NCBI GenBank assembly: GCA_963783315.1
Contig: CAWAMZ010000008.1
Location: 4,023 to 68,022, forward strand
Length of the DNA: 64,000 nucleotides
DNA from: an uncultured Bacteroidales bacterium
Lineage (GTDB): Bacteria; Bacteroidota; Bacteroidia; Bacteroidales; DASQZP01
Reading direction: 5' to 3'
The translations under genes and the position numbers were made by a program. Each line of letters begins with the position of its first letter. Position 1 is the stretch's first letter. The notes under the pieces were generated by a model. The model was given only the letters and a program-made list of their open reading frames with translations. It was not told where the DNA came from and did no database searches. Positions 1 through 64,000 of this stretch are shown here, in pieces.

Positions 1-183
1 TTTGTCAGCATAACGAATCAACAAATACATTACAAATAACGCCAGGCCACGCAGCAGCAAGTGCATGCCTGGAGCCCGAAGCTTGTTCCAACCTGCAACA
101 ATTATCAACCCTGTAAGCAGAATGTAGATGATCGTAGCTGTATCAGCTGGTTGTAGTTTATTTTTTATACTGGTATTTTTCAT
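1..183 (-). CDS. N-terminal fragment of a polytopic membrane protein (continues past the window edge)
   Basis: ATG at 183-181, open in frame to position 1. Translation is MKNTSIKNKLQPADTATIIYILLTGLIIVAGWNKLRAPGMHLLLRGLALFVMYLLIRYADK, with hydrophobic helices. Absent from the ORF track because it is truncated. Confidence 0.4.
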   Translation of the reverse strand, partial: MKNTSIKNKLQPADTATIIYILLTGLIIVAGWNKLRAPGMHLLLRGLALFVMYLLIRYADK

Positions 184-200
184 ATTTTCTATCTCGGTCT

Positions 201-341
201 GTCGCATCCAATAATCATCGGATCGTCCGCTTGTGACTTATATTCTCTTCCCTGTCGCATCCGCTTGTGACCTAAATAATAAAAAGATGGGTCCAAGCGA
301 GACGCTTGAACCAGGGGTTCTTCATTGTCGCAAGTGCTTGC
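201..341. repeat. Left REP-like palindrome cluster
   Basis: GTCGCATCC 201-209; CGGATCGTCCGCTTGTGAC 219-237; GTCGCATCCGCTTGTGACC 254-272; GGTCCAAGCGAGACGCTTGAACC 290-312; GTCGCAAGTGCTTGC 327-341. Confidence 0.65.
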
Positions 342-397
342 TTTCTCCAAAATTTTAAAAATAATCAAAAACATATTCTAAACAAATCAATGTTTCA

Positions 398-943
398 TTA
401 TTGAATTAAAACAATATCAATAAGACCTTTACCTCCCGCATAATCTATTGCACTGCTGTAAACAAAATCTTCAGGATTATATACAAAACCTTCTTTAACC
501 GGATTATTATGTATATAGTCGAGTTTTTGTTGAAGCAACATATTACTATTCAGTTCAATCGGTTTATTATTCTGTTGCCAGAATTGAAAATGTTTATTAT
601 TACTATTCATTTGTCCTGTATTTATCATCATTTTCATAATCCATGTGCGGCTTTCAGAAACATTATTCTTCATCACTTTTCTAATATGTGTGGCAGTGTA
701 ACTCTTCATATCACGTATTATAAATTCCAATGGTGTTACTTCAGAACTTATGATCATATGAACATGACTCGTCATTATTACCCATGCATGAATAACCAGT
801 CCTTTATTTATTTGACAATACCTCCAGCTTTCAAGTAAAATATTTTTGTATTCATTTCTGATAAATACATCGATCCATCCAATTACTGAATAGGTTATAA
901 AATATAAAGAGGAAGGATTATGAAATTTGTAATTTCTGCTCAT
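398..943 (-). CDS. HUH / Y1 tyrosine transposase (REP-associated RAYT or IS200-like TnpA)
   Basis: 181 aa. HUH motif in TSHVHMIISS and catalytic Tyr region LDYIHNNPV, typical of the Y1_Tnp family. Flanked by REP-like hairpins. Confidence 0.85.
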   Translation of the reverse strand: MSRNYKFHNPSSLYFITYSVIGWIDVFIRNEYKNILLESWRYCQINKGLVIHAWVIMTSHVHMIISSEVTPLEFIIRDMKSYTATHIRKVMKNNVSESRTWIMKMMINTGQMNSNNKHFQFWQQNNKPIELNSNMLLQQKLDYIHNNPVKEGFVYNPEDFVYSSAIDYAGGKGLIDIVLIQ

Positions 944-1065
944 GCAGGTAAGTTATATAACTAAACCTATTTTTCATCTTAAGTTAAGAGGAAAAACAAT
1001 GAACGGGATAATTTATATTTAAAAGTAAACTTTAAGGGGAGTTAATCCTATTAGGTCCTCGATCT

Positions 1066-1228
1066 GTCGCAAGCGTCCTCAAACTGTCGCAAGCGTCCGC
1101 TTGTGACTTAAATTATATTATTCAATGTCTAACACAGGGGGGCATCCTAATAGGTCCAAGCGAGACGCTTGAACCAGGGGTCGTTATTAATATTTTATAT
1201 ATCATGTCGGATCGTCTCGCTTGTGACC
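1066..1228. repeat. Right REP-like palindrome cluster
   Basis: GTCGCAAGCGTCC 1066-1078; GTCGCAAGCGTCCGCTTGTGAC 1086-1107 (10-bp stem with one G:T pair); GGTCCAAGCGAGACGCTTGAACC 1153-1175; GTCGGATCGTCTCGCTTGTGACC 1206-1228, abutting the stop codon at 1230. Confidence 0.65.
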
Positions 1229-1229
1229 T

Positions 1230-1925
1230 TTATTCAATTAAACCAATAATCTTTTCCCGTACCCCCGAAGAAATCTCCTTCAGGTCATCTTTGGTAAATG
1301 TTTTTTTAATTGAAACCGGCGGCTTAGACAATACGACAATTTCATGAGCAACCTGAATGGCTTCATCTGGTTCATGGGTAACAAATACCACTGTCCGCTG
1401 ATCGATTTCCCACAGTCTGATAAAAGCTTTCAACAGGTTTTCCTTCAACCTTGCATCCAGTGACGAAAACGGTTCATCCATGAGGATCAGATCAGCGGGA
1501 TAAGAAAATGCCCGGGCCAGCGATACCCGTTGTTTCATACCGCCACTGAGTTGCGACGGGTAATAATCCCTGAAATCCTTCAGCTCAACCATCTCCAGGT
1601 ATTTCCATGCCCGGTGCCTGGCTTCTTCCTGTGTAAAAACGCCCTTCAACACAAACATGACATTCTCTGTCACTGTTTTCCAGGGCAAAAGTCTGGGTTC
1701 CTGAAACACATAAGAGATCCTTTTGTCCTCCAGTCCCTGGATACTACCCGAATCAGGCTGAATATGACCATTCAGCATGTTTAATAAGGTAGTCTTTCCA
1801 CATCCTGAGGGACCCAGCATGCAGGTAATCATACCTGCTTTAAACTTTACACTGAAATCCTCAAAAAGCTTCAGGTCCTCCCATGATTTAAATATGTGTT
1901 CCAACGTATAATCCATTGCTTTCAT
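1230..1925 (-). CDS. ABC transporter ATP-binding protein, NitT/TauT (nitrate/sulfonate/taurine-type) family
   Basis: Walker A GPSGCGKTT, signature LSGGMKQR, Walker B LILMDEPFS. ATG at 1925 overlaps the permease stop (ATGA). The track start at 1931 is TTG. Confidence 0.9.
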   Translation of the reverse strand: MKAMDYTLEHIFKSWEDLKLFEDFSVKFKAGMITCMLGPSGCGKTTLLNMLNGHIQPDSGSIQGLEDKRISYVFQEPRLLPWKTVTENVMFVLKGVFTQEEARHRAWKYLEMVELKDFRDYYPSQLSGGMKQRVSLARAFSYPADLILMDEPFSSLDARLKENLLKAFIRLWEIDQRTVVFVTHEPDEAIQVAHEIVVLSKPPVSIKKTFTKDDLKEISSGVREKIIGLIE

Positions 1926-2680
1926 TTCCAAACAACCACTTTGTCCTCTATCCGGCGGATGAGTTTTTCAAATAACATACTGATCAGTACAGCCACTACT
2001 GTCCACGAAATTACCTGTGACACCATCAGGTAGGTCTGTGCCAGCTGCATCCCGGTTCCAATACCATGTAACGGCTGTGCCAGTACTTCACCTATGATCA
2101 CAGCCCGCCATCCAAACCCCATGGCACTGGAAATACCACTGAACAGAAAAGGCAGGGTACCTGGTAAATATACTTCCCTAACCACCCGGTAATTAGTTAC
2201 CCTGTAGGTATGAGCCATCTCCACCAGACCACGGTCAACTGTACCAATGCCATCCATGATGTTGTTACACAAAATGGGAAACATCGTGAGTATGGCAATA
2301 AATACAGGTACAGTATCGGTGTGAAACCAGATCAGGGCCAGCAGGATAACCGAGATAACCGGAGTGGACCTGATGATAACCAAAAAAGGCGTGAACCAGG
2401 CTCGGAAAGCAGGCGACAGTCCGGCCAGAATACCCAGCAGCAAAGCAAACAAAAAGGCTATAACAAATCCGGCAAACCCTCTCAGCACGGTAATACCAAT
2501 GCTCATATAAAAATCTGAATTGCTTATCATTTTTATAAAATCGATGACCACTTTTTCAGGAGGCGGCAATATCAGTGGAGAGCCTGCCAGCAGGGAAGCT
2601 CCTTTCCATATAATGAGAATCGACAAAATGGAAAAGAAGGTGATGCTTCGTTTCCGCTTTTTAGATAGTATTTGCTCCAT
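1922..2680 (-). CDS. ABC transporter permease (SsuC/TauC-like)
   Basis: 252 aa polytopic protein of the binding-protein-dependent transport type. Translationally coupled to the ATPase gene. Confidence 0.85.
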   Translation of the reverse strand: MEQILSKKRKRSITFFSILSILIIWKGASLLAGSPLILPPPEKVVIDFIKMISNSDFYMSIGITVLRGFAGFVIAFLFALLLGILAGLSPAFRAWFTPFLVIIRSTPVISVILLALIWFHTDTVPVFIAILTMFPILCNNIMDGIGTVDRGLVEMAHTYRVTNYRVVREVYLPGTLPFLFSGISSAMGFGWRAVIIGEVLAQPLHGIGTGMQLAQTYLMVSQVISWTVVAVLISMLFEKLIRRIEDKVVVWK

Positions 2681-2707
2681 GTATCTTTTTTCAGTCTCTA
2701 TATGCTT

Positions 2708-3721
2708 TTAGTTTTCAGAATCACTGATCTGGTAATAGAATCCCTCATCCGGTAATTTTCCACCCAGCATATCGGGATTAAAAGTATAAAAAACATTGAA
2801 ATAGTCGTTGATCCTCTCCCTTAAAGGCCATGCAGCAGCAAACCGAATGTTGCAACCCGGAATTGATTTACGTGCGACAAGTGTATCAGGTAATATTTGA
2901 CTCTCCACGATCAGTTTGCTCCCTCTGGCAGGGTGGGCATTGATCCAATGACAGGCCTCTTTATAATAGTTAAGAAAAGCTTTCACCTTGCCGGGATTCG
3001 ATTCAGCAAATTTCTTGTTTACAATGAGTGCCGTTTGTGCGAAAGGAATGGAATCGTGAGTGGCTTTGTTCCATTCCTTATCCAGATCAAATAACTCATG
3101 AACCTTTGGATTTTTACTGATCACCATACTTACCAGTGGTTCTGAGATTACTCCCAGTGAGGCACGTCCCGCGGCAACCGCGTTGGCCAGATCGCGATGC
3201 GTTGGAAATGAATAATCAAGGATCACATCTTTATCAGGCTTTAATCCATGCGCATTGAGCAAGTACCTGAAAACAATATCCGGCGTCATCCCGCGGGCCA
3301 TGGTATAAACTCTTCTGCCTTTCAGATCCTGCCAGGAATGAATGGTAGTATCGCTACCAAACAAGTGCAGGGTTCCCCAGAGCGGAATAGCTGCCAGTTG
3401 ATACGGAAGTCCCTGATTATATAATACAGCAGCCATCGTAGAGGGCAAAACTGCAAAATCAGCTTCTCCTTTCACCAGATAGGGTTTTACCTGGTTGGGT
3501 TCATTCTTAATGATAAAATGAAGGTGGAAATGACTATCCATCTTCGAAGAATCGATCATTTTGATCATGCTGATGGCCGAGGGTCCGCGCAGCGTAACAA
3601 TAGTTATGGTATTTGCCTTTTTCTTCTTACCTCCGCCTGAGCAGGAAATCAGGAACAGTATTCCTGTCAGGAATGTAATATAAAGGAATGAATAATTTTT
3701 TTTTCTTTGATTGAATAACAT
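2708..3721 (-). CDS. ABC transporter substrate-binding lipoprotein (NMT1/THI5- or SsuA-like)
   Basis: 337 aa. Lipoprotein signal LFLISCSGG. Periplasmic-binding-protein-like sequence. First gene of the three-gene importer. Confidence 0.75.
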   Translation of the reverse strand: MLFNQRKKNYSFLYITFLTGILFLISCSGGGKKKKANTITIVTLRGPSAISMIKMIDSSKMDSHFHLHFIIKNEPNQVKPYLVKGEADFAVLPSTMAAVLYNQGLPYQLAAIPLWGTLHLFGSDTTIHSWQDLKGRRVYTMARGMTPDIVFRYLLNAHGLKPDKDVILDYSFPTHRDLANAVAAGRASLGVISEPLVSMVISKNPKVHELFDLDKEWNKATHDSIPFAQTALIVNKKFAESNPGKVKAFLNYYKEACHWINAHPARGSKLIVESQILPDTLVARKSIPGCNIRFAAAWPLRERINDYFNVFYTFNPDMLGGKLPDEGFYYQISDSEN

Positions 3722-3898
3722 GATTTAGCTGACTATTTTTAGTAAAATCCTCACAAGTATACTGTATTTTAAGCAAAAAATGTAAGAAAAGAATGAAAGC
3801 GATAAGGTGACAATCCTTGCCTTTGGATTGTGCAGGGGCCCGGTGAAGGCAAGGATCACGAGCGGCATTGGGCAACGGAATCTGTGGGAGCGAGTAAT

Positions 3899-4003
3899 AC
3901 CACTGAATTACTACTGAATAAACTACTAATAAACTACTGAATAACTACTGAATAAACTACTGAATAAACTACTGAATAGACTACTGAATAAACTACCGAA
4001 CAA
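3899..4003. repeat. Tandem repeat, about 9 copies of an 11-12 nt unit ACTACTGAATAA
   Basis: Units at 3910-3921, 3922-3932, 3933-3943, 3944-3955, 3956-3967, 3968-3979, 3980-3991 and 3992-4003. A degenerate unit lies at 3899-3909. No spacers. Confidence 0.9.
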
Positions 4004-4030
4004 ACAAAAGGCCCGGACTACGCCGGGCCT
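4001..4030 (-). terminator. Rho-independent terminator of the [FeFe]-hydrogenase operon
   Basis: Minus-strand AGGCCCGG-CGTAGT-CCGGGCCT followed by TTTTGTTTG, 27 nt after the hydC stop. Confidence 0.8.
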
Positions 4031-4056
4031 CATGTCATTTATAAACCCTAAACCTA

Positions 4057-4539
4057 CTATTCATATTCTTTTAGAATCTCAGCTACTCCTTCGGGCGATA
4101 CACGACCGTAGGTCTTCTCGCCCACCAGTACCACAGGAGCCAGTCCACAGGCACCGACACATCGTAAACAGCTGATGGAAAATTTTCCATCAGCAGTAGT
4201 CTCACCAACCTGTATGCTGAGTTGTTTTTTAAACTCATCCAGTACTTTCTCGGCTCCCCTAACATAGCAGGCTGTACCGGTACAAACTGAGATCGGATAC
4301 TGTCCTTTGGGCAACATGGTAAAGAATGAATAAAACGTTACCACTCCGTATACATGGGCCACAGAAACATTAAGTTCTTCGGCCACTACTTCCTGTACTT
4401 CCGCGGGCAGGTATCCGAAATGACTCTGTACCGCATGCAGTACATTGATCAACTCACCGCCTTTGTTATTGTAGGATTTGCTGATCTCCTTTATTTTGGC
4501 TACATCTCTTTCTTTCAATTCTATTTTTACACTTGACAT
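4057..4539 (-). CDS. hydC: NuoE/HndA-like [2Fe-2S] subunit of the NAD-linked [FeFe]-hydrogenase
   Basis: 160 aa. Thioredoxin-like [2Fe-2S] Cys pattern (SVCTGTACYVRG ... CLRCVGACGLAP). Confidence 0.9.
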   Translation of the reverse strand: MSSVKIELKERDVAKIKEISKSYNNKGGELINVLHAVQSHFGYLPAEVQEVVAEELNVSVAHVYGVVTFYSFFTMLPKGQYPISVCTGTACYVRGAEKVLDEFKKQLSIQVGETTADGKFSISCLRCVGACGLAPVVLVGEKTYGRVSPEGVAEILKEYE

Positions 4540-4566
4540 GTTTAGTCCTCCACGATTGGATGGTTA

Positions 4567-6342
4567 TTAAATAAAGATTTTTTTCACACTCCTGTCAAAA
4601 TAATGTGTATGAAGCAACTCATGAGATTTTTCACTCATGGGTTTTCCCAGGAATTCTTCATATAATTTCAGGATATCGGGGTTTTCATGCGATTTGCGGA
4701 TGAGTTTGCCTTCATCTTCACGATAAATAGCAGCGGCCCTTTTGGCCAGAATTTCCGCATTTCCATGATGCAGTGGTTGTCCACCGCCGCCAATACACCC
4801 ACCAGGACAGGCCATGATCTCGATGGCATGCAGGTTGCTTTTACCAGCACGGATATCTTCCAGCAGTTTGCGTGCATTTCCAAGCCCGTGAGCGATCCCA
4901 ATATTGATCGGCAGTCCGTCAAAATCAACAGTTGCATACCGGATACCATCCATACCACGTAACTGTTTGAAATCAACATTTTCTAGCGGTTTGCCTGTAT
5001 GTATTTCATAGGCTGTACGTGTGGCAGCTTCAATCACACCACCTGTGGTGCCGAAGATAACACCTGCACCGGTTGATTCACCCATTGGCTTGTCAAAATC
5101 TTCATCCGGCAGCGACATAAAGTCGATATTGGCCTGTTTAATCAGGGCAGCCAGCTCCCTTGTAGAGATGGAATAATCAACATCAGGATTGCCGTCTACC
5201 TTGAATTCATCACGCTGACACTCGTATTTCTTGGCCAGGCAGGGCATGATGGATACTACCACCATATTTTCCCTTTTAACACCAATTTTTTCAGCAAAAT
5301 AAGTTTTCGCGATGGGGCCGAACATCTGCTGCGGTGAACGTGCTGTTGATGGTATATCCCGCATATCCGGAAATTGTTTTTCAAAGAAATTTACCCATCC
5401 CGGACAGCAGGATGTAAGAATAGGTAATTTCACAGTATTGTCACCATCCAGATGACGGGTAAGACGGTCGAGCAGTTCGGTCCCTTCTTCCATAATAGTA
5501 AGGTCGGCTGCAAAATCAGTATCAAATACAAAGTTAAATCCAAGCTGACGAAGGGCAGATACCATCTTCCCTGTAACCAGCGTTCCCGGTTCCATGCCAA
5601 ATTCTTCGCCCAGCGCAGCCCTGACGGCAGGTGCAGTCTGCACCACCACAGTTTTTGTCGGATCAGACAAAGCCCTGATTACCTTGGGGGTATGATCCAC
5701 CTCGGTGAGTGCACCGGTCGGACAAACAGCCACGCACTGTCCGCAATAAGTACAGGCAGATTTTTCGAGGTTCATTTCAAAAGGCGGAGCCACAACAGCC
5801 ATAAATCCACGATTTACTGCCGAAAGGGCCCCTACTGTCTGAAAATCGTTGCACATGGTCTCGCACCGGCGACACATGATACATTTATCCATATCTCTGA
5901 TGATGGAAGGGGAAGTATCCAGACGGTAGGTTGACATCTCTGCAAATTCATCATACGGGGTTTCCCTGATTCCCAGTTTAACAGAAAGATCCTGCAGGTC
6001 ACATTTTCCTGACTTTGCACAGGTGAGGCAGTCTTTTGGATGATCAGACAATATGAGTTCCATAACGGTACGCCGGGCATTCAGAACCCGCATTGAATGA
6101 GTCTGTACCACCATGCCCTCATAAACATTTGTGGAACAGGAGGGGGCCAGGTTACGACGGCCTTCAACTTCAACCACACAAATGCGGCAACCACCCGGTT
6201 TATTTTCAATCTTAAGGTCACCCAGGTCCATATAGCACAGCACCGGGATATCAATGCCAATGCTTTTGGCTGCTTTATATATGGTAATACCTTCTTCAAC
6301 CTGGAGTTTTTTGCCGTCTATTGTAATATTAACCAGTTTCAT
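4567..6342 (-). CDS. hydA: [FeFe]-hydrogenase catalytic subunit (M3-type, HydA/HndD)
   Basis: 591 aa. N-terminal 2Fe-2S and 4Fe-4S ferredoxin modules. H-cluster motifs TSCCPGW, MPCLAKKYE and EIMACPGGCIGGGGQP. Confidence 0.95.
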   Translation of the reverse strand: MKLVNITIDGKKLQVEEGITIYKAAKSIGIDIPVLCYMDLGDLKIENKPGGCRICVVEVEGRRNLAPSCSTNVYEGMVVQTHSMRVLNARRTVMELILSDHPKDCLTCAKSGKCDLQDLSVKLGIRETPYDEFAEMSTYRLDTSPSIIRDMDKCIMCRRCETMCNDFQTVGALSAVNRGFMAVVAPPFEMNLEKSACTYCGQCVAVCPTGALTEVDHTPKVIRALSDPTKTVVVQTAPAVRAALGEEFGMEPGTLVTGKMVSALRQLGFNFVFDTDFAADLTIMEEGTELLDRLTRHLDGDNTVKLPILTSCCPGWVNFFEKQFPDMRDIPSTARSPQQMFGPIAKTYFAEKIGVKRENMVVVSIMPCLAKKYECQRDEFKVDGNPDVDYSISTRELAALIKQANIDFMSLPDEDFDKPMGESTGAGVIFGTTGGVIEAATRTAYEIHTGKPLENVDFKQLRGMDGIRYATVDFDGLPINIGIAHGLGNARKLLEDIRAGKSNLHAIEIMACPGGCIGGGGQPLHHGNAEILAKRAAAIYREDEGKLIRKSHENPDILKLYEEFLGKPMSEKSHELLHTHYFDRSVKKIFI

Positions 6343-6360
6343 AGATTGTATATCGTTTAA

Positions 6361-8154
6361 TTAATTAACAAAAATTGCACTGAATTTACACCTCTCAACA
6401 CAGGCACCACATTTGATACACAGTGCTGTATCAATCACATGAGGCTGTTTACGGTCGCCTGAAATAGCGCCCACCGGACAGGCTCTTGCACAGGCTGTAC
6501 ACCCTACGCAGGCTTCAGCATCAATCGTATACTGCATCAATGCCTTACATTGACCTGCCACACATTTGTGATCCACCACATGTGATACATACTCATCACC
6601 AAAATTCTCCAGGGTAGATAAAACCGGGTTTGGTGAAGTCTGTCCCAGGCCGCACAATGAAGTATCTTTGATAACACCGCTGAGGTTCCTCAGCCTGTCA
6701 ATATCATCGGGTGTTCCTTTTCCCAGGGTGATCTTTTCAAGCAGTTCGTACAACCGCTTGTTACCAATACGACAGGGAGAACATTTACCACAGGATTCCT
6801 CCACGGTAAAATCAAGGTAATATTTGGCTACAGACACCATACAATCATCTTCGTCCATCACGATCATACCACCTGATCCCATCATTGATCCCACTGCAAT
6901 AAGGTTGTCATAATCGATCGCCGTTTCAAGGTGTTTTTCAGTCAGGCACCCCCCGGAAGGGCCTCCTGTCTGAACGGCTTTGAATTTTTTTCCGTTCTTA
7001 ATTCCTCCGCCGATTTCAAAAATAACCTCCCGCAATGTAGTTCCCATTGGCACTTCGATAAGCCCTACGTTGTTGATTTTACCGGCAAGTGCAAACACCT
7101 TTGTTCCTTTGCTTTTTTCTGTCCCAATGCTGCTGAACCATTCGGCTCCTTTCATATAAATAACCGGTATGTTGGCAAAGGTTTCCACATTGTTTACATT
7201 GGTTGGCTGCCCCAGATAACCCGATTCGGAAGGGAAAGGAGGTTTGACAGTAGGTTCTCCGCGCATACCCTCCATAGAGTGGATCAGGGCAGTTTCTTCT
7301 CCGCAAACAAAGGCTCCTGCTCCATAACGCAGCTCCACTTCAAAGCTAAACCCTGAACCAAAGATATCCTCGCCCAGCAAACCATACTCCCTGGCCTGCG
7401 TAATGGCAATTTTTAATCTTTTGATAGCAAGCGGGTATTCAGCCCTGATATAGATGAGTCCTTTGGAAGCGCCGATACAGTATCCGCAAATGGCCATCGC
7501 TTCGAGCACACTGTGCGGATCACCTTCCAAAATTGAACGGTCCATAAATGCGCCGGGATCACCTTCATCAGCATTACAAACCACATATTTTTGCTCAGCA
7601 ACACTCTTTCTGGAAATTTCCCATTTCAGACCGGTTGGGAAGCCACCGCCTCCCCTGCCCCTTAATCCGGATTTTTTGATAATATCAATTGACTCTTCGG
7701 GAGAATATTCGCTAAGTACCTTACCCAACGCTTCATACCCCTGACGGGCAATGTATTCATCGATATTTTCGGGGTTAATAAATCCGCAGTTGCGCAAAGC
7801 AATCCTGATCTGCTTTTTATAGAAACCCATGTGACGTGAATCACTAATATGTTCCTTCTTTTCCGGATCAGTATACAACAGGCGGTTTACTTTTCTTCCT
7901 TTAACCACATGTTCGGCAACTATTTCACCGGCATCTTCCGGTTTAACCTCTGTGTAGAAAGTATTATCCGGCATTACCTTAACAATCGGGCCCTTTTCGC
8001 AGAACCCAAAACAGCCGGTCATCACTACCTGTACCTCATTTTCCAGCCCCTTTTCCGACAGTTCATGCTTCAGGTTCTCCACCAGAGAATCACTGGCTGA
8101 TGCCCGGCAACCTGTTCCGCCACAAACCATCAAATGCATATTGTATTTAGCCAT
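6361..8154 (-). CDS. hydB: NuoF-like FMN/NAD(H)-binding subunit (HydB/HndC)
   Basis: 597 aa. GRGGGGFPTGLKWE, ESCGKCSPCR, an N-terminal Trx-like 2Fe-2S domain and C-terminal 2x[4Fe-4S] (CVGCTACARACP, CIKCGACVERC). Confidence 0.95.
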   Translation of the reverse strand: MAKYNMHLMVCGGTGCRASASDSLVENLKHELSEKGLENEVQVVMTGCFGFCEKGPIVKVMPDNTFYTEVKPEDAGEIVAEHVVKGRKVNRLLYTDPEKKEHISDSRHMGFYKKQIRIALRNCGFINPENIDEYIARQGYEALGKVLSEYSPEESIDIIKKSGLRGRGGGGFPTGLKWEISRKSVAEQKYVVCNADEGDPGAFMDRSILEGDPHSVLEAMAICGYCIGASKGLIYIRAEYPLAIKRLKIAITQAREYGLLGEDIFGSGFSFEVELRYGAGAFVCGEETALIHSMEGMRGEPTVKPPFPSESGYLGQPTNVNNVETFANIPVIYMKGAEWFSSIGTEKSKGTKVFALAGKINNVGLIEVPMGTTLREVIFEIGGGIKNGKKFKAVQTGGPSGGCLTEKHLETAIDYDNLIAVGSMMGSGGMIVMDEDDCMVSVAKYYLDFTVEESCGKCSPCRIGNKRLYELLEKITLGKGTPDDIDRLRNLSGVIKDTSLCGLGQTSPNPVLSTLENFGDEYVSHVVDHKCVAGQCKALMQYTIDAEACVGCTACARACPVGAISGDRKQPHVIDTALCIKCGACVERCKFSAIFVN

Positions 8155-8168
8155 ATTATTCTCCTCCT

Positions 8169-8576
8169 TTAAGCTTTAGTATCGGGGTCAATAGTTTCGT
8201 AATTGACAGGGATTATTCCGTCTACGAGTTCCCCGTTTTTGATATATTTTTCTATGATCTCGTCCGCCTTCCTGGTATTTACATCGCCAAATACAATTGG
8301 TTCCTGTCCGGGAAGAGTAACTTCAATAGTAGGTTCGGCATAACAATACCCCATGCACCCTGTTTGGGTAACCACTGCATCGATATTTCTTTTTTCCAGC
8401 TCATCAACCAGAAATTCCATGGTTTCTTTTGCTCCTGAAGCAATACCGCAGGTAGCCATCGCCACCTTGATCTGAACATAATTTTCAGGATGATCACTCT
8501 TTTCCCTCAGTTGCATCCGGGATTGCAGGTCGTTTTTTAACTTCCTGAGATCATCAAGGGATCTAACTTTTGCCAT
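8169..8576 (-). CDS. Small thioredoxin-like ferredoxin subunit (HndB/HydD-like)
   Basis: About 135 aa. Similar to the small fourth subunit of tetrameric Hnd/Hyd enzymes. ATG at 8576; the track start at 8582 is TTG. Confidence 0.7.
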   Translation of the reverse strand: MAKVRSLDDLRKLKNDLQSRMQLREKSDHPENYVQIKVAMATCGIASGAKETMEFLVDELEKRNIDAVVTQTGCMGYCYAEPTIEVTLPGQEPIVFGDVNTRKADEIIEKYIKNGELVDGIIPVNYETIDPDTKA

Positions 8577-8675
8577 AGTCAAACAGTTTTGTAGATTTAT
8601 AATGGATTTGTATAAATGTAATGTTAATGTGCATTAATTACTATGATATTTATCGTATTTAACAAACCAGCATTC

Positions 8676-9218
8676 TCATGCTGCCAGTGCCTGAATATTT
8701 TCTCTTATCATTTCTTTCAGAAATTTCAGTATCTCCTTTTGATTGACTGATATTTCCCCCAGCAGGTCTCTTACATCACGGGTATCAAAAATGTATGAAT
8801 CCCTGGGAGTGGTATGCTGGTATGTAAAATCAATATCAGGATTTGCTGCAACAAGCAAAACCAGTACACCTGCTATGTCACCCAGGGCAGGACGATCAAT
8901 ATGATGATATCCAAAGACTGCCGTTACCTTTGTTCCTATATCCGGGACTGACTCAATTTTAAAAGATCCCCCGGTACCTTCAGCCCGTTGCTTAAACAGG
9001 GATAAGCCCAGTCCTACCTTCCGGGTTGTTCTGGAAGTATAAAAAGGATCACTGGCCAGCTGCACTTCTGATGTTGTCATGCCTTTCCCGTTGTCATGAA
9101 TCGTAATCCTGAAAATATTATGCTCCGGATCTTCAAGAATGGCAGTTTCAATCAGGGAAGCCCCGGCAACAATTGAATTCTGCGCCAGATCAAGTATGTG
9201 CAATGCCATTTCTTTCAT
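8676..9218 (-). CDS. Small GHKL-type ATPase / kinase-like protein (HATPase_c only)
   Basis: 180 aa. N-box-like HILDLAQNSIVA, G1 DNGKGM, G2 GLGLSL. No HisKA, sensor or receiver domain. The start overlaps the PHP stop (ATGA). Confidence 0.7.
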   Translation of the reverse strand: MKEMALHILDLAQNSIVAGASLIETAILEDPEHNIFRITIHDNGKGMTTSEVQLASDPFYTSRTTRKVGLGLSLFKQRAEGTGGSFKIESVPDIGTKVTAVFGYHHIDRPALGDIAGVLVLLVAANPDIDFTYQHTTPRDSYIFDTRDVRDLLGEISVNQKEILKFLKEMIRENIQALAA

Positions 9219-9949
9219 AACAGTTCAACACTCCTTCCATTAAGGCCTGCCAGGGCCATTTTTATCTCGTTAAAACTTCTTTCTTCCAGGTGAAAACACA
9301 TCTTATTGGTACCTATATCCTGTAAATAATGTGCATCAGAATTTCTTACCAGTGTTGCATCCTGAATTCCCGGCAGGTGTACTGCTGAAGCACAGTTCTG
9401 CCCGGATATCTCAAGTGCATCGTAACTGAAATTTGCCGGAATAAAACCAAGCTGACTGAAAATACTGTTTTTGGCCTTATCAATATGTGCCGGAATACAG
9501 ATACCCTTTAACTGACGGGTCTTTTCCGCTATCTCATCAAGTCCGGCATGCAATGCTGAAATAAGCAACCTCTCTTCAGTTCTGATAATATTTTCATGTT
9601 CATCAACCTCTACCTGATAGCCAAACAGCTCCGGCCTGTTATTCACAACAGGCAAATGGTTATCCAGAAATACCTGAAAATCATTTAATATTTCCCAGTT
9701 TTCAAAGAACACCAGGCAATGCACCTCTTCCCGGGTATTCACTTCAGTGCCCATCAGAACCATAATATCCTCCCTCCCTGCCAGCTCAGCCACCACCTGA
9801 TTATGTCCGGTAGCATTATGATCAGTGATGCCGATAATATCCAGTTTTTGTTCCTTTGCACGCCTGACAATATTCACCGGACTCATCTCCAGATCTCCGC
9901 AGGGTGAGAGTACAGTATGTATATGTATGTCGGCGGTAAATTTTTTCAT
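9215..9949 (-). CDS. PHP-domain phosphoesterase
   Basis: 244 aa. PHP metal motifs HIHTVLSPCGD and ITDHN, plus later His/Asp residues. Confidence 0.75.
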   Translation of the reverse strand: MKKFTADIHIHTVLSPCGDLEMSPVNIVRRAKEQKLDIIGITDHNATGHNQVVAELAGREDIMVLMGTEVNTREEVHCLVFFENWEILNDFQVFLDNHLPVVNNRPELFGYQVEVDEHENIIRTEERLLISALHAGLDEIAEKTRQLKGICIPAHIDKAKNSIFSQLGFIPANFSYDALEISGQNCASAVHLPGIQDATLVRNSDAHYLQDIGTNKMCFHLEERSFNEIKMALAGLNGRSVELL

Positions 9950-10278
9950 TTCAGCAGGTTATAGAGTTTTCCGGCTGTTTCAAATGTCGCATCCGTTGTT
10001 CCCAGCACAGGAATTCCTTCATCACCGGCATGCTTCAGCATATCTTCCTCTGGCTGAAAACCTTTGACCAGTATTACTGAAGAGAGATCTTTCAACGATG
10101 CAATAGCCGCCACATTTTTATGAGTTTGCAGGGTTATCCAGACCTCTCCTTCACTGGCGTTTCCCATCACATCACTCAACAGGTCGGAAACATATCCTCC
10201 CTTTACTTCCCTTTCCAATCCACTCTCACCACCATATACCCGGAGATGAAGCTGTTTTACAAGATCAGATACTTTCAT
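9946..10278 (-). CDS. DRTGG-domain protein
   Basis: 110 aa. SDLLSDVMGNASEGEVWITLQTHKNVAAIASL... matches stand-alone DRTGG proteins found next to clostridial hydrogenase genes (from memory). Confidence 0.7.
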   Translation of the reverse strand: MKVSDLVKQLHLRVYGGESGLEREVKGGYVSDLLSDVMGNASEGEVWITLQTHKNVAAIASLKDLSSVILVKGFQPEEDMLKHAGDEGIPVLGTTDATFETAGKLYNLLK

Positions 10279-11650
10279 GATCCGCTCCTTTCTTATTACA
10301 ATTTTTATTCAACCGGTCCTTCCCCCAGATCTCTTCAATAATATCCAGGGCGTGCTCCGGACTCAGTTTGTGATTTATTTCCATTACTTTCTGGAGAAAA
10401 ACACAATGAGATATATTGGCATTTCCCTGTACAACATCTTCAGCAAGAGCCTGACAGGTAGGTGCTCCACATCCACCACAATCAAACCCGGGTAAAAAAC
10501 ACATGATATGCCGCTGCTTTTTCATTTTTTCCATTGCTACGCTCAGATCCTGATCGAGCTGCATTGAAGAACGGGGGTCCACTTTATCCAGCTTTATATG
10601 CTTAATCAGATAATTGCGGTAATTATCAATATCTCTGGCAGAATAACTGTCATCAGGTGTTTTTATGCTGTTTGCAGCTCTGTTTCTGAGTCTTTCAACA
10701 GTGAGAAATTTATTGCCCGAGGTAAGAATACCACCGGCACAACTTTCATCACATGCCCGCATTTCCAGAAAATCAACTCCTTTGATCTCCCCGTTTTCAA
10801 TCTTTTCCAGGAATTCAATCACGCTGTGAATGCCATCAATTGCCAGCGATCGCTTTCCTGTGGCTGAGGCCTCTCCGTGTGTAAGCGACCACAGCATTTC
10901 CCTGTCAGTCAGCTGTGAATGGTCTGCTATTTTATGATTGCCTGTTGTTCCTTTTTTAATTCGTTTATACAGCCTGTTGTATACTGAGTTCATGTTAATC
11001 ACCCCGTTAAAAGGCGACTGGTTTTCTCCTACCGGACTTTTGATAGCTGCAATTTTGGCAGCACATGGGGTGACATAAAACAAACCAATCTCTTCCTTCC
11101 TGTATCCCTCATTTAGTAATTTTTTGCGGTAATAGGCTGCAGCAATATCCAGTGGCGGCTTTAGCAATACAATATTTTCAACCAGAGATGGAAAATTCAC
11201 CTGTATCAAACGCACAACAGCCGGACAGAAAGCAGAAATAAGGGGCCGGTGTTCTCTGTGATCTTCAAGATATTTGTTTAGTTCACTGCTCAAAAGATCG
11301 ACACAGTTTTCAATCTCGTATACATGAGTAAATCCCAGTTCATAAAGGGTCTGGTATATAATTTCAATATTAATTTCTTCAGGGAACTGTCCGGTAAGTA
11401 CAGCGGGCATCAATGCAACACGGCAGGAGTAGGAGAAAATACTGCTGAAATCATCTTCTTCGACATAGATGGCTGAAACCGGACAAACACGATAACACTG
11501 TCCACAGTCGATACATTTATTATTGTATATATTGGCTTTACCATGTTTCACACGAATTGCCTCCGTTGGGCAGACACTCATGCAGTGAGCACAGCCAATA
11601 CAGTTATCTTCCTGTACTTTTAACGCATGGTGAAAAATGATCTTTTCCAT
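10265..11650 (-). CDS. [FeFe]-hydrogenase-like H-cluster-domain protein, putative sensory (HydS-like)
   Basis: 461 aa. 2x[4Fe-4S] (CIGCAHCMSVCP, CIDCGQCYRVCP). Degenerate H-cluster motifs SAFCPAV, TPCAAK and EMRACDESCAGG. C-terminal CGGCGAPTC-x16-C (Cx2Cx4Cx16C). Confidence 0.8.
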   Translation of the reverse strand: MEKIIFHHALKVQEDNCIGCAHCMSVCPTEAIRVKHGKANIYNNKCIDCGQCYRVCPVSAIYVEEDDFSSIFSYSCRVALMPAVLTGQFPEEINIEIIYQTLYELGFTHVYEIENCVDLLSSELNKYLEDHREHRPLISAFCPAVVRLIQVNFPSLVENIVLLKPPLDIAAAYYRKKLLNEGYRKEEIGLFYVTPCAAKIAAIKSPVGENQSPFNGVINMNSVYNRLYKRIKKGTTGNHKIADHSQLTDREMLWSLTHGEASATGKRSLAIDGIHSVIEFLEKIENGEIKGVDFLEMRACDESCAGGILTSGNKFLTVERLRNRAANSIKTPDDSYSARDIDNYRNYLIKHIKLDKVDPRSSMQLDQDLSVAMEKMKKQRHIMCFLPGFDCGGCGAPTCQALAEDVVQGNANISHCVFLQKVMEINHKLSPEHALDIIEEIWGKDRLNKNCNKKGADHESI

Positions 11651-11651
11651 A

Positions 11652-12080
11652 TCAGCCAGCTTGCTGTTTTAAATAATGTAATATCTGAACGCGGGTACCC
11701 GAACCCGGCTTTGATGTTACAATAAGCTCATCCGAATTCCTTTTTATATTCGGGAGCCCCATACCTGCGCCAAATCCCATCTCACGTACCTGCCGGGAAG
11801 CTGTTGAAAAGCCTTCCTGCATAGCCTGATCAATATCTGCAATACCAGGTCCTTCATCCTCAATAACGATGGTAATTTTTGCTGTATCTATATCTACATT
11901 TATAATACCGTGGTAAGCGTGAGCAACCACATTTACCTCTGCTTCGTAAAGAGCCACCACAATTTTTTTGATCAGTCTGAAATCGATATTCAATTGCTTA
12001 AGTATTTTTTTCAGATGACTTGAGGCTACACCTGCATTTGTAAAATCACCACCGTTAATCTGATATTCAAAATGCATCAT
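11652..12080 (-). CDS. RsbW/SpoIIAB-like anti-sigma-type Ser kinase fold (HATPase_c only)
   Basis: 142 aa. EAEVNVVAHAY (N box), EDEGPGI (G1), GFGAGMGLPNI (G2). Confidence 0.7.
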   Translation of the reverse strand: MMHFEYQINGGDFTNAGVASSHLKKILKQLNIDFRLIKKIVVALYEAEVNVVAHAYHGIINVDIDTAKITIVIEDEGPGIADIDQAMQEGFSTASRQVREMGFGAGMGLPNIKRNSDELIVTSKPGSGTRVQILHYLKQQAG

Positions 12081-12089
12081 GATGGTCCT

Positions 12090-12476
12090 TTAATAAAGCG
12101 GTTTAAAACCGGCACCATAGAGGATACCAGCGGTTCTGAACATTGAATAACTGCATTCCATCAAAACCATGTTATTTTCAACTGCCAGTTCAATCATTTC
12201 TTTGGTAGCATGCTTGTCCCTTACAAATACTATGTGAGTTATATCGGCCATCTCGGCAGTCCTGACTGCCTGCAGATTGGTCAAACCCGTTATCAGCATT
12301 ATTTCGCTCCCTTCTATGGTCAGCACATCACTCATGAGATCCGAAGCAAAAGCATAATTTACTGTACATTCCATATCCTCACTGCCACATATGATTCTTG
12401 CATTGAGCAGACGGGCAATCTCTCCAATTTTCATTTCCTGTTTTATTCCTGTTAAATCTGAGTTGATTTTCATCAT
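12090..12476 (-). CDS. DRTGG-domain protein (first gene of the operon)
   Basis: About 128 aa, paralogous to 9946-10278 (ASDLMSDVLTIEGSEIMLITGLTNLQAVRTAEMA). The track start at 12479 is TTG; ATGs lie at 12476 and 12473. Confidence 0.65.
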   Translation of the reverse strand: MMKINSDLTGIKQEMKIGEIARLLNARIICGSEDMECTVNYAFASDLMSDVLTIEGSEIMLITGLTNLQAVRTAEMADITHIVFVRDKHATKEMIELAVENNMVLMECSYSMFRTAGILYGAGFKPLY

Positions 12477-12559
12477 CAATTTATACTGGAGCGTTATTTA
12501 TTAAACATCAACTAATCGATTTTTTATTTTCTTATTCCAGGACAAAAGTATATATTCTT

Positions 12560-12594
12560 TTGTTATTTTAATAACATTGTTATCATAATAACAA
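12560..12594. promoter_or_regulatory. Two abutting Rex-like 18-bp palindromes upstream of the [FeFe] operon
   Basis: TTGTTATTTTAATAACAT (12560-12577) and TTGTTATCATAATAACAA (12577-12594; perfect TTGTTA-N6-TAACAA). About 85-118 bp upstream of the ATG at 12476. Confidence 0.45.
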
Positions 12595-12992
12595 TAATAC
12601 ATAATTAATCTAAATAAACGGTATATTTATTTGTTATTAAATGAATTACAGCCAGGTGTGCCCTCGCCTGATACACACCATTACACAGATTGAATGTTCC
12701 GCTTAAAATAAGGTTCTTCAAAATCGATTTTTAAGGAAACAATACCCGGAACAAATTAAAAAGAATCTATAGCTAATCTATTTTAAAACATACTTTTATT
12801 CAATCAATACCTGCATGAAACTAATATTTCACCTGTATTGCCTTAGGAAATATCTCTAAATAACTGATTCATAATTCATTTAAATTTTAAGGTATAAACA
12901 ATGAAATATATATTCCTATCTGTATATCAGCAATTTAAAATCATTCTATATTTAAAAATCATATTGGAAAATATAGAAAAGAAGTTAATTTT

Positions 12993-13010
12993 GTGTGAAA
13001 TAAATAACAG
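12993..13010. promoter_or_regulatory. Rex-like half-degenerate palindrome upstream of hoxF
   Basis: GTGTGAAATAAATAACAG (core TGTGA-N6-TAACA), 63-80 bp upstream of the hoxF ATG. Confidence 0.3.
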
Positions 13011-13072
13011 TAATTAGTAAGTCCAAGTTCCTTTTATTTTATTTTACTTCACTAAATAAAAACAATCTTTTT

Positions 13073-14887
13073 ATGGGAACCAATGTTCAAAATATCATTG
13101 AAAAATTCCACAAGGATCCTACCCGGTTAATGGACATACTCATTGATATACAGGCCGAAATCGGATATATTCCTGAAGAAGCAGTTATTCAAATCTCGCA
13201 GGAACTGGATATTTCCAGGGTGGATGTGGAACAAACAATCTCCTTTTATCATTTTTTCTCCCAGACACCCACAGGTACATTCAACATATACCTGAATAAC
13301 TCTGCAGTAGCCAATATGATGGGCAGAGCTGAGATAGCTTCTACCCTGGAAAAGGAAGCAGGCTGCAAATTCGGGGAAGTGTCTCCGGACGGACTGATTG
13401 GGTTGTTCGATACCAGCTGTATCGGTATGAATGACCAGGAACCGGCAGCCATTATCAACGGAATCATCTTTACCAAGCTTACTCCTTTCCGTATAAAAGA
13501 ACTGGTAAAAGATATTAAATCAGGCAAGAGTACGCACGACCTTTTTGTTGAAAGCTATGGAGACGGCATGAATAATTCCGAGCTGCTTCAGGCTATGGTA
13601 TATAATAATATACGGAAGAAAGGACCGGTTCTTTCAGATGATTACACCCCGGGTATTGTTATCTGGAAACATCTGCCTGCGCTAACGCCTGAAAAAGTAA
13701 TTGAAGAAATTAAATCATCCAACATCAGGGGACGGGGCGGTGCAGGATTTCCAACCGGACTAAAATGGGAATTCTGTCGCAAAGCTCCCGGAGAAAAGAA
13801 ATTCATTTTCTGCAATGCGGATGAAGGCGAACCAGGAACATTTAAAGACCGTGTAATCCTGACTGAACGGCCCAAGCTGCTGTTTGAAGGAATGGTTATC
13901 GCTGCTTATGCAGTGGGCGCATCTGAGGGTATTTTATATCTGCGCTATGAATATAAGTACCTTGAACAGTATCTTGAAGGTATTTTGCAGGGTGCACGCG
14001 ACCGGAACTTGTTGGGTAAGGACATTGGAGGTATTAAGGGATTCGATTTTGACATTCGCATTCAGTTTGGAGCTGGTGCATATGTTTGCGGAGAAGAATC
14101 TGCTCTTATCGAATCGGCAGAGGGTAAGCGTGGTGAACCAAGAGACCGTCCGCCTTTCCCCGTTGAAAAAGGTTACCTGGGCTGTCCTACTGTTGTAAAC
14201 AATGTAGAAACCCTTTGTTCAGCAGTAAAAGTAATGCTTTATGGTGGCAACTGGTATCGTTCATTTGGGACCAGTGATTCTACAGGCACAAAGGTTTTGA
14301 GCATTTCAGGTGACTGCAAATATCCCGGCGTCTATGAAGTTGAGTGGGGATTCAGTGTCAGGAGCATACTTGAAATGGTTGGCGCTGTGCAGGACGAGGT
14401 ACAGGCTGTGCAGGTTGGAGGACCATCAGGGGCTGTGATTGCACCCAATGAATTCGACCGTACTTTATGCTATACCGATCTTTCTACCGGAGGGTCACTG
14501 ATTATTATCGGAAAACAACGTGATCTGCTCAAAGACATTGTCCTGAATTTTTCAGAATTTTTCATGGAGGAATCCTGTGGTTCATGTGTGCCTTGCCGGA
14601 CACTCACAGTGCTATATCGCGACACTCTGAAGAAAATTGTAGATGGCAGGGGTACCCGTAAAGATGTAGAAGACATGATCAGTTGGGGAAAGATTATGAA
14701 AGCAAACAGATGTGGACTCGGACAAACGGCTGCCAACCCGGTCCTGTCCAGCATTAAAAACTTCAGGGAACTTTATGAAGAAAGATTACTGCCCGGCAAT
14801 GGATTTGAAAGTAATTTTGATCTCGAAGAGGCAGTAAAGGAATCCTGCGAAGTTACCCACCGAAGTCCAATCATTAAAGAAGCATAA
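13073..14887 (+). CDS. hoxF: NAD-reducing [NiFe]-hydrogenase diaphorase subunit HoxF (NuoE-like plus NuoF-like)
   Basis: 604 aa. GRGGAGFPTGLKWE, ESCGSCVPCR and an N-terminal NuoE-like domain. Confidence 0.9.
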   Translation: MGTNVQNIIEKFHKDPTRLMDILIDIQAEIGYIPEEAVIQISQELDISRVDVEQTISFYHFFSQTPTGTFNIYLNNSAVANMMGRAEIASTLEKEAGCKFGEVSPDGLIGLFDTSCIGMNDQEPAAIINGIIFTKLTPFRIKELVKDIKSGKSTHDLFVESYGDGMNNSELLQAMVYNNIRKKGPVLSDDYTPGIVIWKHLPALTPEKVIEEIKSSNIRGRGGAGFPTGLKWEFCRKAPGEKKFIFCNADEGEPGTFKDRVILTERPKLLFEGMVIAAYAVGASEGILYLRYEYKYLEQYLEGILQGARDRNLLGKDIGGIKGFDFDIRIQFGAGAYVCGEESALIESAEGKRGEPRDRPPFPVEKGYLGCPTVVNNVETLCSAVKVMLYGGNWYRSFGTSDSTGTKVLSISGDCKYPGVYEVEWGFSVRSILEMVGAVQDEVQAVQVGGPSGAVIAPNEFDRTLCYTDLSTGGSLIIIGKQRDLLKDIVLNFSEFFMEESCGSCVPCRTLTVLYRDTLKKIVDGRGTRKDVEDMISWGKIMKANRCGLGQTAANPVLSSIKNFRELYEERLLPGNGFESNFDLEEAVKESCEVTHRSPIIKEA

Positions 14888-14890
14888 ATC

Positions 14891-15604
14891 ATGAATAAAC
14901 TGATTAAACTTAATATCGACGGCAAGGAATGCATGGCTACCAAAGGGCAGTATATTGTTGAAGCGGCTCGTGAAAATGACATTTACATTCCAACCCTTTG
15001 CAATATTCCAAATCTGAAACCACGCGGAGCCTGCCGTATCTGTACTGTAAATGTAAACGGCAAACCCATGACATCCTGTACAACTCCCGTTTCCGAAGGA
15101 ATGGTAGTAGAAACAGCCCTGCCTGAGATTATTGATCTAAGAAAATCAATTGTAGAACTGTTGTTTGTGGAAGGAAATCACTTTTGTCCTTCTTGCGAAA
15201 GAAGCGGAAATTGTGAATTGCAGGCCCTGGCCTACCGTTTCAGAATGATGGTGCCCAGGTTTCCTTACCGGTTTCAGCAGCGAAACATCGAAGCTAATAA
15301 TTCAAAACTTATCAAGGATCATAACCGCTGCATTCTTTGTAAACGCTGTATCAGAGCAATCAAGGACGATGAAGGCAGGGGTATCTTTGCCTTCAAACGG
15401 AGAGGACATCAGGTAGAGATCAGTATTGATCCTGAACTGGCAAAGAACCTGACAGATGAGCTTGCCGACAGGGCCGCCGAAATTTGTCCAGTGGGAGCTT
15501 TGCTGAGGAAGGAAAAAGGATATGAGATCCCGATTGGGGAACGAAAATATGACAAAAATCCCATTGGAAGTGAAATAGAAAAATTCGCACATTCAAAACC
15601 ATAA
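14891..15604 (+). CDS. hoxU: Diaphorase Fe-S subunit HoxU (NuoG N-terminal-like)
   Basis: 237 aa. 2Fe-2S (CNIPNLKPRGACRIC...C) and 4Fe-4S motifs (CPSCERSGNC, CILCKRC). Confidence 0.9.
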   Translation: MNKLIKLNIDGKECMATKGQYIVEAARENDIYIPTLCNIPNLKPRGACRICTVNVNGKPMTSCTTPVSEGMVVETALPEIIDLRKSIVELLFVEGNHFCPSCERSGNCELQALAYRFRMMVPRFPYRFQQRNIEANNSKLIKDHNRCILCKRCIRAIKDDEGRGIFAFKRRGHQVEISIDPELAKNLTDELADRAAEICPVGALLRKEKGYEIPIGERKYDKNPIGSEIEKFAHSKP

Positions 15605-15616
15605 AAAAGAATTATC

Positions 15617-16165
15617 ATGAGCAAAGCTATAGTTGCGACTACCTCTCTGGCCGGATGTTTCGGATGTCACATGTCTCTGCTGGACATTGACGAGAAAATT
15701 CTTGATCTTATTGAACTGGTTGAATTTAACAAATCCCCAATCAATGATATCAAGACATTTACCAAAGATTGTGATATTGGCCTTATTGAGGGAGGTTGTT
15801 GCAATTCAGAGAATGTACACGTATTAAAAGAATTTCGTAAAAGGTGTAAGATCCTGATTTCGGTAGGTGAATGTGCAATAATGGGTGGATTACCGGCCAT
15901 GCGCAACGGCATCCCGGTCAGGGAATGTCTGGAAGAAGCATACCTGAATGGCCCTTCGGTTCTGTCTAATACAGAAAAAATCATGCCCAATGATGAAGAG
16001 CTGCCCATGATACTGGACAAAGTATATCCCTGTCATGAGCTGGTAAAGATCGATTACTTTCTGCCAGGCTGTCCTCCCAGAGCCGGATTGATCTGGGACG
16101 CCTTAACCGCCCTGCTTACCGGCAAAGAGATGGAGTTACCCTATGAAGTTGTTAAATTTGATTAA
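15617..16165 (+). CDS. hoxY: [NiFe]-hydrogenase small subunit HoxY
   Basis: 182 aa. GCFGCHMS proximal-cluster motif, later GECA and GCPP. Confidence 0.9.
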   Translation: MSKAIVATTSLAGCFGCHMSLLDIDEKILDLIELVEFNKSPINDIKTFTKDCDIGLIEGGCCNSENVHVLKEFRKRCKILISVGECAIMGGLPAMRNGIPVRECLEEAYLNGPSVLSNTEKIMPNDEELPMILDKVYPCHELVKIDYFLPGCPPRAGLIWDALTALLTGKEMELPYEVVKFD

Positions 16166-16176
16166 TTGAAAGAACA

Positions 16177-17628
16177 ATGGCACAAAAGATTACAATAGAA
16201 CCGGTTACCAGAGTTGAAGGACACGGTAAAGTAACCATACATCTGGATGACCAGCACCGTATCACCCAGACAAGACTACATATCGTTGAATTCCGGGGTT
16301 TTGAAAGGTTTATCCAGGGGCGTCCTTACTGGGAAGCTCCCGTACTGGTTCAAAGACTGTGCGGGATTTGCCCGGTCAGCCATCACCTGGCATCCGCCAA
16401 AGCAATGGATGTGATAGTAGGAGCCGGCACTGGTGACGGCCTTACTCCTACCGGAGAGAAAATGCGACGACTGATGCATTATGGCCAGATATTTCAGTCA
16501 CATGCGCTTCATTTTTTCCATCTTGCCTCTCCTGATCTCCTATTTGGTATCGACAGTGATCCGGCTACCAGAAATGTGATTGGGGTCGCAATGAAACACA
16601 AAGACCTGGCCGTTCAGGGGGTCATGATGCGTAAATTCGGTCAGGAAATAATTGAAGCAACCGCAGGAAAGAAAATTCATGGCACCGGAGCCATTCCAGG
16701 GGGCATCAATAAACACCTTACCAAAGAGGAAAAGGATAAATTCTTAAATGGTCCGGATCCGATGAACATTGATAAGATGATTGAATGGTCCCAGGGTGCA
16801 CTTGCTTTCTTTAAGGAATACCACAAGCAAAATAAAGCCGTAATTGACCAGTTTTTTGAATTTCCTTCCAGCTATCTCAGTCTGGTCAGGAAAGATGGAG
16901 CACTTGACCTGTATCATGGTGTGATAAGGGCAGTTGACAGCGAAGGAAAGAAAATTCTTCACGATGTTGACTATCAAAACTACCTTGATTATATTGATGA
17001 AGAAGTACGGTCCTGGAGCTACATGAAATTTCCGTATCTGAAACAACTTGGAAAAAAGGATGGCTCCTACACAGTAGGTCCGCTTGCCCGTATGAACACT
17101 ATTGATTTTATTCCATCACCGCTGGCTCAGAAAGAGTTTGAAATTTTCAGGTCCTATGCAAACGGCAAACCAAGCAATCGTCCGATGCACCAGCACTGGG
17201 CCAGGCTGATCGAAATGCTTCATTCGGCAGAAATGATGAAGCAATTATTGAATGACCAGGATCTGTTAACCGGCGAACTGGTTACCAAAGGAATAAAAAC
17301 AAATGAGGGTGTTGGACTCCTGGAAGCGCCACGGGGTACTCTTTTCCATCATTACCGGATCAATCAGGATGACCAGATTGAGATGGCCAACCTGATTGTA
17401 TCTACTACCAATAACAATGAAGCCATGAATAAGGCAGTCAACATGGTAGCTAATAAAACAATGACAGGAGAGGCTAAAATCACTGAAGGAATGATGAATG
17501 CGGTAGAAGTAGCCATCCGTTCTTATGACCCGTGTTTAAGCTGTGCCACACATGCACTTGGCCAAATGCCGCTGGAAATATCTCTCTTTAACAGCAGGGA
17601 CGAATTAATTGATGTCCGCAGAAAATAA
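16177..17628 (+). CDS. hoxH: [NiFe]-hydrogenase large subunit HoxH (group 3d-like)
   Basis: 483 aa. N-terminal RLCGICPVSHH and C-terminal DPCLSCATH, followed by a cleavable extension. Confidence 0.95.
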   Translation: MAQKITIEPVTRVEGHGKVTIHLDDQHRITQTRLHIVEFRGFERFIQGRPYWEAPVLVQRLCGICPVSHHLASAKAMDVIVGAGTGDGLTPTGEKMRRLMHYGQIFQSHALHFFHLASPDLLFGIDSDPATRNVIGVAMKHKDLAVQGVMMRKFGQEIIEATAGKKIHGTGAIPGGINKHLTKEEKDKFLNGPDPMNIDKMIEWSQGALAFFKEYHKQNKAVIDQFFEFPSSYLSLVRKDGALDLYHGVIRAVDSEGKKILHDVDYQNYLDYIDEEVRSWSYMKFPYLKQLGKKDGSYTVGPLARMNTIDFIPSPLAQKEFEIFRSYANGKPSNRPMHQHWARLIEMLHSAEMMKQLLNDQDLLTGELVTKGIKTNEGVGLLEAPRGTLFHHYRINQDDQIEMANLIVSTTNNNEAMNKAVNMVANKTMTGEAKITEGMMNAVEVAIRSYDPCLSCATHALGQMPLEISLFNSRDELIDVRRK

Positions 17629-17632
17629 TACA

Positions 17633-18142
17633 ATGGAGCATAGTGATCGCATACTGGTATATGGTTATGGCAATCCGGGCCGGCAGGATGACGGACTGGC
17701 TGCAGAATTGATAAGACGTCTGGATGACTGGAAGCACAAACATTTTTTGGCTTCCGCCATTTCCACCGATTGTAATTATCAGTTGAATATTGAAGATGCA
17801 GCCGTAATATTTCCTTATGGCCTGGTAGTATTTGCCGATGCATCAGATGAGGAAATTGACGATTTCAAATTAACCCCTATCACTCCGGATTCTGATATTT
17901 CATTTACTATGCATGCGGTTAATCCTGCCTATGTTGTGAATTTATGCAGGGAAATATATGGAAACGACCCTGAAGCATACCTGTTACACATTAAAGGTTA
18001 TCAATGGGAGATGAAAGAAGAACTGACGCAGAAAGCAGTTGCCAGCTTAGATAAAGCTTTCGACTTTTTAATTAGCTTCCTGCAGGAAAAAAGAGGTATT
18101 ACCAGATGCTGTCATGAACGGAAACAGCAACAAAGTTTATAA
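17633..18142 (+). CDS. hoxW: Hydrogenase maturation endopeptidase HoxW
   Basis: ILVYGYGNPGRQDDGLA is the HybD/HoxW signature. Alternative starts at 17609 (TTG) and 17612 (ATG) overlap hoxH. 17633 lies just after the hoxH stop. Confidence 0.8.
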   Translation: MEHSDRILVYGYGNPGRQDDGLAAELIRRLDDWKHKHFLASAISTDCNYQLNIEDAAVIFPYGLVVFADASDEEIDDFKLTPITPDSDISFTMHAVNPAYVVNLCREIYGNDPEAYLLHIKGYQWEMKEELTQKAVASLDKAFDFLISFLQEKRGITRCCHERKQQQSL

Positions 18143-18163
18143 ACCAGTAAAAACCTAATTTTC

Positions 18164-19144
18164 ATGGATCTAACCACCAAATACATGGGGCTTACCCTAT
18201 CGAGTCCGCTGATTGTAAGTAGTTCGGGTCTTACCAATTCAGTTGAAAATGTTGAATTATGTGCCCGGAGTGGTGCCGGTGCGGTAGTGCTCAAATCCCT
18301 TTTTGAGGAACAAATGGTTGCTGACATCCACAAACTTCACAGGCAGGATGAAATGTTTTTCTGGTATCCTGAAGCCGTCGACTACATCAATAAGTTCAGG
18401 AAGGATGAAGGAACGGATGCTTATCTGAAACTTATCAGAAACTGCAAAAAAGCTGTTGATATTCCGGTATTAGCCAGTATCAATTGTACCACACCCGGAG
18501 AATGGCCCGCTTTTGCAGCAAATATCCAGGAAGCAGGGGCCGACGGACTGGAACTCAACATTTACCTGCCACCCGCTGAAATCAATGTGTCCAGTGATCA
18601 GATTGAAGATACTTATGTCCGGATTATAAAGGAAGTAATGAAAAATATTACTATCCCCATTGCCGTAAAAACCGGATACTATTTTACCAATCCGGTCAGG
18701 ATGCTTACAGGTCTCAGTGAAACAGGAATTTCAGGACTGGTACTGTTTAACAGGTTCTTCAGTCCAGATATAGATATTGACCGTTTTGATGTTGCCGGCA
18801 GCAATATATATAGTGCTGAGCAAGAGATGCTGCAGTCACTGAGATGGATTGCACTGCTCGCTAACCACGTATCATGTGACCTTTCTGCATCAACCGGAAT
18901 ACATGACCATACAGGAGTTATAAAAGAAATTCTGGTGGGTGCGACAACCACACAATTATGTTCCACACTGTATCTAAATGGTATTGAATATCTTGCAGAA
19001 ATCCGTCAGGGACTCATGACGTGGATGAAGAAGCACAATTTTGCCAGCACAGACGATTTCAGGGGATTGGTTACAAAACACGAACAACACACCGGGGCCT
19101 TTGAGAGAGTGCAGTTTATGAAAAAAGCAATAGGTGATTTTTAA
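18164..19144 (+). CDS. Dihydroorotate-dehydrogenase-like TIM-barrel flavoprotein (non-canonical active-site loop)
   Basis: 326 aa. DHOD/DPD-like N- and C-terminal FMN-binding segments. The loop reads LELNIYLPP where class 1 DHODs have ELNLSCPN. Confidence 0.75.
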   Translation: MDLTTKYMGLTLSSPLIVSSSGLTNSVENVELCARSGAGAVVLKSLFEEQMVADIHKLHRQDEMFFWYPEAVDYINKFRKDEGTDAYLKLIRNCKKAVDIPVLASINCTTPGEWPAFAANIQEAGADGLELNIYLPPAEINVSSDQIEDTYVRIIKEVMKNITIPIAVKTGYYFTNPVRMLTGLSETGISGLVLFNRFFSPDIDIDRFDVAGSNIYSAEQEMLQSLRWIALLANHVSCDLSASTGIHDHTGVIKEILVGATTTQLCSTLYLNGIEYLAEIRQGLMTWMKKHNFASTDDFRGLVTKHEQHTGAFERVQFMKKAIGDF

Positions 19145-19517
19145 CAAACCTTTTTGAAAAACCTGAACAGAGGCTGTTATATTGTCGCTTTCCTTCCTTC
19201 AGCCACATTCAGACTCCATTCAGGTTTTTAAATTCCGAATGCTGCATTTTTTTGATTAGATTAACAGAAACTGCCATTATCTGTCATCCCAGTAAGCCTC
19301 CTTTAATTATATAGTGTGATTTAATTTTCTTTAGTTATTTTTTCAGGTCAAATGAAAGCCATTTTGACAGAAGTCATTCGTTAGTTTCTGCATTCAAAAT
19401 TACATTTTGTCAGTTTTTTATTATGGCATAAAAAATGTTAGCTCACATCCATATATTGATATATGTAGATTTATTATTTTTGTATGAGATGAAATATAAC
19501 CGAAAAATTAATAAAGA

Positions 19518-20102
19518 ATGAAAACAACAGCTATTGGCTCACATGAAGAAATGCTTGGTAAGTTGAAGGCGGAGGAACGCTCCTTCGTTTTACTGTATAA
19601 AACATCATCATCAATCAGTATGTGTGCACTTGAAAATATTGACAAGGCACTATCCGAAGCAGAAAATGTGCAGGTATTAACTGCGGATGTTTCAACGGTC
19701 AGGGATATTCATCCGAACTATGCTGTGACCTCAGTTCCGTCATTACTCGTGTTTGAGAAAGGTCATCTGACCAATACAATAAAAGGTTGTAATGATGCCG
19801 GATATTACCGGTCACTCTTTGAAAATGTAGTTTTCATGGCCAACACATCCGAAGAAAAACCACAAAAAAGTGTAACTGTGTATTCCACCCCTACCTGTAC
19901 ATGGTGTAATACATTGAAAGGCTATCTGAGAAAAAATCATGTCCGTTTCCGGGATATTGATGTTTCCAGAGACCAGCGAATGGCCGAAGAACTGATGAGA
20001 AAAAGCGGCCAGCAGGGAGTTCCGCAAACCGAGATTGACGGCCAGATTATTGTGGGCTTCGATAAGCAGAAAATAAATACCCTGCTGGGAATTAATGGTT
20101 AA
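19518..20102 (+). CDS. Two-domain thioredoxin-fold protein with a C-terminal glutaredoxin-like (YruB/NrdH-like) module
   Basis: 194 aa. C-terminal YSTPTCTWCNTLK (CxxC), GVPQT and VGFD. The N-terminal Trx-like half lacks CxxC. Confidence 0.7.
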   Translation: MKTTAIGSHEEMLGKLKAEERSFVLLYKTSSSISMCALENIDKALSEAENVQVLTADVSTVRDIHPNYAVTSVPSLLVFEKGHLTNTIKGCNDAGYYRSLFENVVFMANTSEEKPQKSVTVYSTPTCTWCNTLKGYLRKNHVRFRDIDVSRDQRMAEELMRKSGQQGVPQTEIDGQIIVGFDKQKINTLLGING

Positions 20103-20123
20103 ATAACAATAAATAAAAGAAAA

Positions 20124-20411
20124 ATGAAAGACTTATTACCTATTAATCAGCATGTACTGATCGATATTACTGTAGACAAAAAAGAACAAAAAACAGCTGC
20201 AGGTATAATTATTCCTGATTCGGCCAGAGAAAAAAATCATTTTGGAAAAGTATCCGGACTTAGCAATATTGACAATGCTGAAATTGCAGTTGGTGATACT
20301 GTGCTGTATAAAGAATTTTCGGGCACTGAAGTAGAATTCGAAGGAAAGAAATTCCTGCTGATACCCTATGCGGATATTCTTGCCAAAGTGGTTGAAACAG
20401 AAGAAATTTAA
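20124..20411 (+). CDS. groES: Co-chaperonin GroES (Cpn10), orphan copy without adjacent groEL
   Basis: 95 aa. KTAAGIIIPDSAREK mobile loop, VGDTVLYKEFSGTEVEFEGKKFLL. Confidence 0.8.
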   Translation: MKDLLPINQHVLIDITVDKKEQKTAAGIIIPDSAREKNHFGKVSGLSNIDNAEIAVGDTVLYKEFSGTEVEFEGKKFLLIPYADILAKVVETEEI

Positions 20412-20436
20412 TTAACCATTCATTGATAAAAGGGAA

Positions 20437-20463
20437 ACAGGCCTGTGAGCCTGTTTTTTTATT
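20437..20463 (+). terminator. Rho-independent terminator after groES
   Basis: ACAGGC-CTGTGA-GCCTGT followed by TTTTTTTAT. Confidence 0.8.
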
Positions 20464-20715
20464 TTGTTAATCTATGGATAAATATTGCTTATAATCTGAT
20501 TTGTGCTGCTTAAGTGGCAGAGAGAACACTTGCATTAATATAATATTTTATAAATAGAACCAAATATATAGCAAGTTTGCTTTTATTAATAATCATTTTT
20601 TAACGTAAATATATCATTTGGATAAAATTATCATTATCTTGATCTTCCAGGGAAAACGTGTAAATAATAAAAAGTAATTTTTATATTTAAGCTTTATTAA
20701 CTAAATTTTCTATTT

Positions 20716-21045
20716 ATGAAAGAAATAAAGAAATTTGATGTCTTGTCAGTTGCAAAAATTTACGGACTTTCCATGGCAATAGCAGGATTACTGATTGGGT
20801 TACTTTTTGGGTTTATAATGAGCATGGTGGGTATGATCGCCGGCAGTATGCATGAAAATCCATTCTTTGGTTCAGGTTTAACTGCCGGATTGGGAATTCT
20901 ACCGGTAATTTTTCTACCGGTTTTCTATGGGGCGCTGGGATTTATTTTCGGTGCACTGGGTGCTTTTATCTATAATTTGCTGGCCAGATGGGTAGGCGGA
21001 ATTGAAGTGGAAATCAGGGATAAGAATATACCAAACAATCAGTAA
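20716..21045 (+). CDS. Small Gly-rich integral membrane protein, unknown function
   Basis: 109 aa with three hydrophobic, GxxxG-rich segments. Confidence 0.6.
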   Translation: MKEIKKFDVLSVAKIYGLSMAIAGLLIGLLFGFIMSMVGMIAGSMHENPFFGSGLTAGLGILPVIFLPVFYGALGFIFGALGAFIYNLLARWVGGIEVEIRDKNIPNNQ

Positions 21046-21247
21046 AAGTTATTCAAAGACAATTGAATCTTTTCTGCTTAGTGAGCTGCAATTATGTACA
21101 ATAATGCAGCTTATTTTTAATAAAATGGGGATACAACATTCTTTCATTTTTTACCCATGAACATTTTTATATAATTATCTGTTTAAGTGGATAGTTGATA
21201 TTACAAAACCGAAAGAGAACCTTAGTTGAACCAAAAAATTACTGAAC

Positions 21248-22156
21248 ATGGCAATCGATTACAGTAAGCCTGTCGATGTTGTAGAAAATATAACCAAAGA
21301 AGAGTTTGAAGAAAATTACCGCAAGCCTGAAAAACCAGTAGTTATCAGAGGTCTTTGGGATAATTATCCGGCCTCTGGAAAATGGACAATGGAGTATTTC
21401 AAATCCAAATTAGGCGATATTGAAGTAGGCCTGTTTGATAACAACAAACAAAAATTAGACAGATCTTTCAAAACACCCCATACAAAGATGAAATTTGGCG
21501 ATTACCTGGATCTGATAAACAAAGAGCCTACCAATTTACGAATCTTTCTTTTTGATATATTTAAGCATAAACCAGACCTGATTAAGGATTTTGACTTTCC
21601 TCCTATTACCAGTTCATACCTGAAAAAATTTCCGTTTATGTTTTTTGGAGGTGCCAATTCGGTGGTGCGTATCCATGAGGATATGGACATGTCAAATGTA
21701 TTCCTTACCCAGCTGCATGGCAAAAAAAAGGTAATATTATTCAGCCCTGAGTATTCTGATCTTCTATACAGATATCCGTATAATGTTCACAGTGCTGTTG
21801 ATATCGAAAATCCCGATTATGAAAAGTATCCGGGACTTGCTTACGTAAAAGGCAGTCATTGTATCCTTAACCATGGTGATACCCTATTTATACCCAGTGG
21901 CTACTGGCACCACATCACCTATCTTGAAGGCGGATATGCAATTAGCCTGCGGGCATTCAGTGCACATTATACCAAACGGATGAATGGACTGTGGAAAGTG
22001 GCAGTTCTTTCAAATACAGATGATGTGATGAGGAAGATAATTGGCAAAAAATGGTTCGCTCACAAGACAAAAGTCGCTCACCAGCGAGCCGAGAAGGCCA
22101 TTCAAAAAATTGAGGGTGGTGCACAGCAAAAATTATCAGCTACCAGGACACATTAA
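21248..22156 (+). CDS. Cupin-like / JmjC-domain protein
   Basis: 302 aa. VVIRGLWDNYPA..., candidate metal ligands in VRIHEDMD and YWHHITY. Confidence 0.7.
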   Translation: MAIDYSKPVDVVENITKEEFEENYRKPEKPVVIRGLWDNYPASGKWTMEYFKSKLGDIEVGLFDNNKQKLDRSFKTPHTKMKFGDYLDLINKEPTNLRIFLFDIFKHKPDLIKDFDFPPITSSYLKKFPFMFFGGANSVVRIHEDMDMSNVFLTQLHGKKKVILFSPEYSDLLYRYPYNVHSAVDIENPDYEKYPGLAYVKGSHCILNHGDTLFIPSGYWHHITYLEGGYAISLRAFSAHYTKRMNGLWKVAVLSNTDDVMRKIIGKKWFAHKTKVAHQRAEKAIQKIEGGAQQKLSATRTH

Positions 22157-22227
22157 AATTTTATTTAGACCCGTCAATAAAATATTAAAAATCCATTTTT
22201 TAACAGATAAAAAAGGGAATGGCACCC

Positions 22228-22374
22228 TTATTTGTAAACTGTGAGGAAAGTACGCGACTTTCGGATGCCATTCCCGGTTGTAAAATTAATCATAATCTTG
22301 CGTTTATAATTGCAAAAAAATGCATTTCCGGTTATCTCAACCGTCTCATCATTAAATTCGGCTATTATTGCCAT
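22228..22374 (-). CDS. Possible 48-aa ORF immediately downstream of nikR
   Basis: MAIIAEFNDETVEITGNAFFCNYKRKIMINFTTGNGIRKSRTFLTVYK. Below the track cutoff. Preceded by GGAGG. Its 3' end lies inside a hairpin (GGGAATGGCA 22215-22224 / TGCCATTCCC 22266-22275) that is followed by TTTTTT on the minus strand. Confidence 0.25.
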   Translation of the reverse strand: MAIIAEFNDETVEITGNAFFCNYKRKIMINFTTGNGIRKSRTFLTVYK

Positions 22375-22470
22375 ACCTCCTCTCCCATTTTCAAATACAG
22401 TCCTCACCAGTCCTCATTAGCTTTTTAAATCAATACACGGGAGTTATTAAGATGTCGAACAGAGCAATAG

Positions 22471-22872
22471 TTACCCGCCAGGACTCATCACCAGCTTTCC
22501 ATAGGTAATTCCCTTCAAACCGCAGATTTTATCGCTCAACTCCGTTAGCTCCTTTGATTTTCCGGAAACAATAATATTTTCCATACAGTTATCGTGATCG
22601 AGATGAACATGCTGAACCGAGAGTATAAGGTGATGGTGCTGATGCTGTACATCAATCAGTTTATTATTCAGTTCTCTTTTATGATGATCGTAAACCAGCA
22701 CAATTGTTCCCGCAACCACATTGTTACATTCCCATCTTTTTTCGACCAGATGCTTCTCTATCAAAAACCGTATTGCCTGACTTCTGTTCGGGAAGTGGTG
22801 GCTTATTACAAGTTGATCCAGTGCTTCGAGCATCCCGTTTTCCAACGATACTCCAAATCGTTTAATGGCCAT
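22471..22872 (-). CDS. nikR: Nickel-responsive transcriptional regulator NikR
   Basis: Ribbon-helix-helix N-terminus MAIKRFGVSLENGMLEALD, NRSQAIR, and a His-rich C-terminal metal domain (HHKRE...HQHHH...HVHLDHDNC). The track start at 22929 is GTG; ATG at 22872. Confidence 0.85.
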   Translation of the reverse strand: MAIKRFGVSLENGMLEALDQLVISHHFPNRSQAIRFLIEKHLVEKRWECNNVVAGTIVLVYDHHKRELNNKLIDVQHQHHHLILSVQHVHLDHDNCMENIIVSGKSKELTELSDKICGLKGITYGKLVMSPGG

Positions 22873-22982
22873 CGTGTTACTTTTTATTGTTTTCGTGCTA
22901 ACAAAATTATACAAAAATATCTCATTCACAAAGCAGCAATTCCGTTTTAAAGGAATACCTTTGCCACAAATATCAGTAAAAC

Positions 22983-23828
22983 ATGTTTGCGTTAGGAAAA
23001 TACCATAATTTTGAAATAGTTAAGGAACTTGACTTCGGCATATACCTGGACGGAGAAGAACTGGGTGAAATACTTATGCCAACCAAGTATGTACCGGAGA
23101 ATGTACAAACCGGAGATGTAATTACAGCATTTCTTTACCGCGACTCGGAAGACAGATTAATTGCCACAACTGAAAAGCCTCTTGCCGAGCTAGGGGATTT
23201 TGCCCTTCTCAATGTTGTTGCGGTTACCACTTCAGGTGCATTTTTATACTGGGGACTGGCCAAAGACCTTTTTGTACCCTTCCGTGAACAAAAAGAAAAA
23301 ATGCAGGAAGGACAATCCTATCTGGTGAAAATTTATATGGATGATGAGACAGACAGACTGATGGCTTCCTCATATCTCGATAAATTTCTAAATAATGTAC
23401 CAGCTCAGTATACCCCTGGAGATCAGGTGGATCTTATCATTGCTGAAAAGACCGAGTTGGGATACAAAGCGATAATTAACGGCATCCATTCAGGAATTTT
23501 ATATGAGAATGAAATATTTCAGCCTCTGTCACCGGGTCAGCAGATAACCGGTTATATCAAAAAGTTGAGAGAGGACGAAAAAATTGACCTGAGTTTGCAA
23601 CCCTTTGGTTACCGGAAAATTGAAGACCTTGAGAAAGAGCTAACCATGCTTTTGCAGCAGAATAATGACTTTCTTCCGCTGAATGATAAGAGCGATCCGG
23701 AAGAAATAAAAAATCTGTGCCAGATGAGTAAGAAAAACTTCAAAAAAGTAGTGGGCAGTCTCTATAAAAAAAGAATAGTTACTATTACGCCTGAAGGAAT
23801 TAGCCTGGTTAAACAAACCGGAAATTAA
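22983..23828 (+). CDS. S1 RNA-binding-domain protein (CvfB/YitL family)
   Basis: 281 aa. Repeated S1-like segments and a C-terminal winged-helix-like KKNFKKVVGSLYKKRIV. Confidence 0.7.
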   Translation: MFALGKYHNFEIVKELDFGIYLDGEELGEILMPTKYVPENVQTGDVITAFLYRDSEDRLIATTEKPLAELGDFALLNVVAVTTSGAFLYWGLAKDLFVPFREQKEKMQEGQSYLVKIYMDDETDRLMASSYLDKFLNNVPAQYTPGDQVDLIIAEKTELGYKAIINGIHSGILYENEIFQPLSPGQQITGYIKKLREDEKIDLSLQPFGYRKIEDLEKELTMLLQQNNDFLPLNDKSDPEEIKNLCQMSKKNFKKVVGSLYKKRIVTITPEGISLVKQTGN

Positions 23829-23833
23829 ACAGG

Positions 23834-24031
23834 TTATTTTTTAAATATCTTGTAAAAAATAAAGCCAATCAGAGCCAGCACAAGTATTACAGCAAGTGCC
23901 CCGGCCCAAAAACCAAATTTAAAGATTCCTTCAATGGCATCTCCAAGTCCGCAGGAAGGTAATAAAACCAGTATTAATGCAAACAAGCTGAGCAACATCG
24001 TCTTTTTAAGAACTAAAAGTTTTTCGATCAT
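23834..24031 (-). CDS. Small membrane lipoprotein, unknown function
   Basis: 65 aa. Lipobox LLPSCG plus a C-terminal TM helix. Confidence 0.45.
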   Translation of the reverse strand: MIEKLLVLKKTMLLSLFALILVLLPSCGLGDAIEGIFKFGFWAGALAVILVLALIGFIFYKIFKK

Positions 24032-24060
24032 AGTCAGGTATTTTTGTATCCACAGGATAA

Positions 24061-24660
24061 TTAATAAACTTTAATTATTTCACCGGTTCTTACTCCTTCG
24101 ACACTTTTGACAAAAGCATTGACAACCCTGTTCATGGGTACCGGATTATGACCCGGAAAGTATTTTCCCATTGCCTCATATGAATCTTCAACAAGGCCCG
24201 GACTAACCACATTGATTCGAACATCATTCTTAAGCTCGTTTGCTGCTGCAATCACAAATGAATTAATTGCGCCGTTCACTACACTCAGGCTGACTCCGTT
24301 TTGAATGGGATCTTCTGCAAGAATTCCGGATATCAGCGTAAAGGAACCACCCGCGTTAATCGTATGCTGCCCCGCGAGAACCAGGTTTATCTGCCCCATT
24401 AATTTACTGTATATTCCTGACATGAAATCCTCACCCTTCATCTCCTGAAGAGGAGCCATTTTTGCACTGCCCGCAGCAATAACAACACCATCAAATCTGC
24501 CGGCAGTTTTATACATGGTTTCAATTGAGCCTGGATCGCTTATATCAACTTTCAACGAACCCGAATTTCTACCAGCCGTGATAATCTCATGCCTTCTAAA
24601 AAGTTCATCATAAACCCTGCGCCCCAGCGTTCCACTGGCCCCAATAAGTATTATTCTCAT
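24061..24660 (-). CDS. Short-chain dehydrogenase/reductase (atypical short SDR)
   Basis: MRIILIGASGTLG Rossmann motif. The track start at 24669 is TTG; ATG at 24660. Confidence 0.8.
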   Translation of the reverse strand: MRIILIGASGTLGRRVYDELFRRHEIITAGRNSGSLKVDISDPGSIETMYKTAGRFDGVVIAAGSAKMAPLQEMKGEDFMSGIYSKLMGQINLVLAGQHTINAGGSFTLISGILAEDPIQNGVSLSVVNGAINSFVIAAANELKNDVRINVVSPGLVEDSYEAMGKYFPGHNPVPMNRVVNAFVKSVEGVRTGEIIKVY

Positions 24661-24979
24661 AATATCCAATTAAAAAATAAAATCAATAAATTTAATTTCT
24701 GTCTCTCATTATAAAAATGTAAACTATTCCGTTTAATACCATTTTTTAAACAAGCTGCATATAAAATAGTTTAATCATCTATTCAGGATCGCAGTAAAAC
24801 AGTCAAAAGATTTAAAATATCAAAAGAATGCTAAAGACAGAATAGGAAAGTCCTTATTCCTTGAGAAGTGAAGGGAAGTGAACTAAAATCAGCACACAGC
24901 GGGAAAAATAATTAATAAATAGTATATTTGTTTACACTACATAAGAAAACCGGATATTATTATTAGTAAATAAACAGAT

Positions 24980-25264
24980 ATGAGTTCAGAAAAACCACAT
25001 ATAGCAGGACCTAAATCATTAAAGTTAGTTATGGAACCAGGTATTTATTTCTGGTGTGCATGTGGAAGAAGCAAAAATCAACCTTATTGTGACGGAACTC
25101 ATAAAGGGACTGCCTTTTCACCTATCAGGACAGTAATTGAAGAAAAACAACTGGTTAAATGGTGCTTGTGTAAACATACCAGGACACCCCCTTTCTGTGA
25201 TAACACTCACCGGGAATTACCCACATATCCGGGAAAAAAAGAGTCTGATACACCAGAAAAATAA
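24980..25264 (+). CDS. CDGSH iron-sulfur domain protein (two CDGSH motifs)
   Basis: CACGRSKNQPYCDGTH and CLCKHTRTPPFCDNTH. Confidence 0.9.
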   Translation: MSSEKPHIAGPKSLKLVMEPGIYFWCACGRSKNQPYCDGTHKGTAFSPIRTVIEEKQLVKWCLCKHTRTPPFCDNTHRELPTYPGKKESDTPEK

Positions 25265-25351
25265 AATCAAACAAGCAGGATATTTTGTCATTTAAGCAAA
25301 AAAATCTATCGGTTTTTCCTGAAACAGGCCAAATGATTTTCTGTAACCAGA

Positions 25352-25822
25352 CTAATTTTGCTCATCAAGCAACTGTTTAAACTCTGTAAAACCCTGGTGG
25401 ATTTTGTTGATTTTATCCTGCGGCAGATTCGAATAATCAATTTGCTGAAGTTTACCTTCACTTGTAAGTATCTCAACTTTGCCAGGTTCGGAAGATACTT
25501 TGTTTATATCTGAAAGAGGAAGATTTACCACGGGTTCTTTAAATTTCAGCCTAAATGAAATGCCCTGAACAGAAATGGCAATAAAAACTTTACTTTCTCT
25601 TTTAAATACCCTGAAACCCTGTAATATAAATACAATTCCCAGTACAATTCCAATTATGAGTGACCAATCATTCTTATCACCTTCGAAAGAAACCTGACTT
25701 ATTTTATAGATCAATGCAAAAAGAGACAAAATCGCAATTATAAATCCCATGATAATGTATAATCGCCTTACCCATGCTTTATCAAAAGGATCTGTCATTA
25801 ATCCTACCCTGACATTTTTCAT
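25352..25822 (-). CDS. Membrane protein, unknown function
   Basis: Two TM helices followed by a soluble domain. ATG at 25822; the track start at 25879 is TTG. Confidence 0.5.
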   Translation of the reverse strand: MKNVRVGLMTDPFDKAWVRRLYIIMGFIIAILSLFALIYKISQVSFEGDKNDWSLIIGIVLGIVFILQGFRVFKRESKVFIAISVQGISFRLKFKEPVVNLPLSDINKVSSEPGKVEILTSEGKLQQIDYSNLPQDKINKIHQGFTEFKQLLDEQN

Positions 25823-25957
25823 AAAAACCAGTTTTTGTTTTAACAGGGTAAAATTAATATTTAACAGCGACCCCTGCAAAAAAGCAAAGGTAAATCTCTA
25901 GTTTGCAGAATGGCAAAAAGCTTAAATCAGTAAAAACAGAATATAAATTAGCTTTCA

Positions 25958-26887
25958 TCAGGATTCAGACTCCTTTAACTGTCGGACAAGTGTTTTCAAT
26001 CCCTGATGCGGGTCTGTTGGTGTAATATTAAAACGCCTAGTAAATTTTGAGCTGTCGAAAAAATAATCACGGTCATACTGGTAAACCATTTCATTCAGTT
26101 CTTTTAATATCGGCACAAAAAGTCCGGCGAATCCCAGCATCCACTTTGGCATTTCCCGCCATGCTGGTTTTACTCCCAACTCACCGGCTATTATTTCTAT
26201 CCAGTTTCTACCTTTCAAAGGTGTTGGATCCGTTGGAAGGTGCCATATCTGGTTATAAGCATCAGGAGTATTGCCAAGAATGGCAGTACCCAGTGCAGCA
26301 TCATCAGTATTTATAAAGCTGTGTACATAATCGACACTTACGAACCAGTCTGCTTTCTTACCTTTAAGCAGATTTTTATAAACAGTCTCAATGAGTACAC
26401 TGTTTGTGGGTCCGTAAAAATCCGGTGAACGGGCAATTAAAGCCTCAATATTTCCTTTTTGCACTTCGTTCATCAGGTATTCTGCAATTTCAGCCCGTAT
26501 TTTCCCTTTTTTACTGGTTGGCATGACAGGAGTTTCTTCCGTCATATGGCTGAGAAAATTTCTGTCATACATGTAAACATTATCGAAAAATACCAGCCGG
26601 GTTCCATGCTTTTTGCAGGCATTGACAACATTTTGCATAACCTTCGGCCATACTTCCTGCCATACCTTGCTATCATATTTAAAGCCTGCTGTAAGATAAG
26701 CAATCTCAGTTCCTTCCAAAGCCTGTTCAACTTGCAATGGATCAGTGATATCTGCAGGAAACAAATTATCAGTATCATTAATTTTAAAAGGATTCCGGCT
26801 TACCAGCCGGATGTCACTGGTATATTTCTTAAGATGGCGGGCAAGGTCTTTTCCGATTGCTCCTCCTGCACCAAGAATAGTTTGCAT
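25958..26887 (-). CDS. NAD-dependent epimerase/dehydratase family (extended SDR)
   Basis: MQTILGAGGAIG Rossmann motif. ATG at 26887; the track start at 26953 is TTG. Confidence 0.8.
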   Translation of the reverse strand: MQTILGAGGAIGKDLARHLKKYTSDIRLVSRNPFKINDTDNLFPADITDPLQVEQALEGTEIAYLTAGFKYDSKVWQEVWPKVMQNVVNACKKHGTRLVFFDNVYMYDRNFLSHMTEETPVMPTSKKGKIRAEIAEYLMNEVQKGNIEALIARSPDFYGPTNSVLIETVYKNLLKGKKADWFVSVDYVHSFINTDDAALGTAILGNTPDAYNQIWHLPTDPTPLKGRNWIEIIAGELGVKPAWREMPKWMLGFAGLFVPILKELNEMVYQYDRDYFFDSSKFTRRFNITPTDPHQGLKTLVRQLKESES

Positions 26888-27065
26888 AATGTAGTTTTTA
26901 AGTATCCTTTGGAACAAATTGAAGGACAAAATGTTTAAGCCTGCCAGCTTCAATATAACTGATTTTTATGTATTAAGATATTTTAATCCCATGCAGAGCG
27001 AAACAAGGAAGGTATAATTATTTTTAAATTTCCATATTTTAATTATTTAATTGCAGAAAAATAAT

Positions 27066-28364
27066 CTAAAGTTTATTGAGCATTTTAAGAAAATTTTCAT
27101 TGGGAGCAAGGCCTTTCCCATCTACAGAAAGTTCTGCTTTTATGCCGGTTACAAAATACATGTCAAACATACCAATATTTTTTGCTTCCACCTTTCCCCG
27201 GTAAACACAATCGAAATACTCCTTTACATATTCGTAAGTTGTCCCGGAAATATTCACCATTCCAACCTCACCGGCGGCTTCCATCCGGCTTGCAATATTA
27301 ACAGTTGTACCCCAAACGTCATAAGCAAATTTATTTTTACCCACAACTCCAGCAATCACCTCCCCGGTATGTATGCCCAGCCGGAGTTCCCAGGCAGACT
27401 CATTATTAAGTAACTTCTGATCATTTAGCTGATTCATATAATGCTGCACTTCCATTCCTGCCAGTACAGCATTAATCGGATTACTCTTGTTGCTCAGCGG
27501 TAATCCTCCTGCACACATGTAGGCGTCTCCGATGGTTTTGATTTTTTCAAGGTAATTATCCTGCATGATCTCATCGAATTTGATAAAATAAGAATCAAGA
27601 ATTCCGATCAGATCTCTTGGGGCCAGCCCTTTACTTAAATTTGAAAAGCCCTTAAAATCGGTAAAAAGAACTGATACCATTTTATAGTGGCGTGGCCTGG
27701 CTTTCCCTTTCGATTTAAGTTGCCTGGCAACCTCAAAGGGTAAGATATTAAGTAACAACTCTTCAGATTTCTGCTGTTCAGCTTCAATTTCAAATTTTTG
27801 CGAACTGATCTCCTTTTTCTGTTCTTCCAGTTTGCTGTTTACATTCTCCAGATACTCCGTAAGGGTCAGCATATCTTCATGCTTCTGATTGAGCAGCTCT
27901 TCCTTTTCTTTGTTGATCCTGGCAAGCCGGTTTAATTCTTCAACCTGTTCGTTTATTTTTTTGTTTTGTTGCTGCAAGGCATGCATGGAATGACTCAATT
28001 TTAAAGCAAAATTGAGTCTCGAAACCAATTCAATCTCATTAATTGGTTTAGCTATAAAATCTACAGCCCCACTGGAAAACGCTTCACCGAGCCTCTCAGG
28101 CTGGGCATAAGCTGTTACTATAAGAACCGGAATGTCTGCAGTACTTTCGTTTTGTTTAAGATATTTCAATACTTCAATCCCAGAAACTTTTGGCATTTTC
28201 CAATCCAGCAAAACCAGGCTTGGAGCCTGGTTCAGGCATATGTCAATTGCCGCTTCCCCATCGGTTGCAGTGATAATTTCATATTCACTTCTGTTGGCAA
28301 GCATTTCTTTGATTACCTCCAGATTTACCTGGTTATCGTCGACGACTAAAATTTTATCCGGCAT
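27066..28364 (-). CDS. Response-regulator receiver / coiled-coil / class III adenylate (or guanylate) cyclase
   Basis: REC: ILVVDDNQVNL...LDWKMP. Coiled-coil linker. CYC: VSVLFTDFKGFS, IGDAYMCAGGLP, LRLGIHTGEVIAGVVG, YDVWGTTVNIASRME. Confidence 0.9.
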   Translation of the reverse strand: MPDKILVVDDNQVNLEVIKEMLANRSEYEIITATDGEAAIDICLNQAPSLVLLDWKMPKVSGIEVLKYLKQNESTADIPVLIVTAYAQPERLGEAFSSGAVDFIAKPINEIELVSRLNFALKLSHSMHALQQQNKKINEQVEELNRLARINKEKEELLNQKHEDMLTLTEYLENVNSKLEEQKKEISSQKFEIEAEQQKSEELLLNILPFEVARQLKSKGKARPRHYKMVSVLFTDFKGFSNLSKGLAPRDLIGILDSYFIKFDEIMQDNYLEKIKTIGDAYMCAGGLPLSNKSNPINAVLAGMEVQHYMNQLNDQKLLNNESAWELRLGIHTGEVIAGVVGKNKFAYDVWGTTVNIASRMEAAGEVGMVNISGTTYEYVKEYFDCVYRGKVEAKNIGMFDMYFVTGIKAELSVDGKGLAPNENFLKMLNKL

Positions 28365-28763
28365 AACATGATCCGTATTCTTTAAAATCTTGTTCAGTTA
28401 GTTAGCTAAAAAGATGAACAGTAATGACATCAAATAACACTCTTCAAACCAAATATCAGCAAAATATACTTATGTAGCAAAATACTCAGTTATTTATATT
28501 TGTATATAACCACATGGATTGCTACTATTCTAATTCATTTTACAGACAATGGACCTGTCAGGCATTTGTAATTCATCATTATCTTATACGGTATGATTAT
28601 GAAAAGTTATACTGAAGTCTTCATTTTTTGATAAAAATAATTTTCTAACAAATTCAAAAAGGAAATGAAAATTTAACTTAAGTAACCGGACAGATTACTT
28701 ACCGGCTTTATATAAAAAGCCATTAGAAATAAAATGGATTATAAATTATTCCGGTTATTTAGA

Positions 28764-29660
28764 CTAAGCCACTACTACTACATCCTGTTCTTTCAGGTAT
28801 TCAATTTGCTCAGCAGGCACCCTGTTTCCGATTACATTGACATATTCCAGATTGGGAAGGTCATAAAGGGCAGAAATATCATCAATCTCATTGCGGGAAA
28901 GATCTACAATGCGTAACCGTGAAAGATTGTTCAGTGGATCAATTAAACCAATCTGGTTATCGGCAAGGTATAACTCCTCAACCATTTCAAGCTCCCATAA
29001 ATCAGTAATATCAACAATTTGATTTCCGGAAAGATCCAGAATTCTGACATGTGTACAATATTGAATTCCGTCGAGATCCATAATTTCATATTCCGCCATG
29101 TCAATTTCGTCGAAGTCTTCAAGATAATAGGGTGGAAACTGCACATAAAGACTACCGTAAATCTTACGTTTTACTGCCCTGTAAAAAGAGCTGTTTGGCT
29201 CAGGAATTCCAGTTTGTGAAGTATATATATCATCGTGTTCATTACTGCTGTCAAAGAAATATTCAAAACCATTGTCCTGGTAGTCCCATTCATATTGTGG
29301 AGCGTAATCAATATCCTCATCTATATTAAATTTCTCTTCAACCACCCAGTCCTCAATATCCTGAATCTTGAGTATATGCTCAAATTGTTTGAATTCATTG
29401 CTTTTGCCTGCTTTTTGTAACTGATCAATTTCTTCCCGGTAATAGGCTCCCCTATCCGGGTGATACAGCATTACCAGCTTCGAAAAGCATTTGTTTATCT
29501 GTTCATCATCAAACTCAACATATTCCGAAACAATACGGGAAATCTTCTGAATTTCTTCATATTGCCGGCTTTTATAAAGATCAATAATACATGCAGTTAT
29601 CCTGTTCAGATTGGAATCTGTATAAGCTTCAGTTAACTGTGTATATAAACTCTGACTCAT
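28764..29660 (-). CDS. J-domain-like / leucine-rich-repeat fusion protein
   Basis: 298 aa with no signal peptide. FSKLVMLYHPDRG (HPD motif). C-terminal internalin-type LRRs (LDLSGNQIVDITDL, LYLADNQIGLIDPL, VDLSRNEIDDISAL). Confidence 0.65.
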   Translation of the reverse strand: MSQSLYTQLTEAYTDSNLNRITACIIDLYKSRQYEEIQKISRIVSEYVEFDDEQINKCFSKLVMLYHPDRGAYYREEIDQLQKAGKSNEFKQFEHILKIQDIEDWVVEEKFNIDEDIDYAPQYEWDYQDNGFEYFFDSSNEHDDIYTSQTGIPEPNSSFYRAVKRKIYGSLYVQFPPYYLEDFDEIDMAEYEIMDLDGIQYCTHVRILDLSGNQIVDITDLWELEMVEELYLADNQIGLIDPLNNLSRLRIVDLSRNEIDDISALYDLPNLEYVNVIGNRVPAEQIEYLKEQDVVVVA

Positions 29661-29820
29661 ATTGCATCCTTAAACTTGAAAACACCGAAAAAATATTCCA
29701 TTTTCAAACACACAAAACTAAATCAAACATATTCAAAATACAGGGGATTACAAATATTTTTGAAGGGAAACCTGCTGTTTTTTCGTGATCAGTCTAATAA
29801 TCTGATCACCCCGAACACAT

Positions 29821-30966
29821 TTACATGATTATCCGGGATGCCTCCTGATATTGATCAACTTCGGTATTTCTCCACCATTTTTTAGTAGTGGAATGATCAT
29901 GAACGGGGAAAACTTCACCTATTTTGGGTGTAATAACCCGAATATCCTTATTAATCGATTCTTTTGCAAGACGTTCCATGGGTTCGGTCCAGGGATGAAG
30001 GCTAAGTTTGAATTTTCCCCAGTGGATGGGGAGTAACATTTTGCCTTTGAGATCAAGATGTGCAAGGGCAGTTTGTTCCGGCATCATATGAATAAACGGC
30101 CATGCTTTATTATACTGGCCACATTCGAGCATAGTCAGATCAAAGGGGCCAAACTGTTCACCAATTTCTTTAAAGTGTTTCCCGTAACCGGAATCGGCAC
30201 CATAAAAAATGTTATAGTTATCTGTCTTGACAATATACGAACACCAAAGCGTTGAATTCCGGTCTGCCAAACTGCGTCCCGAAAAATGTCTTGCCGTCGT
30301 AATAGCGAGTTGCGTGTTATTGTTAACCATATAATTACCTTCCCACCTAACTTCAACCACTTTTTCAGGATCTACGCCCCAGCGAAAAAGATGTGCTGCC
30401 ACCCCAAGCGGAACATAGAAAGATTTTACCTTATGACTGATCTTTTTAATTGTTTGCATATCCAAATGGTCGTAATGATCATGGGAGATCAAAACCAAAT
30501 CGATTTCCGGCAGATCATCCGGATTAAAATCATGACTGTATGGAAAACTCGTTGTCCCCATGAATTTAACCGGTGAAATTCTCTTACTGAAAACAGGATC
30601 TGTAAGTATAATATATCCTTTTATATTTAGCATTACTGTTGAATGACCAAACCAGACAAGTGAAAGCCCCAATGATGACCCTATAAAATTTTGCTGGTCA
30701 AACGGAACAACATTGACAGGTTCGGCAGGCTTCCCATTTTCAGTACCACTCATAAACCCTCGGATAACTGACCAAAATGATATGTTCTTATCATACATGG
30801 GTGTATCCTGCCTGTTATGAAATTTCCCATCCTGATAATCCTTCGATTTCTTCATCCGGTCAAGCGTATGCTTACCTGGCCTGCCCCCGAAAGCCGGATT
30901 CAGTATAAAAAAAAGAATAATTACAGTCACCACTGTAACAATGCAAATCAAAATAACTTCAGTCAT
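29821..30966 (-). CDS. Membrane-anchored MBL-fold metallo-hydrolase (NAPE-PLD-like)
   Basis: N-terminal TM helix. ISHDHYDHLD metallo-beta-lactamase motif. Confidence 0.8.
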   Translation of the reverse strand: MTEVILICIVTVVTVIILFFILNPAFGGRPGKHTLDRMKKSKDYQDGKFHNRQDTPMYDKNISFWSVIRGFMSGTENGKPAEPVNVVPFDQQNFIGSSLGLSLVWFGHSTVMLNIKGYIILTDPVFSKRISPVKFMGTTSFPYSHDFNPDDLPEIDLVLISHDHYDHLDMQTIKKISHKVKSFYVPLGVAAHLFRWGVDPEKVVEVRWEGNYMVNNNTQLAITTARHFSGRSLADRNSTLWCSYIVKTDNYNIFYGADSGYGKHFKEIGEQFGPFDLTMLECGQYNKAWPFIHMMPEQTALAHLDLKGKMLLPIHWGKFKLSLHPWTEPMERLAKESINKDIRVITPKIGEVFPVHDHSTTKKWWRNTEVDQYQEASRIIM

Positions 30967-31159
30967 AAATTATCCGGCTTTAAAGAAAAGAATCAATGTA
31001 ATCGGTTTGATAAATGAAAATAATATCAAGCTGCATGATTCTGAAAATGTTCGCAACAATGGTATTGTACTGACATTAAATGTAACTGTTACACACTTAA
31101 ACACCAGTAGATTCTTTTTGTTGAATTACATACAATTTCCTTCCGGAAAATATCATTTT

Positions 31160-32335
31160 TTAGAAACCCGGCCGAATAAATTCCTTGAGATTTGACTTCA
31201 GGATAGTTATAAGTTCCTGCATATTTGAAGTACTTGTTTCTGTGAATAGAAAACCGAAAACCGGATATTGATGATAGTCTATCTTTCTAAGCTCCAGGGG
31301 ATGATCAAAAGTATCCAGTAATTTATCATAATCAAACGAATGGATTTCATCAACTTGGAAACCGGTACTGTTATCAAGAACTATTACACTATAAACCTTG
31401 TTTTCTTTACCTTTAAGTATCTTATTCCAGTCAGGTTTTCTACCATTCAAAAAATATTCATATGAATTGAATCCATAGGAAAACCACGTCATATCAGCTG
31501 TGGTGCACCATCCGCCAAATCTGAGAGGATTAACTTCAACTGGCACAATAAGACCGGATTCATCCACCCTCAGTTCTGCATGCAAAGGAAAATTTCTCAA
31601 GCCTGTCATATCCCCGATTTTTTGGAGATAAGCTCCGAACTTTGAAAGCCACTGCTCAATAATGTCTTTTGAACTTATGTATACCCGGTCACTAACATCT
31701 ATATCAGAACCAAACAGATGTTCAAAAATATTTAAAACAGTAATCTTCCCTTCACTATCAAAATAAGCATCTATGGCAAATTCAGTTCCGGTTATATATT
31801 CTTCAACAATAAACTTCGAAGTATTTAATACCTCTTCCGGGTACAGATGAGCTATCTGGTCAATCTCTTCATGCAATTGTTTAATAGTTGTTTTCCATTC
31901 AGCAACACTGTTAACCCGGTAAACTCCCATACTAAAAAAACCTACTGCAGGCTTGATAATAACAGGTAATATAAATTCATCTGCATTAGCTGAATCGAGC
32001 TGTTCAAATTTCAAAATTTTGAAAAAATACTCAGGATGCAGATCAATCATAGATTCTCTGAAAGAACCTTTATCCTTAAAAAGGTTAATTTTCCCGGGCA
32101 AATCGCTGAATTGTAAATTTCTTGCTATCCAACCCAGGGCATTTTCAGAATTTGAATACAAAGGATAATCTTTCTTTGACTTTAATTTATCAATCGCATC
32201 ATTTTCCGTAACATAAATAATATCCTCCCCTTTTAGGTGCTTTTCTGCTGCGGGTGTTAAAATTACAGGAATTTTATGTTTTACCAGCGTCTCTTTAAGA
32301 AACGGAGATACATAAGGATCATCAAGGAGAATCAT
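31160..32335 (-). CDS. ATP-grasp domain protein
   Basis: 391 aa. PVIIKPAVGFFSMGVYRV, EEYITGTEFAIDAYF, HAELRVD...PVEVNPLRFGG. Confidence 0.7.
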   Translation of the reverse strand: MILLDDPYVSPFLKETLVKHKIPVILTPAAEKHLKGEDIIYVTENDAIDKLKSKKDYPLYSNSENALGWIARNLQFSDLPGKINLFKDKGSFRESMIDLHPEYFFKILKFEQLDSANADEFILPVIIKPAVGFFSMGVYRVNSVAEWKTTIKQLHEEIDQIAHLYPEEVLNTSKFIVEEYITGTEFAIDAYFDSEGKITVLNIFEHLFGSDIDVSDRVYISSKDIIEQWLSKFGAYLQKIGDMTGLRNFPLHAELRVDESGLIVPVEVNPLRFGGWCTTADMTWFSYGFNSYEYFLNGRKPDWNKILKGKENKVYSVIVLDNSTGFQVDEIHSFDYDKLLDTFDHPLELRKIDYHQYPVFGFLFTETSTSNMQELITILKSNLKEFIRPGF

Positions 32336-32520
32336 ATTGTATATATTCTATTTGTTAAAATTCAAAAATAGCTCCTTTTATGAAGCCTCCATTAATATTT
32401 CGAATGAAAATTTAATATTTTACCATCAAATTTGTAATGTACAATTAATTATTACTAACTTTAGTAGTAATAAATGATTAGAATTCAAATTATTGCATCC
32501 GTAATCCAAAACTTTCAGTT

Positions 32521-33147
32521 ATGTTCAGATCCTTATCAATAATTGTCACCGGCTTAATTTTTCTGCTTACAACAGTTAAAGCGCAAAATTCTCCTGAATG
32601 GTCGAGCAGAACACTCCAGTTACCAAAAGGTGTACCACCACAGTTGTTACCAGACAATGGTTCAAAGGGGGCACAACTGGAAACAAAATTTTGTGTAAGC
32701 TGTCATGGTATTCCTTCGCCAGCCAGCCATAGTGCTTCTGACTGGGTGCCGGTTATGCGCCGAATGGTTCTGCGAATGGAAAGAGTCGGTTCTATGGGAA
32801 TGATGGGCGGAATGATGGGAAAAAGAAAGATGGGAATGCAACAAATACCTGTACCCAACGAATCTGAACAGCAAGAAATATTATCATACCTGCAAAATCA
32901 TGGATTAAAATCAGTATCCAAAGAAAAAATAAATGCTGAAGAAAGTCATGGAGCAAAATTATTTGTTTCAGACTGCAAAAAATGTCATGCTCTACCCGAT
33001 CCGGAACAACACAGCGCCGCAGACTGGCCTGGCATAGTTACCAGGATGCGGACACATCTGAAACAATATCAGCTAAAAGATCTTTCTGATCAGGACGCAG
33101 AGGCCATTATTACCTGGCTGCAAGAACATGCCGGAAAACTCAAATAA
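32521..33147 (+). CDS. Secreted diheme c-type cytochrome with a Met-rich linker
   Basis: Signal peptide. Two CxxCH motifs (CVSCH, CKKCH) in two homologous half-domains. Linker MERVGSMGMMGGMMGKRKMGM. Confidence 0.75.
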   Translation: MFRSLSIIVTGLIFLLTTVKAQNSPEWSSRTLQLPKGVPPQLLPDNGSKGAQLETKFCVSCHGIPSPASHSASDWVPVMRRMVLRMERVGSMGMMGGMMGKRKMGMQQIPVPNESEQQEILSYLQNHGLKSVSKEKINAEESHGAKLFVSDCKKCHALPDPEQHSAADWPGIVTRMRTHLKQYQLKDLSDQDAEAIITWLQEHAGKLK

Positions 33148-33164
33148 TAAAACGTAACTGTAAT

Positions 33165-33788
33165 TTATTTCGGGTTGTTACTTTTGTACTTGTTTAGTTC
33201 ATTATGGTATTTGCGAACAATTTCTTCCTCGCGGCGAAGGGCTTTTTTTCTGAACTCTTCAAATTCCTCCCTGGTTTCCTGCAGATCTTTGCTGGTTCTG
33301 ACAGTAACAAAATTACTCCTCTTAAACAGAAGCAGAAAAATTATCATACCAGCAGCAAGAAAAACGACTAAAGTCCACATGATACCGTTATATGAAGTCT
33401 TCTCCACCTTCAACCCAAGAAATGAGAGACTGTTTCGCTCTTCAACTGCATTGTTAAGGTCTGCTTTTGTCTGTGCCAATGATGTTTTCAGAGAATCAAT
33501 TCTCTGATCCCGCATAGCTGTAAGCTGATGTGAATGGTCCAGTTTATTTTGCAGTTCATTTAATGAATCAGCAACATGTGATTTCAACTTGTTCATCCAG
33601 GCAAGCTTAATAACTTTATATTCTTCGTAGCGACTGGATTTATCCAGTACATACTGAAACTGGTTTTCAATTGTACCGTTGTCAAGTGAAGGTTGTTCAA
33701 CAGTTTCCTGAGCATTTGCATTACCCGGTAATGAAAAATTTACTAAAACAATGATTACTAATAAAGTAAAAAATTTTGCAGACTTCAT
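33165..33788 (-). CDS. Secreted/membrane-anchored coiled-coil protein, unknown function
   Basis: Signal peptide, coiled-coil region, one TM helix and a basic C-terminus. Confidence 0.5.
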   Translation of the reverse strand: MKSAKFFTLLVIIVLVNFSLPGNANAQETVEQPSLDNGTIENQFQYVLDKSSRYEEYKVIKLAWMNKLKSHVADSLNELQNKLDHSHQLTAMRDQRIDSLKTSLAQTKADLNNAVEERNSLSFLGLKVEKTSYNGIMWTLVVFLAAGMIIFLLLFKRSNFVTVRTSKDLQETREEFEEFRKKALRREEEIVRKYHNELNKYKSNNPK

Positions 33789-33941
33789 ATTTTTTATTTT
33801 TTTATGGCCAACGTTTGTTTACGGATGTTTAAGTAACGACTGTACTTACAAATAATTGCATAAAATTAAAAAAAATATAACATTCCGGCTATTCTTCATT
33901 AATTTTGATTTGACAATAACTATTATGAATTAATCCTGATA

Positions 33942-34697
33942 CTAAAAAACCATAACTATTCCGGCTGTGCCACTGATATAATCGACTGCCGGGTAAAAAG
34001 ACATTCGTTTTGTCTGAAAGGGATGCCAGTTTTTAAGGGGCTGAAAATAATAGACCAGATTGGTCACAACCATACCAATTCCGGCACCTGCAAGAACATC
34101 AGGCAGCCAGTGATGGTTGTTGGTAATCCGCAATATGCCGGTAGCAGAAGAAAATACATATCCACTGCAGGCCAGGGCCATACTGGTTTCATTAAATTCC
34201 CGGTAAAGAACTGTGGCACTGGCAAACGACTGTGAAGTATGGCCGGAAGGAAATGAGTGCTCTGTTCCATCCGGACGGGTTACATTTGCGACCGGCTTCA
34301 GAAAATGCACGATTGCCGCTGTGAATAATTCTGAAATAAACAGGTATTTTGTCTGATCAAAAACAGTATTTCTGGCTTTTACTCCCGATAAATCTGCTGC
34401 GTATAATTCCACAACCGGAACATACTGAAGGTAATTTTCCACTTTTGTATGCGTGTTTGGAAACTTTTGCTGAATTGTAACTTTGACATCTCCCAGATTC
34501 AGCAAAATACCGGTTGTGAGCAAAGCACCAGGTAAAATCTGGGATTTTAATGTAACAGCTTTCCACCCGGCTGAATCATTAAGATTTTGAAAAGAACCTT
34601 TTTGTCCATATGTACAATTGGAGACAACCCCAAAAAGTATGATCATTGAAAAAAGTCTGATGCGGGTAAAAACGCTATTCATGAGAGGTTTCTGCAT
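33942..34697 (-). CDS. PAP2-family phosphatase
   Basis: SFPSGHTS and NNHHWLPDVLAG acid-phosphatase motifs. Confidence 0.85.
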   Translation of the reverse strand: MQKPLMNSVFTRIRLFSMIILFGVVSNCTYGQKGSFQNLNDSAGWKAVTLKSQILPGALLTTGILLNLGDVKVTIQQKFPNTHTKVENYLQYVPVVELYAADLSGVKARNTVFDQTKYLFISELFTAAIVHFLKPVANVTRPDGTEHSFPSGHTSQSFASATVLYREFNETSMALACSGYVFSSATGILRITNNHHWLPDVLAGAGIGMVVTNLVYYFQPLKNWHPFQTKRMSFYPAVDYISGTAGIVMVF

Positions 34698-34990
34698 AAA
34701 AATATAATAAATTAAATCAGTAAAATAAAACAGCGCGCAAGTTATGCAAAATAAAATTAGCTTACCCGGAAATTCATTCAGGCACTTCCCGATTTTTCTT
34801 ACACTAACTAAATTCTGATATTTTTTTAAATCCAGAATATTTTAACCACCAATGTATTACGTATTTTTAGCATACACCATAAATTTGGAATCGAATTCCC
34901 GGCTTTTTAATGGTAAATTTAGTTCCTTTACACGTTTTTTTATCCAAATTAACGGAGCCTTCATTTACGACAACATAATATTTAATTAAA

Positions 34991-36928
34991 ATGAAAAAGA
35001 TTAAAGAGTACCTTGATGGAAATATTTATGTATCCCTTATTTACAGAATTTTGATAGTTTATCTGCTCTATACGTTGACAAGAGCAGCTTTCCTTATATA
35101 CAACTATAGTTTATTCAGTGGATTAGATTTTAAGGAGATATTTCATATTTTCACCGGAGGACTTGTATTTGATACTTCGGCTATTGTCTACACAAATATT
35201 CTTTTTGTAATTTTATATCTGGTTCCTTTTAAGTTCAGGCATCATAAAACTTATCAGCGAATCCTGATGTATGTATTTTTCATCACCAACGGAATTGCGC
35301 TGGTTGCTAATTGTGCTGATATCCCTTATTATAAATTTGTATTGAAGCGGACCACCATGGATTTTATCGGGCAGTTTAAACACGAGCAAAATCTCTGGGC
35401 GCTGACTTTTAAATTTCTGATCGATTTCTGGCAAATCACGGTTTTTTGGATTTTGATGATGCTATTAATGGTTTGGTTATATTTAAAAGTAAAAGTTAAT
35501 CCGCCAAAAATAAAATCAAATTTATTATACACTGGCGTTGGTCTGGTAATGCTGGCTGTGTTTTCAGGATTGTCCGTTGCCGGTGCAAGGGGTGGTTTCA
35601 GACACAGTACACGGCCAATTACACTAAGTAATGCCGGCCAGTATGTGACCGACCCCAATAATATGTCGATTGTTCTGAACACGCCTTTTACCCTTATTCA
35701 GACCATCGAAGCAAAACCATTGCAAAAAGAGGACTATTTTACCAGTGACGAACTTGAAAAAATATATTCTCCCCTGCATACTCCCAACCATGATACAGTT
35801 AGAAAAGACAATGTGGTGATCTTTATCATTGAAAGTTTCAATAAGGAGTTTATCGGAAGCCTGAACAAGGATTTGGATAACGGTCATTATGAGGGTTATA
35901 CGCCTTTCATTGATTCCCTGATTCCGCATAGTCTTGTCTTTCAGCATTCCTATGCTAACGGGCGCAAATCTATTGATGCAATTCCATCGGTTTTAACCGG
36001 TATCCCTTCAATAAAAAGGCCTTTCATATTAACTACCTATTTTTCAGATGATCTGAACAGTTTGCCCGGTCTTCTCAAACAAAAAGGCTACAAATCTGCA
36101 TTCTTTCACGGAGCACCTAATGGCTCCATGGGTTTCCTTGCATTTACCAATATTATAGGAGTTGATGAATATTATGGTAAAGATGAATACAATAACAATG
36201 CTGATTTCGATGGTATCTGGGGTATCTGGGACGAAGAATTTATGCAGTATTATGCCAATCAGCTTGATACATTTAAACAGCCTTTTGTGGCAGCTCTTTT
36301 CTCTGTGTCTTCCCATCATCCGTTTAAGCTGCCGGAGCGATATAAAGATCGTTTTAAAGGCGATGATTTTCCACTGCAGAAATGTATCCGGTATACCGAC
36401 TATTCACTGCGCCGCTTTTTTCAAACTGCCAGTAAGATGCCCTGGTTTAAAAATACACTTTTTGTGATCACGGCTGATCATGTATCACTTAATCAACGTC
36501 CGGAATATAAGAATGATGTCGGATATTTTTCGATCCCTATTATATTCTATAAACCCGGAAGTGATCTGGTAGGTGTCGATTCTGTTACCAACGCCCAGCA
36601 AATCGATATCATGCCGACAATACTTGATTACCTCGGGTATGACAAGGATTATATTGCTTTTGGCAAGGATTTGTTTCACACACGCCGGCCAAATTTCACA
36701 ATTAATTATTTGAACGGCACGTATCGCTTGTTTTTAAACAATTATCTGCTGATTTCAGATGGCAACAAACCACTTGAGTTGTATAATGTGGTTAATGACC
36801 GCCAGGTGAGTGCCAATATCATGGATCAGCATCCTGAACAGACTGCCACCATGATGAAATTTATGAAAGCTTTTATCCAGCAATATAATAACAGGCTGAT
36901 TGAAAACCGGATGGTTCCAGGCAGATAG
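34991..36928 (+). CDS. LtaS-family sulfatase / phosphoglycerol-transferase-like membrane enzyme
   Basis: 645 aa. N-terminal polytopic region plus an alkaline-phosphatase-superfamily domain (VIFIIESF, ITADH). Confidence 0.8.
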   Translation: MKKIKEYLDGNIYVSLIYRILIVYLLYTLTRAAFLIYNYSLFSGLDFKEIFHIFTGGLVFDTSAIVYTNILFVILYLVPFKFRHHKTYQRILMYVFFITNGIALVANCADIPYYKFVLKRTTMDFIGQFKHEQNLWALTFKFLIDFWQITVFWILMMLLMVWLYLKVKVNPPKIKSNLLYTGVGLVMLAVFSGLSVAGARGGFRHSTRPITLSNAGQYVTDPNNMSIVLNTPFTLIQTIEAKPLQKEDYFTSDELEKIYSPLHTPNHDTVRKDNVVIFIIESFNKEFIGSLNKDLDNGHYEGYTPFIDSLIPHSLVFQHSYANGRKSIDAIPSVLTGIPSIKRPFILTTYFSDDLNSLPGLLKQKGYKSAFFHGAPNGSMGFLAFTNIIGVDEYYGKDEYNNNADFDGIWGIWDEEFMQYYANQLDTFKQPFVAALFSVSSHHPFKLPERYKDRFKGDDFPLQKCIRYTDYSLRRFFQTASKMPWFKNTLFVITADHVSLNQRPEYKNDVGYFSIPIIFYKPGSDLVGVDSVTNAQQIDIMPTILDYLGYDKDYIAFGKDLFHTRRPNFTINYLNGTYRLFLNNYLLISDGNKPLELYNVVNDRQVSANIMDQHPEQTATMMKFMKAFIQQYNNRLIENRMVPGR

Positions 36929-36958
36929 ATATCAATAATTTTAAAATATTACATCCTG

Positions 36959-37000
36959 TCCTGTACCAACCAAAACTGGTTGGTACAGGATTTTTTTTTT
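36959..37000 (+). terminator. Rho-independent terminator
   Basis: TCCTGTACCAACCA-AAAC-TGGTTGGTACAGGA followed by T10. Confidence 0.9.
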
Positions 37001-37192
37001 GGAAAACATTTAGAGTTTTCAACTGGGGAAGATTCTATTAAATTCATCTTTAGAAAATCCTAATTACTAAACATATTCTCACTTTTTTGGTTTAATAAAC
37101 TGAATGATAACCGTGAATAAAGCTGTTAAAGCAGAATGGCAGAAAATAAAAGTACCAGATTGCCTGAAACTCATCAAAAACCTGTTTATTAA

Positions 37193-37864
37193 ATGGAAAA
37201 AGCAGCAGAACTGATTGATGTAAAGAAAGTGTATCCAAGTGGAAATGAAGAGCTTACCGCACTAAAGAACACATCCTTTTCAATTAACAAAAATGAACTC
37301 GTACTTGTAATAGGACCTTCCGGCTCAGGAAAAACTACTATGCTCTTGTTACTGGGAGGGATTACCAGCCCAACTTCCGGTGAGGTCATAATCATGGGAA
37401 ATAAGTTAAGTACACTGAAAGATAAAGAAAAGACTGCCTTAAGGCTGCATAATATTGGATTTGTTTTTCAGAATATAAACCTGATTAAACCACTAACCAT
37501 AAAGGAAAATGTAGAATTCCCGGCCAGGTTGGTTATGGGGAAATCTGCAATGGCTTCTGATGCGGCAGTTTCAATGATCAAAAAAGTGGGTTTGGAAGAT
37601 AAGCTTAATTCTTTCCCGGCGGAACTTTCCGGTGGTCAACAACAGCGCATTGGTATCGCCCGCGCACTGGTAACCGATCCGGCTATAGTTCTTTGCGATG
37701 AACCGACTGCTTCGCTGGATGGTGAATCATTAAAAGTTGTAATGGAGGAACTCAGAAAATCAGCTGATGAAGGAAAAGCTGTAATAGTTGTTTCCCATGA
37801 TCAGCGGCTGGAACCTTATGCAGACAGGATAATTAAAGTCATTGACGGTACTATTCGCAACTAA
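37193..37864 (+). CDS. ABC exporter ATP-binding protein (DevA/MacB/LolD-like)
   Basis: GPSGSGKTT, LSGGQQQR, IVLCDEPT. Confidence 0.9.
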   Translation: MEKAAELIDVKKVYPSGNEELTALKNTSFSINKNELVLVIGPSGSGKTTMLLLLGGITSPTSGEVIIMGNKLSTLKDKEKTALRLHNIGFVFQNINLIKPLTIKENVEFPARLVMGKSAMASDAAVSMIKKVGLEDKLNSFPAELSGGQQQRIGIARALVTDPAIVLCDEPTASLDGESLKVVMEELRKSADEGKAVIVVSHDQRLEPYADRIIKVIDGTIRN

Positions 37865-37904
37865 TTTTACCCCGTTAACAACCATAAAAAATATAAAATT
37901 GTAT

Positions 37905-38870
37905 ATGAGAAAGAGAATTATCGAAGGAATAACCGGATGCCTGATGGTCCTGAGCATTGCAGCCTGCGGTTCGGATACTGCTACGGATAAGGATACAAAT
38001 AATTCTCAGGTAAGTATAGATTCAGTTGAAATTGTATCCGGGTTTGGCCAGGTTAAGCCCTTGCATAACCTTATCACTCTTACTTCTGAAACCAACGGAG
38101 TTGTATCCAGACTGTTGAGGGAAGAAGGTGATAGTGTTCGTGCACAGGATACATTGATTGTATTGGAGCATAAGGCTCAGTCGGCAGACATTGAAAAACT
38201 GGCAGCGGAAATTCAAACACAGGAATCGGTAATAAAAAGCGCTGAAATAAAAGTCCGTCTTGCCCGTGACCAGCTGGAAAACAAGAAAGCTCATTATGAA
38301 AGGATCAAAAATGCTTTTGAAGATAATTCGGAAAGCAGGCAAAAAATGGATGATGCCAGGCTGGCCTGGCAGGAAGCAGAAATCAATCTTCAGTCAGCCG
38401 TTTCAAACAGTGAAACAGAACAACAGCGGTTGGCATCTTTACGTATTGACCTGAAAAAGAGTCGGATAATATTATCAAACTATTTTATAACTGCACCTTC
38501 TGACGGTGTAATTTATAACCTGAATGTTGTTCAGGGCGATCCCGTAACTGCCTACGAAGTAGTTGGTGAATTTTCTGCTCAGGGTCCTTTAAGTATTAAA
38601 GCAGAGATAGATGAATTGTTTGCGCCACTCATAAAGAACGGACAGCAGGCTGAAATTATTCCGTATGGCAGAAATGATACAATTGCAGAAGGACATATAG
38701 TATATGCATCACCCGGACTAAGACAAAAATCAATATTCTCTGAACAACCAGCTGAATTTACCGACAGGAGAGTAAGGGAAATCCGAATAAAAATTGACAG
38801 GGCGAATCGCCGGATACTGATTGGTGAACGGGTAAATGTAATTATAAACCTTAAAAAAGGAACCAAATGA
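37905..38870 (+). CDS. HlyD/DevB-family periplasmic adaptor lipoprotein
   Basis: Lipobox LSIAACG, coiled-coil hairpin and beta-barrel segments. ATG at 37905; the track start at 37842 is TTG inside the ATPase gene. Confidence 0.8.
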   Translation: MRKRIIEGITGCLMVLSIAACGSDTATDKDTNNSQVSIDSVEIVSGFGQVKPLHNLITLTSETNGVVSRLLREEGDSVRAQDTLIVLEHKAQSADIEKLAAEIQTQESVIKSAEIKVRLARDQLENKKAHYERIKNAFEDNSESRQKMDDARLAWQEAEINLQSAVSNSETEQQRLASLRIDLKKSRIILSNYFITAPSDGVIYNLNVVQGDPVTAYEVVGEFSAQGPLSIKAEIDELFAPLIKNGQQAEIIPYGRNDTIAEGHIVYASPGLRQKSIFSEQPAEFTDRRVREIRIKIDRANRRILIGERVNVIINLKKGTK

Positions 38871-39982
38871 TCAAAATTGCTTACCGGTTTATGATCTACG
38901 ACAAGTCGAAAACAATTGGTGCCATGGTGGGAGTAATTGTCGCAATATTCCTGATCGGTCAGCAAACAGGTATATTCTTTTTTCTTACCGGTCTGATGTC
39001 TTCAATAGTTGATAATTCACAGGCCCAGGTATGGGTCGTTGGAGAAAACGTGAAAGATGCTAATAACCTAACTACTATCGACACACGAAAAGGAAGTGAG
39101 CTTCAGTCATTAAAAGGTATTAAAGAAGTTTATCCGGTAATTATAACCGGATCAACCATGAAACTAAACAATGGTAAGACAACTCCTGTGCAGATAATCG
39201 GTTCTCAGGCCCCATCATTTATTGGTGGTCCATGGAGAATTGCGAAAGGCAAAAAAAGCGACCTGCTCAACCATGGTGCCATCGCTGCCGATGTTTTCGA
39301 TCTCCGCAACCTTGGAAAACTGAATATTGGCGATCAGGTTGAGATAAGTGGCCATCTGCTGGAGTTACGGGTACTTACCAAGGGAGCCAGAGGTTTCGGA
39401 GCCAATTATATTTTTACTGATTTATCACTTGCAGCAACCCTGGGTAATTTTCCGGCTAACCAGGTAAGTGCATACCTCGTTAAACCAGGGAAAGGAGCAT
39501 CCGCAACCGCAATTGTGAATCAGATAAACAACACATTAACAGGTGTAAGAGCCTGGACGAAAGAAGATTTTAGCAAACAAACAGTAAAAACAATCTTAAA
39601 GGACGGAGGAATTGGACAGTCAGTAGGTTCCCTGATAATTTTCGCCATAATTGCCGGAGGGGTTATTATCGGTTTAACACTCTATTCGGCAGCTATCGAC
39701 CGGATTGATGATTATGCCACCATGAAGGCAATCGGTACTGAACGCAACTATGTCAGCCGTCTCATTCTCCTGCAGGCATTCATTATTGCTGTTATCGGCT
39801 TTATTATAGGAGCTTTGCTCATTGAAGGTTTCAGGGTGGCCGTTGAAAATTCTGGTTTACAATTTTCATTTTCCTTTTTTATATGGGTGGTCTTCTTTCT
39901 GCTAACCCTGCTGATCTCCCTTACAGGGGCCTACTTCGCCTCCAGAAGCATCCGCAATGTTGAACCATCAAAAGTATTTTGA
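38867..39982 (+). CDS. FtsX/DevC-family ABC exporter permease
   Basis: 371 aa. MacB-like periplasmic domain between TM1 and TM2, C-terminal FtsX helices. ATGA overlap with the adaptor gene. Confidence 0.8.
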   Translation: MIKIAYRFMIYDKSKTIGAMVGVIVAIFLIGQQTGIFFFLTGLMSSIVDNSQAQVWVVGENVKDANNLTTIDTRKGSELQSLKGIKEVYPVIITGSTMKLNNGKTTPVQIIGSQAPSFIGGPWRIAKGKKSDLLNHGAIAADVFDLRNLGKLNIGDQVEISGHLLELRVLTKGARGFGANYIFTDLSLAATLGNFPANQVSAYLVKPGKGASATAIVNQINNTLTGVRAWTKEDFSKQTVKTILKDGGIGQSVGSLIIFAIIAGGVIIGLTLYSAAIDRIDDYATMKAIGTERNYVSRLILLQAFIIAVIGFIIGALLIEGFRVAVENSGLQFSFSFFIWVVFFLLTLLISLTGAYFASRSIRNVEPSKVF

Positions 39983-39988
39983 TCAGTT

Positions 39989-41335
39989 ATGAAAATAGTT
40001 AAAACAACAGTAACATTTTGCCTGACCTTATTCTGTTCACTGTCAGCGTTTTCACAAGACACAATAATTTTTAATCTGAACCAGGTCATCCAGTACGGTT
40101 TACAACATAATACCAGCGTCATCAATGCTGCAGAAGAAATTACCTACCAGCAAAAACAAACCAAAGTAACTCAGAGTAATTACCTACCACAAGTAACTTC
40201 CTCGGCTGATTACCGGTATAATATCAATCTGCCTGTGAGCATTCTGCCTGGTGATGTATTCGGGCAGCCGAATAATACACCACTTGAAATACAGATGGGA
40301 ACAAAGAATGCGCTGCAGGCTGGCATAAATATTACCCAGCCACTACTTGCTCCGACAGTGATTGCAGATCTTAACACCTCGGTTGTTAATGAAAAAGTAG
40401 CTGAAAATCAGCTTGCTTCCACGAGAAAAAACACTGCTCTGAATATTAAATCAGCCTATTTCAATGTATTGCTGGCTGCTGAAAATGTTAAAGTATCATC
40501 TTCAGTGTATAACCTTTATCTGCAATTGGTTGAAATTACAAAATCCAGGTATAAAAATCACCTTATCACAGAACAGGATTACCAGCGTATATTGAATAAA
40601 ATGCACAATCAAAAGACGCAGGTTAGTATTGACAGCCTTTCCAGGGAAAATGCCCTCGATGAATTAAAGCTTAAGATGAATTATCCGCGGGAAAAAACCT
40701 TACTGGTCGCGGATTCTTCTCTGCTTAACCTGGCAGACTTGCAATACGAAAATTATGTCAAGTCCTATGATATTCATAAAATTCCTGATTATCAGACGGT
40801 AAAACTTCAGCTGGATCTAAATTATGCTGAGCAGGAAAAAATTAAGAAAGAATACCTGCCTTCCTTAAATGCCTATGGATTTTTAGGCACCCAATATTAT
40901 GATGCGGTTTTTCAACCCTTTCAGCATGATTTGAGATGGCATAAACAAAGTTATATTGGTATGCAGCTAAAAGTTCCTGTTTTTGACGGACTAAGTAAAA
41001 AAAGAGAAAAAGAGTCTCTGTTGATAAATATGGATAAACTGAACAGAAAAAAGGAAGCACTGGAGGCGACTATTGATCAGCAAGCTGATATTTTAAAAAA
41101 TAAGATTGATATTTCTTTGCGTTCAGCGTATGTGAAAAAGAGTGATTTTAATATCTCTAAAACTGATTATGAGATCACTGTCAAAAACTATAGAACAGGT
41201 CTGGCTGATTTGAGTGATGTGGTCAATGCGGAATTGGACATGAATATGAAAAGACAGACTTATTTAAATGCACTGTTTCAGGTACTGCAGGCTGAAATGA
41301 ATTATGAAAATCTCACAGCCAGCTATGATATGTAA
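39989..41335 (+). CDS. TolC-family outer-membrane efflux protein
   Basis: 448 aa. Signal peptide and a two-repeat OEP architecture. Confidence 0.85.
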   Translation: MKIVKTTVTFCLTLFCSLSAFSQDTIIFNLNQVIQYGLQHNTSVINAAEEITYQQKQTKVTQSNYLPQVTSSADYRYNINLPVSILPGDVFGQPNNTPLEIQMGTKNALQAGINITQPLLAPTVIADLNTSVVNEKVAENQLASTRKNTALNIKSAYFNVLLAAENVKVSSSVYNLYLQLVEITKSRYKNHLITEQDYQRILNKMHNQKTQVSIDSLSRENALDELKLKMNYPREKTLLVADSSLLNLADLQYENYVKSYDIHKIPDYQTVKLQLDLNYAEQEKIKKEYLPSLNAYGFLGTQYYDAVFQPFQHDLRWHKQSYIGMQLKVPVFDGLSKKREKESLLINMDKLNRKKEALEATIDQQADILKNKIDISLRSAYVKKSDFNISKTDYEITVKNYRTGLADLSDVVNAELDMNMKRQTYLNALFQVLQAEMNYENLTASYDM

Positions 41336-41357
41336 AAATATCTCCTGCACAACAAAA

Positions 41358-41381
41358 AAACGCGGTGGTTACCGCGTTTTA
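41358..41381. terminator. Bidirectional Rho-independent terminator between convergent genes
   Basis: A-run, ACGCGGT-GGTT-ACCGCGT, then TTTT. Confidence 0.8.
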
Positions 41382-41410
41382 TAATTTACATTCAATTATT
41401 TACTTGAAAA

Positions 41411-42106
41411 TTACCTTATGAGTGCCGGTATCGTTGGATTTTTCTTGAAATTAAAGTCTACTGGTATCACAACCCATGCTGATACGGCTACTCCATTTAC
41501 CATACCTGGTTTCCAATTACCGGAACTGGCTTTTACCGCTTTAACAGCTTCTTTTTTCATTTCATTGACATAATTGCCATATGGCGACTCGATATCTTCA
41601 GAACCTACTGCATATGGAATTTCGCCTTGTGAATTTACAACAAATTTAACATAAACAGTACCCTCCACACCAGCATTTTTGGCATCCTGAGGATAAACAA
41701 GGTTATTATTCAGGTTTTCATAAAATGGCCGGTAACCATTTTCCGGTTCAGGTTCATTGTCAACAGAATAATATACTCCCGTACGGCTGGGCAATCCAAG
41801 CATTGCTTCCTTGTTCTTTTTAAGATCATAGAGAAGTACTTTCAGCCTTGATTTGTCCACCTCATTATTTACCCCGTTTACTTCAACATCAGTAACTTTA
41901 CCATCATTATACACATATTTATAGGAGAAGTCGGGATACGCTGAAAGAATACTGTATATCTGCATATACATATCTTCACTCTTATCCTCTAATTGTTCAA
42001 GGGTTCTGAAATCATTTAAATTCTGAGCCATTCCCGTACCTGTTAAAACCATCAGGAAAGTGGCAGTAAAAAGCATAAATTTCTTAAAACTAACTGACTT
42101 TTTCAT
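41411..42106 (-). CDS. TonB C-terminal-domain protein
   Basis: Signal/anchor sequence. C-terminal EGTVYVKFVVNSQGEI ... GVAVSAWVVIPVDF. Confidence 0.7.
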   Translation of the reverse strand: MKKSVSFKKFMLFTATFLMVLTGTGMAQNLNDFRTLEQLEDKSEDMYMQIYSILSAYPDFSYKYVYNDGKVTDVEVNGVNNEVDKSRLKVLLYDLKKNKEAMLGLPSRTGVYYSVDNEPEPENGYRPFYENLNNNLVYPQDAKNAGVEGTVYVKFVVNSQGEIPYAVGSEDIESPYGNYVNEMKKEAVKAVKASSGNWKPGMVNGVAVSAWVVIPVDFNFKKNPTIPALIR

Positions 42107-42629
42107 AATGTATTTTTTTTGAAATTCAACAATTATTGCAATGGTAATTTGTAATCAATTATACATCTGATTATTATGATCTGAAAAATATAATTTTCTG
42201 ATCATTTTATTTTGATAATACTTATGAAAAGGGTGTGCCAAAAACAATCCACCAAGGTCAAATTTAACCTTCAATATTAGAAATGAGCGAAATTTCAGCA
42301 AATTTGAAGAATATTAAACAAAGGATTTGAATCATGGAAAAATTTTCTATACTGTAGAATGATTTCTACATGAAAACATGTTTAACATATGATTTTACAA
42401 CAGAGTATTTTATGGATAATAAAATCGATGAGAAATATCCCTCACTAAAAAATTCTATAATTGAATTTTAGCTTACTTAATGCGAATATAACAGGAAGAA
42501 TAGATTTCAATTTTATTCGGAAAAACCAACCTGAAAATAAAACTACTCAATTAAAGCTTTTTTGGCATGGTTGTTTCATTAACAGATATGAAAACTGGAA
42601 GTGTTAATTCATAAAAAACAAATAAAATT

Positions 42630-43166
42630 ATGACAAAATTTAAAAATAATACAATAGCAATACTTGCAACAGATGGTTTTGAAGAGATTGAACTAACGGC
42701 TCCCAGAGACGAATTAATGGCCCGTGGGATCAAAGTTCACATTGTTTCAGATAAGCCAGTTATTAAATCCTGGAAACACAGAGACTGGGGAAGTGAATTT
42801 TCGACCGACCGGCTGCTTGACGGTGCAGACGCAAGTGAATATGATGCACTGATTTTACCCGGAGGTGTGGTCAATCCCGATCTTTTAAGAAGAAATAAAA
42901 AGAGTGTTGATTTTATCAGGGCCTTTTCAGAGCAAAACAAAATGATTGCCGCTATATGCCATGGCCCTCAAATGCTTATTGAAGCCGAACTTGTAAAAGA
43001 CAGGGAATTGACTTCATTTTACTCAATCCGGAAAGATCTTATTAATGCCGGGGCTCAATGGAAAGATGAACCGGTTGTTGTCGATGGGAATCTGATTACA
43101 AGCCGTAATCCTGATGACATCCCGGCATTTATGAAAAAAATAATTGACAAATTAAAAGTTGAATAA
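42630..43166 (+). CDS. DJ-1/PfpI-family protein
   Basis: 178 aa. AAICHGPQML nucleophile-elbow motif. Confidence 0.9.
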   Translation: MTKFKNNTIAILATDGFEEIELTAPRDELMARGIKVHIVSDKPVIKSWKHRDWGSEFSTDRLLDGADASEYDALILPGGVVNPDLLRRNKKSVDFIRAFSEQNKMIAAICHGPQMLIEAELVKDRELTSFYSIRKDLINAGAQWKDEPVVVDGNLITSRNPDDIPAFMKKIIDKLKVE

Positions 43167-43252
43167 AACTGTTGGGCTGATTGAACAGCTTTAACTATTC
43201 ACAGAAAATTTTGTTAATACATTACGCCAAAACAGTAAAAAGAACCGTAAAT

Positions 43253-45091
43253 ATGATATCAATCGGAGCGGAATACCTGGGAGGAAACCGGTGCAGATTT
43301 GCAGTATGGGCACCCATTCCGGATCAGGTAAAATTAAAAATAGAATATCCTGAAACCAGAGTTCTTTCCCTGGAGAGAGATGATGAAGGGTACTGGAGTG
43401 GTACATTTGATAGCATCCCTCCGGGAACAGGTTATTATTTTGATATTGACGGAGCACTCCATCCCGATCCTGTTTCACATTTTCAGCCTGAAGGTGTTCA
43501 CGGCCCTTCCATGGTAATCGATCATTCTTCTTTTAACTGGAGTGACCTGGAATGGAAACCGCAGGCATTGCGTGATATGATCATGTATGAATTGCATACC
43601 GGCACTTTCTCTGAGACTGAAGATTTCGCCGGGATAATTGGCCACCTCTCATATTTAAAAGAGCTGGGCATCAATGCTATTGATATAATGCCTGTTGCAC
43701 AGTTTCCCGGAAACAGAAACTGGGGATACGATGGCGTCTATCCTTTTGGTGTCCAAAACTCATACGGGGGACCCGACGGATTAAAAAAACTGGTCGACGA
43801 AGCTCACCGTGCAGGTATTGCAGTGATTCTTGATGTAGTATATAACCATCTGGGTCCTGAAGGAAACTATCTTGCTATGTACGGCCATTATTTTACCGAT
43901 CAGTATAAAACACCCTGGGGAAAAGCTTTAAATTTTGACGATGCATGGTCCGACCATGTAAGAAACTATTTCATCAGCAATGCCCTTTACTGGTTCAGGA
44001 ATTATCATATCGACGGATTGCGGCTTGACGCTGTTCATGCGATTAATGATCAGAGTGCCTATCCCTTTTTGCATGAACTGGCAGATCATACTAAAAAATT
44101 TTCGCAGGAAACCGGAAAAAAGCATTATTTAATTGCTGAAAGTGCTCTCAATGATACTAAAATAATCAGATCGGAAAACACAGGAGGTTTTGGAATTGAC
44201 AGTCAGTGGAGCGATGATTTTCACCATGCAGTGCACGCATTGCTCACAGGTGAAAAAAATGGTTATTATACCGACTACGGGAAAAAAGAACATTTTGTAA
44301 AAGTTTTACAGAAAGGTTATACCTATACGGGTGAATATTCAGAATTCAGAAAGAGAAAATTTGGAAATTCGCCTGCAATACTTGATCCTGAACAATTCGT
44401 ATTCTTCGTTCAAAATCACGATCAGACAGGCAACCGGATGCTGGGTGAACGATTAAGCCAGCTGGTAAATCCTGAAGCGCTGAAACTGGCTGCTGCTTCT
44501 CTTCTGCTTTCTCCATATGTTCCAATGCTTTTTATGGGGGAAGAATGGGGTGAAGATATTCCATTTCAGTATTTTGTTTCCCACAATGATCCGGGACTGA
44601 TTGAGGCTGTGAGAAAAGGCCGGAAAGAAGAATTCAGGGCATTTGGCTGGAAAGGAGAAATTCCGGATCCACAATCAGAAGAAACCTTCAAGGCTTCAAA
44701 ACCCGACTGGCAGAAACCTGTTTCCGGTAAATACAAACTGATGCTTCGGTTTTACAGGCATTTGATTGAGCTGCGAAAAAAGGATCTTCTGCTTGGACAC
44801 TCGGGTAAAAATAATTTTTCGGTCCGGTCGCATGATACCAGGAATTTAATTTATATTCACCGGAAGGCTGCAAACAAACAAGCTGGAATATTTTTGAATT
44901 TTGATTCAGAAGTTGTGGCCTCAGATTATCTGCCTGGTACGGAGACCTGGAAAAAGTTGCTGGATACAGCTGAACTAAGCTGGGGAGGACCAGGCAGCAA
45001 TCTCCCGGATATAATTAAAAAACATACAGTATTAAATTTCAACCCGTATTCATTAGTTGTTTACGAAAAAACAGAAAATAAGAATGAATAA
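43253..45091 (+). CDS. treZ: Malto-oligosyltrehalose trehalohydrolase (GH13)
   Basis: GH13 regions DVVYNHLGPEG, GLRLDAVHA, IAESALND, FVQNHDQ. ATG at 43253; the track start at 43181 is TTG. Confidence 0.85.
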   Translation: MISIGAEYLGGNRCRFAVWAPIPDQVKLKIEYPETRVLSLERDDEGYWSGTFDSIPPGTGYYFDIDGALHPDPVSHFQPEGVHGPSMVIDHSSFNWSDLEWKPQALRDMIMYELHTGTFSETEDFAGIIGHLSYLKELGINAIDIMPVAQFPGNRNWGYDGVYPFGVQNSYGGPDGLKKLVDEAHRAGIAVILDVVYNHLGPEGNYLAMYGHYFTDQYKTPWGKALNFDDAWSDHVRNYFISNALYWFRNYHIDGLRLDAVHAINDQSAYPFLHELADHTKKFSQETGKKHYLIAESALNDTKIIRSENTGGFGIDSQWSDDFHHAVHALLTGEKNGYYTDYGKKEHFVKVLQKGYTYTGEYSEFRKRKFGNSPAILDPEQFVFFVQNHDQTGNRMLGERLSQLVNPEALKLAAASLLLSPYVPMLFMGEEWGEDIPFQYFVSHNDPGLIEAVRKGRKEEFRAFGWKGEIPDPQSEETFKASKPDWQKPVSGKYKLMLRFYRHLIELRKKDLLLGHSGKNNFSVRSHDTRNLIYIHRKAANKQAGIFLNFDSEVVASDYLPGTETWKKLLDTAELSWGGPGSNLPDIIKKHTVLNFNPYSLVVYEKTENKNE

Positions 45092-47525
45092 ATATGTTTG
45101 TGTACACGGCCATTTTTACCAGCCTCCGAGGGAAAATCCCTGGCTGGAACAAATTGAGCAACAAGATTCAGCCTATCCTTTTCATGACTGGAATGATAAA
45201 ATTACTGATGAATGTTACGAACCCAATACAGCATCAAGAATTTTGTCCCAGGATAACAAGATCATTGAAATTGTAAACAATTACTCAAAGATCAGCTTTA
45301 ACTTTGGTCCCACGCTCTTATCATGGATTGAGAAACATAATAAGGAAGTATACAATGCAATACTTGACGCTGACAAAAAGAGCCAGGAAAACTTTGCCGG
45401 CCATGGTTCAGCGATGGCACAGGGCTATAACCACATGATATTACCACTCGCCAATGAGCGGGACAAGCGCACCCAGGTATTATGGGGTATCCGTGATTTT
45501 GAATCACGTTTTGATCGTAAACCTGAAGGTATGTGGCTACCGGAGACAGCTGTTGATACCGATACACTTGAGATACTTGTTGAATATGGTATAAAATTTA
45601 CCATACTTGCTCCCAATCAGGCCAGTCATTTTAAGAAAACTGCGGATAAAGACTGGATTGACCTTAATGGAAATGAGATTGATCCCAGGCGACCCTATCT
45701 GTACAATCTTCCCTCAGGAAAAAGTATTGTACTTTTCTTTTACGATGGTGCAGTATCCAATTCTCTGGCTTTTCAGGGATTATTAGGCAGCGGAAAAGCA
45801 TTTGCTGACAGAATGCTGGATGTTTTTGACCAAAATAACGGAAATGACCAGTTATCCCATGTTGCCACCGATGGCGAATCCTACGGACACCATCACCGTC
45901 ATGGTGATATGGCACTGGCCTTTTGCCTCCATTATATTGAGAAGAATAACGATGCAACACTGACTAATTACAGTGCTTACATGGAAAAAGTACCACCTGA
46001 ATATGAAGTAAAGCTCCATGAAAACAGTTCCTGGAGTTGTGCCCATGGGGTTGAAAGGTGGAAGAGTAATTGTGGCTGTAAAGCAACCGATGATCCTAAT
46101 ATTACCCAGGAATGGCGAACACCACTCAGGGAAGCACTTGACTGGTTGAGAGATAAGCTCGCGGAAATTTTCACAAGCGAACTGGATGATCTGATTGTTG
46201 ATCCATGGCTGGCAAGAAATGATTACATTAAAGTAATCCTTAACCGGACAGATGAACAACTAAAGCAGTTTTTCACTGACCATGCCACTCGGGACCTCAA
46301 TCATGATGAACAGGTTAAAATCCGTAAACTCATGGAGATGGAACGACATACCATGCTGATGTACACCAGTTGTGGCTGGTTCTTTAATGATATCTCCGGG
46401 ATTGAAACGGTTCAGATCATACAATATGCAGCAAGGGCAATCCAATTGGGTCAGGATTATACTGAAGAGGAGCTGGAAACTGGATTTCTGGCTATCCTGG
46501 AAAAAGCTGAGAGTAATTTTCCGAAATTTGTGAATGGAAAAGTGATCTATGAGAAATTCATTAAACCGGGTGTAGTTGATCTGATGAGGGTTGGTGCGCA
46601 TTATGCCATCTCCTCACTCTTCCATGAATATCCGAAGAACACATCAATCGATGCATACATTGCCGATTCACTAGCTTTCAATAAAAGAGAGGCCGGAGAG
46701 CAAAAAATGGGAGTTGGGAAAACTACCATCACTTCGCGTATCACAGGAGAAGAAAAAACCATGACTTATGCAGTGCTGCATCTGGGAGGCCATAATGTAC
46801 TCGGAGGCATACGTGAATTTAGTGAGGAGGAAAGCTATGTGCAAATGCATGAGGAACTGAAGGAAGCCTTTATTAAAAGTGATATTATACAAATCATCCA
46901 TTTGCTTGACAGGCATTTTGGGACCCACAGCTATTCATTCTGGCACCTCTTTAAAGACGAGCAGCGTAACATAATCCGCCAGCTTGTTGCTGAACAACTT
47001 GATACAGTAAGGGCAACTTTCAGACAAATATTCAATAATAACTACGGGCTGATGAAAGTGCTCATGGATCTTGACATTCCCATGCCCGATGCACTTGCTG
47101 TTACAGGTGAGTTTATCCTGAATTCAGATTTCAACGAGCAAATTGAAGATGATCACCTTGACATTAAAGAATTGCGCAGGATCACCATGGAGATGAATAA
47201 TTTCTCTTTTAATCCTGATAAAAAAACACTGAGCTTCTACCTGAACAAAAAGATTAAAAATCTAATGGATAATGTGTATGAACATCCTGAGGATGTCTCG
47301 CGAATCCGGGTGCTGGACAAACTGTTTTCTGTTCTCAGAAAGCTGGACCTGGATCTGGATTTGTGGAAATCTCAAAACACTTATTACCGGTTATGGAAGA
47401 ATAAAACCGCCGATATCAGGAAGAAGGCAGTAGCCGGAGATAAAGATGCAGACAGGTGGCTGGGACATTTTTACAACCTGGGACGCTATATGAATGTAAA
47501 GGTAGAAGAAGATAAAATTCAATGA
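45084..47525 (+). CDS. GH57-family alpha-glucan-active enzyme with a long C-terminal domain
   Basis: GH57 regions HGHFYQPPREN, GMWLPETAV, ATDGESYGHH. ATG at 45084 overlaps the treZ stop (ATGAATAA). Confidence 0.85.
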   Translation: MNKYVCVHGHFYQPPRENPWLEQIEQQDSAYPFHDWNDKITDECYEPNTASRILSQDNKIIEIVNNYSKISFNFGPTLLSWIEKHNKEVYNAILDADKKSQENFAGHGSAMAQGYNHMILPLANERDKRTQVLWGIRDFESRFDRKPEGMWLPETAVDTDTLEILVEYGIKFTILAPNQASHFKKTADKDWIDLNGNEIDPRRPYLYNLPSGKSIVLFFYDGAVSNSLAFQGLLGSGKAFADRMLDVFDQNNGNDQLSHVATDGESYGHHHRHGDMALAFCLHYIEKNNDATLTNYSAYMEKVPPEYEVKLHENSSWSCAHGVERWKSNCGCKATDDPNITQEWRTPLREALDWLRDKLAEIFTSELDDLIVDPWLARNDYIKVILNRTDEQLKQFFTDHATRDLNHDEQVKIRKLMEMERHTMLMYTSCGWFFNDISGIETVQIIQYAARAIQLGQDYTEEELETGFLAILEKAESNFPKFVNGKVIYEKFIKPGVVDLMRVGAHYAISSLFHEYPKNTSIDAYIADSLAFNKREAGEQKMGVGKTTITSRITGEEKTMTYAVLHLGGHNVLGGIREFSEEESYVQMHEELKEAFIKSDIIQIIHLLDRHFGTHSYSFWHLFKDEQRNIIRQLVAEQLDTVRATFRQIFNNNYGLMKVLMDLDIPMPDALAVTGEFILNSDFNEQIEDDHLDIKELRRITMEMNNFSFNPDKKTLSFYLNKKIKNLMDNVYEHPEDVSRIRVLDKLFSVLRKLDLDLDLWKSQNTYYRLWKNKTADIRKKAVAGDKDADRWLGHFYNLGRYMNVKVEEDKIQ

Positions 47526-47603
47526 AGAATTGAGCCACAAAAAGTGAATTGATTATCAAAAAACAGATTAGAATTTAGTTACACTAAATAAATTTTATTA
47601 ACA

Positions 47604-47864
47604 ATGGAAGCAAATCTAGAAAAACTGAGAAGTGCATGTTTAAATGCCACAACTGCCCTTTCAAAATTAAATGATCCTGCTTACCAGGATATTCAGTCTA
47701 AACTTGAATATTGTATCGGGAGCTTTGATTTCGATAAGAATCCAAGCGGATTGTACGATGCTGCCAATGAAGCTTATAAAAGTCTGCAGAAGGCAAAACA
47801 AAAATATCCGCGAAAATTCAACAAGAAGATAATAACTGATCTGGAAAAAAGCCTGCAGACCTGA
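47604..47864 (+). CDS. Small helical protein of unknown function inside the trehalose cluster
   Basis: 86-aa ORF with no recognisable motif. Position only. Confidence 0.4.
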   Translation: MEANLEKLRSACLNATTALSKLNDPAYQDIQSKLEYCIGSFDFDKNPSGLYDAANEAYKSLQKAKQKYPRKFNKKIITDLEKSLQT

Positions 47865-47928
47865 AAATTTATAAGTCTGCTTTTACTGATAAACGGGAAT
47901 ACACTTATTCCCGCTAAAAAACTATTGC

Positions 47929-50676
47929 ATGCAAATACCCGACTCAACATACCGGTTACAATTTAACTCCTCTTTCAGATTTGATGATGCAGAAAAGATA
48001 ATACCCTACCTAGCCGAAACGGGTATTTCAGCAATCTATGCATCACCGGTATTCCGGGCGCGACAAGGCAGCCAGCATGGTTATGATATTACTGACCCAA
48101 ACAGGATTAATCCGGAACTGGGAAGTGAAGAAGAATTTTACCACTTGCTGGATTCCTGTAAAAAATATGGCATGGGCTGGATTCAGGATATCGTACCTAA
48201 TCACATGGCATATGATTTTGATAATCACATGTTGATGGACGTTCTTGCCCATGGCCAAAAGTCTGCATTTGCTGGTTTTTTCGACATTACCTGGGAGGCT
48301 CACCAGGACAATTTTAAGAACAAGATCATGGCTCCTTTTCTGGGCCGGCCTTACGGCTATTGTATACAGGAAAATGAAATCAAACTTGCATTCACAAACA
48401 GGCTTATTGTGCAATATTATGATCATAAATTTCCCGTTCGCCCTGAATCTTACCGTATGGTATTGGATGCCGCTCAAATAAATGACCAGCACTTAATAAG
48501 ATTGCTTTATTCACAACTGGATGAGATCGTGAAAGCTGTTGACTCAGAGGAATATCAACAGCTTGTTGCAACATTTTACAAACAGCTTCAGGAAAGTTGT
48601 AAAGAGCATACATTCATTACAGCTATCAATAAAGCCACTGACAAGATTAATCAAACAGCTGTTCTTGCCGGAAAAGGCAATAAGCTCCATGAATTGTTAA
48701 AACAGCAACATTATCAACTTTGTTACTGGAAAGTATCCAATACAAGTAATAATTATCGCCGGTTTTTTACGATTAATGATCTTATCTCAGTAAGAAGCGA
48801 TTTTCCTGCAGTTTTCAAACAAACCCACCAACTGATAATACAACTGGTGCAGGAAGGGTATTTCACAGGCCTTCGTGTGGATCATATCGATGGATTGTAT
48901 TACCCACGACGTTATCTGAAGATGCTGCATGCAGAAACAAATGAATGCTTCCTGGTTGTTGAGAAAATTCTGGAAAGCTCCGAATATTTAGCAAACGACT
49001 GGCCTGTCGAAGGAACTACCGGTTACGATGCACTGATACGAATTAACAGCCTGTTTATTAATCCGAAAGCTGGAGTGCATTTCGACCGGCATTTCCGGAC
49101 TTTACAACCTGATGACAGAAATCCTTCAGAAATAATAGCTGAAAAAAAAAGAAACATGCTGGTTAACAACCTGAACGGACATTTAAGTTCCCTGGTAAAA
49201 ATGTTTCAGAAGCCGGTGTGGAATCAGATAAAAGGCACAGATGCCAGTGTGGAAAATATTAAGGAAGCCATTGTGCTGTTTTTGTCTTACCTGCCTGTAT
49301 ACAGAACCTACATTACACCAACCAGAATTTCAGAAAAAGACCGCCGGTTGATAATGGAAACACTCGACCGGTGCCATGAAAAAGCTCCACAGCTCGGGCA
49401 TGTGATTACATGTCTTGGCAATTTGCTGTTGCAGGAAGAAAAACAACAACTAACTGGTAGCCAGAAAGAAGCCATGATTCATGCAGTTATGCGACTTCAG
49501 CAACTTTCAGGCCCGCTTATGGCTAAGGGAGTTGAGGATACTCTGTTTTATGATTATTATCCGCTCCTTTCCATGAATGAAGTAGGTGGAAATCCTTTTG
49601 AGTACGGGATAAGCAGGGATTCATTTCATTCCTTCTTTATCCGTCGCATGAAAAAGTATCCTTTCAGCTTAAATGCATCAGCAACCCACGATACCAAGCG
49701 CGGCGAAGATGTCAGGGCGAGACTGAACGTACTCAGCAAAATTCCGGACTTGTTCATTGAAAAATATACTGCATGGCAACAGCTTGCATTTAGTGAAGGC
49801 GCTAACAATTCTGATAATGTACCGGACCCTCTTATTCTATATGCCCTTTTTCAAACTATTCTGGGAACATTTCCTGCTGATTTAATGACCGAACCCGACT
49901 ATCCTGTCAGGATAAAGGAATACATGATTAAATTTGTGAGGGAGGGTAAACGGTTTTCTTCATGGATTGATCCTGACGAAACATGTGAAGAAGAAATCAA
50001 AAATTTTACGGATAAAGTGCTGGAACCCGGATCTCCGTTTCTTCTGACAATCACTGATCTTCTTTCAGAAATACTTTTTACCGGACTGATAAATTCTTTA
50101 TCACAGCTGGTTCTGAAATCATTGCTTCCCGGTATTCCAGATTTTTACCAGGGAACTGAATTAATCGATCTGAGTCTTGTTGATCCGGATAACCGGAGGC
50201 CAGTTGACTATACTCAAAGGATGCAAAACCTCACAGAAATAAAAAAGGACGGCTTAAACCCGGAACAATTGATCAAATGGTTACATCAACCATCCGGCGG
50301 ATTGTTGAAACAATTTATCATGGTCAGGCTGTTAAACCTTCGAAAACAAAATAAGGATCTATTCAGGAAAGGCAGATACATACCTGTTGACATAACGGGT
50401 AATCAACCGGATCATTTTATTGCCTTCACAAGAGAATACAGTAAAAAACATTTACTGGTGGTTGTTCCTGTTCCTTCCCAAACCTTGACCGGTCAAAATA
50501 ATAAAATTAATCTGGCTGCATCCGGTACTGCAACTCTTAATATGAGACATAAAAGAGTTTTAAACTGGTACAATGTGCTGACGGGAAAAACCAGCCAGTT
50601 AAAAGGCAATGTTTCAGTTGAAGAATTATTGGATCGAATACCGTTTGGAATTTGGCTCTGCACTGATTTTGAGTAA
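47929..50676 (+). CDS. treY: Malto-oligosyltrehalose synthase (GH13)
   Basis: 915 aa. STYRLQFN, IYASPVF, QDIVPNHMA, GLRVDHIDGL, ATHDTKRGEDVR. Confidence 0.9.
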   Translation: MQIPDSTYRLQFNSSFRFDDAEKIIPYLAETGISAIYASPVFRARQGSQHGYDITDPNRINPELGSEEEFYHLLDSCKKYGMGWIQDIVPNHMAYDFDNHMLMDVLAHGQKSAFAGFFDITWEAHQDNFKNKIMAPFLGRPYGYCIQENEIKLAFTNRLIVQYYDHKFPVRPESYRMVLDAAQINDQHLIRLLYSQLDEIVKAVDSEEYQQLVATFYKQLQESCKEHTFITAINKATDKINQTAVLAGKGNKLHELLKQQHYQLCYWKVSNTSNNYRRFFTINDLISVRSDFPAVFKQTHQLIIQLVQEGYFTGLRVDHIDGLYYPRRYLKMLHAETNECFLVVEKILESSEYLANDWPVEGTTGYDALIRINSLFINPKAGVHFDRHFRTLQPDDRNPSEIIAEKKRNMLVNNLNGHLSSLVKMFQKPVWNQIKGTDASVENIKEAIVLFLSYLPVYRTYITPTRISEKDRRLIMETLDRCHEKAPQLGHVITCLGNLLLQEEKQQLTGSQKEAMIHAVMRLQQLSGPLMAKGVEDTLFYDYYPLLSMNEVGGNPFEYGISRDSFHSFFIRRMKKYPFSLNASATHDTKRGEDVRARLNVLSKIPDLFIEKYTAWQQLAFSEGANNSDNVPDPLILYALFQTILGTFPADLMTEPDYPVRIKEYMIKFVREGKRFSSWIDPDETCEEEIKNFTDKVLEPGSPFLLTITDLLSEILFTGLINSLSQLVLKSLLPGIPDFYQGTELIDLSLVDPDNRRPVDYTQRMQNLTEIKKDGLNPEQLIKWLHQPSGGLLKQFIMVRLLNLRKQNKDLFRKGRYIPVDITGNQPDHFIAFTREYSKKHLLVVVPVPSQTLTGQNNKINLAASGTATLNMRHKRVLNWYNVLTGKTSQLKGNVSVEELLDRIPFGIWLCTDFE

Positions 50677-50690
50677 ACTAAAAGTAATTT

Positions 50691-52202
50691 ATGACAAAAA
50701 GAAACAGCGGAATATTATTACATATTTCCTCCTTGCCGGGAGATTATGGTATTGGAGATTTTGGTGAAGAAGCATACCGGTTTGCAGATTTTCTGGAGGC
50801 AGCCAGTGTATTTTCATGGCAGGTTCTCCCGCTCAATCCAACTGATCTGATTATGGGAAACTCTCCCTATTCCAGCTCCTCAGCTTTTGCACTGAACCCG
50901 CTTCTTGTCAGTCCGGCTAAATTGTTCGAAGATGGTTTGTTAAGTAAGGAGGATGTGGAAGAAATACCTTACCTCTCTTTCAGAAAAGTAGACTATAAAA
51001 AAGTGATACGGTTTAAAACCACACTGCTTTATAAAGCCTACGAAAATTTTGTCATGCAGACTTCAAACGATGATTTTCTTTCTTTTTGTGAAGAAGCGAA
51101 TTTCTGGCTGGATGATTTTGCTCTGTTTCAGGTTCTGCGTAATCATTATAAAGGCATTGAATGGAACAAATGGCCCAAAGACCTTCGCGACAGAAAGGAA
51201 AGTGCCATGAAGAAAGCTGTACTGGAAAATGCAGAAGCTGTTACCAGAGAAAAATTCATTCAGTATATCGCATACAGACAATGGTTTGGTTTGAAAAATT
51301 ATTGCAATCAGAAGGGCATTCAGTTAATCGGAGATATTCCTATTTATGTGCAGTTTAACAGTGCGGATGTTTGGGCCAATCAGGCCAATTTTAAGCTGGA
51401 CCGGAAGAAAAAACCAGTAGAAGTAGCAGGAGTTCCTCCGGATTACTTCAGTGAAACAGGACAATTATGGGGTAATCCAGTATATGACTGGCGAACGCTC
51501 AAAAAAAATGATTTTAGCTGGTGGGTTAACAGGATGACTTTAAACTTAAAGCTTTTTGACAGGGTCAGAATTGATCATTTCAGGGGTCTGGTTGCTTACT
51601 GGTCAGTAAAGGCAGGAGAAAAAACAGCAGTGAATGGTGTATGGAAGGAAGTACCCGCCGAACTATTATTTGGCACATTCAGAAAGAAATTTAAGGAACT
51701 GCCATTAATAGCAGAGGATCTTGGGATGATTACTCCGGATGTTGTTGCCTTTTTGGAAAAGACAGGATTTCCGGGAATGAGGGTGCTGCAGTTTGGTTTT
51801 ATGGGTAATAATCCTGACGATGCATATCTGCCACATAATTACATCCACAATACAGTTGCCTATACAGGTACCCATGATAATAATACGCTTAGAGGCTGGT
51901 ATACCAGAGAACTGAATATTGCTGATCACCAGCGCATTTCACAATACCTGGGGAAAAAAGCCGGTATTTCAGTTGTCCATAAAGAACTCATCAGGCTGAT
52001 GATATTTTCAGTAGCTGATACAGTTATTTTTCCACTTCAGGATTTGCTGGGTGCCGGACAGCGCGCCAGAATGAACCGTCCCGGAAAAGCCAAACATAAC
52101 TGGGAATGGAGATTCAAAAAAGATGAACTAAACAGCAGTTTAAGCGACTGGTTGCATGTGATTAATGAGCTTTCTGGCAGGAATAAGCCCTTTTCTGCAT
52201 AA
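50691..52202 (+). CDS. malQ: 4-alpha-glucanotransferase (amylomaltase, GH77)
   Basis: 503 aa. RNSGILLHISSLPG, GDIPIYV, RIDHFRG, AYTGTHDN. Confidence 0.9.
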   Translation: MTKRNSGILLHISSLPGDYGIGDFGEEAYRFADFLEAASVFSWQVLPLNPTDLIMGNSPYSSSSAFALNPLLVSPAKLFEDGLLSKEDVEEIPYLSFRKVDYKKVIRFKTTLLYKAYENFVMQTSNDDFLSFCEEANFWLDDFALFQVLRNHYKGIEWNKWPKDLRDRKESAMKKAVLENAEAVTREKFIQYIAYRQWFGLKNYCNQKGIQLIGDIPIYVQFNSADVWANQANFKLDRKKKPVEVAGVPPDYFSETGQLWGNPVYDWRTLKKNDFSWWVNRMTLNLKLFDRVRIDHFRGLVAYWSVKAGEKTAVNGVWKEVPAELLFGTFRKKFKELPLIAEDLGMITPDVVAFLEKTGFPGMRVLQFGFMGNNPDDAYLPHNYIHNTVAYTGTHDNNTLRGWYTRELNIADHQRISQYLGKKAGISVVHKELIRLMIFSVADTVIFPLQDLLGAGQRARMNRPGKAKHNWEWRFKKDELNSSLSDWLHVINELSGRNKPFSA

Positions 52203-52222
52203 TATTCAGCCAATGAACAGAA

Positions 52223-52972
52223 TTAATTGAGCAATTGTAAAAGTGAACAGGTAAGATGCCCAAATACCAGTCCGAAAAAATTGATAAAGAGCACAAAAAT
52301 AATTGTTGTGGGTATGAGAGCCTTTTTATGGCTTAGCAGATAGAAAAACACAATCTCAAATACAATTATAATGAGTATGTTTATCATACCGGCAGGAATT
52401 GGTGACAAAAAAAGAAAAGGCACGGTAACAAGATTAAACAGCGGAATATAACCAAAAAACCAGCCCGGAAAGTTAAAAATACCAGCAAGGATCAAAGCCA
52501 CAACCAGCATAACTCCTGTAAAAATAAAATAGGCTGTAATTGTTTCAGAAAGCTTGTGTAAAAAATCCACCAGCTTTCCCATTACTGGTTTAACATCAAT
52601 AGTGGCAACGTTATGCTGCACCATGACACGGAAAAACTGTTTTTCAGCGGAAATACCAAAAACATTACTGTATGTGATTTCTCCGTCATTTATATCCACA
52701 ATGCGGTTGTAATCATAATAATTATCAGAAGAAACGGAACACCAGGCACCTGAACATCTTAACGGAAGCAGGATGGTATTCTGATTCAGTGTATCCGATA
52801 ATTCCGGATTATCGTTTACCGAGCTCAGTAAATACAAAGACTGATACTGGCCGGAAGAATTCAGCATACTGATCCTGAAATGGACCTTATCGGACTGCCC
52901 TCCTCCACAAGATAAAGAAAAACTCCCTGAAAAAAACTGAAACAGGATCAGGAACAAAGAAACTGCTGACAT
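52223..52972 (-). CDS. Lipoprotein-like polytopic membrane protein, unknown function
   Basis: Signal/lipobox SLSCGG, a soluble domain, then four TM helices. Confidence 0.5.
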   Translation of the reverse strand: MSAVSLFLILFQFFSGSFSLSCGGGQSDKVHFRISMLNSSGQYQSLYLLSSVNDNPELSDTLNQNTILLPLRCSGAWCSVSSDNYYDYNRIVDINDGEITYSNVFGISAEKQFFRVMVQHNVATIDVKPVMGKLVDFLHKLSETITAYFIFTGVMLVVALILAGIFNFPGWFFGYIPLFNLVTVPFLFLSPIPAGMINILIIIVFEIVFFYLLSHKKALIPTTIIFVLFINFFGLVFGHLTCSLLQLLN

Positions 52973-53416
52973 GATTTTACATTGTACAAATGATCACATT
53001 TACAAAAATACAATTAAATCTATATTTCCCTATTATTTTGGATAATGATGATGATAAACTTCCAGGAATTTTAAGAACATTCTTATTACCGGACTGGATG
53101 AAAAATTGTTTGTGAAAATCCGGTTCGAATAATTACAATTTAAAAGTCCATCATCCCGGTACTATTAATATCCTGTAAATTTTATAAGAAAAATCACCAA
53201 CCTTTTACTTTTAGTTATATTGTGTAATTTTCTTCATAAACCGTTTAAAATCGCTGACAAACAAAAATTTAATGTTGTTTTCGTATCCATTTAATACTGC
53301 ATTACGTAAACAGAATAAAAGCTTTAACTTTTACTATTAATCATTAACAAACAATTTAATATATCAAAACCAGTAATACTACAATTTAATATTTTTTCAG
53401 GTTAAAGGTTTATATT

Positions 53417-54250
53417 ATGGAAACCACTAAAACAAGAACCATATTAATTCCCTGGGACTTCACAAGACTCTCTGAAGCTTCACTTGAGTATGCCTCTCGG
53501 GTATCAATGGTAACTAAAGACAAAATTGCCATGGTACACATCCTTAATAACGGAAAGAGTGAAGAAGAGGTACGCAATCTGATGGTGCCAATTGCACGTG
53601 AAGCAATGGAGAAATATGGAATTCAGCCCGAGATTATTGTTCGCAAAGGACATATCTATAAGACTATCACTGATATTGCATCCAGGGAACTGGATACCTC
53701 ACTGGTGATCATGAAAACAGATGGTCCGCATGGCATACAGCGCTACACAGGAAGCCGGGCAATAAAAATTATTTCAGGTGCCAAAGTTCCTTTTATCGTG
53801 ATTCAGGAGCCTCCAAAAAGAGAGGAAATTCTTAAAATTGTTTCTCCTGTGGATTTCAGGACTGAGAACAAGGAAAAACTCAACTGGATACTCTATTTAC
53901 GCAAGTATTACAAGAATAAAATATTGCTTTACAAACCCAAGGTTAATGATCTGGGACTGAAAAGAAATATTTCAAACAATATAATGTTTGCCAGGCAGAC
54001 CCTGGACAAATACAACATTGATTATGAGATACACACGGCTGAAGGCCGTACTGATTTCACTACTGAAACCATTGAGTTTGCACATAACAGTGATGCAGAT
54101 CTCATTCTGATCATGTTGTCAAAATACATCGGAATAACTGATTATTTAATGGGTCTTAAAGAACAAAAAACCATTACCAATGCCTATAAGATCCCTGTAA
54201 TGTGCCTTAATCCAAGGACAGACCTGAGAATTTATGGTACATTCCAGTAA
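53417..54250 (+). CDS. Tandem universal stress protein (UspA family)
   Basis: 277 aa, two Usp-like halves. Confidence 0.75.
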   Translation: METTKTRTILIPWDFTRLSEASLEYASRVSMVTKDKIAMVHILNNGKSEEEVRNLMVPIAREAMEKYGIQPEIIVRKGHIYKTITDIASRELDTSLVIMKTDGPHGIQRYTGSRAIKIISGAKVPFIVIQEPPKREEILKIVSPVDFRTENKEKLNWILYLRKYYKNKILLYKPKVNDLGLKRNISNNIMFARQTLDKYNIDYEIHTAEGRTDFTTETIEFAHNSDADLILIMLSKYIGITDYLMGLKEQKTITNAYKIPVMCLNPRTDLRIYGTFQ

Positions 54251-54442
54251 AAAAAGCTTTGCTCAACCTGATAAAAAACCCGGATCAAAAAGAAAAATAA
54301 TTTTTATTAAATAAATATACAGATGTATGATCATCTGCAAAATCATTCTGTAAAGGGCTTTGCAAGCTTATAATAATTTATAATATAAATAATTACAAAT
54401 TTACTTGACAACAGACTAATAATTTCCGTAACTTTGTATATA

Positions 54443-54549
54443 GTCACATAAAAGTAAATATTCTTAAAGAATATATCTTTTCGGCTTAGGTTTATAATGT
54501 TCAGATTCCCGCAAGCAGGACTTGAAAATTCAAGTCCTGCTTGTTTTTT
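54443..54549 (+). ncRNA. Candidate ~105-nt small RNA (promoter-like box to intrinsic terminator)
   Basis: TAACTTTG -7-like box at 54429-54436. Internal hairpin ATATTCTT-AA-AGAATAT. Strong terminator CAAGCAGGACTTGA-AAAT-TCAAGTCCTGCTTG plus TTTTTT at 54512-54549. No ORF. Confidence 0.25.
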
Positions 54550-54574
54550 AGCAGCCTTATTTCTGTAAAATAAT

Positions 54575-55330
54575 TCAGATCACTGTATAATCTGATTCCC
54601 TAATCCATCCTTTATTACCATTACTTATTCTGATCTCTCTCCATTCGCCCAGGGAATCTTCCACAGAAACCTTTGTCCCTTCATGGAGCATAAACAGTTC
54701 TGTTCCACTCATATCAGGTGAGCTTTTCACTGTTACAGACGGACTCATGATGATTGCCTGACTCTTAGCATTTAGCAACTCAGATTGTTTGTGTCCCATA
54801 ATAAAGGAAAGAACAGAAACCACAAACAAAATTGTTCCCAGCCAGAAAGTTATTTTCTTAACAGTAAGCAAGCGCGAGAAAAGGTAGAGGCCAAAAAGCA
54901 ATAAAAAGAGTGCAAATGCAACCAGACTCATATATCCCCAGTTATCAGCAGACATGCTTCCCCGGATGGCATTCCACCAGCGGGTCATGAAGAATTGCGG
55001 AACTGTATCAATTTTATCAATTATCTGCGAACGTGCAAGGTTCAGATTAAAGTTAATTTCATCATCGTTCGGAGACAGCTGGTGTGCCCTTTCATAATAA
55101 AGAATAGCGTGGGACATGTCATTGGTTTTATAATATGCATTTCCCAGGTTGAAATATAACTCAGAGGCTACATACCCCGCCTGTATCACATCCAGATATG
55201 ACTGAATGGCCTTTTCATATCGTGCATTCGCATACTCCTGGTTGGCAGAGTCCAGCAGTACCTGGTAGTTGTCAGCTGCCATCATATTTATTGATAGCAA
55301 TGATAACAATATAATGATAAGTCGTTTCAT
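54575..55330 (-). CDS. batE: BatE-like TPR plus SH3 domain membrane protein
   Basis: Signal peptide, TPR repeats, TM helices, C-terminal SH3-like GEWREIRISNGNKGWI. ATG at 55330. Confidence 0.75.
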   Translation of the reverse strand: MKRLIIILLSLLSINMMAADNYQVLLDSANQEYANARYEKAIQSYLDVIQAGYVASELYFNLGNAYYKTNDMSHAILYYERAHQLSPNDDEINFNLNLARSQIIDKIDTVPQFFMTRWWNAIRGSMSADNWGYMSLVAFALFLLLFGLYLFSRLLTVKKITFWLGTILFVVSVLSFIMGHKQSELLNAKSQAIIMSPSVTVKSSPDMSGTELFMLHEGTKVSVEDSLGEWREIRISNGNKGWIRESDYTVI

Positions 55331-55367
55331 AATTTTCTTTTTTTCATTTAAAAAGAGTACCCACACA

Positions 55368-57185
55368 TTACTTGATTTTCTGGTCAATTTTACCAAGTAT
55401 TCTGACCGCTTCTTCATATATTTTGTCCATTCTTGCTGCTTCCTGAGCAGGTGCGTATTGGGCAAATTCGCAAGCATCAATGAGTTCCATAAAAGAATTT
55501 ATATTTTCTTCGTCAGCACCATGGTCAGAAAGTACCTGACGCGCAGAGTCGCGGGAAAGAGAAGAAACAGGAATACTGAGCTTATCGCTGAGATATCCCC
55601 AGATGGCCTGTAATACTTCGGTATAAAAATGCCCGGAATCATTAGCTTTTAAATAGCCAGCAGCCTTTTTCAGCCGTTTTCTCGCAAATTTATTTGCTTT
55701 TCTGTGACGCAGCAATGCAACATTGCGGTTTTCGCGTATTTTTTTTCTCCGGACAATCACAAGTATGATAAAAACAACCAGCGCAAATACATAAGCAAGG
55801 TAGAAGAGCGGCCGGATGAAAATTGTCTCTCCCTTCTTATGCAATACAATGTTACCTGTTTTAATGTATCGTATATCATTTCCAATCAGTTGTACATCTT
55901 CTTTTGAAAACGATGATGAACTGGTAGTATTTTCGCCCTGTCCTTTGCTTACATCAATATTGAACTCTTTTGAAGTCAGCGTATTAAATTTTCCGGTTGA
56001 AGGATCAAAATAGCTGAAAGTTACAGGTGCAATTCTGTATTTACCCTGATGCCTGGGAATTAGGATATACTCAAATGTCTTGGTGCCTGTTGAACCTGAA
56101 ACAGAATTATGTATGTTTGAGGAAACCTTGGGATCATACGCTTCAAAACTGGGAGGAAAATTCAGTTTGGGAGCTTCCACGAGGGCAATATTTCCATTAC
56201 CCGTAATGCTAAGCTTTAGTGTCACGGCATCATTTTCAGGAAGCTCAGTTCTGTCTATACTTGCATCCATTTTAAATGTTCCCACGGCACCGCCAAAATC
56301 AACCGGAGCACCCGCCGGTAATGGTTTAACTTTAATATGTACAGGCTGACTGACAGCTTTTTGCTCAACATTCTGATAGGATGATCCGAAAAAATCATCA
56401 AAAACACTGTGCTGCCCGCCCGTACGTTTCCTTATGATACAATCAGCCGTATAGGGATCAATTGTAATATCCCCGGTCTGTTGTGGAAAAAGTATATATT
56501 GCTTTATGGTACCAACGTTATAGACTTTACCATTTACATTTTCCTTGTGCAGGGATATTTGATTGGACGATTCTATATCCTGAGTGAAAAATCCTTTGAA
56601 TGAAGGATAGTCCATATTCTGGAACCCGGCCAGATCAAGCCGGGTGAATACCTTAATAGTTGCTATTATCTGTTCTCCCTGGTATACTGATTTTCTGTTT
56701 ACCAGAACCGCAGCAAATAAATCATCTGAATTGGCCGGAACTGAAGCGGTTTCCTGCTGTGATTTCCCGGGGGATTGCTGCTTAGACTGACTGGCTGCAG
56801 ACTCTCCTTTGACAACATCAACTTCTTTTGGTTCCGTTGTATATTTTTTACCATCAACAGTTACCGTTGCTGGTCCGATAGTAAATGTACCAACTTTATA
56901 TGCCTGCAGAAAATAGGTGTAAGAATAACTGTAACTCCTCGAGACCTTACCGTTAATTATTTGCATGCTGCTGCTACTGGAAGTACTGGGCCCGCCCAGG
57001 ATATTAAAATCACGCAAATCAGGCGGATCAAAAGCAGAAGGTTTTGCATTAACGGAGAAGGTTAACCTGAACTGATCACCGGTCGCCACAGCCCCGGGAA
57101 CAGATACCGAAAACTGCACATCCTGTGCTTGCAGAAAACCGGATATCAATAATAATGTAAATATACTTATGAGAATCTTTTTCAT
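55368..57185 (-). CDS. batD: BatD-like protein
   Basis: 605 aa. Signal peptide, repeated Ig-like segments, a TM helix and a cytoplasmic tail. Position in the bat operon. Confidence 0.75.
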   Translation of the reverse strand: MKKILISIFTLLLISGFLQAQDVQFSVSVPGAVATGDQFRLTFSVNAKPSAFDPPDLRDFNILGGPSTSSSSSMQIINGKVSRSYSYSYTYFLQAYKVGTFTIGPATVTVDGKKYTTEPKEVDVVKGESAASQSKQQSPGKSQQETASVPANSDDLFAAVLVNRKSVYQGEQIIATIKVFTRLDLAGFQNMDYPSFKGFFTQDIESSNQISLHKENVNGKVYNVGTIKQYILFPQQTGDITIDPYTADCIIRKRTGGQHSVFDDFFGSSYQNVEQKAVSQPVHIKVKPLPAGAPVDFGGAVGTFKMDASIDRTELPENDAVTLKLSITGNGNIALVEAPKLNFPPSFEAYDPKVSSNIHNSVSGSTGTKTFEYILIPRHQGKYRIAPVTFSYFDPSTGKFNTLTSKEFNIDVSKGQGENTTSSSSFSKEDVQLIGNDIRYIKTGNIVLHKKGETIFIRPLFYLAYVFALVVFIILVIVRRKKIRENRNVALLRHRKANKFARKRLKKAAGYLKANDSGHFYTEVLQAIWGYLSDKLSIPVSSLSRDSARQVLSDHGADEENINSFMELIDACEFAQYAPAQEAARMDKIYEEAVRILGKIDQKIK

Positions 57186-57254
57186 ACCAGATATAAATTA
57201 TTCATGTTTCATTACCTTTAAACAGCAAACAACATGAAGAAAAACAACTTTCTG

Positions 57255-58013
57255 TTACCAGTCAATATCAGTTTTCACCTTATTCTTCTGGGCCTTTTCT
57301 TTCTTTAGCTTCTCCTGCACCTTTTTCTCTTTATTTTCAATGGCCTGAAGAATGCGCTGTGCATCTTCCGGTGAAATTTTCATCTCTTTCGGATTGCCTT
57401 TCTGTTGATTTTGATCGGCCTTCTGCTGTTGCTGGTTTTGTTGTTGCTGCTGATTTTTTTGGTCCTGTTGTTGTTTATTTTGGTTATTCTGCTGGTCTTT
57501 ATTTTGTTGCTTCTTGTTCTGTTGCTGATTTTTATTCTGATCCTGCTGGTTTTTATTTTGTTGTTTTTGTTGCTGTTGCTTTTTAAGCAGCTCCTGAGCA
57601 TAAGCCAGGTTGTATTTTGTATCCATATCCTTCGCATTATTCCGAAGGGCATTCTTATAAGCATCAATGCTCTCTTCTATCTGTTTATCTTTTAATAATG
57701 CATTGCCCAGATTATGGTAAACCCTGGCTTTTGTAACCTTGTCCAGATCCATCTGTGAAAGGGAATTAAACTGTTTGGCCGCTTCCTTATAATTTTTTTG
57801 CTTATAAAGAGCATCTCCTATATTGAATGCCGCCTTCACCGATTCTGCATTTTTTTCTTCAGCCTTCCTGTATGCTATTTCGGCATCATTATATTTCTTA
57901 TCTTCATATAATTTATTCCCTTTTCTAATGTCATTCCTTCCCTTTTCCTGGGCAAACAGCGACACAGACAATCCACAGATCAGTAGAAGAAAAAGAGAAA
58001 TACGCTTCATCAT
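57255..58013 (-). CDS. batC: BatC-like TPR protein with a long Q/N/K-rich tract
   Basis: TPR repeats, then QQQQKQQNKNQQDQNKNQQQNKKQQNKDQQNNQNKQQQDQKNQQQQQNQQQQK. The ATG at 58013 lies 1 nt after the batB stop. Confidence 0.75.
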   Translation of the reverse strand: MMKRISLFLLLICGLSVSLFAQEKGRNDIRKGNKLYEDKKYNDAEIAYRKAEEKNAESVKAAFNIGDALYKQKNYKEAAKQFNSLSQMDLDKVTKARVYHNLGNALLKDKQIEESIDAYKNALRNNAKDMDTKYNLAYAQELLKKQQQQKQQNKNQQDQNKNQQQNKKQQNKDQQNNQNKQQQDQKNQQQQQNQQQQKADQNQQKGNPKEMKISPEDAQRILQAIENKEKKVQEKLKKEKAQKNKVKTDIDW

Positions 58014-58014
58014 A

Positions 58015-59052
58015 TTACATTTTAATTTTAAATACATTAAACTTACTTAGCCATTTATTTCTTCTCTCCATTATCAATACTTCAATTACTATCAAAAACA
58101 ATGCAATGGCAATTGGATACTGGAATTTTTCATCGTATTCCGAGTAGGTTTTCGAATCATATTCCTTTCGGGTCATTTTATTTATCTCGTCAAAGAGCTG
58201 GTTGAGACCCGTTTCAGTATTGTTGGCCCTTACATATATACCATTCCCTGCAGCGGCAATCTTTTTCAGGGTGTTTTCGTCAAGCTTACTTATGACAACA
58301 TTTCCGTTTTTATCTTTCCTGTAAGTTTTGTCTCCGTACTTGCCGGGCATCGGAATAGGAGCTCCCTGAGGCAAACCCATTCCCAGGGTATTTATAATAA
58401 TACCTTTATCGGCGGCTTTTTTGGCTGCTGCCACGGCATCATCATCATGATTTTCACCATCGGTTATGATAATGATCGACTTTTGAAGATCGGAATTCGG
58501 ATCAAATGAATTCATTGCCTGATCGATTGCGCTGCCAATCGCTGTTCCCTGTCGTGGCACGATTTGGGTATTCACAGAGGAAAGAAACAACCGGGCGGCA
58601 CTGTAATCGGAAGTTATTGGGATTTGTATGTAAGATGCTCCGGCAAACACAATCAGGCCAATTTTATCATTGTGCAGGCGATCTGTCAGTTTTTCAATAG
58701 CCAGTTTTGCCCGCTCCAGGCGATTGGGCTTTATATCTTCGGCAAGCATACTGTTTGAAACATCGAGTGCAATTATTAATTCCACTCCCTTTCTTTTGAC
58801 ATTTTGAAGCTTTGTACCAAATTGCGGACCGGCAAGAGCCAGCAAAACCATTGCAAGCGCCAGTACCAGCAAAACAAACTTAAATCCGGGCCTGAAACCG
58901 GATACATCAGGCATTAACGATTTAAGTAATTCCGGATCGCCAAATTTTTTTAATTGACGTTTCTTTGTCCGTTTTGAAATCCAGTAAATGATAAATAAAA
59001 CCGGAATTATGAACAGAACATATAATATTTCGGGATGTGCAAACCTGAACAT
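58015..59052 (-). CDS. batB: BatB-like VWA-domain membrane protein
   Basis: IIALDVSNSM MIDAS motif, flanking TM helices. Confidence 0.85.
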   Translation of the reverse strand: MFRFAHPEILYVLFIIPVLFIIYWISKRTKKRQLKKFGDPELLKSLMPDVSGFRPGFKFVLLVLALAMVLLALAGPQFGTKLQNVKRKGVELIIALDVSNSMLAEDIKPNRLERAKLAIEKLTDRLHNDKIGLIVFAGASYIQIPITSDYSAARLFLSSVNTQIVPRQGTAIGSAIDQAMNSFDPNSDLQKSIIIITDGENHDDDAVAAAKKAADKGIIINTLGMGLPQGAPIPMPGKYGDKTYRKDKNGNVVISKLDENTLKKIAAAGNGIYVRANNTETGLNQLFDEINKMTRKEYDSKTYSEYDEKFQYPIAIALFLIVIEVLIMERRNKWLSKFNVFKIKM

Positions 59053-59132
59053 TTTATATTTTTTTAATCCTGATTAACTAAATTATAACTCATTACCAAA
59101 ATTTTCCATTAAGAGCCACCCGTTCTCGAAAT

Positions 59133-60125
59133 CTAAGGTATCTGTTTCATCCAGGTATTTCTTAACAACAGCTCGATTAGCAACAGAAGTGCTGCAGCTG
59201 CAGCAAACAGGTAAAATTCTTCACTTTTGGAACTGTATTCTTTTACATCAATCTTTGATTTCTCGAGTTGGTCTATTTCATGATAGATCTGCTCCAGTTT
59301 GCTGTTGTCAGTAGCACGGAAATATTCACCATCGGTAAGGTTCGCGATTTCCTTCAATACCCCCTCATCAATCTCAACTTTCATGTTCTGGTATTGAATA
59401 CCAAACGGTGTTTGAACCGGATATGGAGCAGTACCTCTGGACCCCATTCCAATGGTATATACCCTGATCCCGTATGATTTTGCTATCTCAGCCGCTGTCA
59501 GCGGATCAATCTCACCCCGGTTGTTTACACCATCTGTGAGCAGGATAATAACTTTACTTCTGGCCTTACTGTCCTTCAACCTGTTAACTGCAGTGGCCAG
59601 TCCCAGTCCGATGGCTGTTCCGTCTTCAATCATTCCGCTTTTAACCTCTTTGAAAAGATTGATCAGCACAGCATGATCGGTTGTTAAGGGACACTGTGTA
59701 AAAGACTCACCACTGAAAACAACAAGCCCTATCCGGTCGTTTGGCCGGCCGGAGATAAATTGAATAGCTACATCCTTAGAAGCTTCAAGCCGGTCGGGAG
59801 TAAAATCCTGTGCCAGCATACTGCCGGAAATATCCAGTGCAAGCATTATGTCGATCCCTTCAGTTGTTTCATTTTTCCATTTATTAACTGATTGAGGCCT
59901 GGCCAGTGCTACTATCAGTAAAGCAATTGCCAGCATACGCAAGCCAAAAAGCACATGCCTCATTACATTTCTGAAAGAACCGGATATACCTTCAAAAGCT
60001 TTTAATCCTGACACCTGTAAGGACGGATGATACTTATATTGCCGGTAAACATACCATGCGATTATAGGTATCAGTATAAAAAGCAGATATAACAGATCCG
60101 GATTGGCAAAAGTTATATTATTCAT
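59133..60125 (-). CDS. batA: BatA-like VWA-domain membrane protein
   Basis: MLALDISGSM MIDAS motif, flanking TM helices. Confidence 0.85.
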   Translation of the reverse strand: MNNITFANPDLLYLLFILIPIIAWYVYRQYKYHPSLQVSGLKAFEGISGSFRNVMRHVLFGLRMLAIALLIVALARPQSVNKWKNETTEGIDIMLALDISGSMLAQDFTPDRLEASKDVAIQFISGRPNDRIGLVVFSGESFTQCPLTTDHAVLINLFKEVKSGMIEDGTAIGLGLATAVNRLKDSKARSKVIILLTDGVNNRGEIDPLTAAEIAKSYGIRVYTIGMGSRGTAPYPVQTPFGIQYQNMKVEIDEGVLKEIANLTDGEYFRATDNSKLEQIYHEIDQLEKSKIDVKEYSSKSEEFYLFAAAAALLLLIELLLRNTWMKQIP

Positions 60126-60127
60126 TT

Positions 60128-61156
60128 TTATTTCTTATTTTTTTCGGATTCATTCCGTTCTTCATCCTGTTCATTTTCTCTTTTATCTTTTGTCTCAGGC
60201 TCGACACGGGTTTGTTCAACAAAAGTGACTCCCTTTTTTAAATTATCCTCATTCTCTTTAGGCAAAGGCGAAGCTTTGGCAAATTTCACCAGGTCAGCTT
60301 CCTGCAGTAAATCACGCAGCATCGAAATTACATCCCCGGGTATTACACCAGTTGAAATAAAAGAATCGAGAATTTCATCTGAAGTACGCTCCAGTGCATT
60401 AATTGAAAATCGTCTTTCAATATAGTACCTGAGAATGGTAGTTAATTTGATATAATATTCTTTAACCCTCCCCTGTTGCCATAATTTTTCTGCATCCAGA
60501 TTTTGAAGTTCCCGTAATGCAATGACATGAGCTGGTTCAGCAGGTTTTCGTCTGGCGAGGATTGGTTCTTTTTTCTTTCGTTTCCGGATCAATCTGATTA
60601 TAAACCAGGTAATTAGTGCCAGTAATATAACTCCCAGAATATACGGCCACAACTCTGCCAGTGTCCATGGAGCTGACATTGGGGCTTTTATGTCCTTTAC
60701 AACCTGGGTAGTATCTACAGGCATTGTATGTACCATTAACTCAACCGGAGAGGTATAGGCTGTATCAATATTTCCGTTTATATTCACTGAAAAAGGAAGA
60801 GCTGGTATTGTATACCGCCCACTGTCAAAGGAAGTAATCAGATACTGTTGCCGAAGCAACAAAGAACCATCAACTTGTTTTGCAGTATCTACCGGTGATC
60901 CTGAAAGTACCTCAATGTGTTGAGTGAGTGTATCAGCCAGTACCGGAAAACCAACCTGCGTGCCGGGAGATTGTTTGGCCATCAAATTCAGGTGTATCTG
61001 ATCGCCTATAAGCATCTGAGTAGTATCAAGCCGTGCATCCAGTGTCACCGTCTGACCAATTAGCTGAAAAGGCAAAACAAGCAACAAAACAACCAGATTA
61101 AAAGCAATTTTGCCGTAAAACGGTCTTTTATTATGTATACTTTTTAATGGTATCAT
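60128..61156 (-). CDS. Membrane protein with a BatD-like N-terminal domain and a DUF4381-like tail
   Basis: 342 aa. Signal anchor, beta-rich ectodomain, TM helix WPYILGVILLALITWFII, basic stretch, acidic C-terminus. Confidence 0.6.
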   Translation of the reverse strand: MIPLKSIHNKRPFYGKIAFNLVVLLLVLPFQLIGQTVTLDARLDTTQMLIGDQIHLNLMAKQSPGTQVGFPVLADTLTQHIEVLSGSPVDTAKQVDGSLLLRQQYLITSFDSGRYTIPALPFSVNINGNIDTAYTSPVELMVHTMPVDTTQVVKDIKAPMSAPWTLAELWPYILGVILLALITWFIIRLIRKRKKKEPILARRKPAEPAHVIALRELQNLDAEKLWQQGRVKEYYIKLTTILRYYIERRFSINALERTSDEILDSFISTGVIPGDVISMLRDLLQEADLVKFAKASPLPKENEDNLKKGVTFVEQTRVEPETKDKRENEQDEERNESEKNKK

Positions 61157-61173
61157 ATTACACTATGTCGTAC

Positions 61174-62082
61174 TTATCGTTTTTTAAAAAGATTTAACAG
61201 CGGGGTTACATAATCTTCGTCTGTAGCAAGTGAAACATTATCGACACCTGCTCTGGAAAAAGAATCCTTCAATATCAGGCTGAAATTATTCCACCACACC
61301 GTATATGTTTCACGTACATTTTTGCTGGAAGTATTTACCCACAGAAATTTACCTGTCTCAGCATCTCTGAGTTTTATTAAGCCAACAGGTGGCAGCGATG
61401 TTTCCCTCTTGTCAAAAATCCTGAGTGCAATAAGATCATGTTTTCGTGCTGCAATTCTCAATGCATCATTAAACCTTACGGATAGTGGCTGCTGGTTCTT
61501 ATTCTCATCAAAATCCATAAAGTCAGATATCAAAAAAGCTGTGCTTCTTTTCTTAATGGCATTGGTTAAAAACCTCAGGGCACCGGATATATCTGTACTG
61601 GTATTTTCAGGTTCAAATTCAATCAATTCCCTGATTATCCTCAGAATATGCTGCCTTCCTTTTTTAGGGGGTATATATTTCTCGATCTTATCCGAAAATA
61701 ATACAGCCCCGATTTTGTCATTGTTCTGAATAGCAGAAAATGACAAAACTGCCGATAGTTCAGTTATCAGATTCCGCTTTAACTGCTGCTTCGATCCAAA
61801 TTCCCTTGAACCGCTGATGTCCACAAGCAGCATGACTGTCAATTCCCTTTCCTCTTCAAAAATTTTAATATAAGGATGATTGAAACGGGCAGTTACGTTC
61901 CAGTCAATACTGCGAATGTCATCACCGAACTGATATTCCCTTACTTCACTGAAAGCCATCCCCCTGCCCTTAAAAGCACTGTGATATTCCCCTGCAAAAA
62001 CCTGCCGGGAAAGTCCTCTGGTCTTTATCTCAATTTTCCTGACTTTTTTGAGCAGTTCGGAAGTTTCTGTATTTTCAGCCAT
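61174..62082 (-). CDS. DUF58-family protein (MoxR-associated)
   Basis: AGEYHSAFKGRGMAFSEVREYQFGDDIRSIDWNVTAR. The ATG at 62082 avoids a 98-nt overlap with the upstream gene. Confidence 0.85.
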   Translation of the reverse strand: MAENTETSELLKKVRKIEIKTRGLSRQVFAGEYHSAFKGRGMAFSEVREYQFGDDIRSIDWNVTARFNHPYIKIFEEERELTVMLLVDISGSREFGSKQQLKRNLITELSAVLSFSAIQNNDKIGAVLFSDKIEKYIPPKKGRQHILRIIRELIEFEPENTSTDISGALRFLTNAIKKRSTAFLISDFMDFDENKNQQPLSVRFNDALRIAARKHDLIALRIFDKRETSLPPVGLIKLRDAETGKFLWVNTSSKNVRETYTVWWNNFSLILKDSFSRAGVDNVSLATDEDYVTPLLNLFKKR

Positions 62083-62083
62083 T

Positions 62084-62494
62084 TTATTCTTTTTTAGTCG
62101 TAACCGTATAAAACCATTCTCCCTTATCCAATGAGACCCGGTAATGGTTACCCTCAGAAGAAGAAAACCAGGTACTGTCATTCAACTTATGAAATGAACT
62201 GTTAAGCTCTTCAAGCGTAACATCTATATCAGCATAATCGCACATCAGACGGATGGAGGTGCAAAGATCTTCCTCAGTGAGAAAAAAGAGCAATGTACGT
62301 TCATTATACCGGTCGACAAATTTCAAATAATTAAATGACCTGTTCACAAAAGTGTCATCACGGACAAAATCATGATGCTCGGTTCTCATCTCTTCGACGA
62401 TGTCGTTTTTGTACATACCTATGAAATGAGGTGCATCTGCAACAAAACCCGTCTGAAGCAACATTGCTGATAATATGAACAAAAACCTGGTCAT
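62084..62494 (-). CDS. Small secreted protein, unknown function
   Basis: 136 aa with an N-terminal signal peptide. Lies between moxR and the DUF58 gene. Confidence 0.5.
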   Translation of the reverse strand: MTRFLFILSAMLLQTGFVADAPHFIGMYKNDIVEEMRTEHHDFVRDDTFVNRSFNYLKFVDRYNERTLLFFLTEEDLCTSIRLMCDYADIDVTLEELNSSFHKLNDSTWFSSSEGNHYRVSLDKGEWFYTVTTKKE

Positions 62495-62512
62495 CTGTAA
62501 TACTATATTTTA

Positions 62513-63508
62513 TCAGGGTACTTCTACCGTATTTAATATTTCTGAAATAATATCTTCAGAAGTTATATTTTCAGCTTCTGCTTCATAGGTTAATCCTATC
62601 CTGTGTCTCAGTACATCGTGGCAAACCGCTCTTACATCTTCGGGAATGACATAACCACGGCGCTTAATAAAAGCAAAAGCTTTGGCAGCCAGTGCAAGGT
62701 TGATACTGGCACGTGGTGATCCGCCATAACTGATCAGGTTTCTGAATTTACCGAGTTCGTAATCGGCCGGATACCGAGTGGCAAATACTATGTCCAGAAT
62801 ATATTGTTCGATCTTTTCATCCATATATACATCGCTTACCACGCCCCTTGCCTTAAGGATGCTTTCAGTAGTTAAGATTTTGGAAGCAACAGGGAACTGA
62901 CGGCTGAGATTCTGACGAATGATCAAACGCTCCTCCTCTTTTTTCGGATAATCAATCACAACTTTTAACATAAACCGGTCTACCTGTGCTTCGGGAAGCG
63001 GATAAGTACCTTCCTGTTCAATCGGGTTCTGGGTTGCCAGTACAAGAAAAGGTTCTTGCAACCTGAAACTTTCACTTCCGATGGTAACCTGTTTTTCCTG
63101 CATGGCCTCGAGTAAAGCACTCTGTACCTTTGCCGGACTCCGGTTAATCTCATCAGCCAGGATAAAATTAGAAAAAATAGGTCCTTTTTTCACCTGAAAT
63201 TCTTCCTTTTTCTGACTGTAGATCATGGTACCCAGCAAGTCGGCAGGCAACAGATCCGGTGTAAACTGTATCCGCTGGAAACCGGCATCAATCGTATCAG
63301 CCAGTGTTCTTATTGCAAGTGTTTTAGCCAAACCGGGCACTCCTTCCAGCAGAATATGGCCGTTGGTGAGTAAACCAATCAACATGCTTTCAAGCAGGTG
63401 TTTCTGGCCAACAATCACCTTGTGCATTTCCATGTTAATCATATCAACGAAGGCACTTTCCTGCTGAATTCTTTCATTTAGCTCTTTGATGTTTACAGTT
63501 TCATTCAT
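62513..63508 (-). CDS. moxR: MoxR-family AAA+ ATPase
   Basis: Walker A LEGVPGLAKT, Walker B ILADEINR, LATQNPIEQEGTYPLPEAQVDRF. ATG at 63508; the track start at 63580 is GTG. Confidence 0.9.
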   Translation of the reverse strand: MNETVNIKELNERIQQESAFVDMINMEMHKVIVGQKHLLESMLIGLLTNGHILLEGVPGLAKTLAIRTLADTIDAGFQRIQFTPDLLPADLLGTMIYSQKKEEFQVKKGPIFSNFILADEINRSPAKVQSALLEAMQEKQVTIGSESFRLQEPFLVLATQNPIEQEGTYPLPEAQVDRFMLKVVIDYPKKEEERLIIRQNLSRQFPVASKILTTESILKARGVVSDVYMDEKIEQYILDIVFATRYPADYELGKFRNLISYGGSPRASINLALAAKAFAFIKRRGYVIPEDVRAVCHDVLRHRIGLTYEAEAENITSEDIISEILNTVEVP

Positions 63509-63828
63509 ATCCGTATTTGTTTGTTTATTTTTGTGAAGCTGTCTGAAATTTTGTCTGTTAAATTTATTTTTAGGTTTCACAAAATTAATGTTCTCGGCTT
63601 AACCAACGGCACAGAAAATGCTAATATTTTTAAAATGGTTGTTAAAATTTGTTAAACCAGGCTTCCCAAAAGAAGCAGCAAGGTACTGACAAATTTTCAT
63701 ATAAAAATAAATTGATAATACGTTAAGCAAATTAAATCTTTCTTCGTTTTGTACCTTTTGTAATAAATAAAGCAGGAACAGCCTAATAATAAAATATTTA
63801 ATATTTTTGTGCTGAAAACACAACTCAC

Positions 63829-64000
63829 ATGACTAATAAACTGGAATTCAGATATTTTATTATATTATCATACAAAGGGACGCATTATAACGGATGGCAG
63901 GTGCAACCAAACGGAATCACTGTTCAGGGAGTGCTGAATGAAAGGTTAACGCTGATACTGGGGGAAGAAATCAACCTGACCGGTGCCGGCCGCACAGACA
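63829..64000 (+). CDS. truA: tRNA pseudouridine(38-40) synthase TruA, 5' fragment (runs off the window)
   Basis: ATG at 63829. Translation MTNKLEFRYFIILSYKGTHYNGWQVQPNGITVQGVLNERLTLILGEEINLTGAGRTD contains the YxGxxYxGWQxQ and GAGRTD catalytic-Asp motifs. Confidence 0.85.
   Translation, partial: MTNKLEFRYFIILSYKGTHYNGWQVQPNGITVQGVLNERLTLILGEEINLTGAGRTD

Follow-up and report, generated by a model that had tools for sequence, protein, structure and literature searches.

[quoted passage not shown]

Among group D [FeFe] hydrogenases, TamHydS has been described in the literature as an enzyme with high H2 affinity, slow turnover and an H2-induced conformational change, and its stabilised Hred state, together with the high H2 affinity, resembles regulatory [NiFe] enzymes. 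It is considered a putative sensor with unknown partners, and a 2026 paper still urged that the proteins interacting with group D hydrogenases be identified (PMC13104023), in line with an earlier note on the present locus, which had called the mechanism uncharacterised. The same note had considered a Bacteroidota context remarkable; Bacteroidales homologues in fact number in the hundreds, and Parabacteroides goldsteinii is present in a published list of group D enzymes.

The 64-kb stretch of Bacteroidales DNA analysed here (the window) possessed, on the minus strand, six genes immediately upstream of hydD-hydB-hydA-hydC, with which they formed a 10-gene unit (Table 1). The tight packing of the six genes is real and as first described: ATGA overlaps were read literally at 9218-9215 and 9949-9946, a 14-nt overlap was read directly at 10278-10265, and the coordinates gave remaining gaps of 1 nt and 9 nt within the module and of 93 nt between the module and hydD. 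Overlaps of 4 nt and 14 nt point to translational coupling. The start of DRTGG1 is most likely ATG 12434 rather than TTG 12479, as its orthologues are 114 aa long and conservation starts there, while hydD probably starts at ATG 8576. Pfam profile searches and structure prediction upheld all six initial domain assignments. Among the structural genes, HydA passed the NCBIfam model for NADH-dependent [FeFe] hydrogenases (NF040763; 906 bits vs a cut-off of 765) and HydD showed 66-81% identity in related loci.

Table 1. Positions in the window of the genes and putative transcription signals of the 10-gene unit.
Feature	Description	Position	Strand	Basis or remark
Rex-type operators	two in tandem (TTGTTAN6TAACAA), one base in common	12560..12594	.	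pattern match
Candidate promoter element	Bacteroidetes-type -7 element TAnnTTTG, downstream of operators	12543..12550	-	consensus match only
DRTGG1	114 aa, stand-alone DRTGG fold	12090..12434	-	ORF finder call reaches TTG 12479
GHKL1	142 aa, SpoIIAB/RsbW-like GHKL protein (serine-kinase / anti-factor type)	11652..12080	-	HATPase_c_2 6e-12
HydS	461 aa, group D (M2e) putative sensory [FeFe] hydrogenase	10265..11650	-	Pfam, TamHydS identity, Cys motifs
DRTGG2	110 aa, stand-alone DRTGG protein	9946..10278	-	Pfam DRTGG 1.1e-6; Hpr_kinase_N 1.4e-5
PHP	244 aa, PHP-family metal-dependent phosphoesterase	9215..9949	-	Pfam PHP 8e-8
GHKL2	180 aa, Bergerat ATP-binding domain and family-specific C-terminal alpha/beta domain	8676..9218	-	HATPase_c 1.9e-12; HATPase_c_3
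HydD	small thioredoxin-like ferredoxin-type subunit	8169..8582	-	weak 2Fe-2S_thioredx; NCBIfam 2Fe-2S ferredoxin 6.9e-9
HydB	NuoF-like FMN/NADH subunit; N-terminal 2Fe-2S domain, C-terminal 2x[4Fe-4S]	6361..8154	-	
HydA	catalytic [FeFe] hydrogenase subunit, NADH-dependent (bifurcating-type) enzyme	4567..6342	-	NF040763 and Pfam
HydC	NuoE-like 2Fe-2S subunit	4057..4539	-	2Fe-2S_thioredx 2e-52
Terminator-like hairpin	T-rich tail, end of 10-gene unit	4008..4031	-	9-bp stem, 7 G-C pairs

HydS possessed two Fer4 domains, Fe_hyd_lg_C (2e-22) and PF04060 (5.7e-13), and aligned with the characterised TamHydS over 420 aa (37% identity, E = 1e-99). Its eight N-terminal cluster cysteines, four H-cluster cysteines and four C-terminal cysteines were invariant, and the motifs SAFCP, TPCAAK and CGGCGAPTCx16C were read from the sequence. 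Previously treated as an anonymous HydS-like protein, it is by sequence a member of the group D/M2e class, which is named and biochemically studied. HydS could nevertheless be the target of regulation, or function as a ferredoxin-linked hydrogenase, auxiliary to HydABC, with GHKL1 and DRTGG1 exerting control in response to another signal (e.g. ATP or energy charge). TamHydS does catalyse reversible H+/H2 interconversion, the HydS gene was listed under Fd-linked hydrogenases in a 2013 genome survey, HydS holds the position of the target sigma F in spoIIAA-spoIIAB-sigF, and DRTGG domains are found in allosteric energy-sensing regulators (the CBS-pyrophosphatase regulatory region; SpxR and Pta N-terminal matches). 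This reading is unlikely given the low catalytic rates of TamHydS, its high H2 affinity and stabilised Hred state, the loss of the proton-relay Cys299 (missing in TamHydS and replaced by Phe in the present HydS) and the nearly constant linkage of HydS to the highly active HydABC.

The same gene order was found in ~140 Bacteroidales loci as well as in Thermoanaerobacter, Caldicellulosiruptor and Coprothermobacter, except that in these three hydC lies between PHP and GHKL2; in Bacillota, the GHKL2 gene sits between hydC and hydD. The 10-gene set is common to Bacteroidota, Bacillota and Coprothermobacterota, and this shared order across phyla indicates that the six-gene cluster is the Bacteroidales orthologue of an already known, widely conserved arrangement, in agreement with the linkage to hydABC stated in the earlier note. 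DRTGG1-GHKL1 was located immediately 5' of HydS in 113 of the 114 evaluable related loci, so that its linkage to HydS is obligatory, and DRTGG2-PHP-GHKL2 immediately 3' of HydS in 76 of 103; the arrangement is not due to chance. In rearranged loci each triad travelled as a unit, and some loci had the first triad without the second within 10 kb. Two triads, DRTGG1-GHKL1-HydS and DRTGG2-PHP-GHKL2, describe the module better than the two DRTGG-GHKL pairs initially proposed, since DRTGG2 is followed by PHP, itself the fusion partner of GHKL2.

GHKL1 aligned over its full length with the anti-sigma F factor 1TIL (6.5e-8) and also matched RsbW 6M36, while its score against the NCBIfam spIIAB model (69 bits) was under the cut-off of 135. 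The catalytic E46/N50, the DxGxG motif (G1) and the G2 box were conserved. As anti-sigma factors are homologous to GHKL1, the module could have a transcriptional output through a trans-encoded factor, with GHKL1 as an anti-sigma factor or anti-activator released by H2 sensing in HydS. Regulatory [NiFe] hydrogenases target transcription, an AraC-type regulator adjoins the T. mathranii cluster (Land et al.), and the visible portion of the genome amounts to 64 kb. However, no conserved regulator adjoined the module in the ~140 Bacteroidales loci, C. bescii or Coprothermobacter, the 263-aa gene upstream in Thermoanaerobacter had no Pfam match and was not conserved, and conserved Rex operators already account for transcriptional control. 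SigF/SigB-type sigma factors are atypical for Bacteroidales, and such an output is rather unlikely overall. A DNA-binding domain was absent from the module in every locus examined, and no STAS, PAS, HisKA or HTH domain was found in ORFs of at least 200 aa across the window. The module also lacked a receiver domain, but a receiver fused to a cyclase was encoded elsewhere in the window (27066-28364), in a gene unrelated to the module, so that the absence of a receiver domain, first claimed for the whole window, holds for the module only.

The tandem Rex-type operators lay ~125-160 nt upstream of the DRTGG1 start, with 0 and 1 mismatch to the pattern, for which 0.57 matches were expected in the whole window. 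Of 59 genome loci, 44 had a site with at most two mismatches in the 300 nt preceding DRTGG1 (background 0.22 per kb), and such sites were usually paired, 17 nt apart; the same pattern recovered the C. bescii Rex site upstream of hydC, which has been tested by EMSA. The hairpin at the end of the unit was the only strong terminator-like site on the minus strand between 13.0 kb and 4.0 kb. Cotranscription of the module with the hyd genes, as first suggested, is plausible, but Rex-type sites were also present in the pre-hydD gap in 18 of 70 related loci, and in C. bescii the validated site marks off a separate five-gene hyd unit.

Concerning the DRTGG proteins, the Pfam match of DRTGG1 was sub-threshold (19 bits vs 25.2), and the call was confirmed by a confident AF2 model (pLDDT 94) and its Foldseek match to the DRTGG structure 2IOJ (TM 0.80). 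DLMSDV was invariant in DRTGG1 and DLLS of DRTGG2 was kept in Bacteroidales and Bacillota, so that both paralogues share an invariant DL(M/L)S motif across phyla, at a strand-loop-helix junction. The modelled fold is that of a canonical DRTGG / HPr-kinase N-domain and not STAS, with no STAS structure among the best 50 Foldseek matches, and lends no structural support to an RsbV-like form of the antagonist or substrate role first assigned to these proteins; all known RsbW-type kinases use STAS substrates.

In the PHP protein, the catalytic motifs HxH, TDHN, E..H, PAH and SDAH were intact and conserved. Its closest detectable relatives, all weak, were 3',5'-bisphosphate nucleotidase (pAp phosphatase), RNase AM and EndoQ, together with the PHP domains of TrlF and Ppl, and PHP-type protein-tyrosine phosphatases were not matched at E <=1; the protein phosphatase role initially inferred is putative, the detectable relatives acting on nucleotides or nucleic acids. 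GHKL2 had 253 full-length representative orthologues at E < 1e-30, and its AF2 model (pLDDT 94.4) matched histidine-kinase CA domains over residues 1-100 and MutL/TopoVI-B over the whole length in Foldseek. It may be a MutL-like ATPase switch instead of a kinase, which weakens the kinase role first attributed to it.

These relationships also accommodate small-nucleotide signalling, in which a nucleotide or short RNA (pAp, dinucleotide, nanoRNA) would be the substrate hydrolysed by PHP, the two GHKL proteins would act as switches that bind ATP, and the DRTGG proteins would serve as nucleotide-responsive adaptors; the conserved acidic/Ser DRTGG loop is positioned at the C-terminal edge of a parallel sheet, where ligands typically bind. 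Such signalling is quite improbable, as GHKL1, with its catalytic residues intact, clearly belongs to the SpoIIAB/RsbW type of protein kinase, and the module encoded neither a cyclase nor a synthetase that could make a messenger. In the work on 3L2B and 3L31, the CBS domains of the CBS-pyrophosphatase regulatory region, and not DRTGG, reportedly bind the nucleotide.

PHP and GHKL2 were fused as one polypeptide in P0420, P0511 and P0483, the fusions coming from three assemblies and falling into two clusters with <50% mutual identity. One GHKL2-HydD fusion was found on a single contig (n=1) and could be a frameshift artefact. Taken with the MutL/Hsp90-superfamily architecture of GHKL2 and the interleaving of module and structural genes in Bacillota, this last fusion would suit a role of the six proteins in HydABC assembly, repair or protection, with GHKL2 as a chaperone-like ATPase, PHP as a cofactor-processing esterase and HydS as a scaffold or electron-entry module. 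The T. tengcongensis enzyme, however, is said to consist of HydA-D only. Moreover, HydABC has been purified active and solved without the six proteins (e.g. PDB 8A6T, 7P5H), a SpoIIAB-type kinase has no maturation precedent and HydS keeps a complete H-cluster site, making such a role very improbable.

From the gene content, homologies, folds, conservation, fusions and operators observed directly, we infer the protein-protein contacts, phosphorylation and target of the best model, which has about even confidence: a switch that responds to H2, depends on ATP and acts on HydABC after translation, with transcription controlled by Rex. By homology with TamHydS, HydS would bind an H-cluster and report the H2 partial pressure, working closely with DRTGG1 and the SpoIIAB/RsbW-like GHKL1 as a triad. 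Depending on H2, GHKL1 would bind HydS or phosphorylate the invariant DLxS serine of a DRTGG protein, and DRTGG2-PHP-GHKL2 would form an opposing or resetting arm in which a metal-dependent phosphoesterase is joined by a GHKL switch driven by ATP. Since the module never co-encodes a DNA-binding or sigma-type output, and since the GHKL2 gene lies in the midst of the structural genes, the HydABC(D) complex would most likely be controlled post-translationally. Separately, the NADH/NAD+ sensor Rex would set transcription of the whole unit via the tandem operators.

The six genes are obvious candidates for the signalling partners of the group D sensor, and the triad split, the fusions, the DRTGG fold, the typing of GHKL1 and GHKL2 and the tandem Rex-type operators are new here. 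As already proposed in the earlier note, the module corresponds to neither a two-component system nor classical partner switching. Its first triad, DRTGG1-GHKL1-HydS (antagonist-like, kinase/anti-factor, target), mirrors the order of spoIIAA-spoIIAB-sigF (antagonist, kinase/anti-factor, target).

The six minus-strand open reading frames directly 5' of hydD-hydB-hydA-hydC were found at the positions claimed in the earlier note, with the ATGA overlaps (9218-9215 and 9949-9946) and the 14-nt overlap (10278-10265) visible in the sequence itself and the 1-nt, 9-nt and 93-nt spacings in agreement with the ORF coordinates. The module genes (DRTGG1-GHKL1-HydS-DRTGG2-PHP-GHKL2) are translationally coupled. 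The profile-HMM check proposed in that note placed five of the six domain assignments above the Pfam threshold: HATPase_c_2 in GHKL1 (142 aa), two Fer4, Fe_hyd_lg_C and PF04060 in HydS (461 aa), DRTGG in DRTGG2 (110 aa), PHP in the PHP protein (244 aa), and HATPase_c / HATPase_c_3 in GHKL2 (180 aa). The match of DRTGG1 was below threshold (19 bits), its assignment being backed by a structure model. DRTGG1 most likely starts at the ATG from which conservation begins in its 114-aa orthologues.

HydD, HydB, HydA and HydC are the downstream neighbours of the module. HydA scored 906 bits against the NCBI curated model for NADH-dependent [FeFe] hydrogenases (NF040763; cut-off 765), and was accompanied by a NuoF-like HydB with extra Fe-S domains and a NuoE-like HydC. 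Based on these domain sets and the HydA score, HydABC is of the NADH-dependent / bifurcating type, with bifurcation as a predicted activity. Scans for sigma-70-type promoters and terminators gave chance-level counts except for a strong hairpin after hydC, and Rfam returned nothing at gathering threshold within the window. A weak hairpin just ahead of the 93-nt gap to hydD may be a read-through attenuator or chance. Elsewhere in the window, a Bat-type aerotolerance operon, typical of Bacteroidota, is consistent with the taxonomic placement. The positions of these and other features are collected in the table below.

Positions of the features discussed, in the window unless a related locus (L-number) is named
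Feature	Positions	Strand	Details
HydS	10265-11650	-	H-cluster protein
DRTGG1 start (most likely)	12434	-	ATG
hydD start (probable)	8576	-	ATG
Weak hairpin	8668-8683	-	6-bp stem; overlaps the GHKL2 stop
Strong terminator-like hairpin	4031-4008		3' of hydC
Two tandem Rex-type palindromes	12560-12594		18 bp each, TTGTTAN6TAACAA; 125-160 nt upstream of DRTGG1
Third Rex-type match	22887-22904	+	1 mismatch; ~80 nt upstream of the CvfB-like gene
CvfB-like S1-domain gene	22983-23828
Hox-like [NiFe] operon	13073-18142	+	NuoE-NuoF fusion (604 aa), HoxU-like, small subunit, large subunit, maturation protease
Receiver-cyclase gene	27066-28364	-	Receiver fused to adenylate/guanylate cyclase catalytic domain
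Bat-type operon	55368-63580	-	BatA-like VWA proteins, TPR proteins, BatD, MoxR AAA ATPase
ORF with weak IS200-like (Y1 transposase) match	398-943	-	E = 1.6e-4, below Pfam threshold
Rex homologue, L029	1615-2217
Rex homologue, L031	2685-3287
HydC'-HydB'-HydA', L008	5685-8897		Same strand as DRTGG1
HydC'-HydB'-HydA', L012	5428-8952		Same strand as DRTGG1
HydC'-HydB'-HydA', L019	5408-8873		Same strand as DRTGG1
Two HydS paralogues, L046	31-11380
Two HydS paralogues, L113	1551-11380

Based on its sequence, HydS is a group D (M2e) putative sensory [FeFe] hydrogenase. It was 37% identical over 420 residues (E = 1e-99) to TamHydS, the characterised group D enzyme of Thermoanaerobacter mathranii, whose protein sequence was reconstructed from the codon-optimised gene given, with OCR damage, in the PMC13104023 supplement. 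All sixteen cluster cysteines were invariant in an alignment spanning Bacteroidota, Bacillota and Coprothermobacterota, namely those of two N-terminal [4Fe-4S] motifs with Fer4 matches (C17, C20, C23, C27, C46, C49, C52, C56), the H-cluster ligands (C142, C196, C300, C304; Fe_hyd_lg_C, 2e-22), and those of a C-terminal Cx2Cx4Cx16C motif (CGGCGAPTC, 16 residues, then C; PF04060 at 5.7e-13). The H-cluster cysteines aligned to the FCP, PCAAK and ACxxxC motifs of TamHydS. HydS has all the features by which the literature defines group D, among them the absence of Cys299 and the replacement of Met353 by Ser or Thr (PMC8163306); in HydS, the motif SAFCP puts Phe in place of the proton-relay Cys299, and VTPCAAK puts Thr in place of Met353 (Ser in TamHydS). 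No PAS domain was detected in HydS with Pfam. H-cluster binding and high H2 affinity with low turnover are known for TamHydS only (PMC8163306).

The conservation of the arrangement was surveyed in 142 related loci, essentially all Bacteroidales-type, combining a genome scan with a single-protein query, which returned Bacteroidales-type MAGs only, and a metagenome scan with a cross-phylum alignment query, from which the 80 loci nearest to that of the window were kept; gene orders were assigned by tblastn and HMM annotation, and the cross-phylum context came from a look-up of three TamHydS homologues. The ten-gene order DRTGG1-GHKL1-HydS-DRTGG2-PHP-GHKL2-HydD-HydB-HydA-HydC was present in 50 loci and the six-gene order in 72, contig ends cutting most of the others. 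DRTGG1-GHKL1 stood immediately 5' of HydS in 113 of the 114 evaluable loci, and DRTGG2-PHP-GHKL2 immediately 3' of it in 76 of 103, with 14 more having these genes elsewhere in the locus. Thermoanaerobacter, Caldicellulosiruptor bescii and Coprothermobacter platensis possessed the identical gene set and order, the sole change being hydC between PHP and GHKL2. The neighbourhood survey suggested in the earlier note thus found the module linked to hydABC in Bacteroidales and across phyla, in Thermoanaerobacter, C. bescii and Coprothermobacter. In addition, a second, divergent HydC'-HydB'-HydA' set (L008, L012, L019, of about 30 Bacteroidales loci), 31-53% identical to the window subunits, lay directly 5' of DRTGG1, with Rex-type sites between this set and DRTGG1.

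That group D hydrogenases adjoin protein kinases upstream of bifurcating hydrogenases was already reported in earlier comparative papers, Land et al. having described a histidine-kinase-like ATPase beside TamHydS (PMC8163306), and Parabacteroides goldsteinii figures among the 70 group D enzymes of a published list. With homologous sets in Bacteroidales, Bacillota and Coprothermobacter, the cluster is therefore orthologous to an arrangement already known; the Bacteroidota context, which had been thought notable, is ordinary. The many Bacteroidales copies make the circuit common in gut and environmental Bacteroidota, beyond thermophilic Clostridia. In the literature searched, DRTGG or PHP genes beside group D hydrogenases were untreated and a DRTGG-hydrogenase link was absent from the papers found; searches that joined sensory hydrogenase with kinase and phosphatase were likewise empty. 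Spectroscopic work on group D sensory hydrogenases dates from 2019-2020 onwards, and a 2026 paper considers the identification of their interaction partners critical (PMC13104023). The five accessory proteins kept with the sensor across three phyla provide a candidate shortlist, reducing the question of how these enzymes signal to a few testable protein pairs.

The module is made of two triads, DRTGG1-GHKL1-HydS and DRTGG2-PHP-GHKL2. In rumen/gut-type and Lentimicrobiaceae loci, the second triad was located upstream of the first and hydDBAC on the opposite strand, and in some loci the first triad stood alone, followed by 10 kb of unrelated sequence. Two loci (L046, L113) encoded two HydS paralogues, one followed by DRTGG2-PHP-GHKL2 and the other preceded by DRTGG1-GHKL1, which suggests that each triad is able to have its own sensor. 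Among the 146 fetched loci no fusion of module genes was found; fusions were recovered only through a search of 1.8 billion representative proteins. PHP-GHKL2 fusions formed two clusters (P0420/P0511 and P0483) that came from three assemblies and shared under 50% identity; they are fair evidence for joint action of PHP and GHKL2. A single protein (P0452) joined GHKL2 to a HydD-like domain, 32% identical to the window HydD (E = 2e-23).

The earlier note had cast the DRTGG proteins as antagonist or substrate, a role played by STAS proteins in partner switching. Structural analogy to STAS was rejected: the AlphaFold2 model of DRTGG1 (115 sequences, pLDDT 94) matched the DRTGG protein AF1212 (2IOJ) with a TM of 0.80, and only DRTGG and HPr-kinase N-domains were significant in the PDB search, with no STAS protein among the top 50 structural matches and receiver-domain matches insignificant (TM 0.34). 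In function, without the STAS fold, they may still be antagonists. In both DRTGG paralogues a DL(M/L)S motif was invariant; it sits where a strand leads through a loop into a helix, and is shared by the Bacteroidales and Bacillota proteins. That the DRTGG proteins are the phosphorylated partners is rather improbable in our estimation.

GHKL1 matched SpoIIAB/RsbW over its full length (1TIL at 6.5e-8), and E46, N50 and both of its G boxes (G1, G2) were conserved; against the spIIAB equivalog it scored 69 bits, under the NCBI cut-off of 135. By analogy with spoIIAA-spoIIAB-sigF, whose order is mirrored by the first triad, GHKL1 and DRTGG1 would be the immediate partners of HydS. HydS holds the place of sigF in that order, and a rival reading makes it the target of the pair and not the sensor; as a group D enzyme it would be the H2 sensor in the reading preferred here.

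The catalytic motifs of the PHP protein were intact, and its detectable relatives were nucleotide / nucleic-acid phosphoesterases, not PHP-type protein phosphatases. These relatives speak for another rival, a nucleotide-based signal with PHP as the nucleotide esterase. Under the protein switch preferred here, the PHP-GHKL2-DRTGG2 triad would instead supply the opposing or resetting activity. The GHKL2 family was sharply delimited: at E < 1e-30 it took in 253 representative clusters, with few exceptions 178-190 aa long and aligned end to end. Its model (pLDDT 94.4) showed a Bergerat ATP-binding domain, nearest to histidine-kinase CA domains, and a C-terminal alpha/beta domain, and aligned over its whole length with the N-terminal ATPases of MutL, PMS2 and topoisomerase VI-B (TM 0.53-0.58); on this evidence GHKL2 may work as an ATP-driven switch and not as a kinase. 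The reading of GHKL2 as a mini histidine kinase, circularly permuted and with HIDRxPLGD as its H-box, was also considered and rejected, the His being present in 108 of 131 sequences (82%) and lying in a loop of the model.

Concerning transcription, the two tandem palindromes upstream of DRTGG1 are part of a recurrent pattern, as in 44 of 59 genome loci the 300 nt ahead of DRTGG1 contained a Rex-type site (at most 2 mismatches), usually two of them spaced 17 nt, the background rate being 0.22 per kb. A further site occurred in the GHKL2-hydD gap of 18 of 70 loci, the window being without one. The pattern also picked up, 39 nt ahead of Athe_1295, the C. bescii site recorded as in vitro tested (PMC6391272). 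Given these conserved, predicted operators, transcription of the unit is most likely set by the NADH/NAD+ ratio via Rex, and not by the proteins of the module itself. No rex gene was found in the 64-kb window by tblastn with an approximate B. subtilis Rex query. Two Bacteroidales MAGs (L029 and L031) did encode Rex homologues, which have 31-36% identity to the B. subtilis protein and lie at a distance of 6-7 kb from the module. The third Rex-type match in the window may be chance. On the other side of an intergenic region of ~600 nt, a group 3-type NAD-linked [NiFe] hydrogenase operon is divergent from the module, which therefore lies between two different hydrogenase operons; Hox [NiFe] adjacency was found in none of the other fetched loci and is specific to this genome.

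No STAS or HisKA domain was detected in the module with Pfam, a sigma factor was found neither in the module nor among the window's ORFs of at least 200 aa, and the phosphoesterase is of PHP and not PP2C type. The earlier statement that the window has no receiver fails for the receiver-cyclase gene, ~15 kb away and unrelated to the module, and holds for the module itself. On all these counts (STAS, PP2C, sigma factor, HisKA with cognate receiver), the view that the module fits neither a two-component nor a classical partner-switching system stands.

In the loci examined, no DNA-binding, sigma, receiver or HisKA domain was encoded with the module. This speaks against a rival in which the output is transcriptional and encoded in trans. 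Moreover, GHKL2 was interleaved with the structural genes in Bacillota and once fused to HydD, an association that would also fit a rival reading, a role in assembly or protection. Together with the translational coupling of the genes, these results make a switch on HydABC(D) itself the best reading. The composite model of an H2-responsive protein switch acting on HydABC(D), with presumed contacts and phosphotransfer, has in our judgement about an even chance of being right. Overall, the observation of the earlier note was confirmed and its interpretation supported in part. A more specific version is a previously undescribed phospho-switch, in which a SpoIIAB-like kinase would phosphorylate DRTGG-fold partners, not STAS proteins, at the Ser of DLxS, the PHP esterase and the coupled second GHKL ATPase would reset them, and H2 sensed by the group D enzyme would gate the bifurcating hydrogenase post-translationally; we regard it as speculative and probably not correct in this form. 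If true, it would provide the first defined signalling function for the DRTGG domain and reveal the chain by which group D hydrogenases pass on their signal. Bifurcating HydABC sets the H2 release of fermenters in guts, rumens, sediments and digesters.

Among known systems, TamHydS is the closest comparison, sharing with HydS the domain order (two N-terminal [4Fe-4S] motifs, H-domain, C-terminal Cx2Cx4Cx16C, PAS-free) and the substitutions (Cys299 lost, Met353 to Ser/Thr, variable residue at Met497). It differs in having Ala and not Phe at position 299 and Leu and not Arg at position 497, while the window HydS has a tail ~45 residues longer and a mesophile-type Bacteroidales host. The TamHydS locus encodes DRTGG, RsbW-like GHKL, DRTGG, PHP, GHKL, HydD, HydB and HydA in the same order, but has hydC between PHP and GHKL2 whereas here it is at the operon 3' end, and the divergent [NiFe] Hox-like operon is a feature of the present locus. 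As in the Rex regulon of Clostridia, Thermoanaerobacterales and Caldicellulosiruptor, an 18-bp TTGTTAAnnnnTTAACAA-type palindrome is found upstream of hyd genes, although the operators here are tandem, upstream of regulatory genes, and in Bacteroidales.

Group C (M2f) systems (TmHydS; HfsB of T. saccharolyticum; HydS of R. albus) also combine an H-cluster sensor carrying a C-terminal 4-Cys cluster with a kinase-like and a phosphatase-like protein encoded beside a bifurcating hydrogenase, the hfsABCD locus being preceded by a Rex site. They have a fused PAS domain and a phosphatase of PP2C/SpoIIE type, whereas the present module is PAS-free, with a PHP-type phosphoesterase, two DRTGG proteins and a second GHKL protein. 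The SpoIIAA-SpoIIAB-SpoIIE and RsbV-RsbW-RsbU systems resemble it in that GHKL1 matches SpoIIAB/RsbW from end to end and keeps the catalytic residues, with a small alpha/beta protein directly 5', a candidate target directly 3' and an opposing phosphoesterase nearby, but here the small protein has the DRTGG and not the STAS fold, the phosphoesterase is PHP and not PP2C, and the module is sigma-factor-free. Finally, HoxBC-HoxJ-HoxA and HupUV-HupT-HupR likewise couple a slow, high-affinity hydrogenase as H2 sensor to a GHKL-family protein (PMC8163306), but through a PAS-containing histidine kinase and a DNA-binding response regulator, none of which occurs in the present module.

Follow-up and report, generated by a model that had tools for sequence, protein, structure and literature searches.

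The window analyzed here, the whole 64,000-nucleotide stretch of DNA from an uncultured Bacteroidales bacterium, encodes on its (-) strand a hydrogenase-like protein of 461 residues (hydS, 10265..11650). The question it raises is what a protein that keeps the H-cluster cysteines, and in which the proton-relay cysteine and two methionines are replaced, might do beside a canonical [FeFe] hydrogenase. Based on the open reading frame, its Pfam matches, signature residues and phylogeny, we assign HydS to the known Group D (subclass M2e) of putative hydrogen-sensing [FeFe] hydrogenases, an assignment to which we give a probability of roughly 0.8. It is probably a slow, PAS-less, hydrogen-sensing iron hydrogenase of the described TamHydS family, TamHydS being the Group D (M2e) type enzyme of Thermoanaerobacter mathranii (PMC8163306, PMC10407848, PMC11803613, PMC13104023); the sensory role of Group D proteins, HydS included, is a putative one. 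HydS is one more Bacteroidales ortholog of a described family and not new, and the only real oddity of the case is that the genes for maturation of its cofactor are missing.

HydS begins with an F-domain (residues 11-62, Pfam Fer4 families; 11465..11620, (-)) in which the sequence CxxCxxCxxxCP occurs twice, at residues 17-28 and 46-57, matching Pfam Fer4 dicluster families and giving two [4Fe-4S] motifs (C17, C20, C23, C27 and C46, C49, C52, C56). The H-domain (Fe_hyd_lg_C, residues 87-307, E 2e-22; 10730..11392, (-)) retains all four H-cluster ligands, C142 in L1, C196 in L2, and C300 and C304 in the CxxxC of L3, and its Foldseek matches are [FeFe] hydrogenases only (E ~1e-15, TM ~0.6). The initial annotation had placed a putative extra Fe-S site at the C-terminus, and this is borne out: the spacing is exactly Cx2Cx4Cx16C (C391, C394, C399, C416), the FeS family PF04060 matches residues 386-418 (E 5.7e-13), and the four cysteines match the cluster site of RnfB (PDB 9eri_B). 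The site, D390-C391-x2-C394-x4-C399-x16-C416 together with E404-D405, lies at 10397..10495 (-) and is followed by a tail of residues 419-461 and the stop codon (10265..10396, (-)). By alignment this tail is specific to the Bacteroidota clade, within which W442 and G443 are invariant; the matches of more distant representatives to HydS stop near residue 420. No PAS, HisKA or PP2C domain was detected in HydS by Pfam (E up to 0.01), and past the cluster site the protein continues for only about 40 residues.

The eight cysteines of the H-cluster and the C-terminal site are present in 120 of 120 close homologs, with the exception of one Ser at C394, and in at least 115 of the 117 full-length sequences among 127 more distant representatives (one per 50% identity cluster), so the cysteine pattern of HydS is not due to chance. 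Comparison with the gene of the congener gave a dN/dS of 0.033, indicative of strong purifying selection. An AlphaFold2 model based on a 19-sequence alignment was of moderate confidence (pLDDT 72.9) and weak at the cluster-binding loops. Sequence and fold searches of the PDB with HydS returned only RnfB and hydrogenases of group A or the CbA5H type; structures from Group C or D were not among the matches.

The positions of the active-site motifs in the window were confirmed by translation. In L1 (SAFCPAV, 11216..11236, (-)), F141 is at the position of the relay Cys (C299 of CpI, A137 of TamHydS); in L2 (TPCAAK, 11054..11071, (-)), T194 is at the Met353 position (S191 in TamHydS); and in L3 (EMRACDESCAGGILTS, 10718..10765, (-)), E296 corresponds to TamHydS E289 and R298 is at the Met497 position (L291 in TamHydS). 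The initial annotation had read these substitutions by eye against the neighboring HydA, and proper alignments likewise have the relay Cys and both Met residues replaced in HydS. BLASTP against that HydA agrees with the change of TSCCPGW to SAFCPAV, in which the relay Cys becomes Phe and the ligand Cys is kept, and pairs TPCAAK with MPCLAK, the Met of the MPCxxK motif being lost and its Cys and Lys kept. For L3, MAFFT pairs EIMACPGGC with EMRACDESC, a change of Met to Arg with both Cys kept.

Among the 120 close homologs the equivalent of F141 is Phe in 116 and that of R298 is Arg in 119. In the distant representatives the C299 position is variable (A 40, S 24, T 14, F 19), as is the M497 position (R 33, L 17, and others), whereas S or T prevails at the M353 position. 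Judged from these alignments, the Phe141/Thr194/Arg298 triad is a mark of the Bacteroidota branch that lies inside natural Group D variation. We know of no characterized [FeFe] hydrogenase with a Phe beside the ADT (azadithiolate) amine and an Arg at the Met497 position, and the Bacteroidota Group D pocket represents a natural variant for second-sphere tuning of the H-cluster. A dead pseudo-enzyme marked by the Phe and Arg was also considered and ruled out: the ligand Cys and the L2 Lys do not vary, nor does the Group D proton path; genomes with maturases have the triad too; and the low dN/dS contradicts it as well.

TamHydS provides the closest biochemical reference. Its sequence was taken from an OCR copy of PMC13104023 (SI Table S1) that contains frame errors, and was aligned piecewise by tblastn. 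The two proteins are built alike: two [4Fe-4S] motifs come first, then the H-domain and then the Cx2Cx4Cx16C motif given for the C-terminus of M2e (PMC8163306), and neither has a PAS domain. Both also keep the four H-cluster cysteines, lack the relay Cys, have a hydroxyl residue in place of Met353, which is a well-conserved M2e property (PMC8163306), and possess an alternative proton path. In the alignment to the published coding sequence, the residues of this path pair as E252/E260, S249/T257, D265/D272, and E289/E296 (TamHydS/HydS), those of the pocket as A137/F141, S191/T194, and L291/R298, and those around the C-terminal cluster as D378/C379 with D390/C391 and E392/D393 with E404/D405, so that the acidic residues D378 and E392/D393 of TamHydS are those seen as D390 and E404/D405 in HydS. 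The Group D-specific path reads W254-S-L-T257-H-G-E260 ... D272 in HydS (10835..10891, (-)), as identified from the TamHydS alignment, family conservation and the published path (PMC10407848); its residues are kept across the family and, with the exception of a shared Glu, are missing from the group A/C-like paralogs of the genome.

The differences from TamHydS are of sequence and setting. Identity is ~31% in the best aligned stretch of the OCR-read published sequence; TamHydS has Ala, Ser and Leu at the C299, M353 and M497 positions where HydS has Phe, Thr and Arg; and the C-terminus of HydS is ~25 residues longer. The residue before the last cluster Cys is Asp (D403) in TamHydS and in 87 of the 117 more distant representatives, versus His (His415) in HydS and the Bacteroidota clade. 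Both genes are upstream of a bifurcating-type HydABC and adjoin a histidine-kinase-like ATPase; however, the neighbors reported for T. mathranii are an ATPase and an AraC regulator, whereas those of HydS are a PHP protein and a pair each of DRTGG proteins and GHKL ATPases, and the respective hosts are a member of the Firmicutes and a member of the Bacteroidota without HydEFG.

The biochemical profile expected of Group D, for which TamHydS is the characterized case, is binding of the H-cluster, slow turnover with a Km for H2 near 0.1 mM, and stabilization of Hred. The H+/H2 interconversion by TamHydS runs both ways (PMC8163306), at an activity of ~0.1 µmol H2 per mg per min that is far under that of group A enzymes (PMC10407848). 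Against a sensory role, which is putative even for TamHydS, the redox state of its C-terminal cluster is unchanged by H2 (PMC13104023). By analogy, HydS would bind an H-cluster, its H2 turnover would be slow and of high affinity, and the reduced state Hred (in the notation of the TamHydS papers) would be stabilized, in which case the state of HydS would report the H2 level and make no contribution to flux. The initial proposal, that this H-cluster protein is slow or sensory and has an output other than PAS, agrees with the Group D literature (PMC8163306, PMC10407848, PMC13104023). The novelty it implied for this output architecture does not stand, as such proteins were published from 2010 to 2020 and TamHydS is already biochemically characterized; and although the PAS domain is indeed absent by Pfam, this does not set HydS apart from all described HydS proteins, since the PAS-less TamHydS had been described before (PMC8163306).

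HydS does not group with the catalytic hydrogenases, as its scores of 82 bits against the group A model (TIGR02512, cut-off 406) and 91 bits against the group B1 model (TIGR04105, cut-off 450) are far under the cut-offs. In a tree with group A as the outgroup and without a complete TamHydS sequence, HydS belongs to a clade of Bacteroidota sequences (support 100) that branches within the M2e family (96), apart from group A, and the sister of this family comprises kinase-fused and PAS-like-tail sensory paralogs (97). Several members of the Bacteroidota are already on a curated list of 70 Group D enzymes (Anaerophaga thermohalophila, Parabacteroides, Odoribacter, Proteiniphilum, Marinilabilia and Alkaliflexus; PMC13104023, SI Table S6). 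The A. thermohalophila locus (L076) encodes a HydS ortholog of 54% identity in identical synteny, and the same arrangement has been reported for Petrimonas mucosa, where ING2E5A_0849 is described as a putative H2 sensor under the HydDB name "[FeFe] Group C1, histidine kinase-linked" (PMC7768429). Overall, the Bacteroidota Group D orthologs have 50-60% identity to HydS, the same Phe/Thr/Arg signature and the same ten-gene order, and show no substantial difference from it.

That order is DRTGG, GHKL ATPase, HydS, DRTGG, PHP, GHKL ATPase, HydD-like ferredoxin, HydB, HydA, HydC, and as far as the contigs extend it is kept in 80 of 80 Bacteroidota loci (the best 80 related loci, all of which are from Bacteroidota). 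All ten genes are on the (-) strand. The first encodes a DRTGG-domain protein (12090..12479, (-)) with a weak Pfam match (19 bits), an invariant SDLMSDVL motif and a conserved position. It is followed by a SpoIIAB/RsbW-like GHKL ATPase or kinase (11652..12080, (-); Pfam HATPase_c_2) whose N-box, G1 and G2 are conserved and whose stop codon is 1 nt ahead of the hydS start. The end of hydS overlaps by 14 nt with the gene for the second DRTGG-domain protein (9946..10278, (-); Pfam DRTGG, 28.8 bits). Next are a PHP-family phosphoesterase and candidate phosphatase (9215..9949, (-); Pfam PHP), with metal-binding motifs invariant in 78 sequences (77 orthologs and the query), a second GHKL ATPase that has HATPase_c only and no HisKA by Pfam (8676..9218, (-)), and a small thioredoxin-like [2Fe-2S] ferredoxin resembling HydD (8169..8582, (-); Pfam, NCBIfam). 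The ATP-binding motifs of the GHKL proteins are invariant among orthologs. The last three genes, identified by Pfam and NCBIfam, are hydB (6361-8154), hydA of group A6 (4567-6342) and hydC (4057-4539), which together span 4057..8154 (-) and encode an NADH-linked bifurcating-type [FeFe] hydrogenase (NCBIfam NF040763, 906 bits, cut-off 765). An intrinsic terminator follows hydC (4008..4031, (-)); from 3800 to 13200 this strand has no other strong one, inside the operon included.

Outside this locus, HydS occurs naturally fused to DRTGG (P0146, P0174, P0213, P0269, P0178, P0205) and to a GHKL domain (P0171), and these fusions point to the DRTGG and GHKL neighbors as signaling partners of HydS. 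No DNA-binding output protein is encoded within the ten-gene operon. A literature search for DRTGG together with hydrogenase returned nothing relevant. Based on synteny, translational coupling and the fusions, protein-protein contact may carry a signal from HydS to the SpoIIAB-like GHKL kinase and both DRTGG proteins, with the PHP phosphoesterase as the opposing phosphatase, and the module may tune the activity or expression of the HydABC(D) encoded in the same operon. The conserved and coupled DRTGG/GHKL/HydS/DRTGG/PHP/GHKL set and its fusions would in this way provide concrete candidate partners for the sensor.

SpoIIAB/SpoIIAA/SpoIIE-type partner switching involves a STAS-domain partner, a PP2C phosphatase and a sigma factor. 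The HydS operon is similar in encoding a small SpoIIAB-like GHKL Ser kinase and, side by side with it, an opposing phosphoesterase and small single-domain partners. However, it has DRTGG and PHP proteins instead of a STAS partner and PP2C, it encodes no sigma factor, and the spIIAB score of 69 bits is under the family cut-off of 135, denoting resemblance and not membership.

Where HydS departs from expectation is in the supply of its [2Fe] subsite, which H2 sensing requires. No HMM match to HydE, HydF or HydG was over cut-off in the genome (G000, 98.9% complete), which also has no BATS or HydF-tetramer domains; tblastn and phmmer searches of it with the maturases of relatives returned GTPases only. 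With no HydE, HydF or HydG, the genome therefore lacks the canonical pathway for making this subsite. The three maturases were likewise not found in the fragmented assembly of the congener (G001), and hydG is missing at two syntenic sites that it occupies in relatives. Among the 51 HydS-bearing genomes of the order, 10, this one included, have no HydG, and in nine of these HydE and HydF are absent too; one HydG-less genome is a single contig. An assembly gap was rejected as the cause, as three genes that are normally dispersed are absent together, nine of the ten HydG-less genomes, a single-contig one among them, are alike, and the sites where synteny would place hydG do not contain it.

It is possible, if doubtful, that about one-fifth of the Group D HydS-bearing Bacteroidales lineages have lost HydEFG while HydS, a canonical HydABC and several further H-domain proteins stay under purifying selection in them, and that they have either a HydEFG-independent [2Fe] supply or a [2Fe]-free function. 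Maturases are also missing in most [FeFe]-hydrogenase-bearing archaea and some eukaryotes (PMC11216029); a literature search found no paper on HydEFG absence in Bacteroidales. If true, whole lineages that keep H-domain genes without HydEFG would bear on alternative H-cluster biogenesis, and a HydEFG-independent [2Fe] route in bacteria would parallel proposals for archaea and some protists. The maturase finding, if it holds, matters more than the hydS gene itself, which adds a single ortholog to a described and partly characterized family.

For HydS in particular, these absences allow the reading that it works without a [2Fe] subsite, as an Fe-S redox or ferredoxin-state sensor or a kinase scaffold, or else obtains its cofactor by a HydEFG-independent route; it would in either case still be Group D by descent. 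The failure to find HydEFG in this genome and its congener, the two empty hydG sites, the nine HydS-bearing genomes without any of the three genes (and the tenth without HydG), the purifying selection on HydS (dN/dS 0.033) and the maturase-less archaea and eukaryotes as precedent (PMC11216029) all speak for it. However, the H-cluster cysteines, L2 Lys and Group D proton path are kept and would be needless without [2Fe], the canonical HydA of the operon, with its motifs intact, also requires the cofactor, and the assemblies may be incomplete, that of the congener being fragmented. The Phe/Thr/Arg triad is present also in HydEFG-bearing relatives and therefore does not track maturase loss. On balance we consider this reading rather unlikely, although it retains some weight.

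A further reading is that HydS is not a sensor but a slow catalytic or electron-entry subunit of HydABC(D), which might for example provide another site for H2 or serve in redox tuning. Its gene is in an operon with hydD, hydB, hydA and hydC with no strong terminator between them, its three accessory clusters would suit electron transfer, and TamHydS catalysis is bidirectional (PMC8163306). Yet the TamHydS activity given above is far under that of group A enzymes (PMC10407848), the solved HydABC complexes (8a6t, 7p5h, 7q4w) have no HydS-like subunit, and the tightest coupling and the fusions tie HydS to the GHKL and DRTGG proteins and not to HydA, HydB or HydC. A subunit role is improbable, and we retain the assignment of HydS as a Group D putative sensor.

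Two other assignments of HydS are very improbable, one to Group C as a PAS-linked sensor of the TmHydS type, the other to group A or B as a degenerate enzyme. The C-terminal four-Cys site and relay-Cys loss are common to HydS and Group C, and the HydDB-based annotation of the Petrimonas homolog is "Group C1", but HydS has no PAS, HisKA or PP2C, agrees in full with the M2e definition, with His415 at the position of TamHydS D403, scores far under the group A and B1 cut-offs of NCBIfam, and is outside the clade formed by the kinase-fused and PAS-like-tail paralogs, which are without equivalents of E260 and D272. The genome does have sensory H-domain paralogs on its contig C26, with either HisKA and HATPase or a long tail next to PP2C. 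Group C proteins have a fused PAS domain, or in the C26 paralogs HisKA and HATPase or an adjoining PP2C, whereas HydS is unfused, and the C26 paralogs belong to the separate clade lacking the two proton-path residues. In common with HydS, these paralogs and TmHydS (Group C, M2f, Thermotoga maritima) have an N-terminal [4Fe-4S] pair, a C-terminal four-Cys site, an H-domain without the relay Cys and Met residues, and genetic linkage to HydABC.

HydS (461 residues, encoded at 10265-11650 on the minus strand) comprises, by Pfam search, a ferredoxin-type dicluster domain (residues 11-62), an iron-hydrogenase large-subunit domain (residues 87-307, E = 2e-22) and PF04060, a "putative Fe-S cluster" domain (residues 386-418, E = 5.7e-13). 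The initial annotation had proposed, by eye, three active-site substitutions, retention of the H-cluster ligands and a C-terminal cysteine site, and all are borne out, with every motif coordinate verified by translation. In a BLASTP comparison with the operon's own canonical HydA, which is encoded 4 kb downstream, SAFCPAV lies opposite TSCCPGW and TPCAAK opposite MPCLAK; multiple alignments place EMRACDESC opposite EIMACPGGC. The relay Cys (C299 in CpI-type numbering) is thus Phe141, Met353 is Thr194 and Met497 is Arg298, and the ligand cysteines C142, C196, C300 and C304 are all retained. The C-terminal site has the exact spacing C391-x2-C394-x4-C399-x16-C416 and corresponds to the [4Fe-4S] site seen in the RnfB structure 9eri_B. 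The Pfam search of the 461-residue protein found no PAS domain, as had been stated, but the contrast drawn to described HydS proteins does not hold, since the M2e subclass, or Group D, defined by Land et al. (2020) had already been described as lacking PAS (PMC8163306). The published description fits the architecture of HydS precisely: C299 is not conserved in the subclass, and its members are encoded beside a histidine-kinase-like ATPase, upstream of a group A hydrogenase of the bifurcating kind (PMC8163306).

Membership of HydS in Group D is well supported by several lines of evidence. Its scores of 82 and 91 bits are far below the curated cut-offs for groups A (406 bits) and B1 (450 bits), respectively. 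A maximum-likelihood tree was built from 69 representatives of the family plus the five remaining H-domain proteins of this genome, group A serving as outgroup. In it, the Bacteroidota clade that contains HydS (SH-aLRT branch support 100) was nested inside the M2e family (SH-aLRT 96), to which three Group C-like paralogues were sister (SH-aLRT 97). Bacteroidota members of Group D are already on record: the 70 enzymes in a published supplement include those of Anaerophaga thermohalophila, Parabacteroides, Odoribacter, Proteiniphilum, Marinilabilia and Alkaliflexus (PMC13104023), and Petrimonas mucosa has the same arrangement, noted as a possible H2 sensor by HydDB annotation (PMC7768429). The A. 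thermohalophila DSM 12881 locus (L076) has an identical gene order and a HydS with 54% identity to ours. The proposal of a slow or putatively sensory H-cluster protein is supported, but it amounts to the rediscovery of a family already described.

Group D has a specific proton path through E252, E289, S249 and D265 (Cabotaje et al., 2023, PMC10407848) and conserved charged residues around its clusters (Schumann et al., 2026, PMC13104023). The coding sequence of the type enzyme, TamHydS of Thermoanaerobacter mathranii, was taken from the latter supplement and is OCR-damaged, so HydS could be aligned to it only piecewise. In this alignment E252, S249, D265 and E289 of TamHydS correspond to E260, T257, D272 and E296 of HydS; D378/C379 and E392/D393 to D390/C391 and E404/D405; D403 to H415; and A137, S191 and L291 to F141, T194 and R298. 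The matched columns follow the published pattern in 117 more distant, full-length representatives of 50% identity clusters, and neither E260 nor D272 occurs in the group A and Group C-like paralogues of the same genome. Among 120 close homologues the C299 position is Phe in 116 and Tyr in four, the Met353 position Thr in 118 and the Met497 position Arg in 119. Across 127 diverse representatives the first is A (40), S (24), F (19) or T (14), and the last R (33) or L (17), also N, Y, Q and M. The Phe/Thr/Arg triad is a clade signature inside known family variation and is not unique to this gene. We know of no characterised enzyme with such a pocket. Work on TamHydS shows that the pocket responds sensitively when just these positions are changed (PMC11803613).

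The hydS operon, on the minus strand, runs from a DRTGG protein (12090-12479) through a SpoIIAB-like GHKL ATPase (11652-12080), HydS, a second DRTGG protein (9946-10278), a PHP phosphoesterase (9215-9949), a second GHKL ATPase (8676-9218), a [2Fe-2S] ferredoxin (8169-8582), HydB (6361-8154) and a group A6 HydA (4567-6342) to HydC (4057-4539). The first six genes overlap or are separated by at most 9 nt, the sole strong terminator on this strand between 3800 and 13200 follows hydC, and the ten-gene order is unchanged in each of the 80 best Bacteroidota loci, to the extent that the contigs cover it. A divergently transcribed NAD-linked [NiFe] hydrogenase set (HoxF, HoxU, HoxY, HoxH and an endopeptidase, 13073-18142, plus strand) shares a 593-bp intergenic region with the operon; in about 20 of the 80 loci a second HydCBA set takes its place upstream. 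Both GHKL proteins retain the N-box, G1 and G2 ATP-binding motifs, and the PHP protein its metal-binding motifs. HydS occurs naturally fused to DRTGG at its C-terminus (family representatives P0146, P0174, P0213 and P0269) or N-terminus (P0178 and P0205), and to an N-terminal GHKL ATPase domain (P0171); by this Rosetta-stone evidence, the DRTGG and GHKL neighbors probably act together with HydS. From the gene spacing, terminator, conserved order, fusions and kept motifs, we infer a signalling model in which the H-cluster state of HydS would report H2, the signal would be passed by contact to the kinase, phosphatase and adaptor set, and this set, through phosphorylation of a predicted target, would tune the co-transcribed HydABC(D). 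An SDL[ML]SDV[LM] motif common to both DRTGG proteins is invariant in some 75-80 orthologues of each and is a candidate phospho-acceptor, ligand site or interface.

The most interesting lead of the analysis, a side finding, concerns the H-cluster maturases. The genome (5.5 Mb, 37 contigs, 98.9% complete, no N runs) has six H-domain genes, and no HMM match above cut-off to HydE, HydF or HydG; HydF-tetramer and BATS domains are absent altogether (best BATS E = 0.15), and searches with maturases of same-order relatives (tblastn, phmmer) matched only GTPase P-loops. The hydG gene follows hydC of the hydS operon in a closed genome (G030, locus L119) and lies at the tail of the second hydrogenase cluster in the genome G004 (locus L120); both syntenic sites are empty here. 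In an order-wide sample of 151 genomes, each at least 95% complete, 51 carry HydS, and HydG is present in 41 of these and absent from ten in eight genera (G000, our genome; its congener G001; G003, G045, G048, G090, G102, G117, G133 and G140), nine of which also lack HydE and HydF. One of the ten, G102, is a single contig. In three genera both sampled members agree; in one of these, g19, the second member (G019) has other H-domain genes and lacks HydS. HydS is under strong constraint despite the absence of maturases (dN 0.054, dS 1.6, ratio 0.033, against the congener, whose assembly is fragmented). Carriers of [FeFe] hydrogenases without maturases are known among archaea and protists, and an alternative pathway has been put forward for them (PMC11216029); our literature search found no report of them in Bacteroidales. 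The absence of HydEFG lowers our confidence in canonical H2 sensing by HydS in this organism. Given the genome-wide lack of BATS domains, BioB- and ThiH-type radical SAM enzymes also seem to be missing, a hint that the organism may be auxotrophic for biotin and thiamine.

Outside the window, contig C26 carries a second hydrogenase cluster (12784-29088), whose products are HydC, HydB and a HydA-like protein in which Asn replaces the relay Cys (SSNCPAW). The flanking genes encode a HydS with fused HisKA and HATPase domains, accompanied by two response regulators, and a divergent HydS of 618 residues with an extended C-terminal tail, after which a PP2C/SpoIIE-like phosphatase is encoded. The genome encodes an additional HydS-like protein of 479 residues with a coiled-coil tail.
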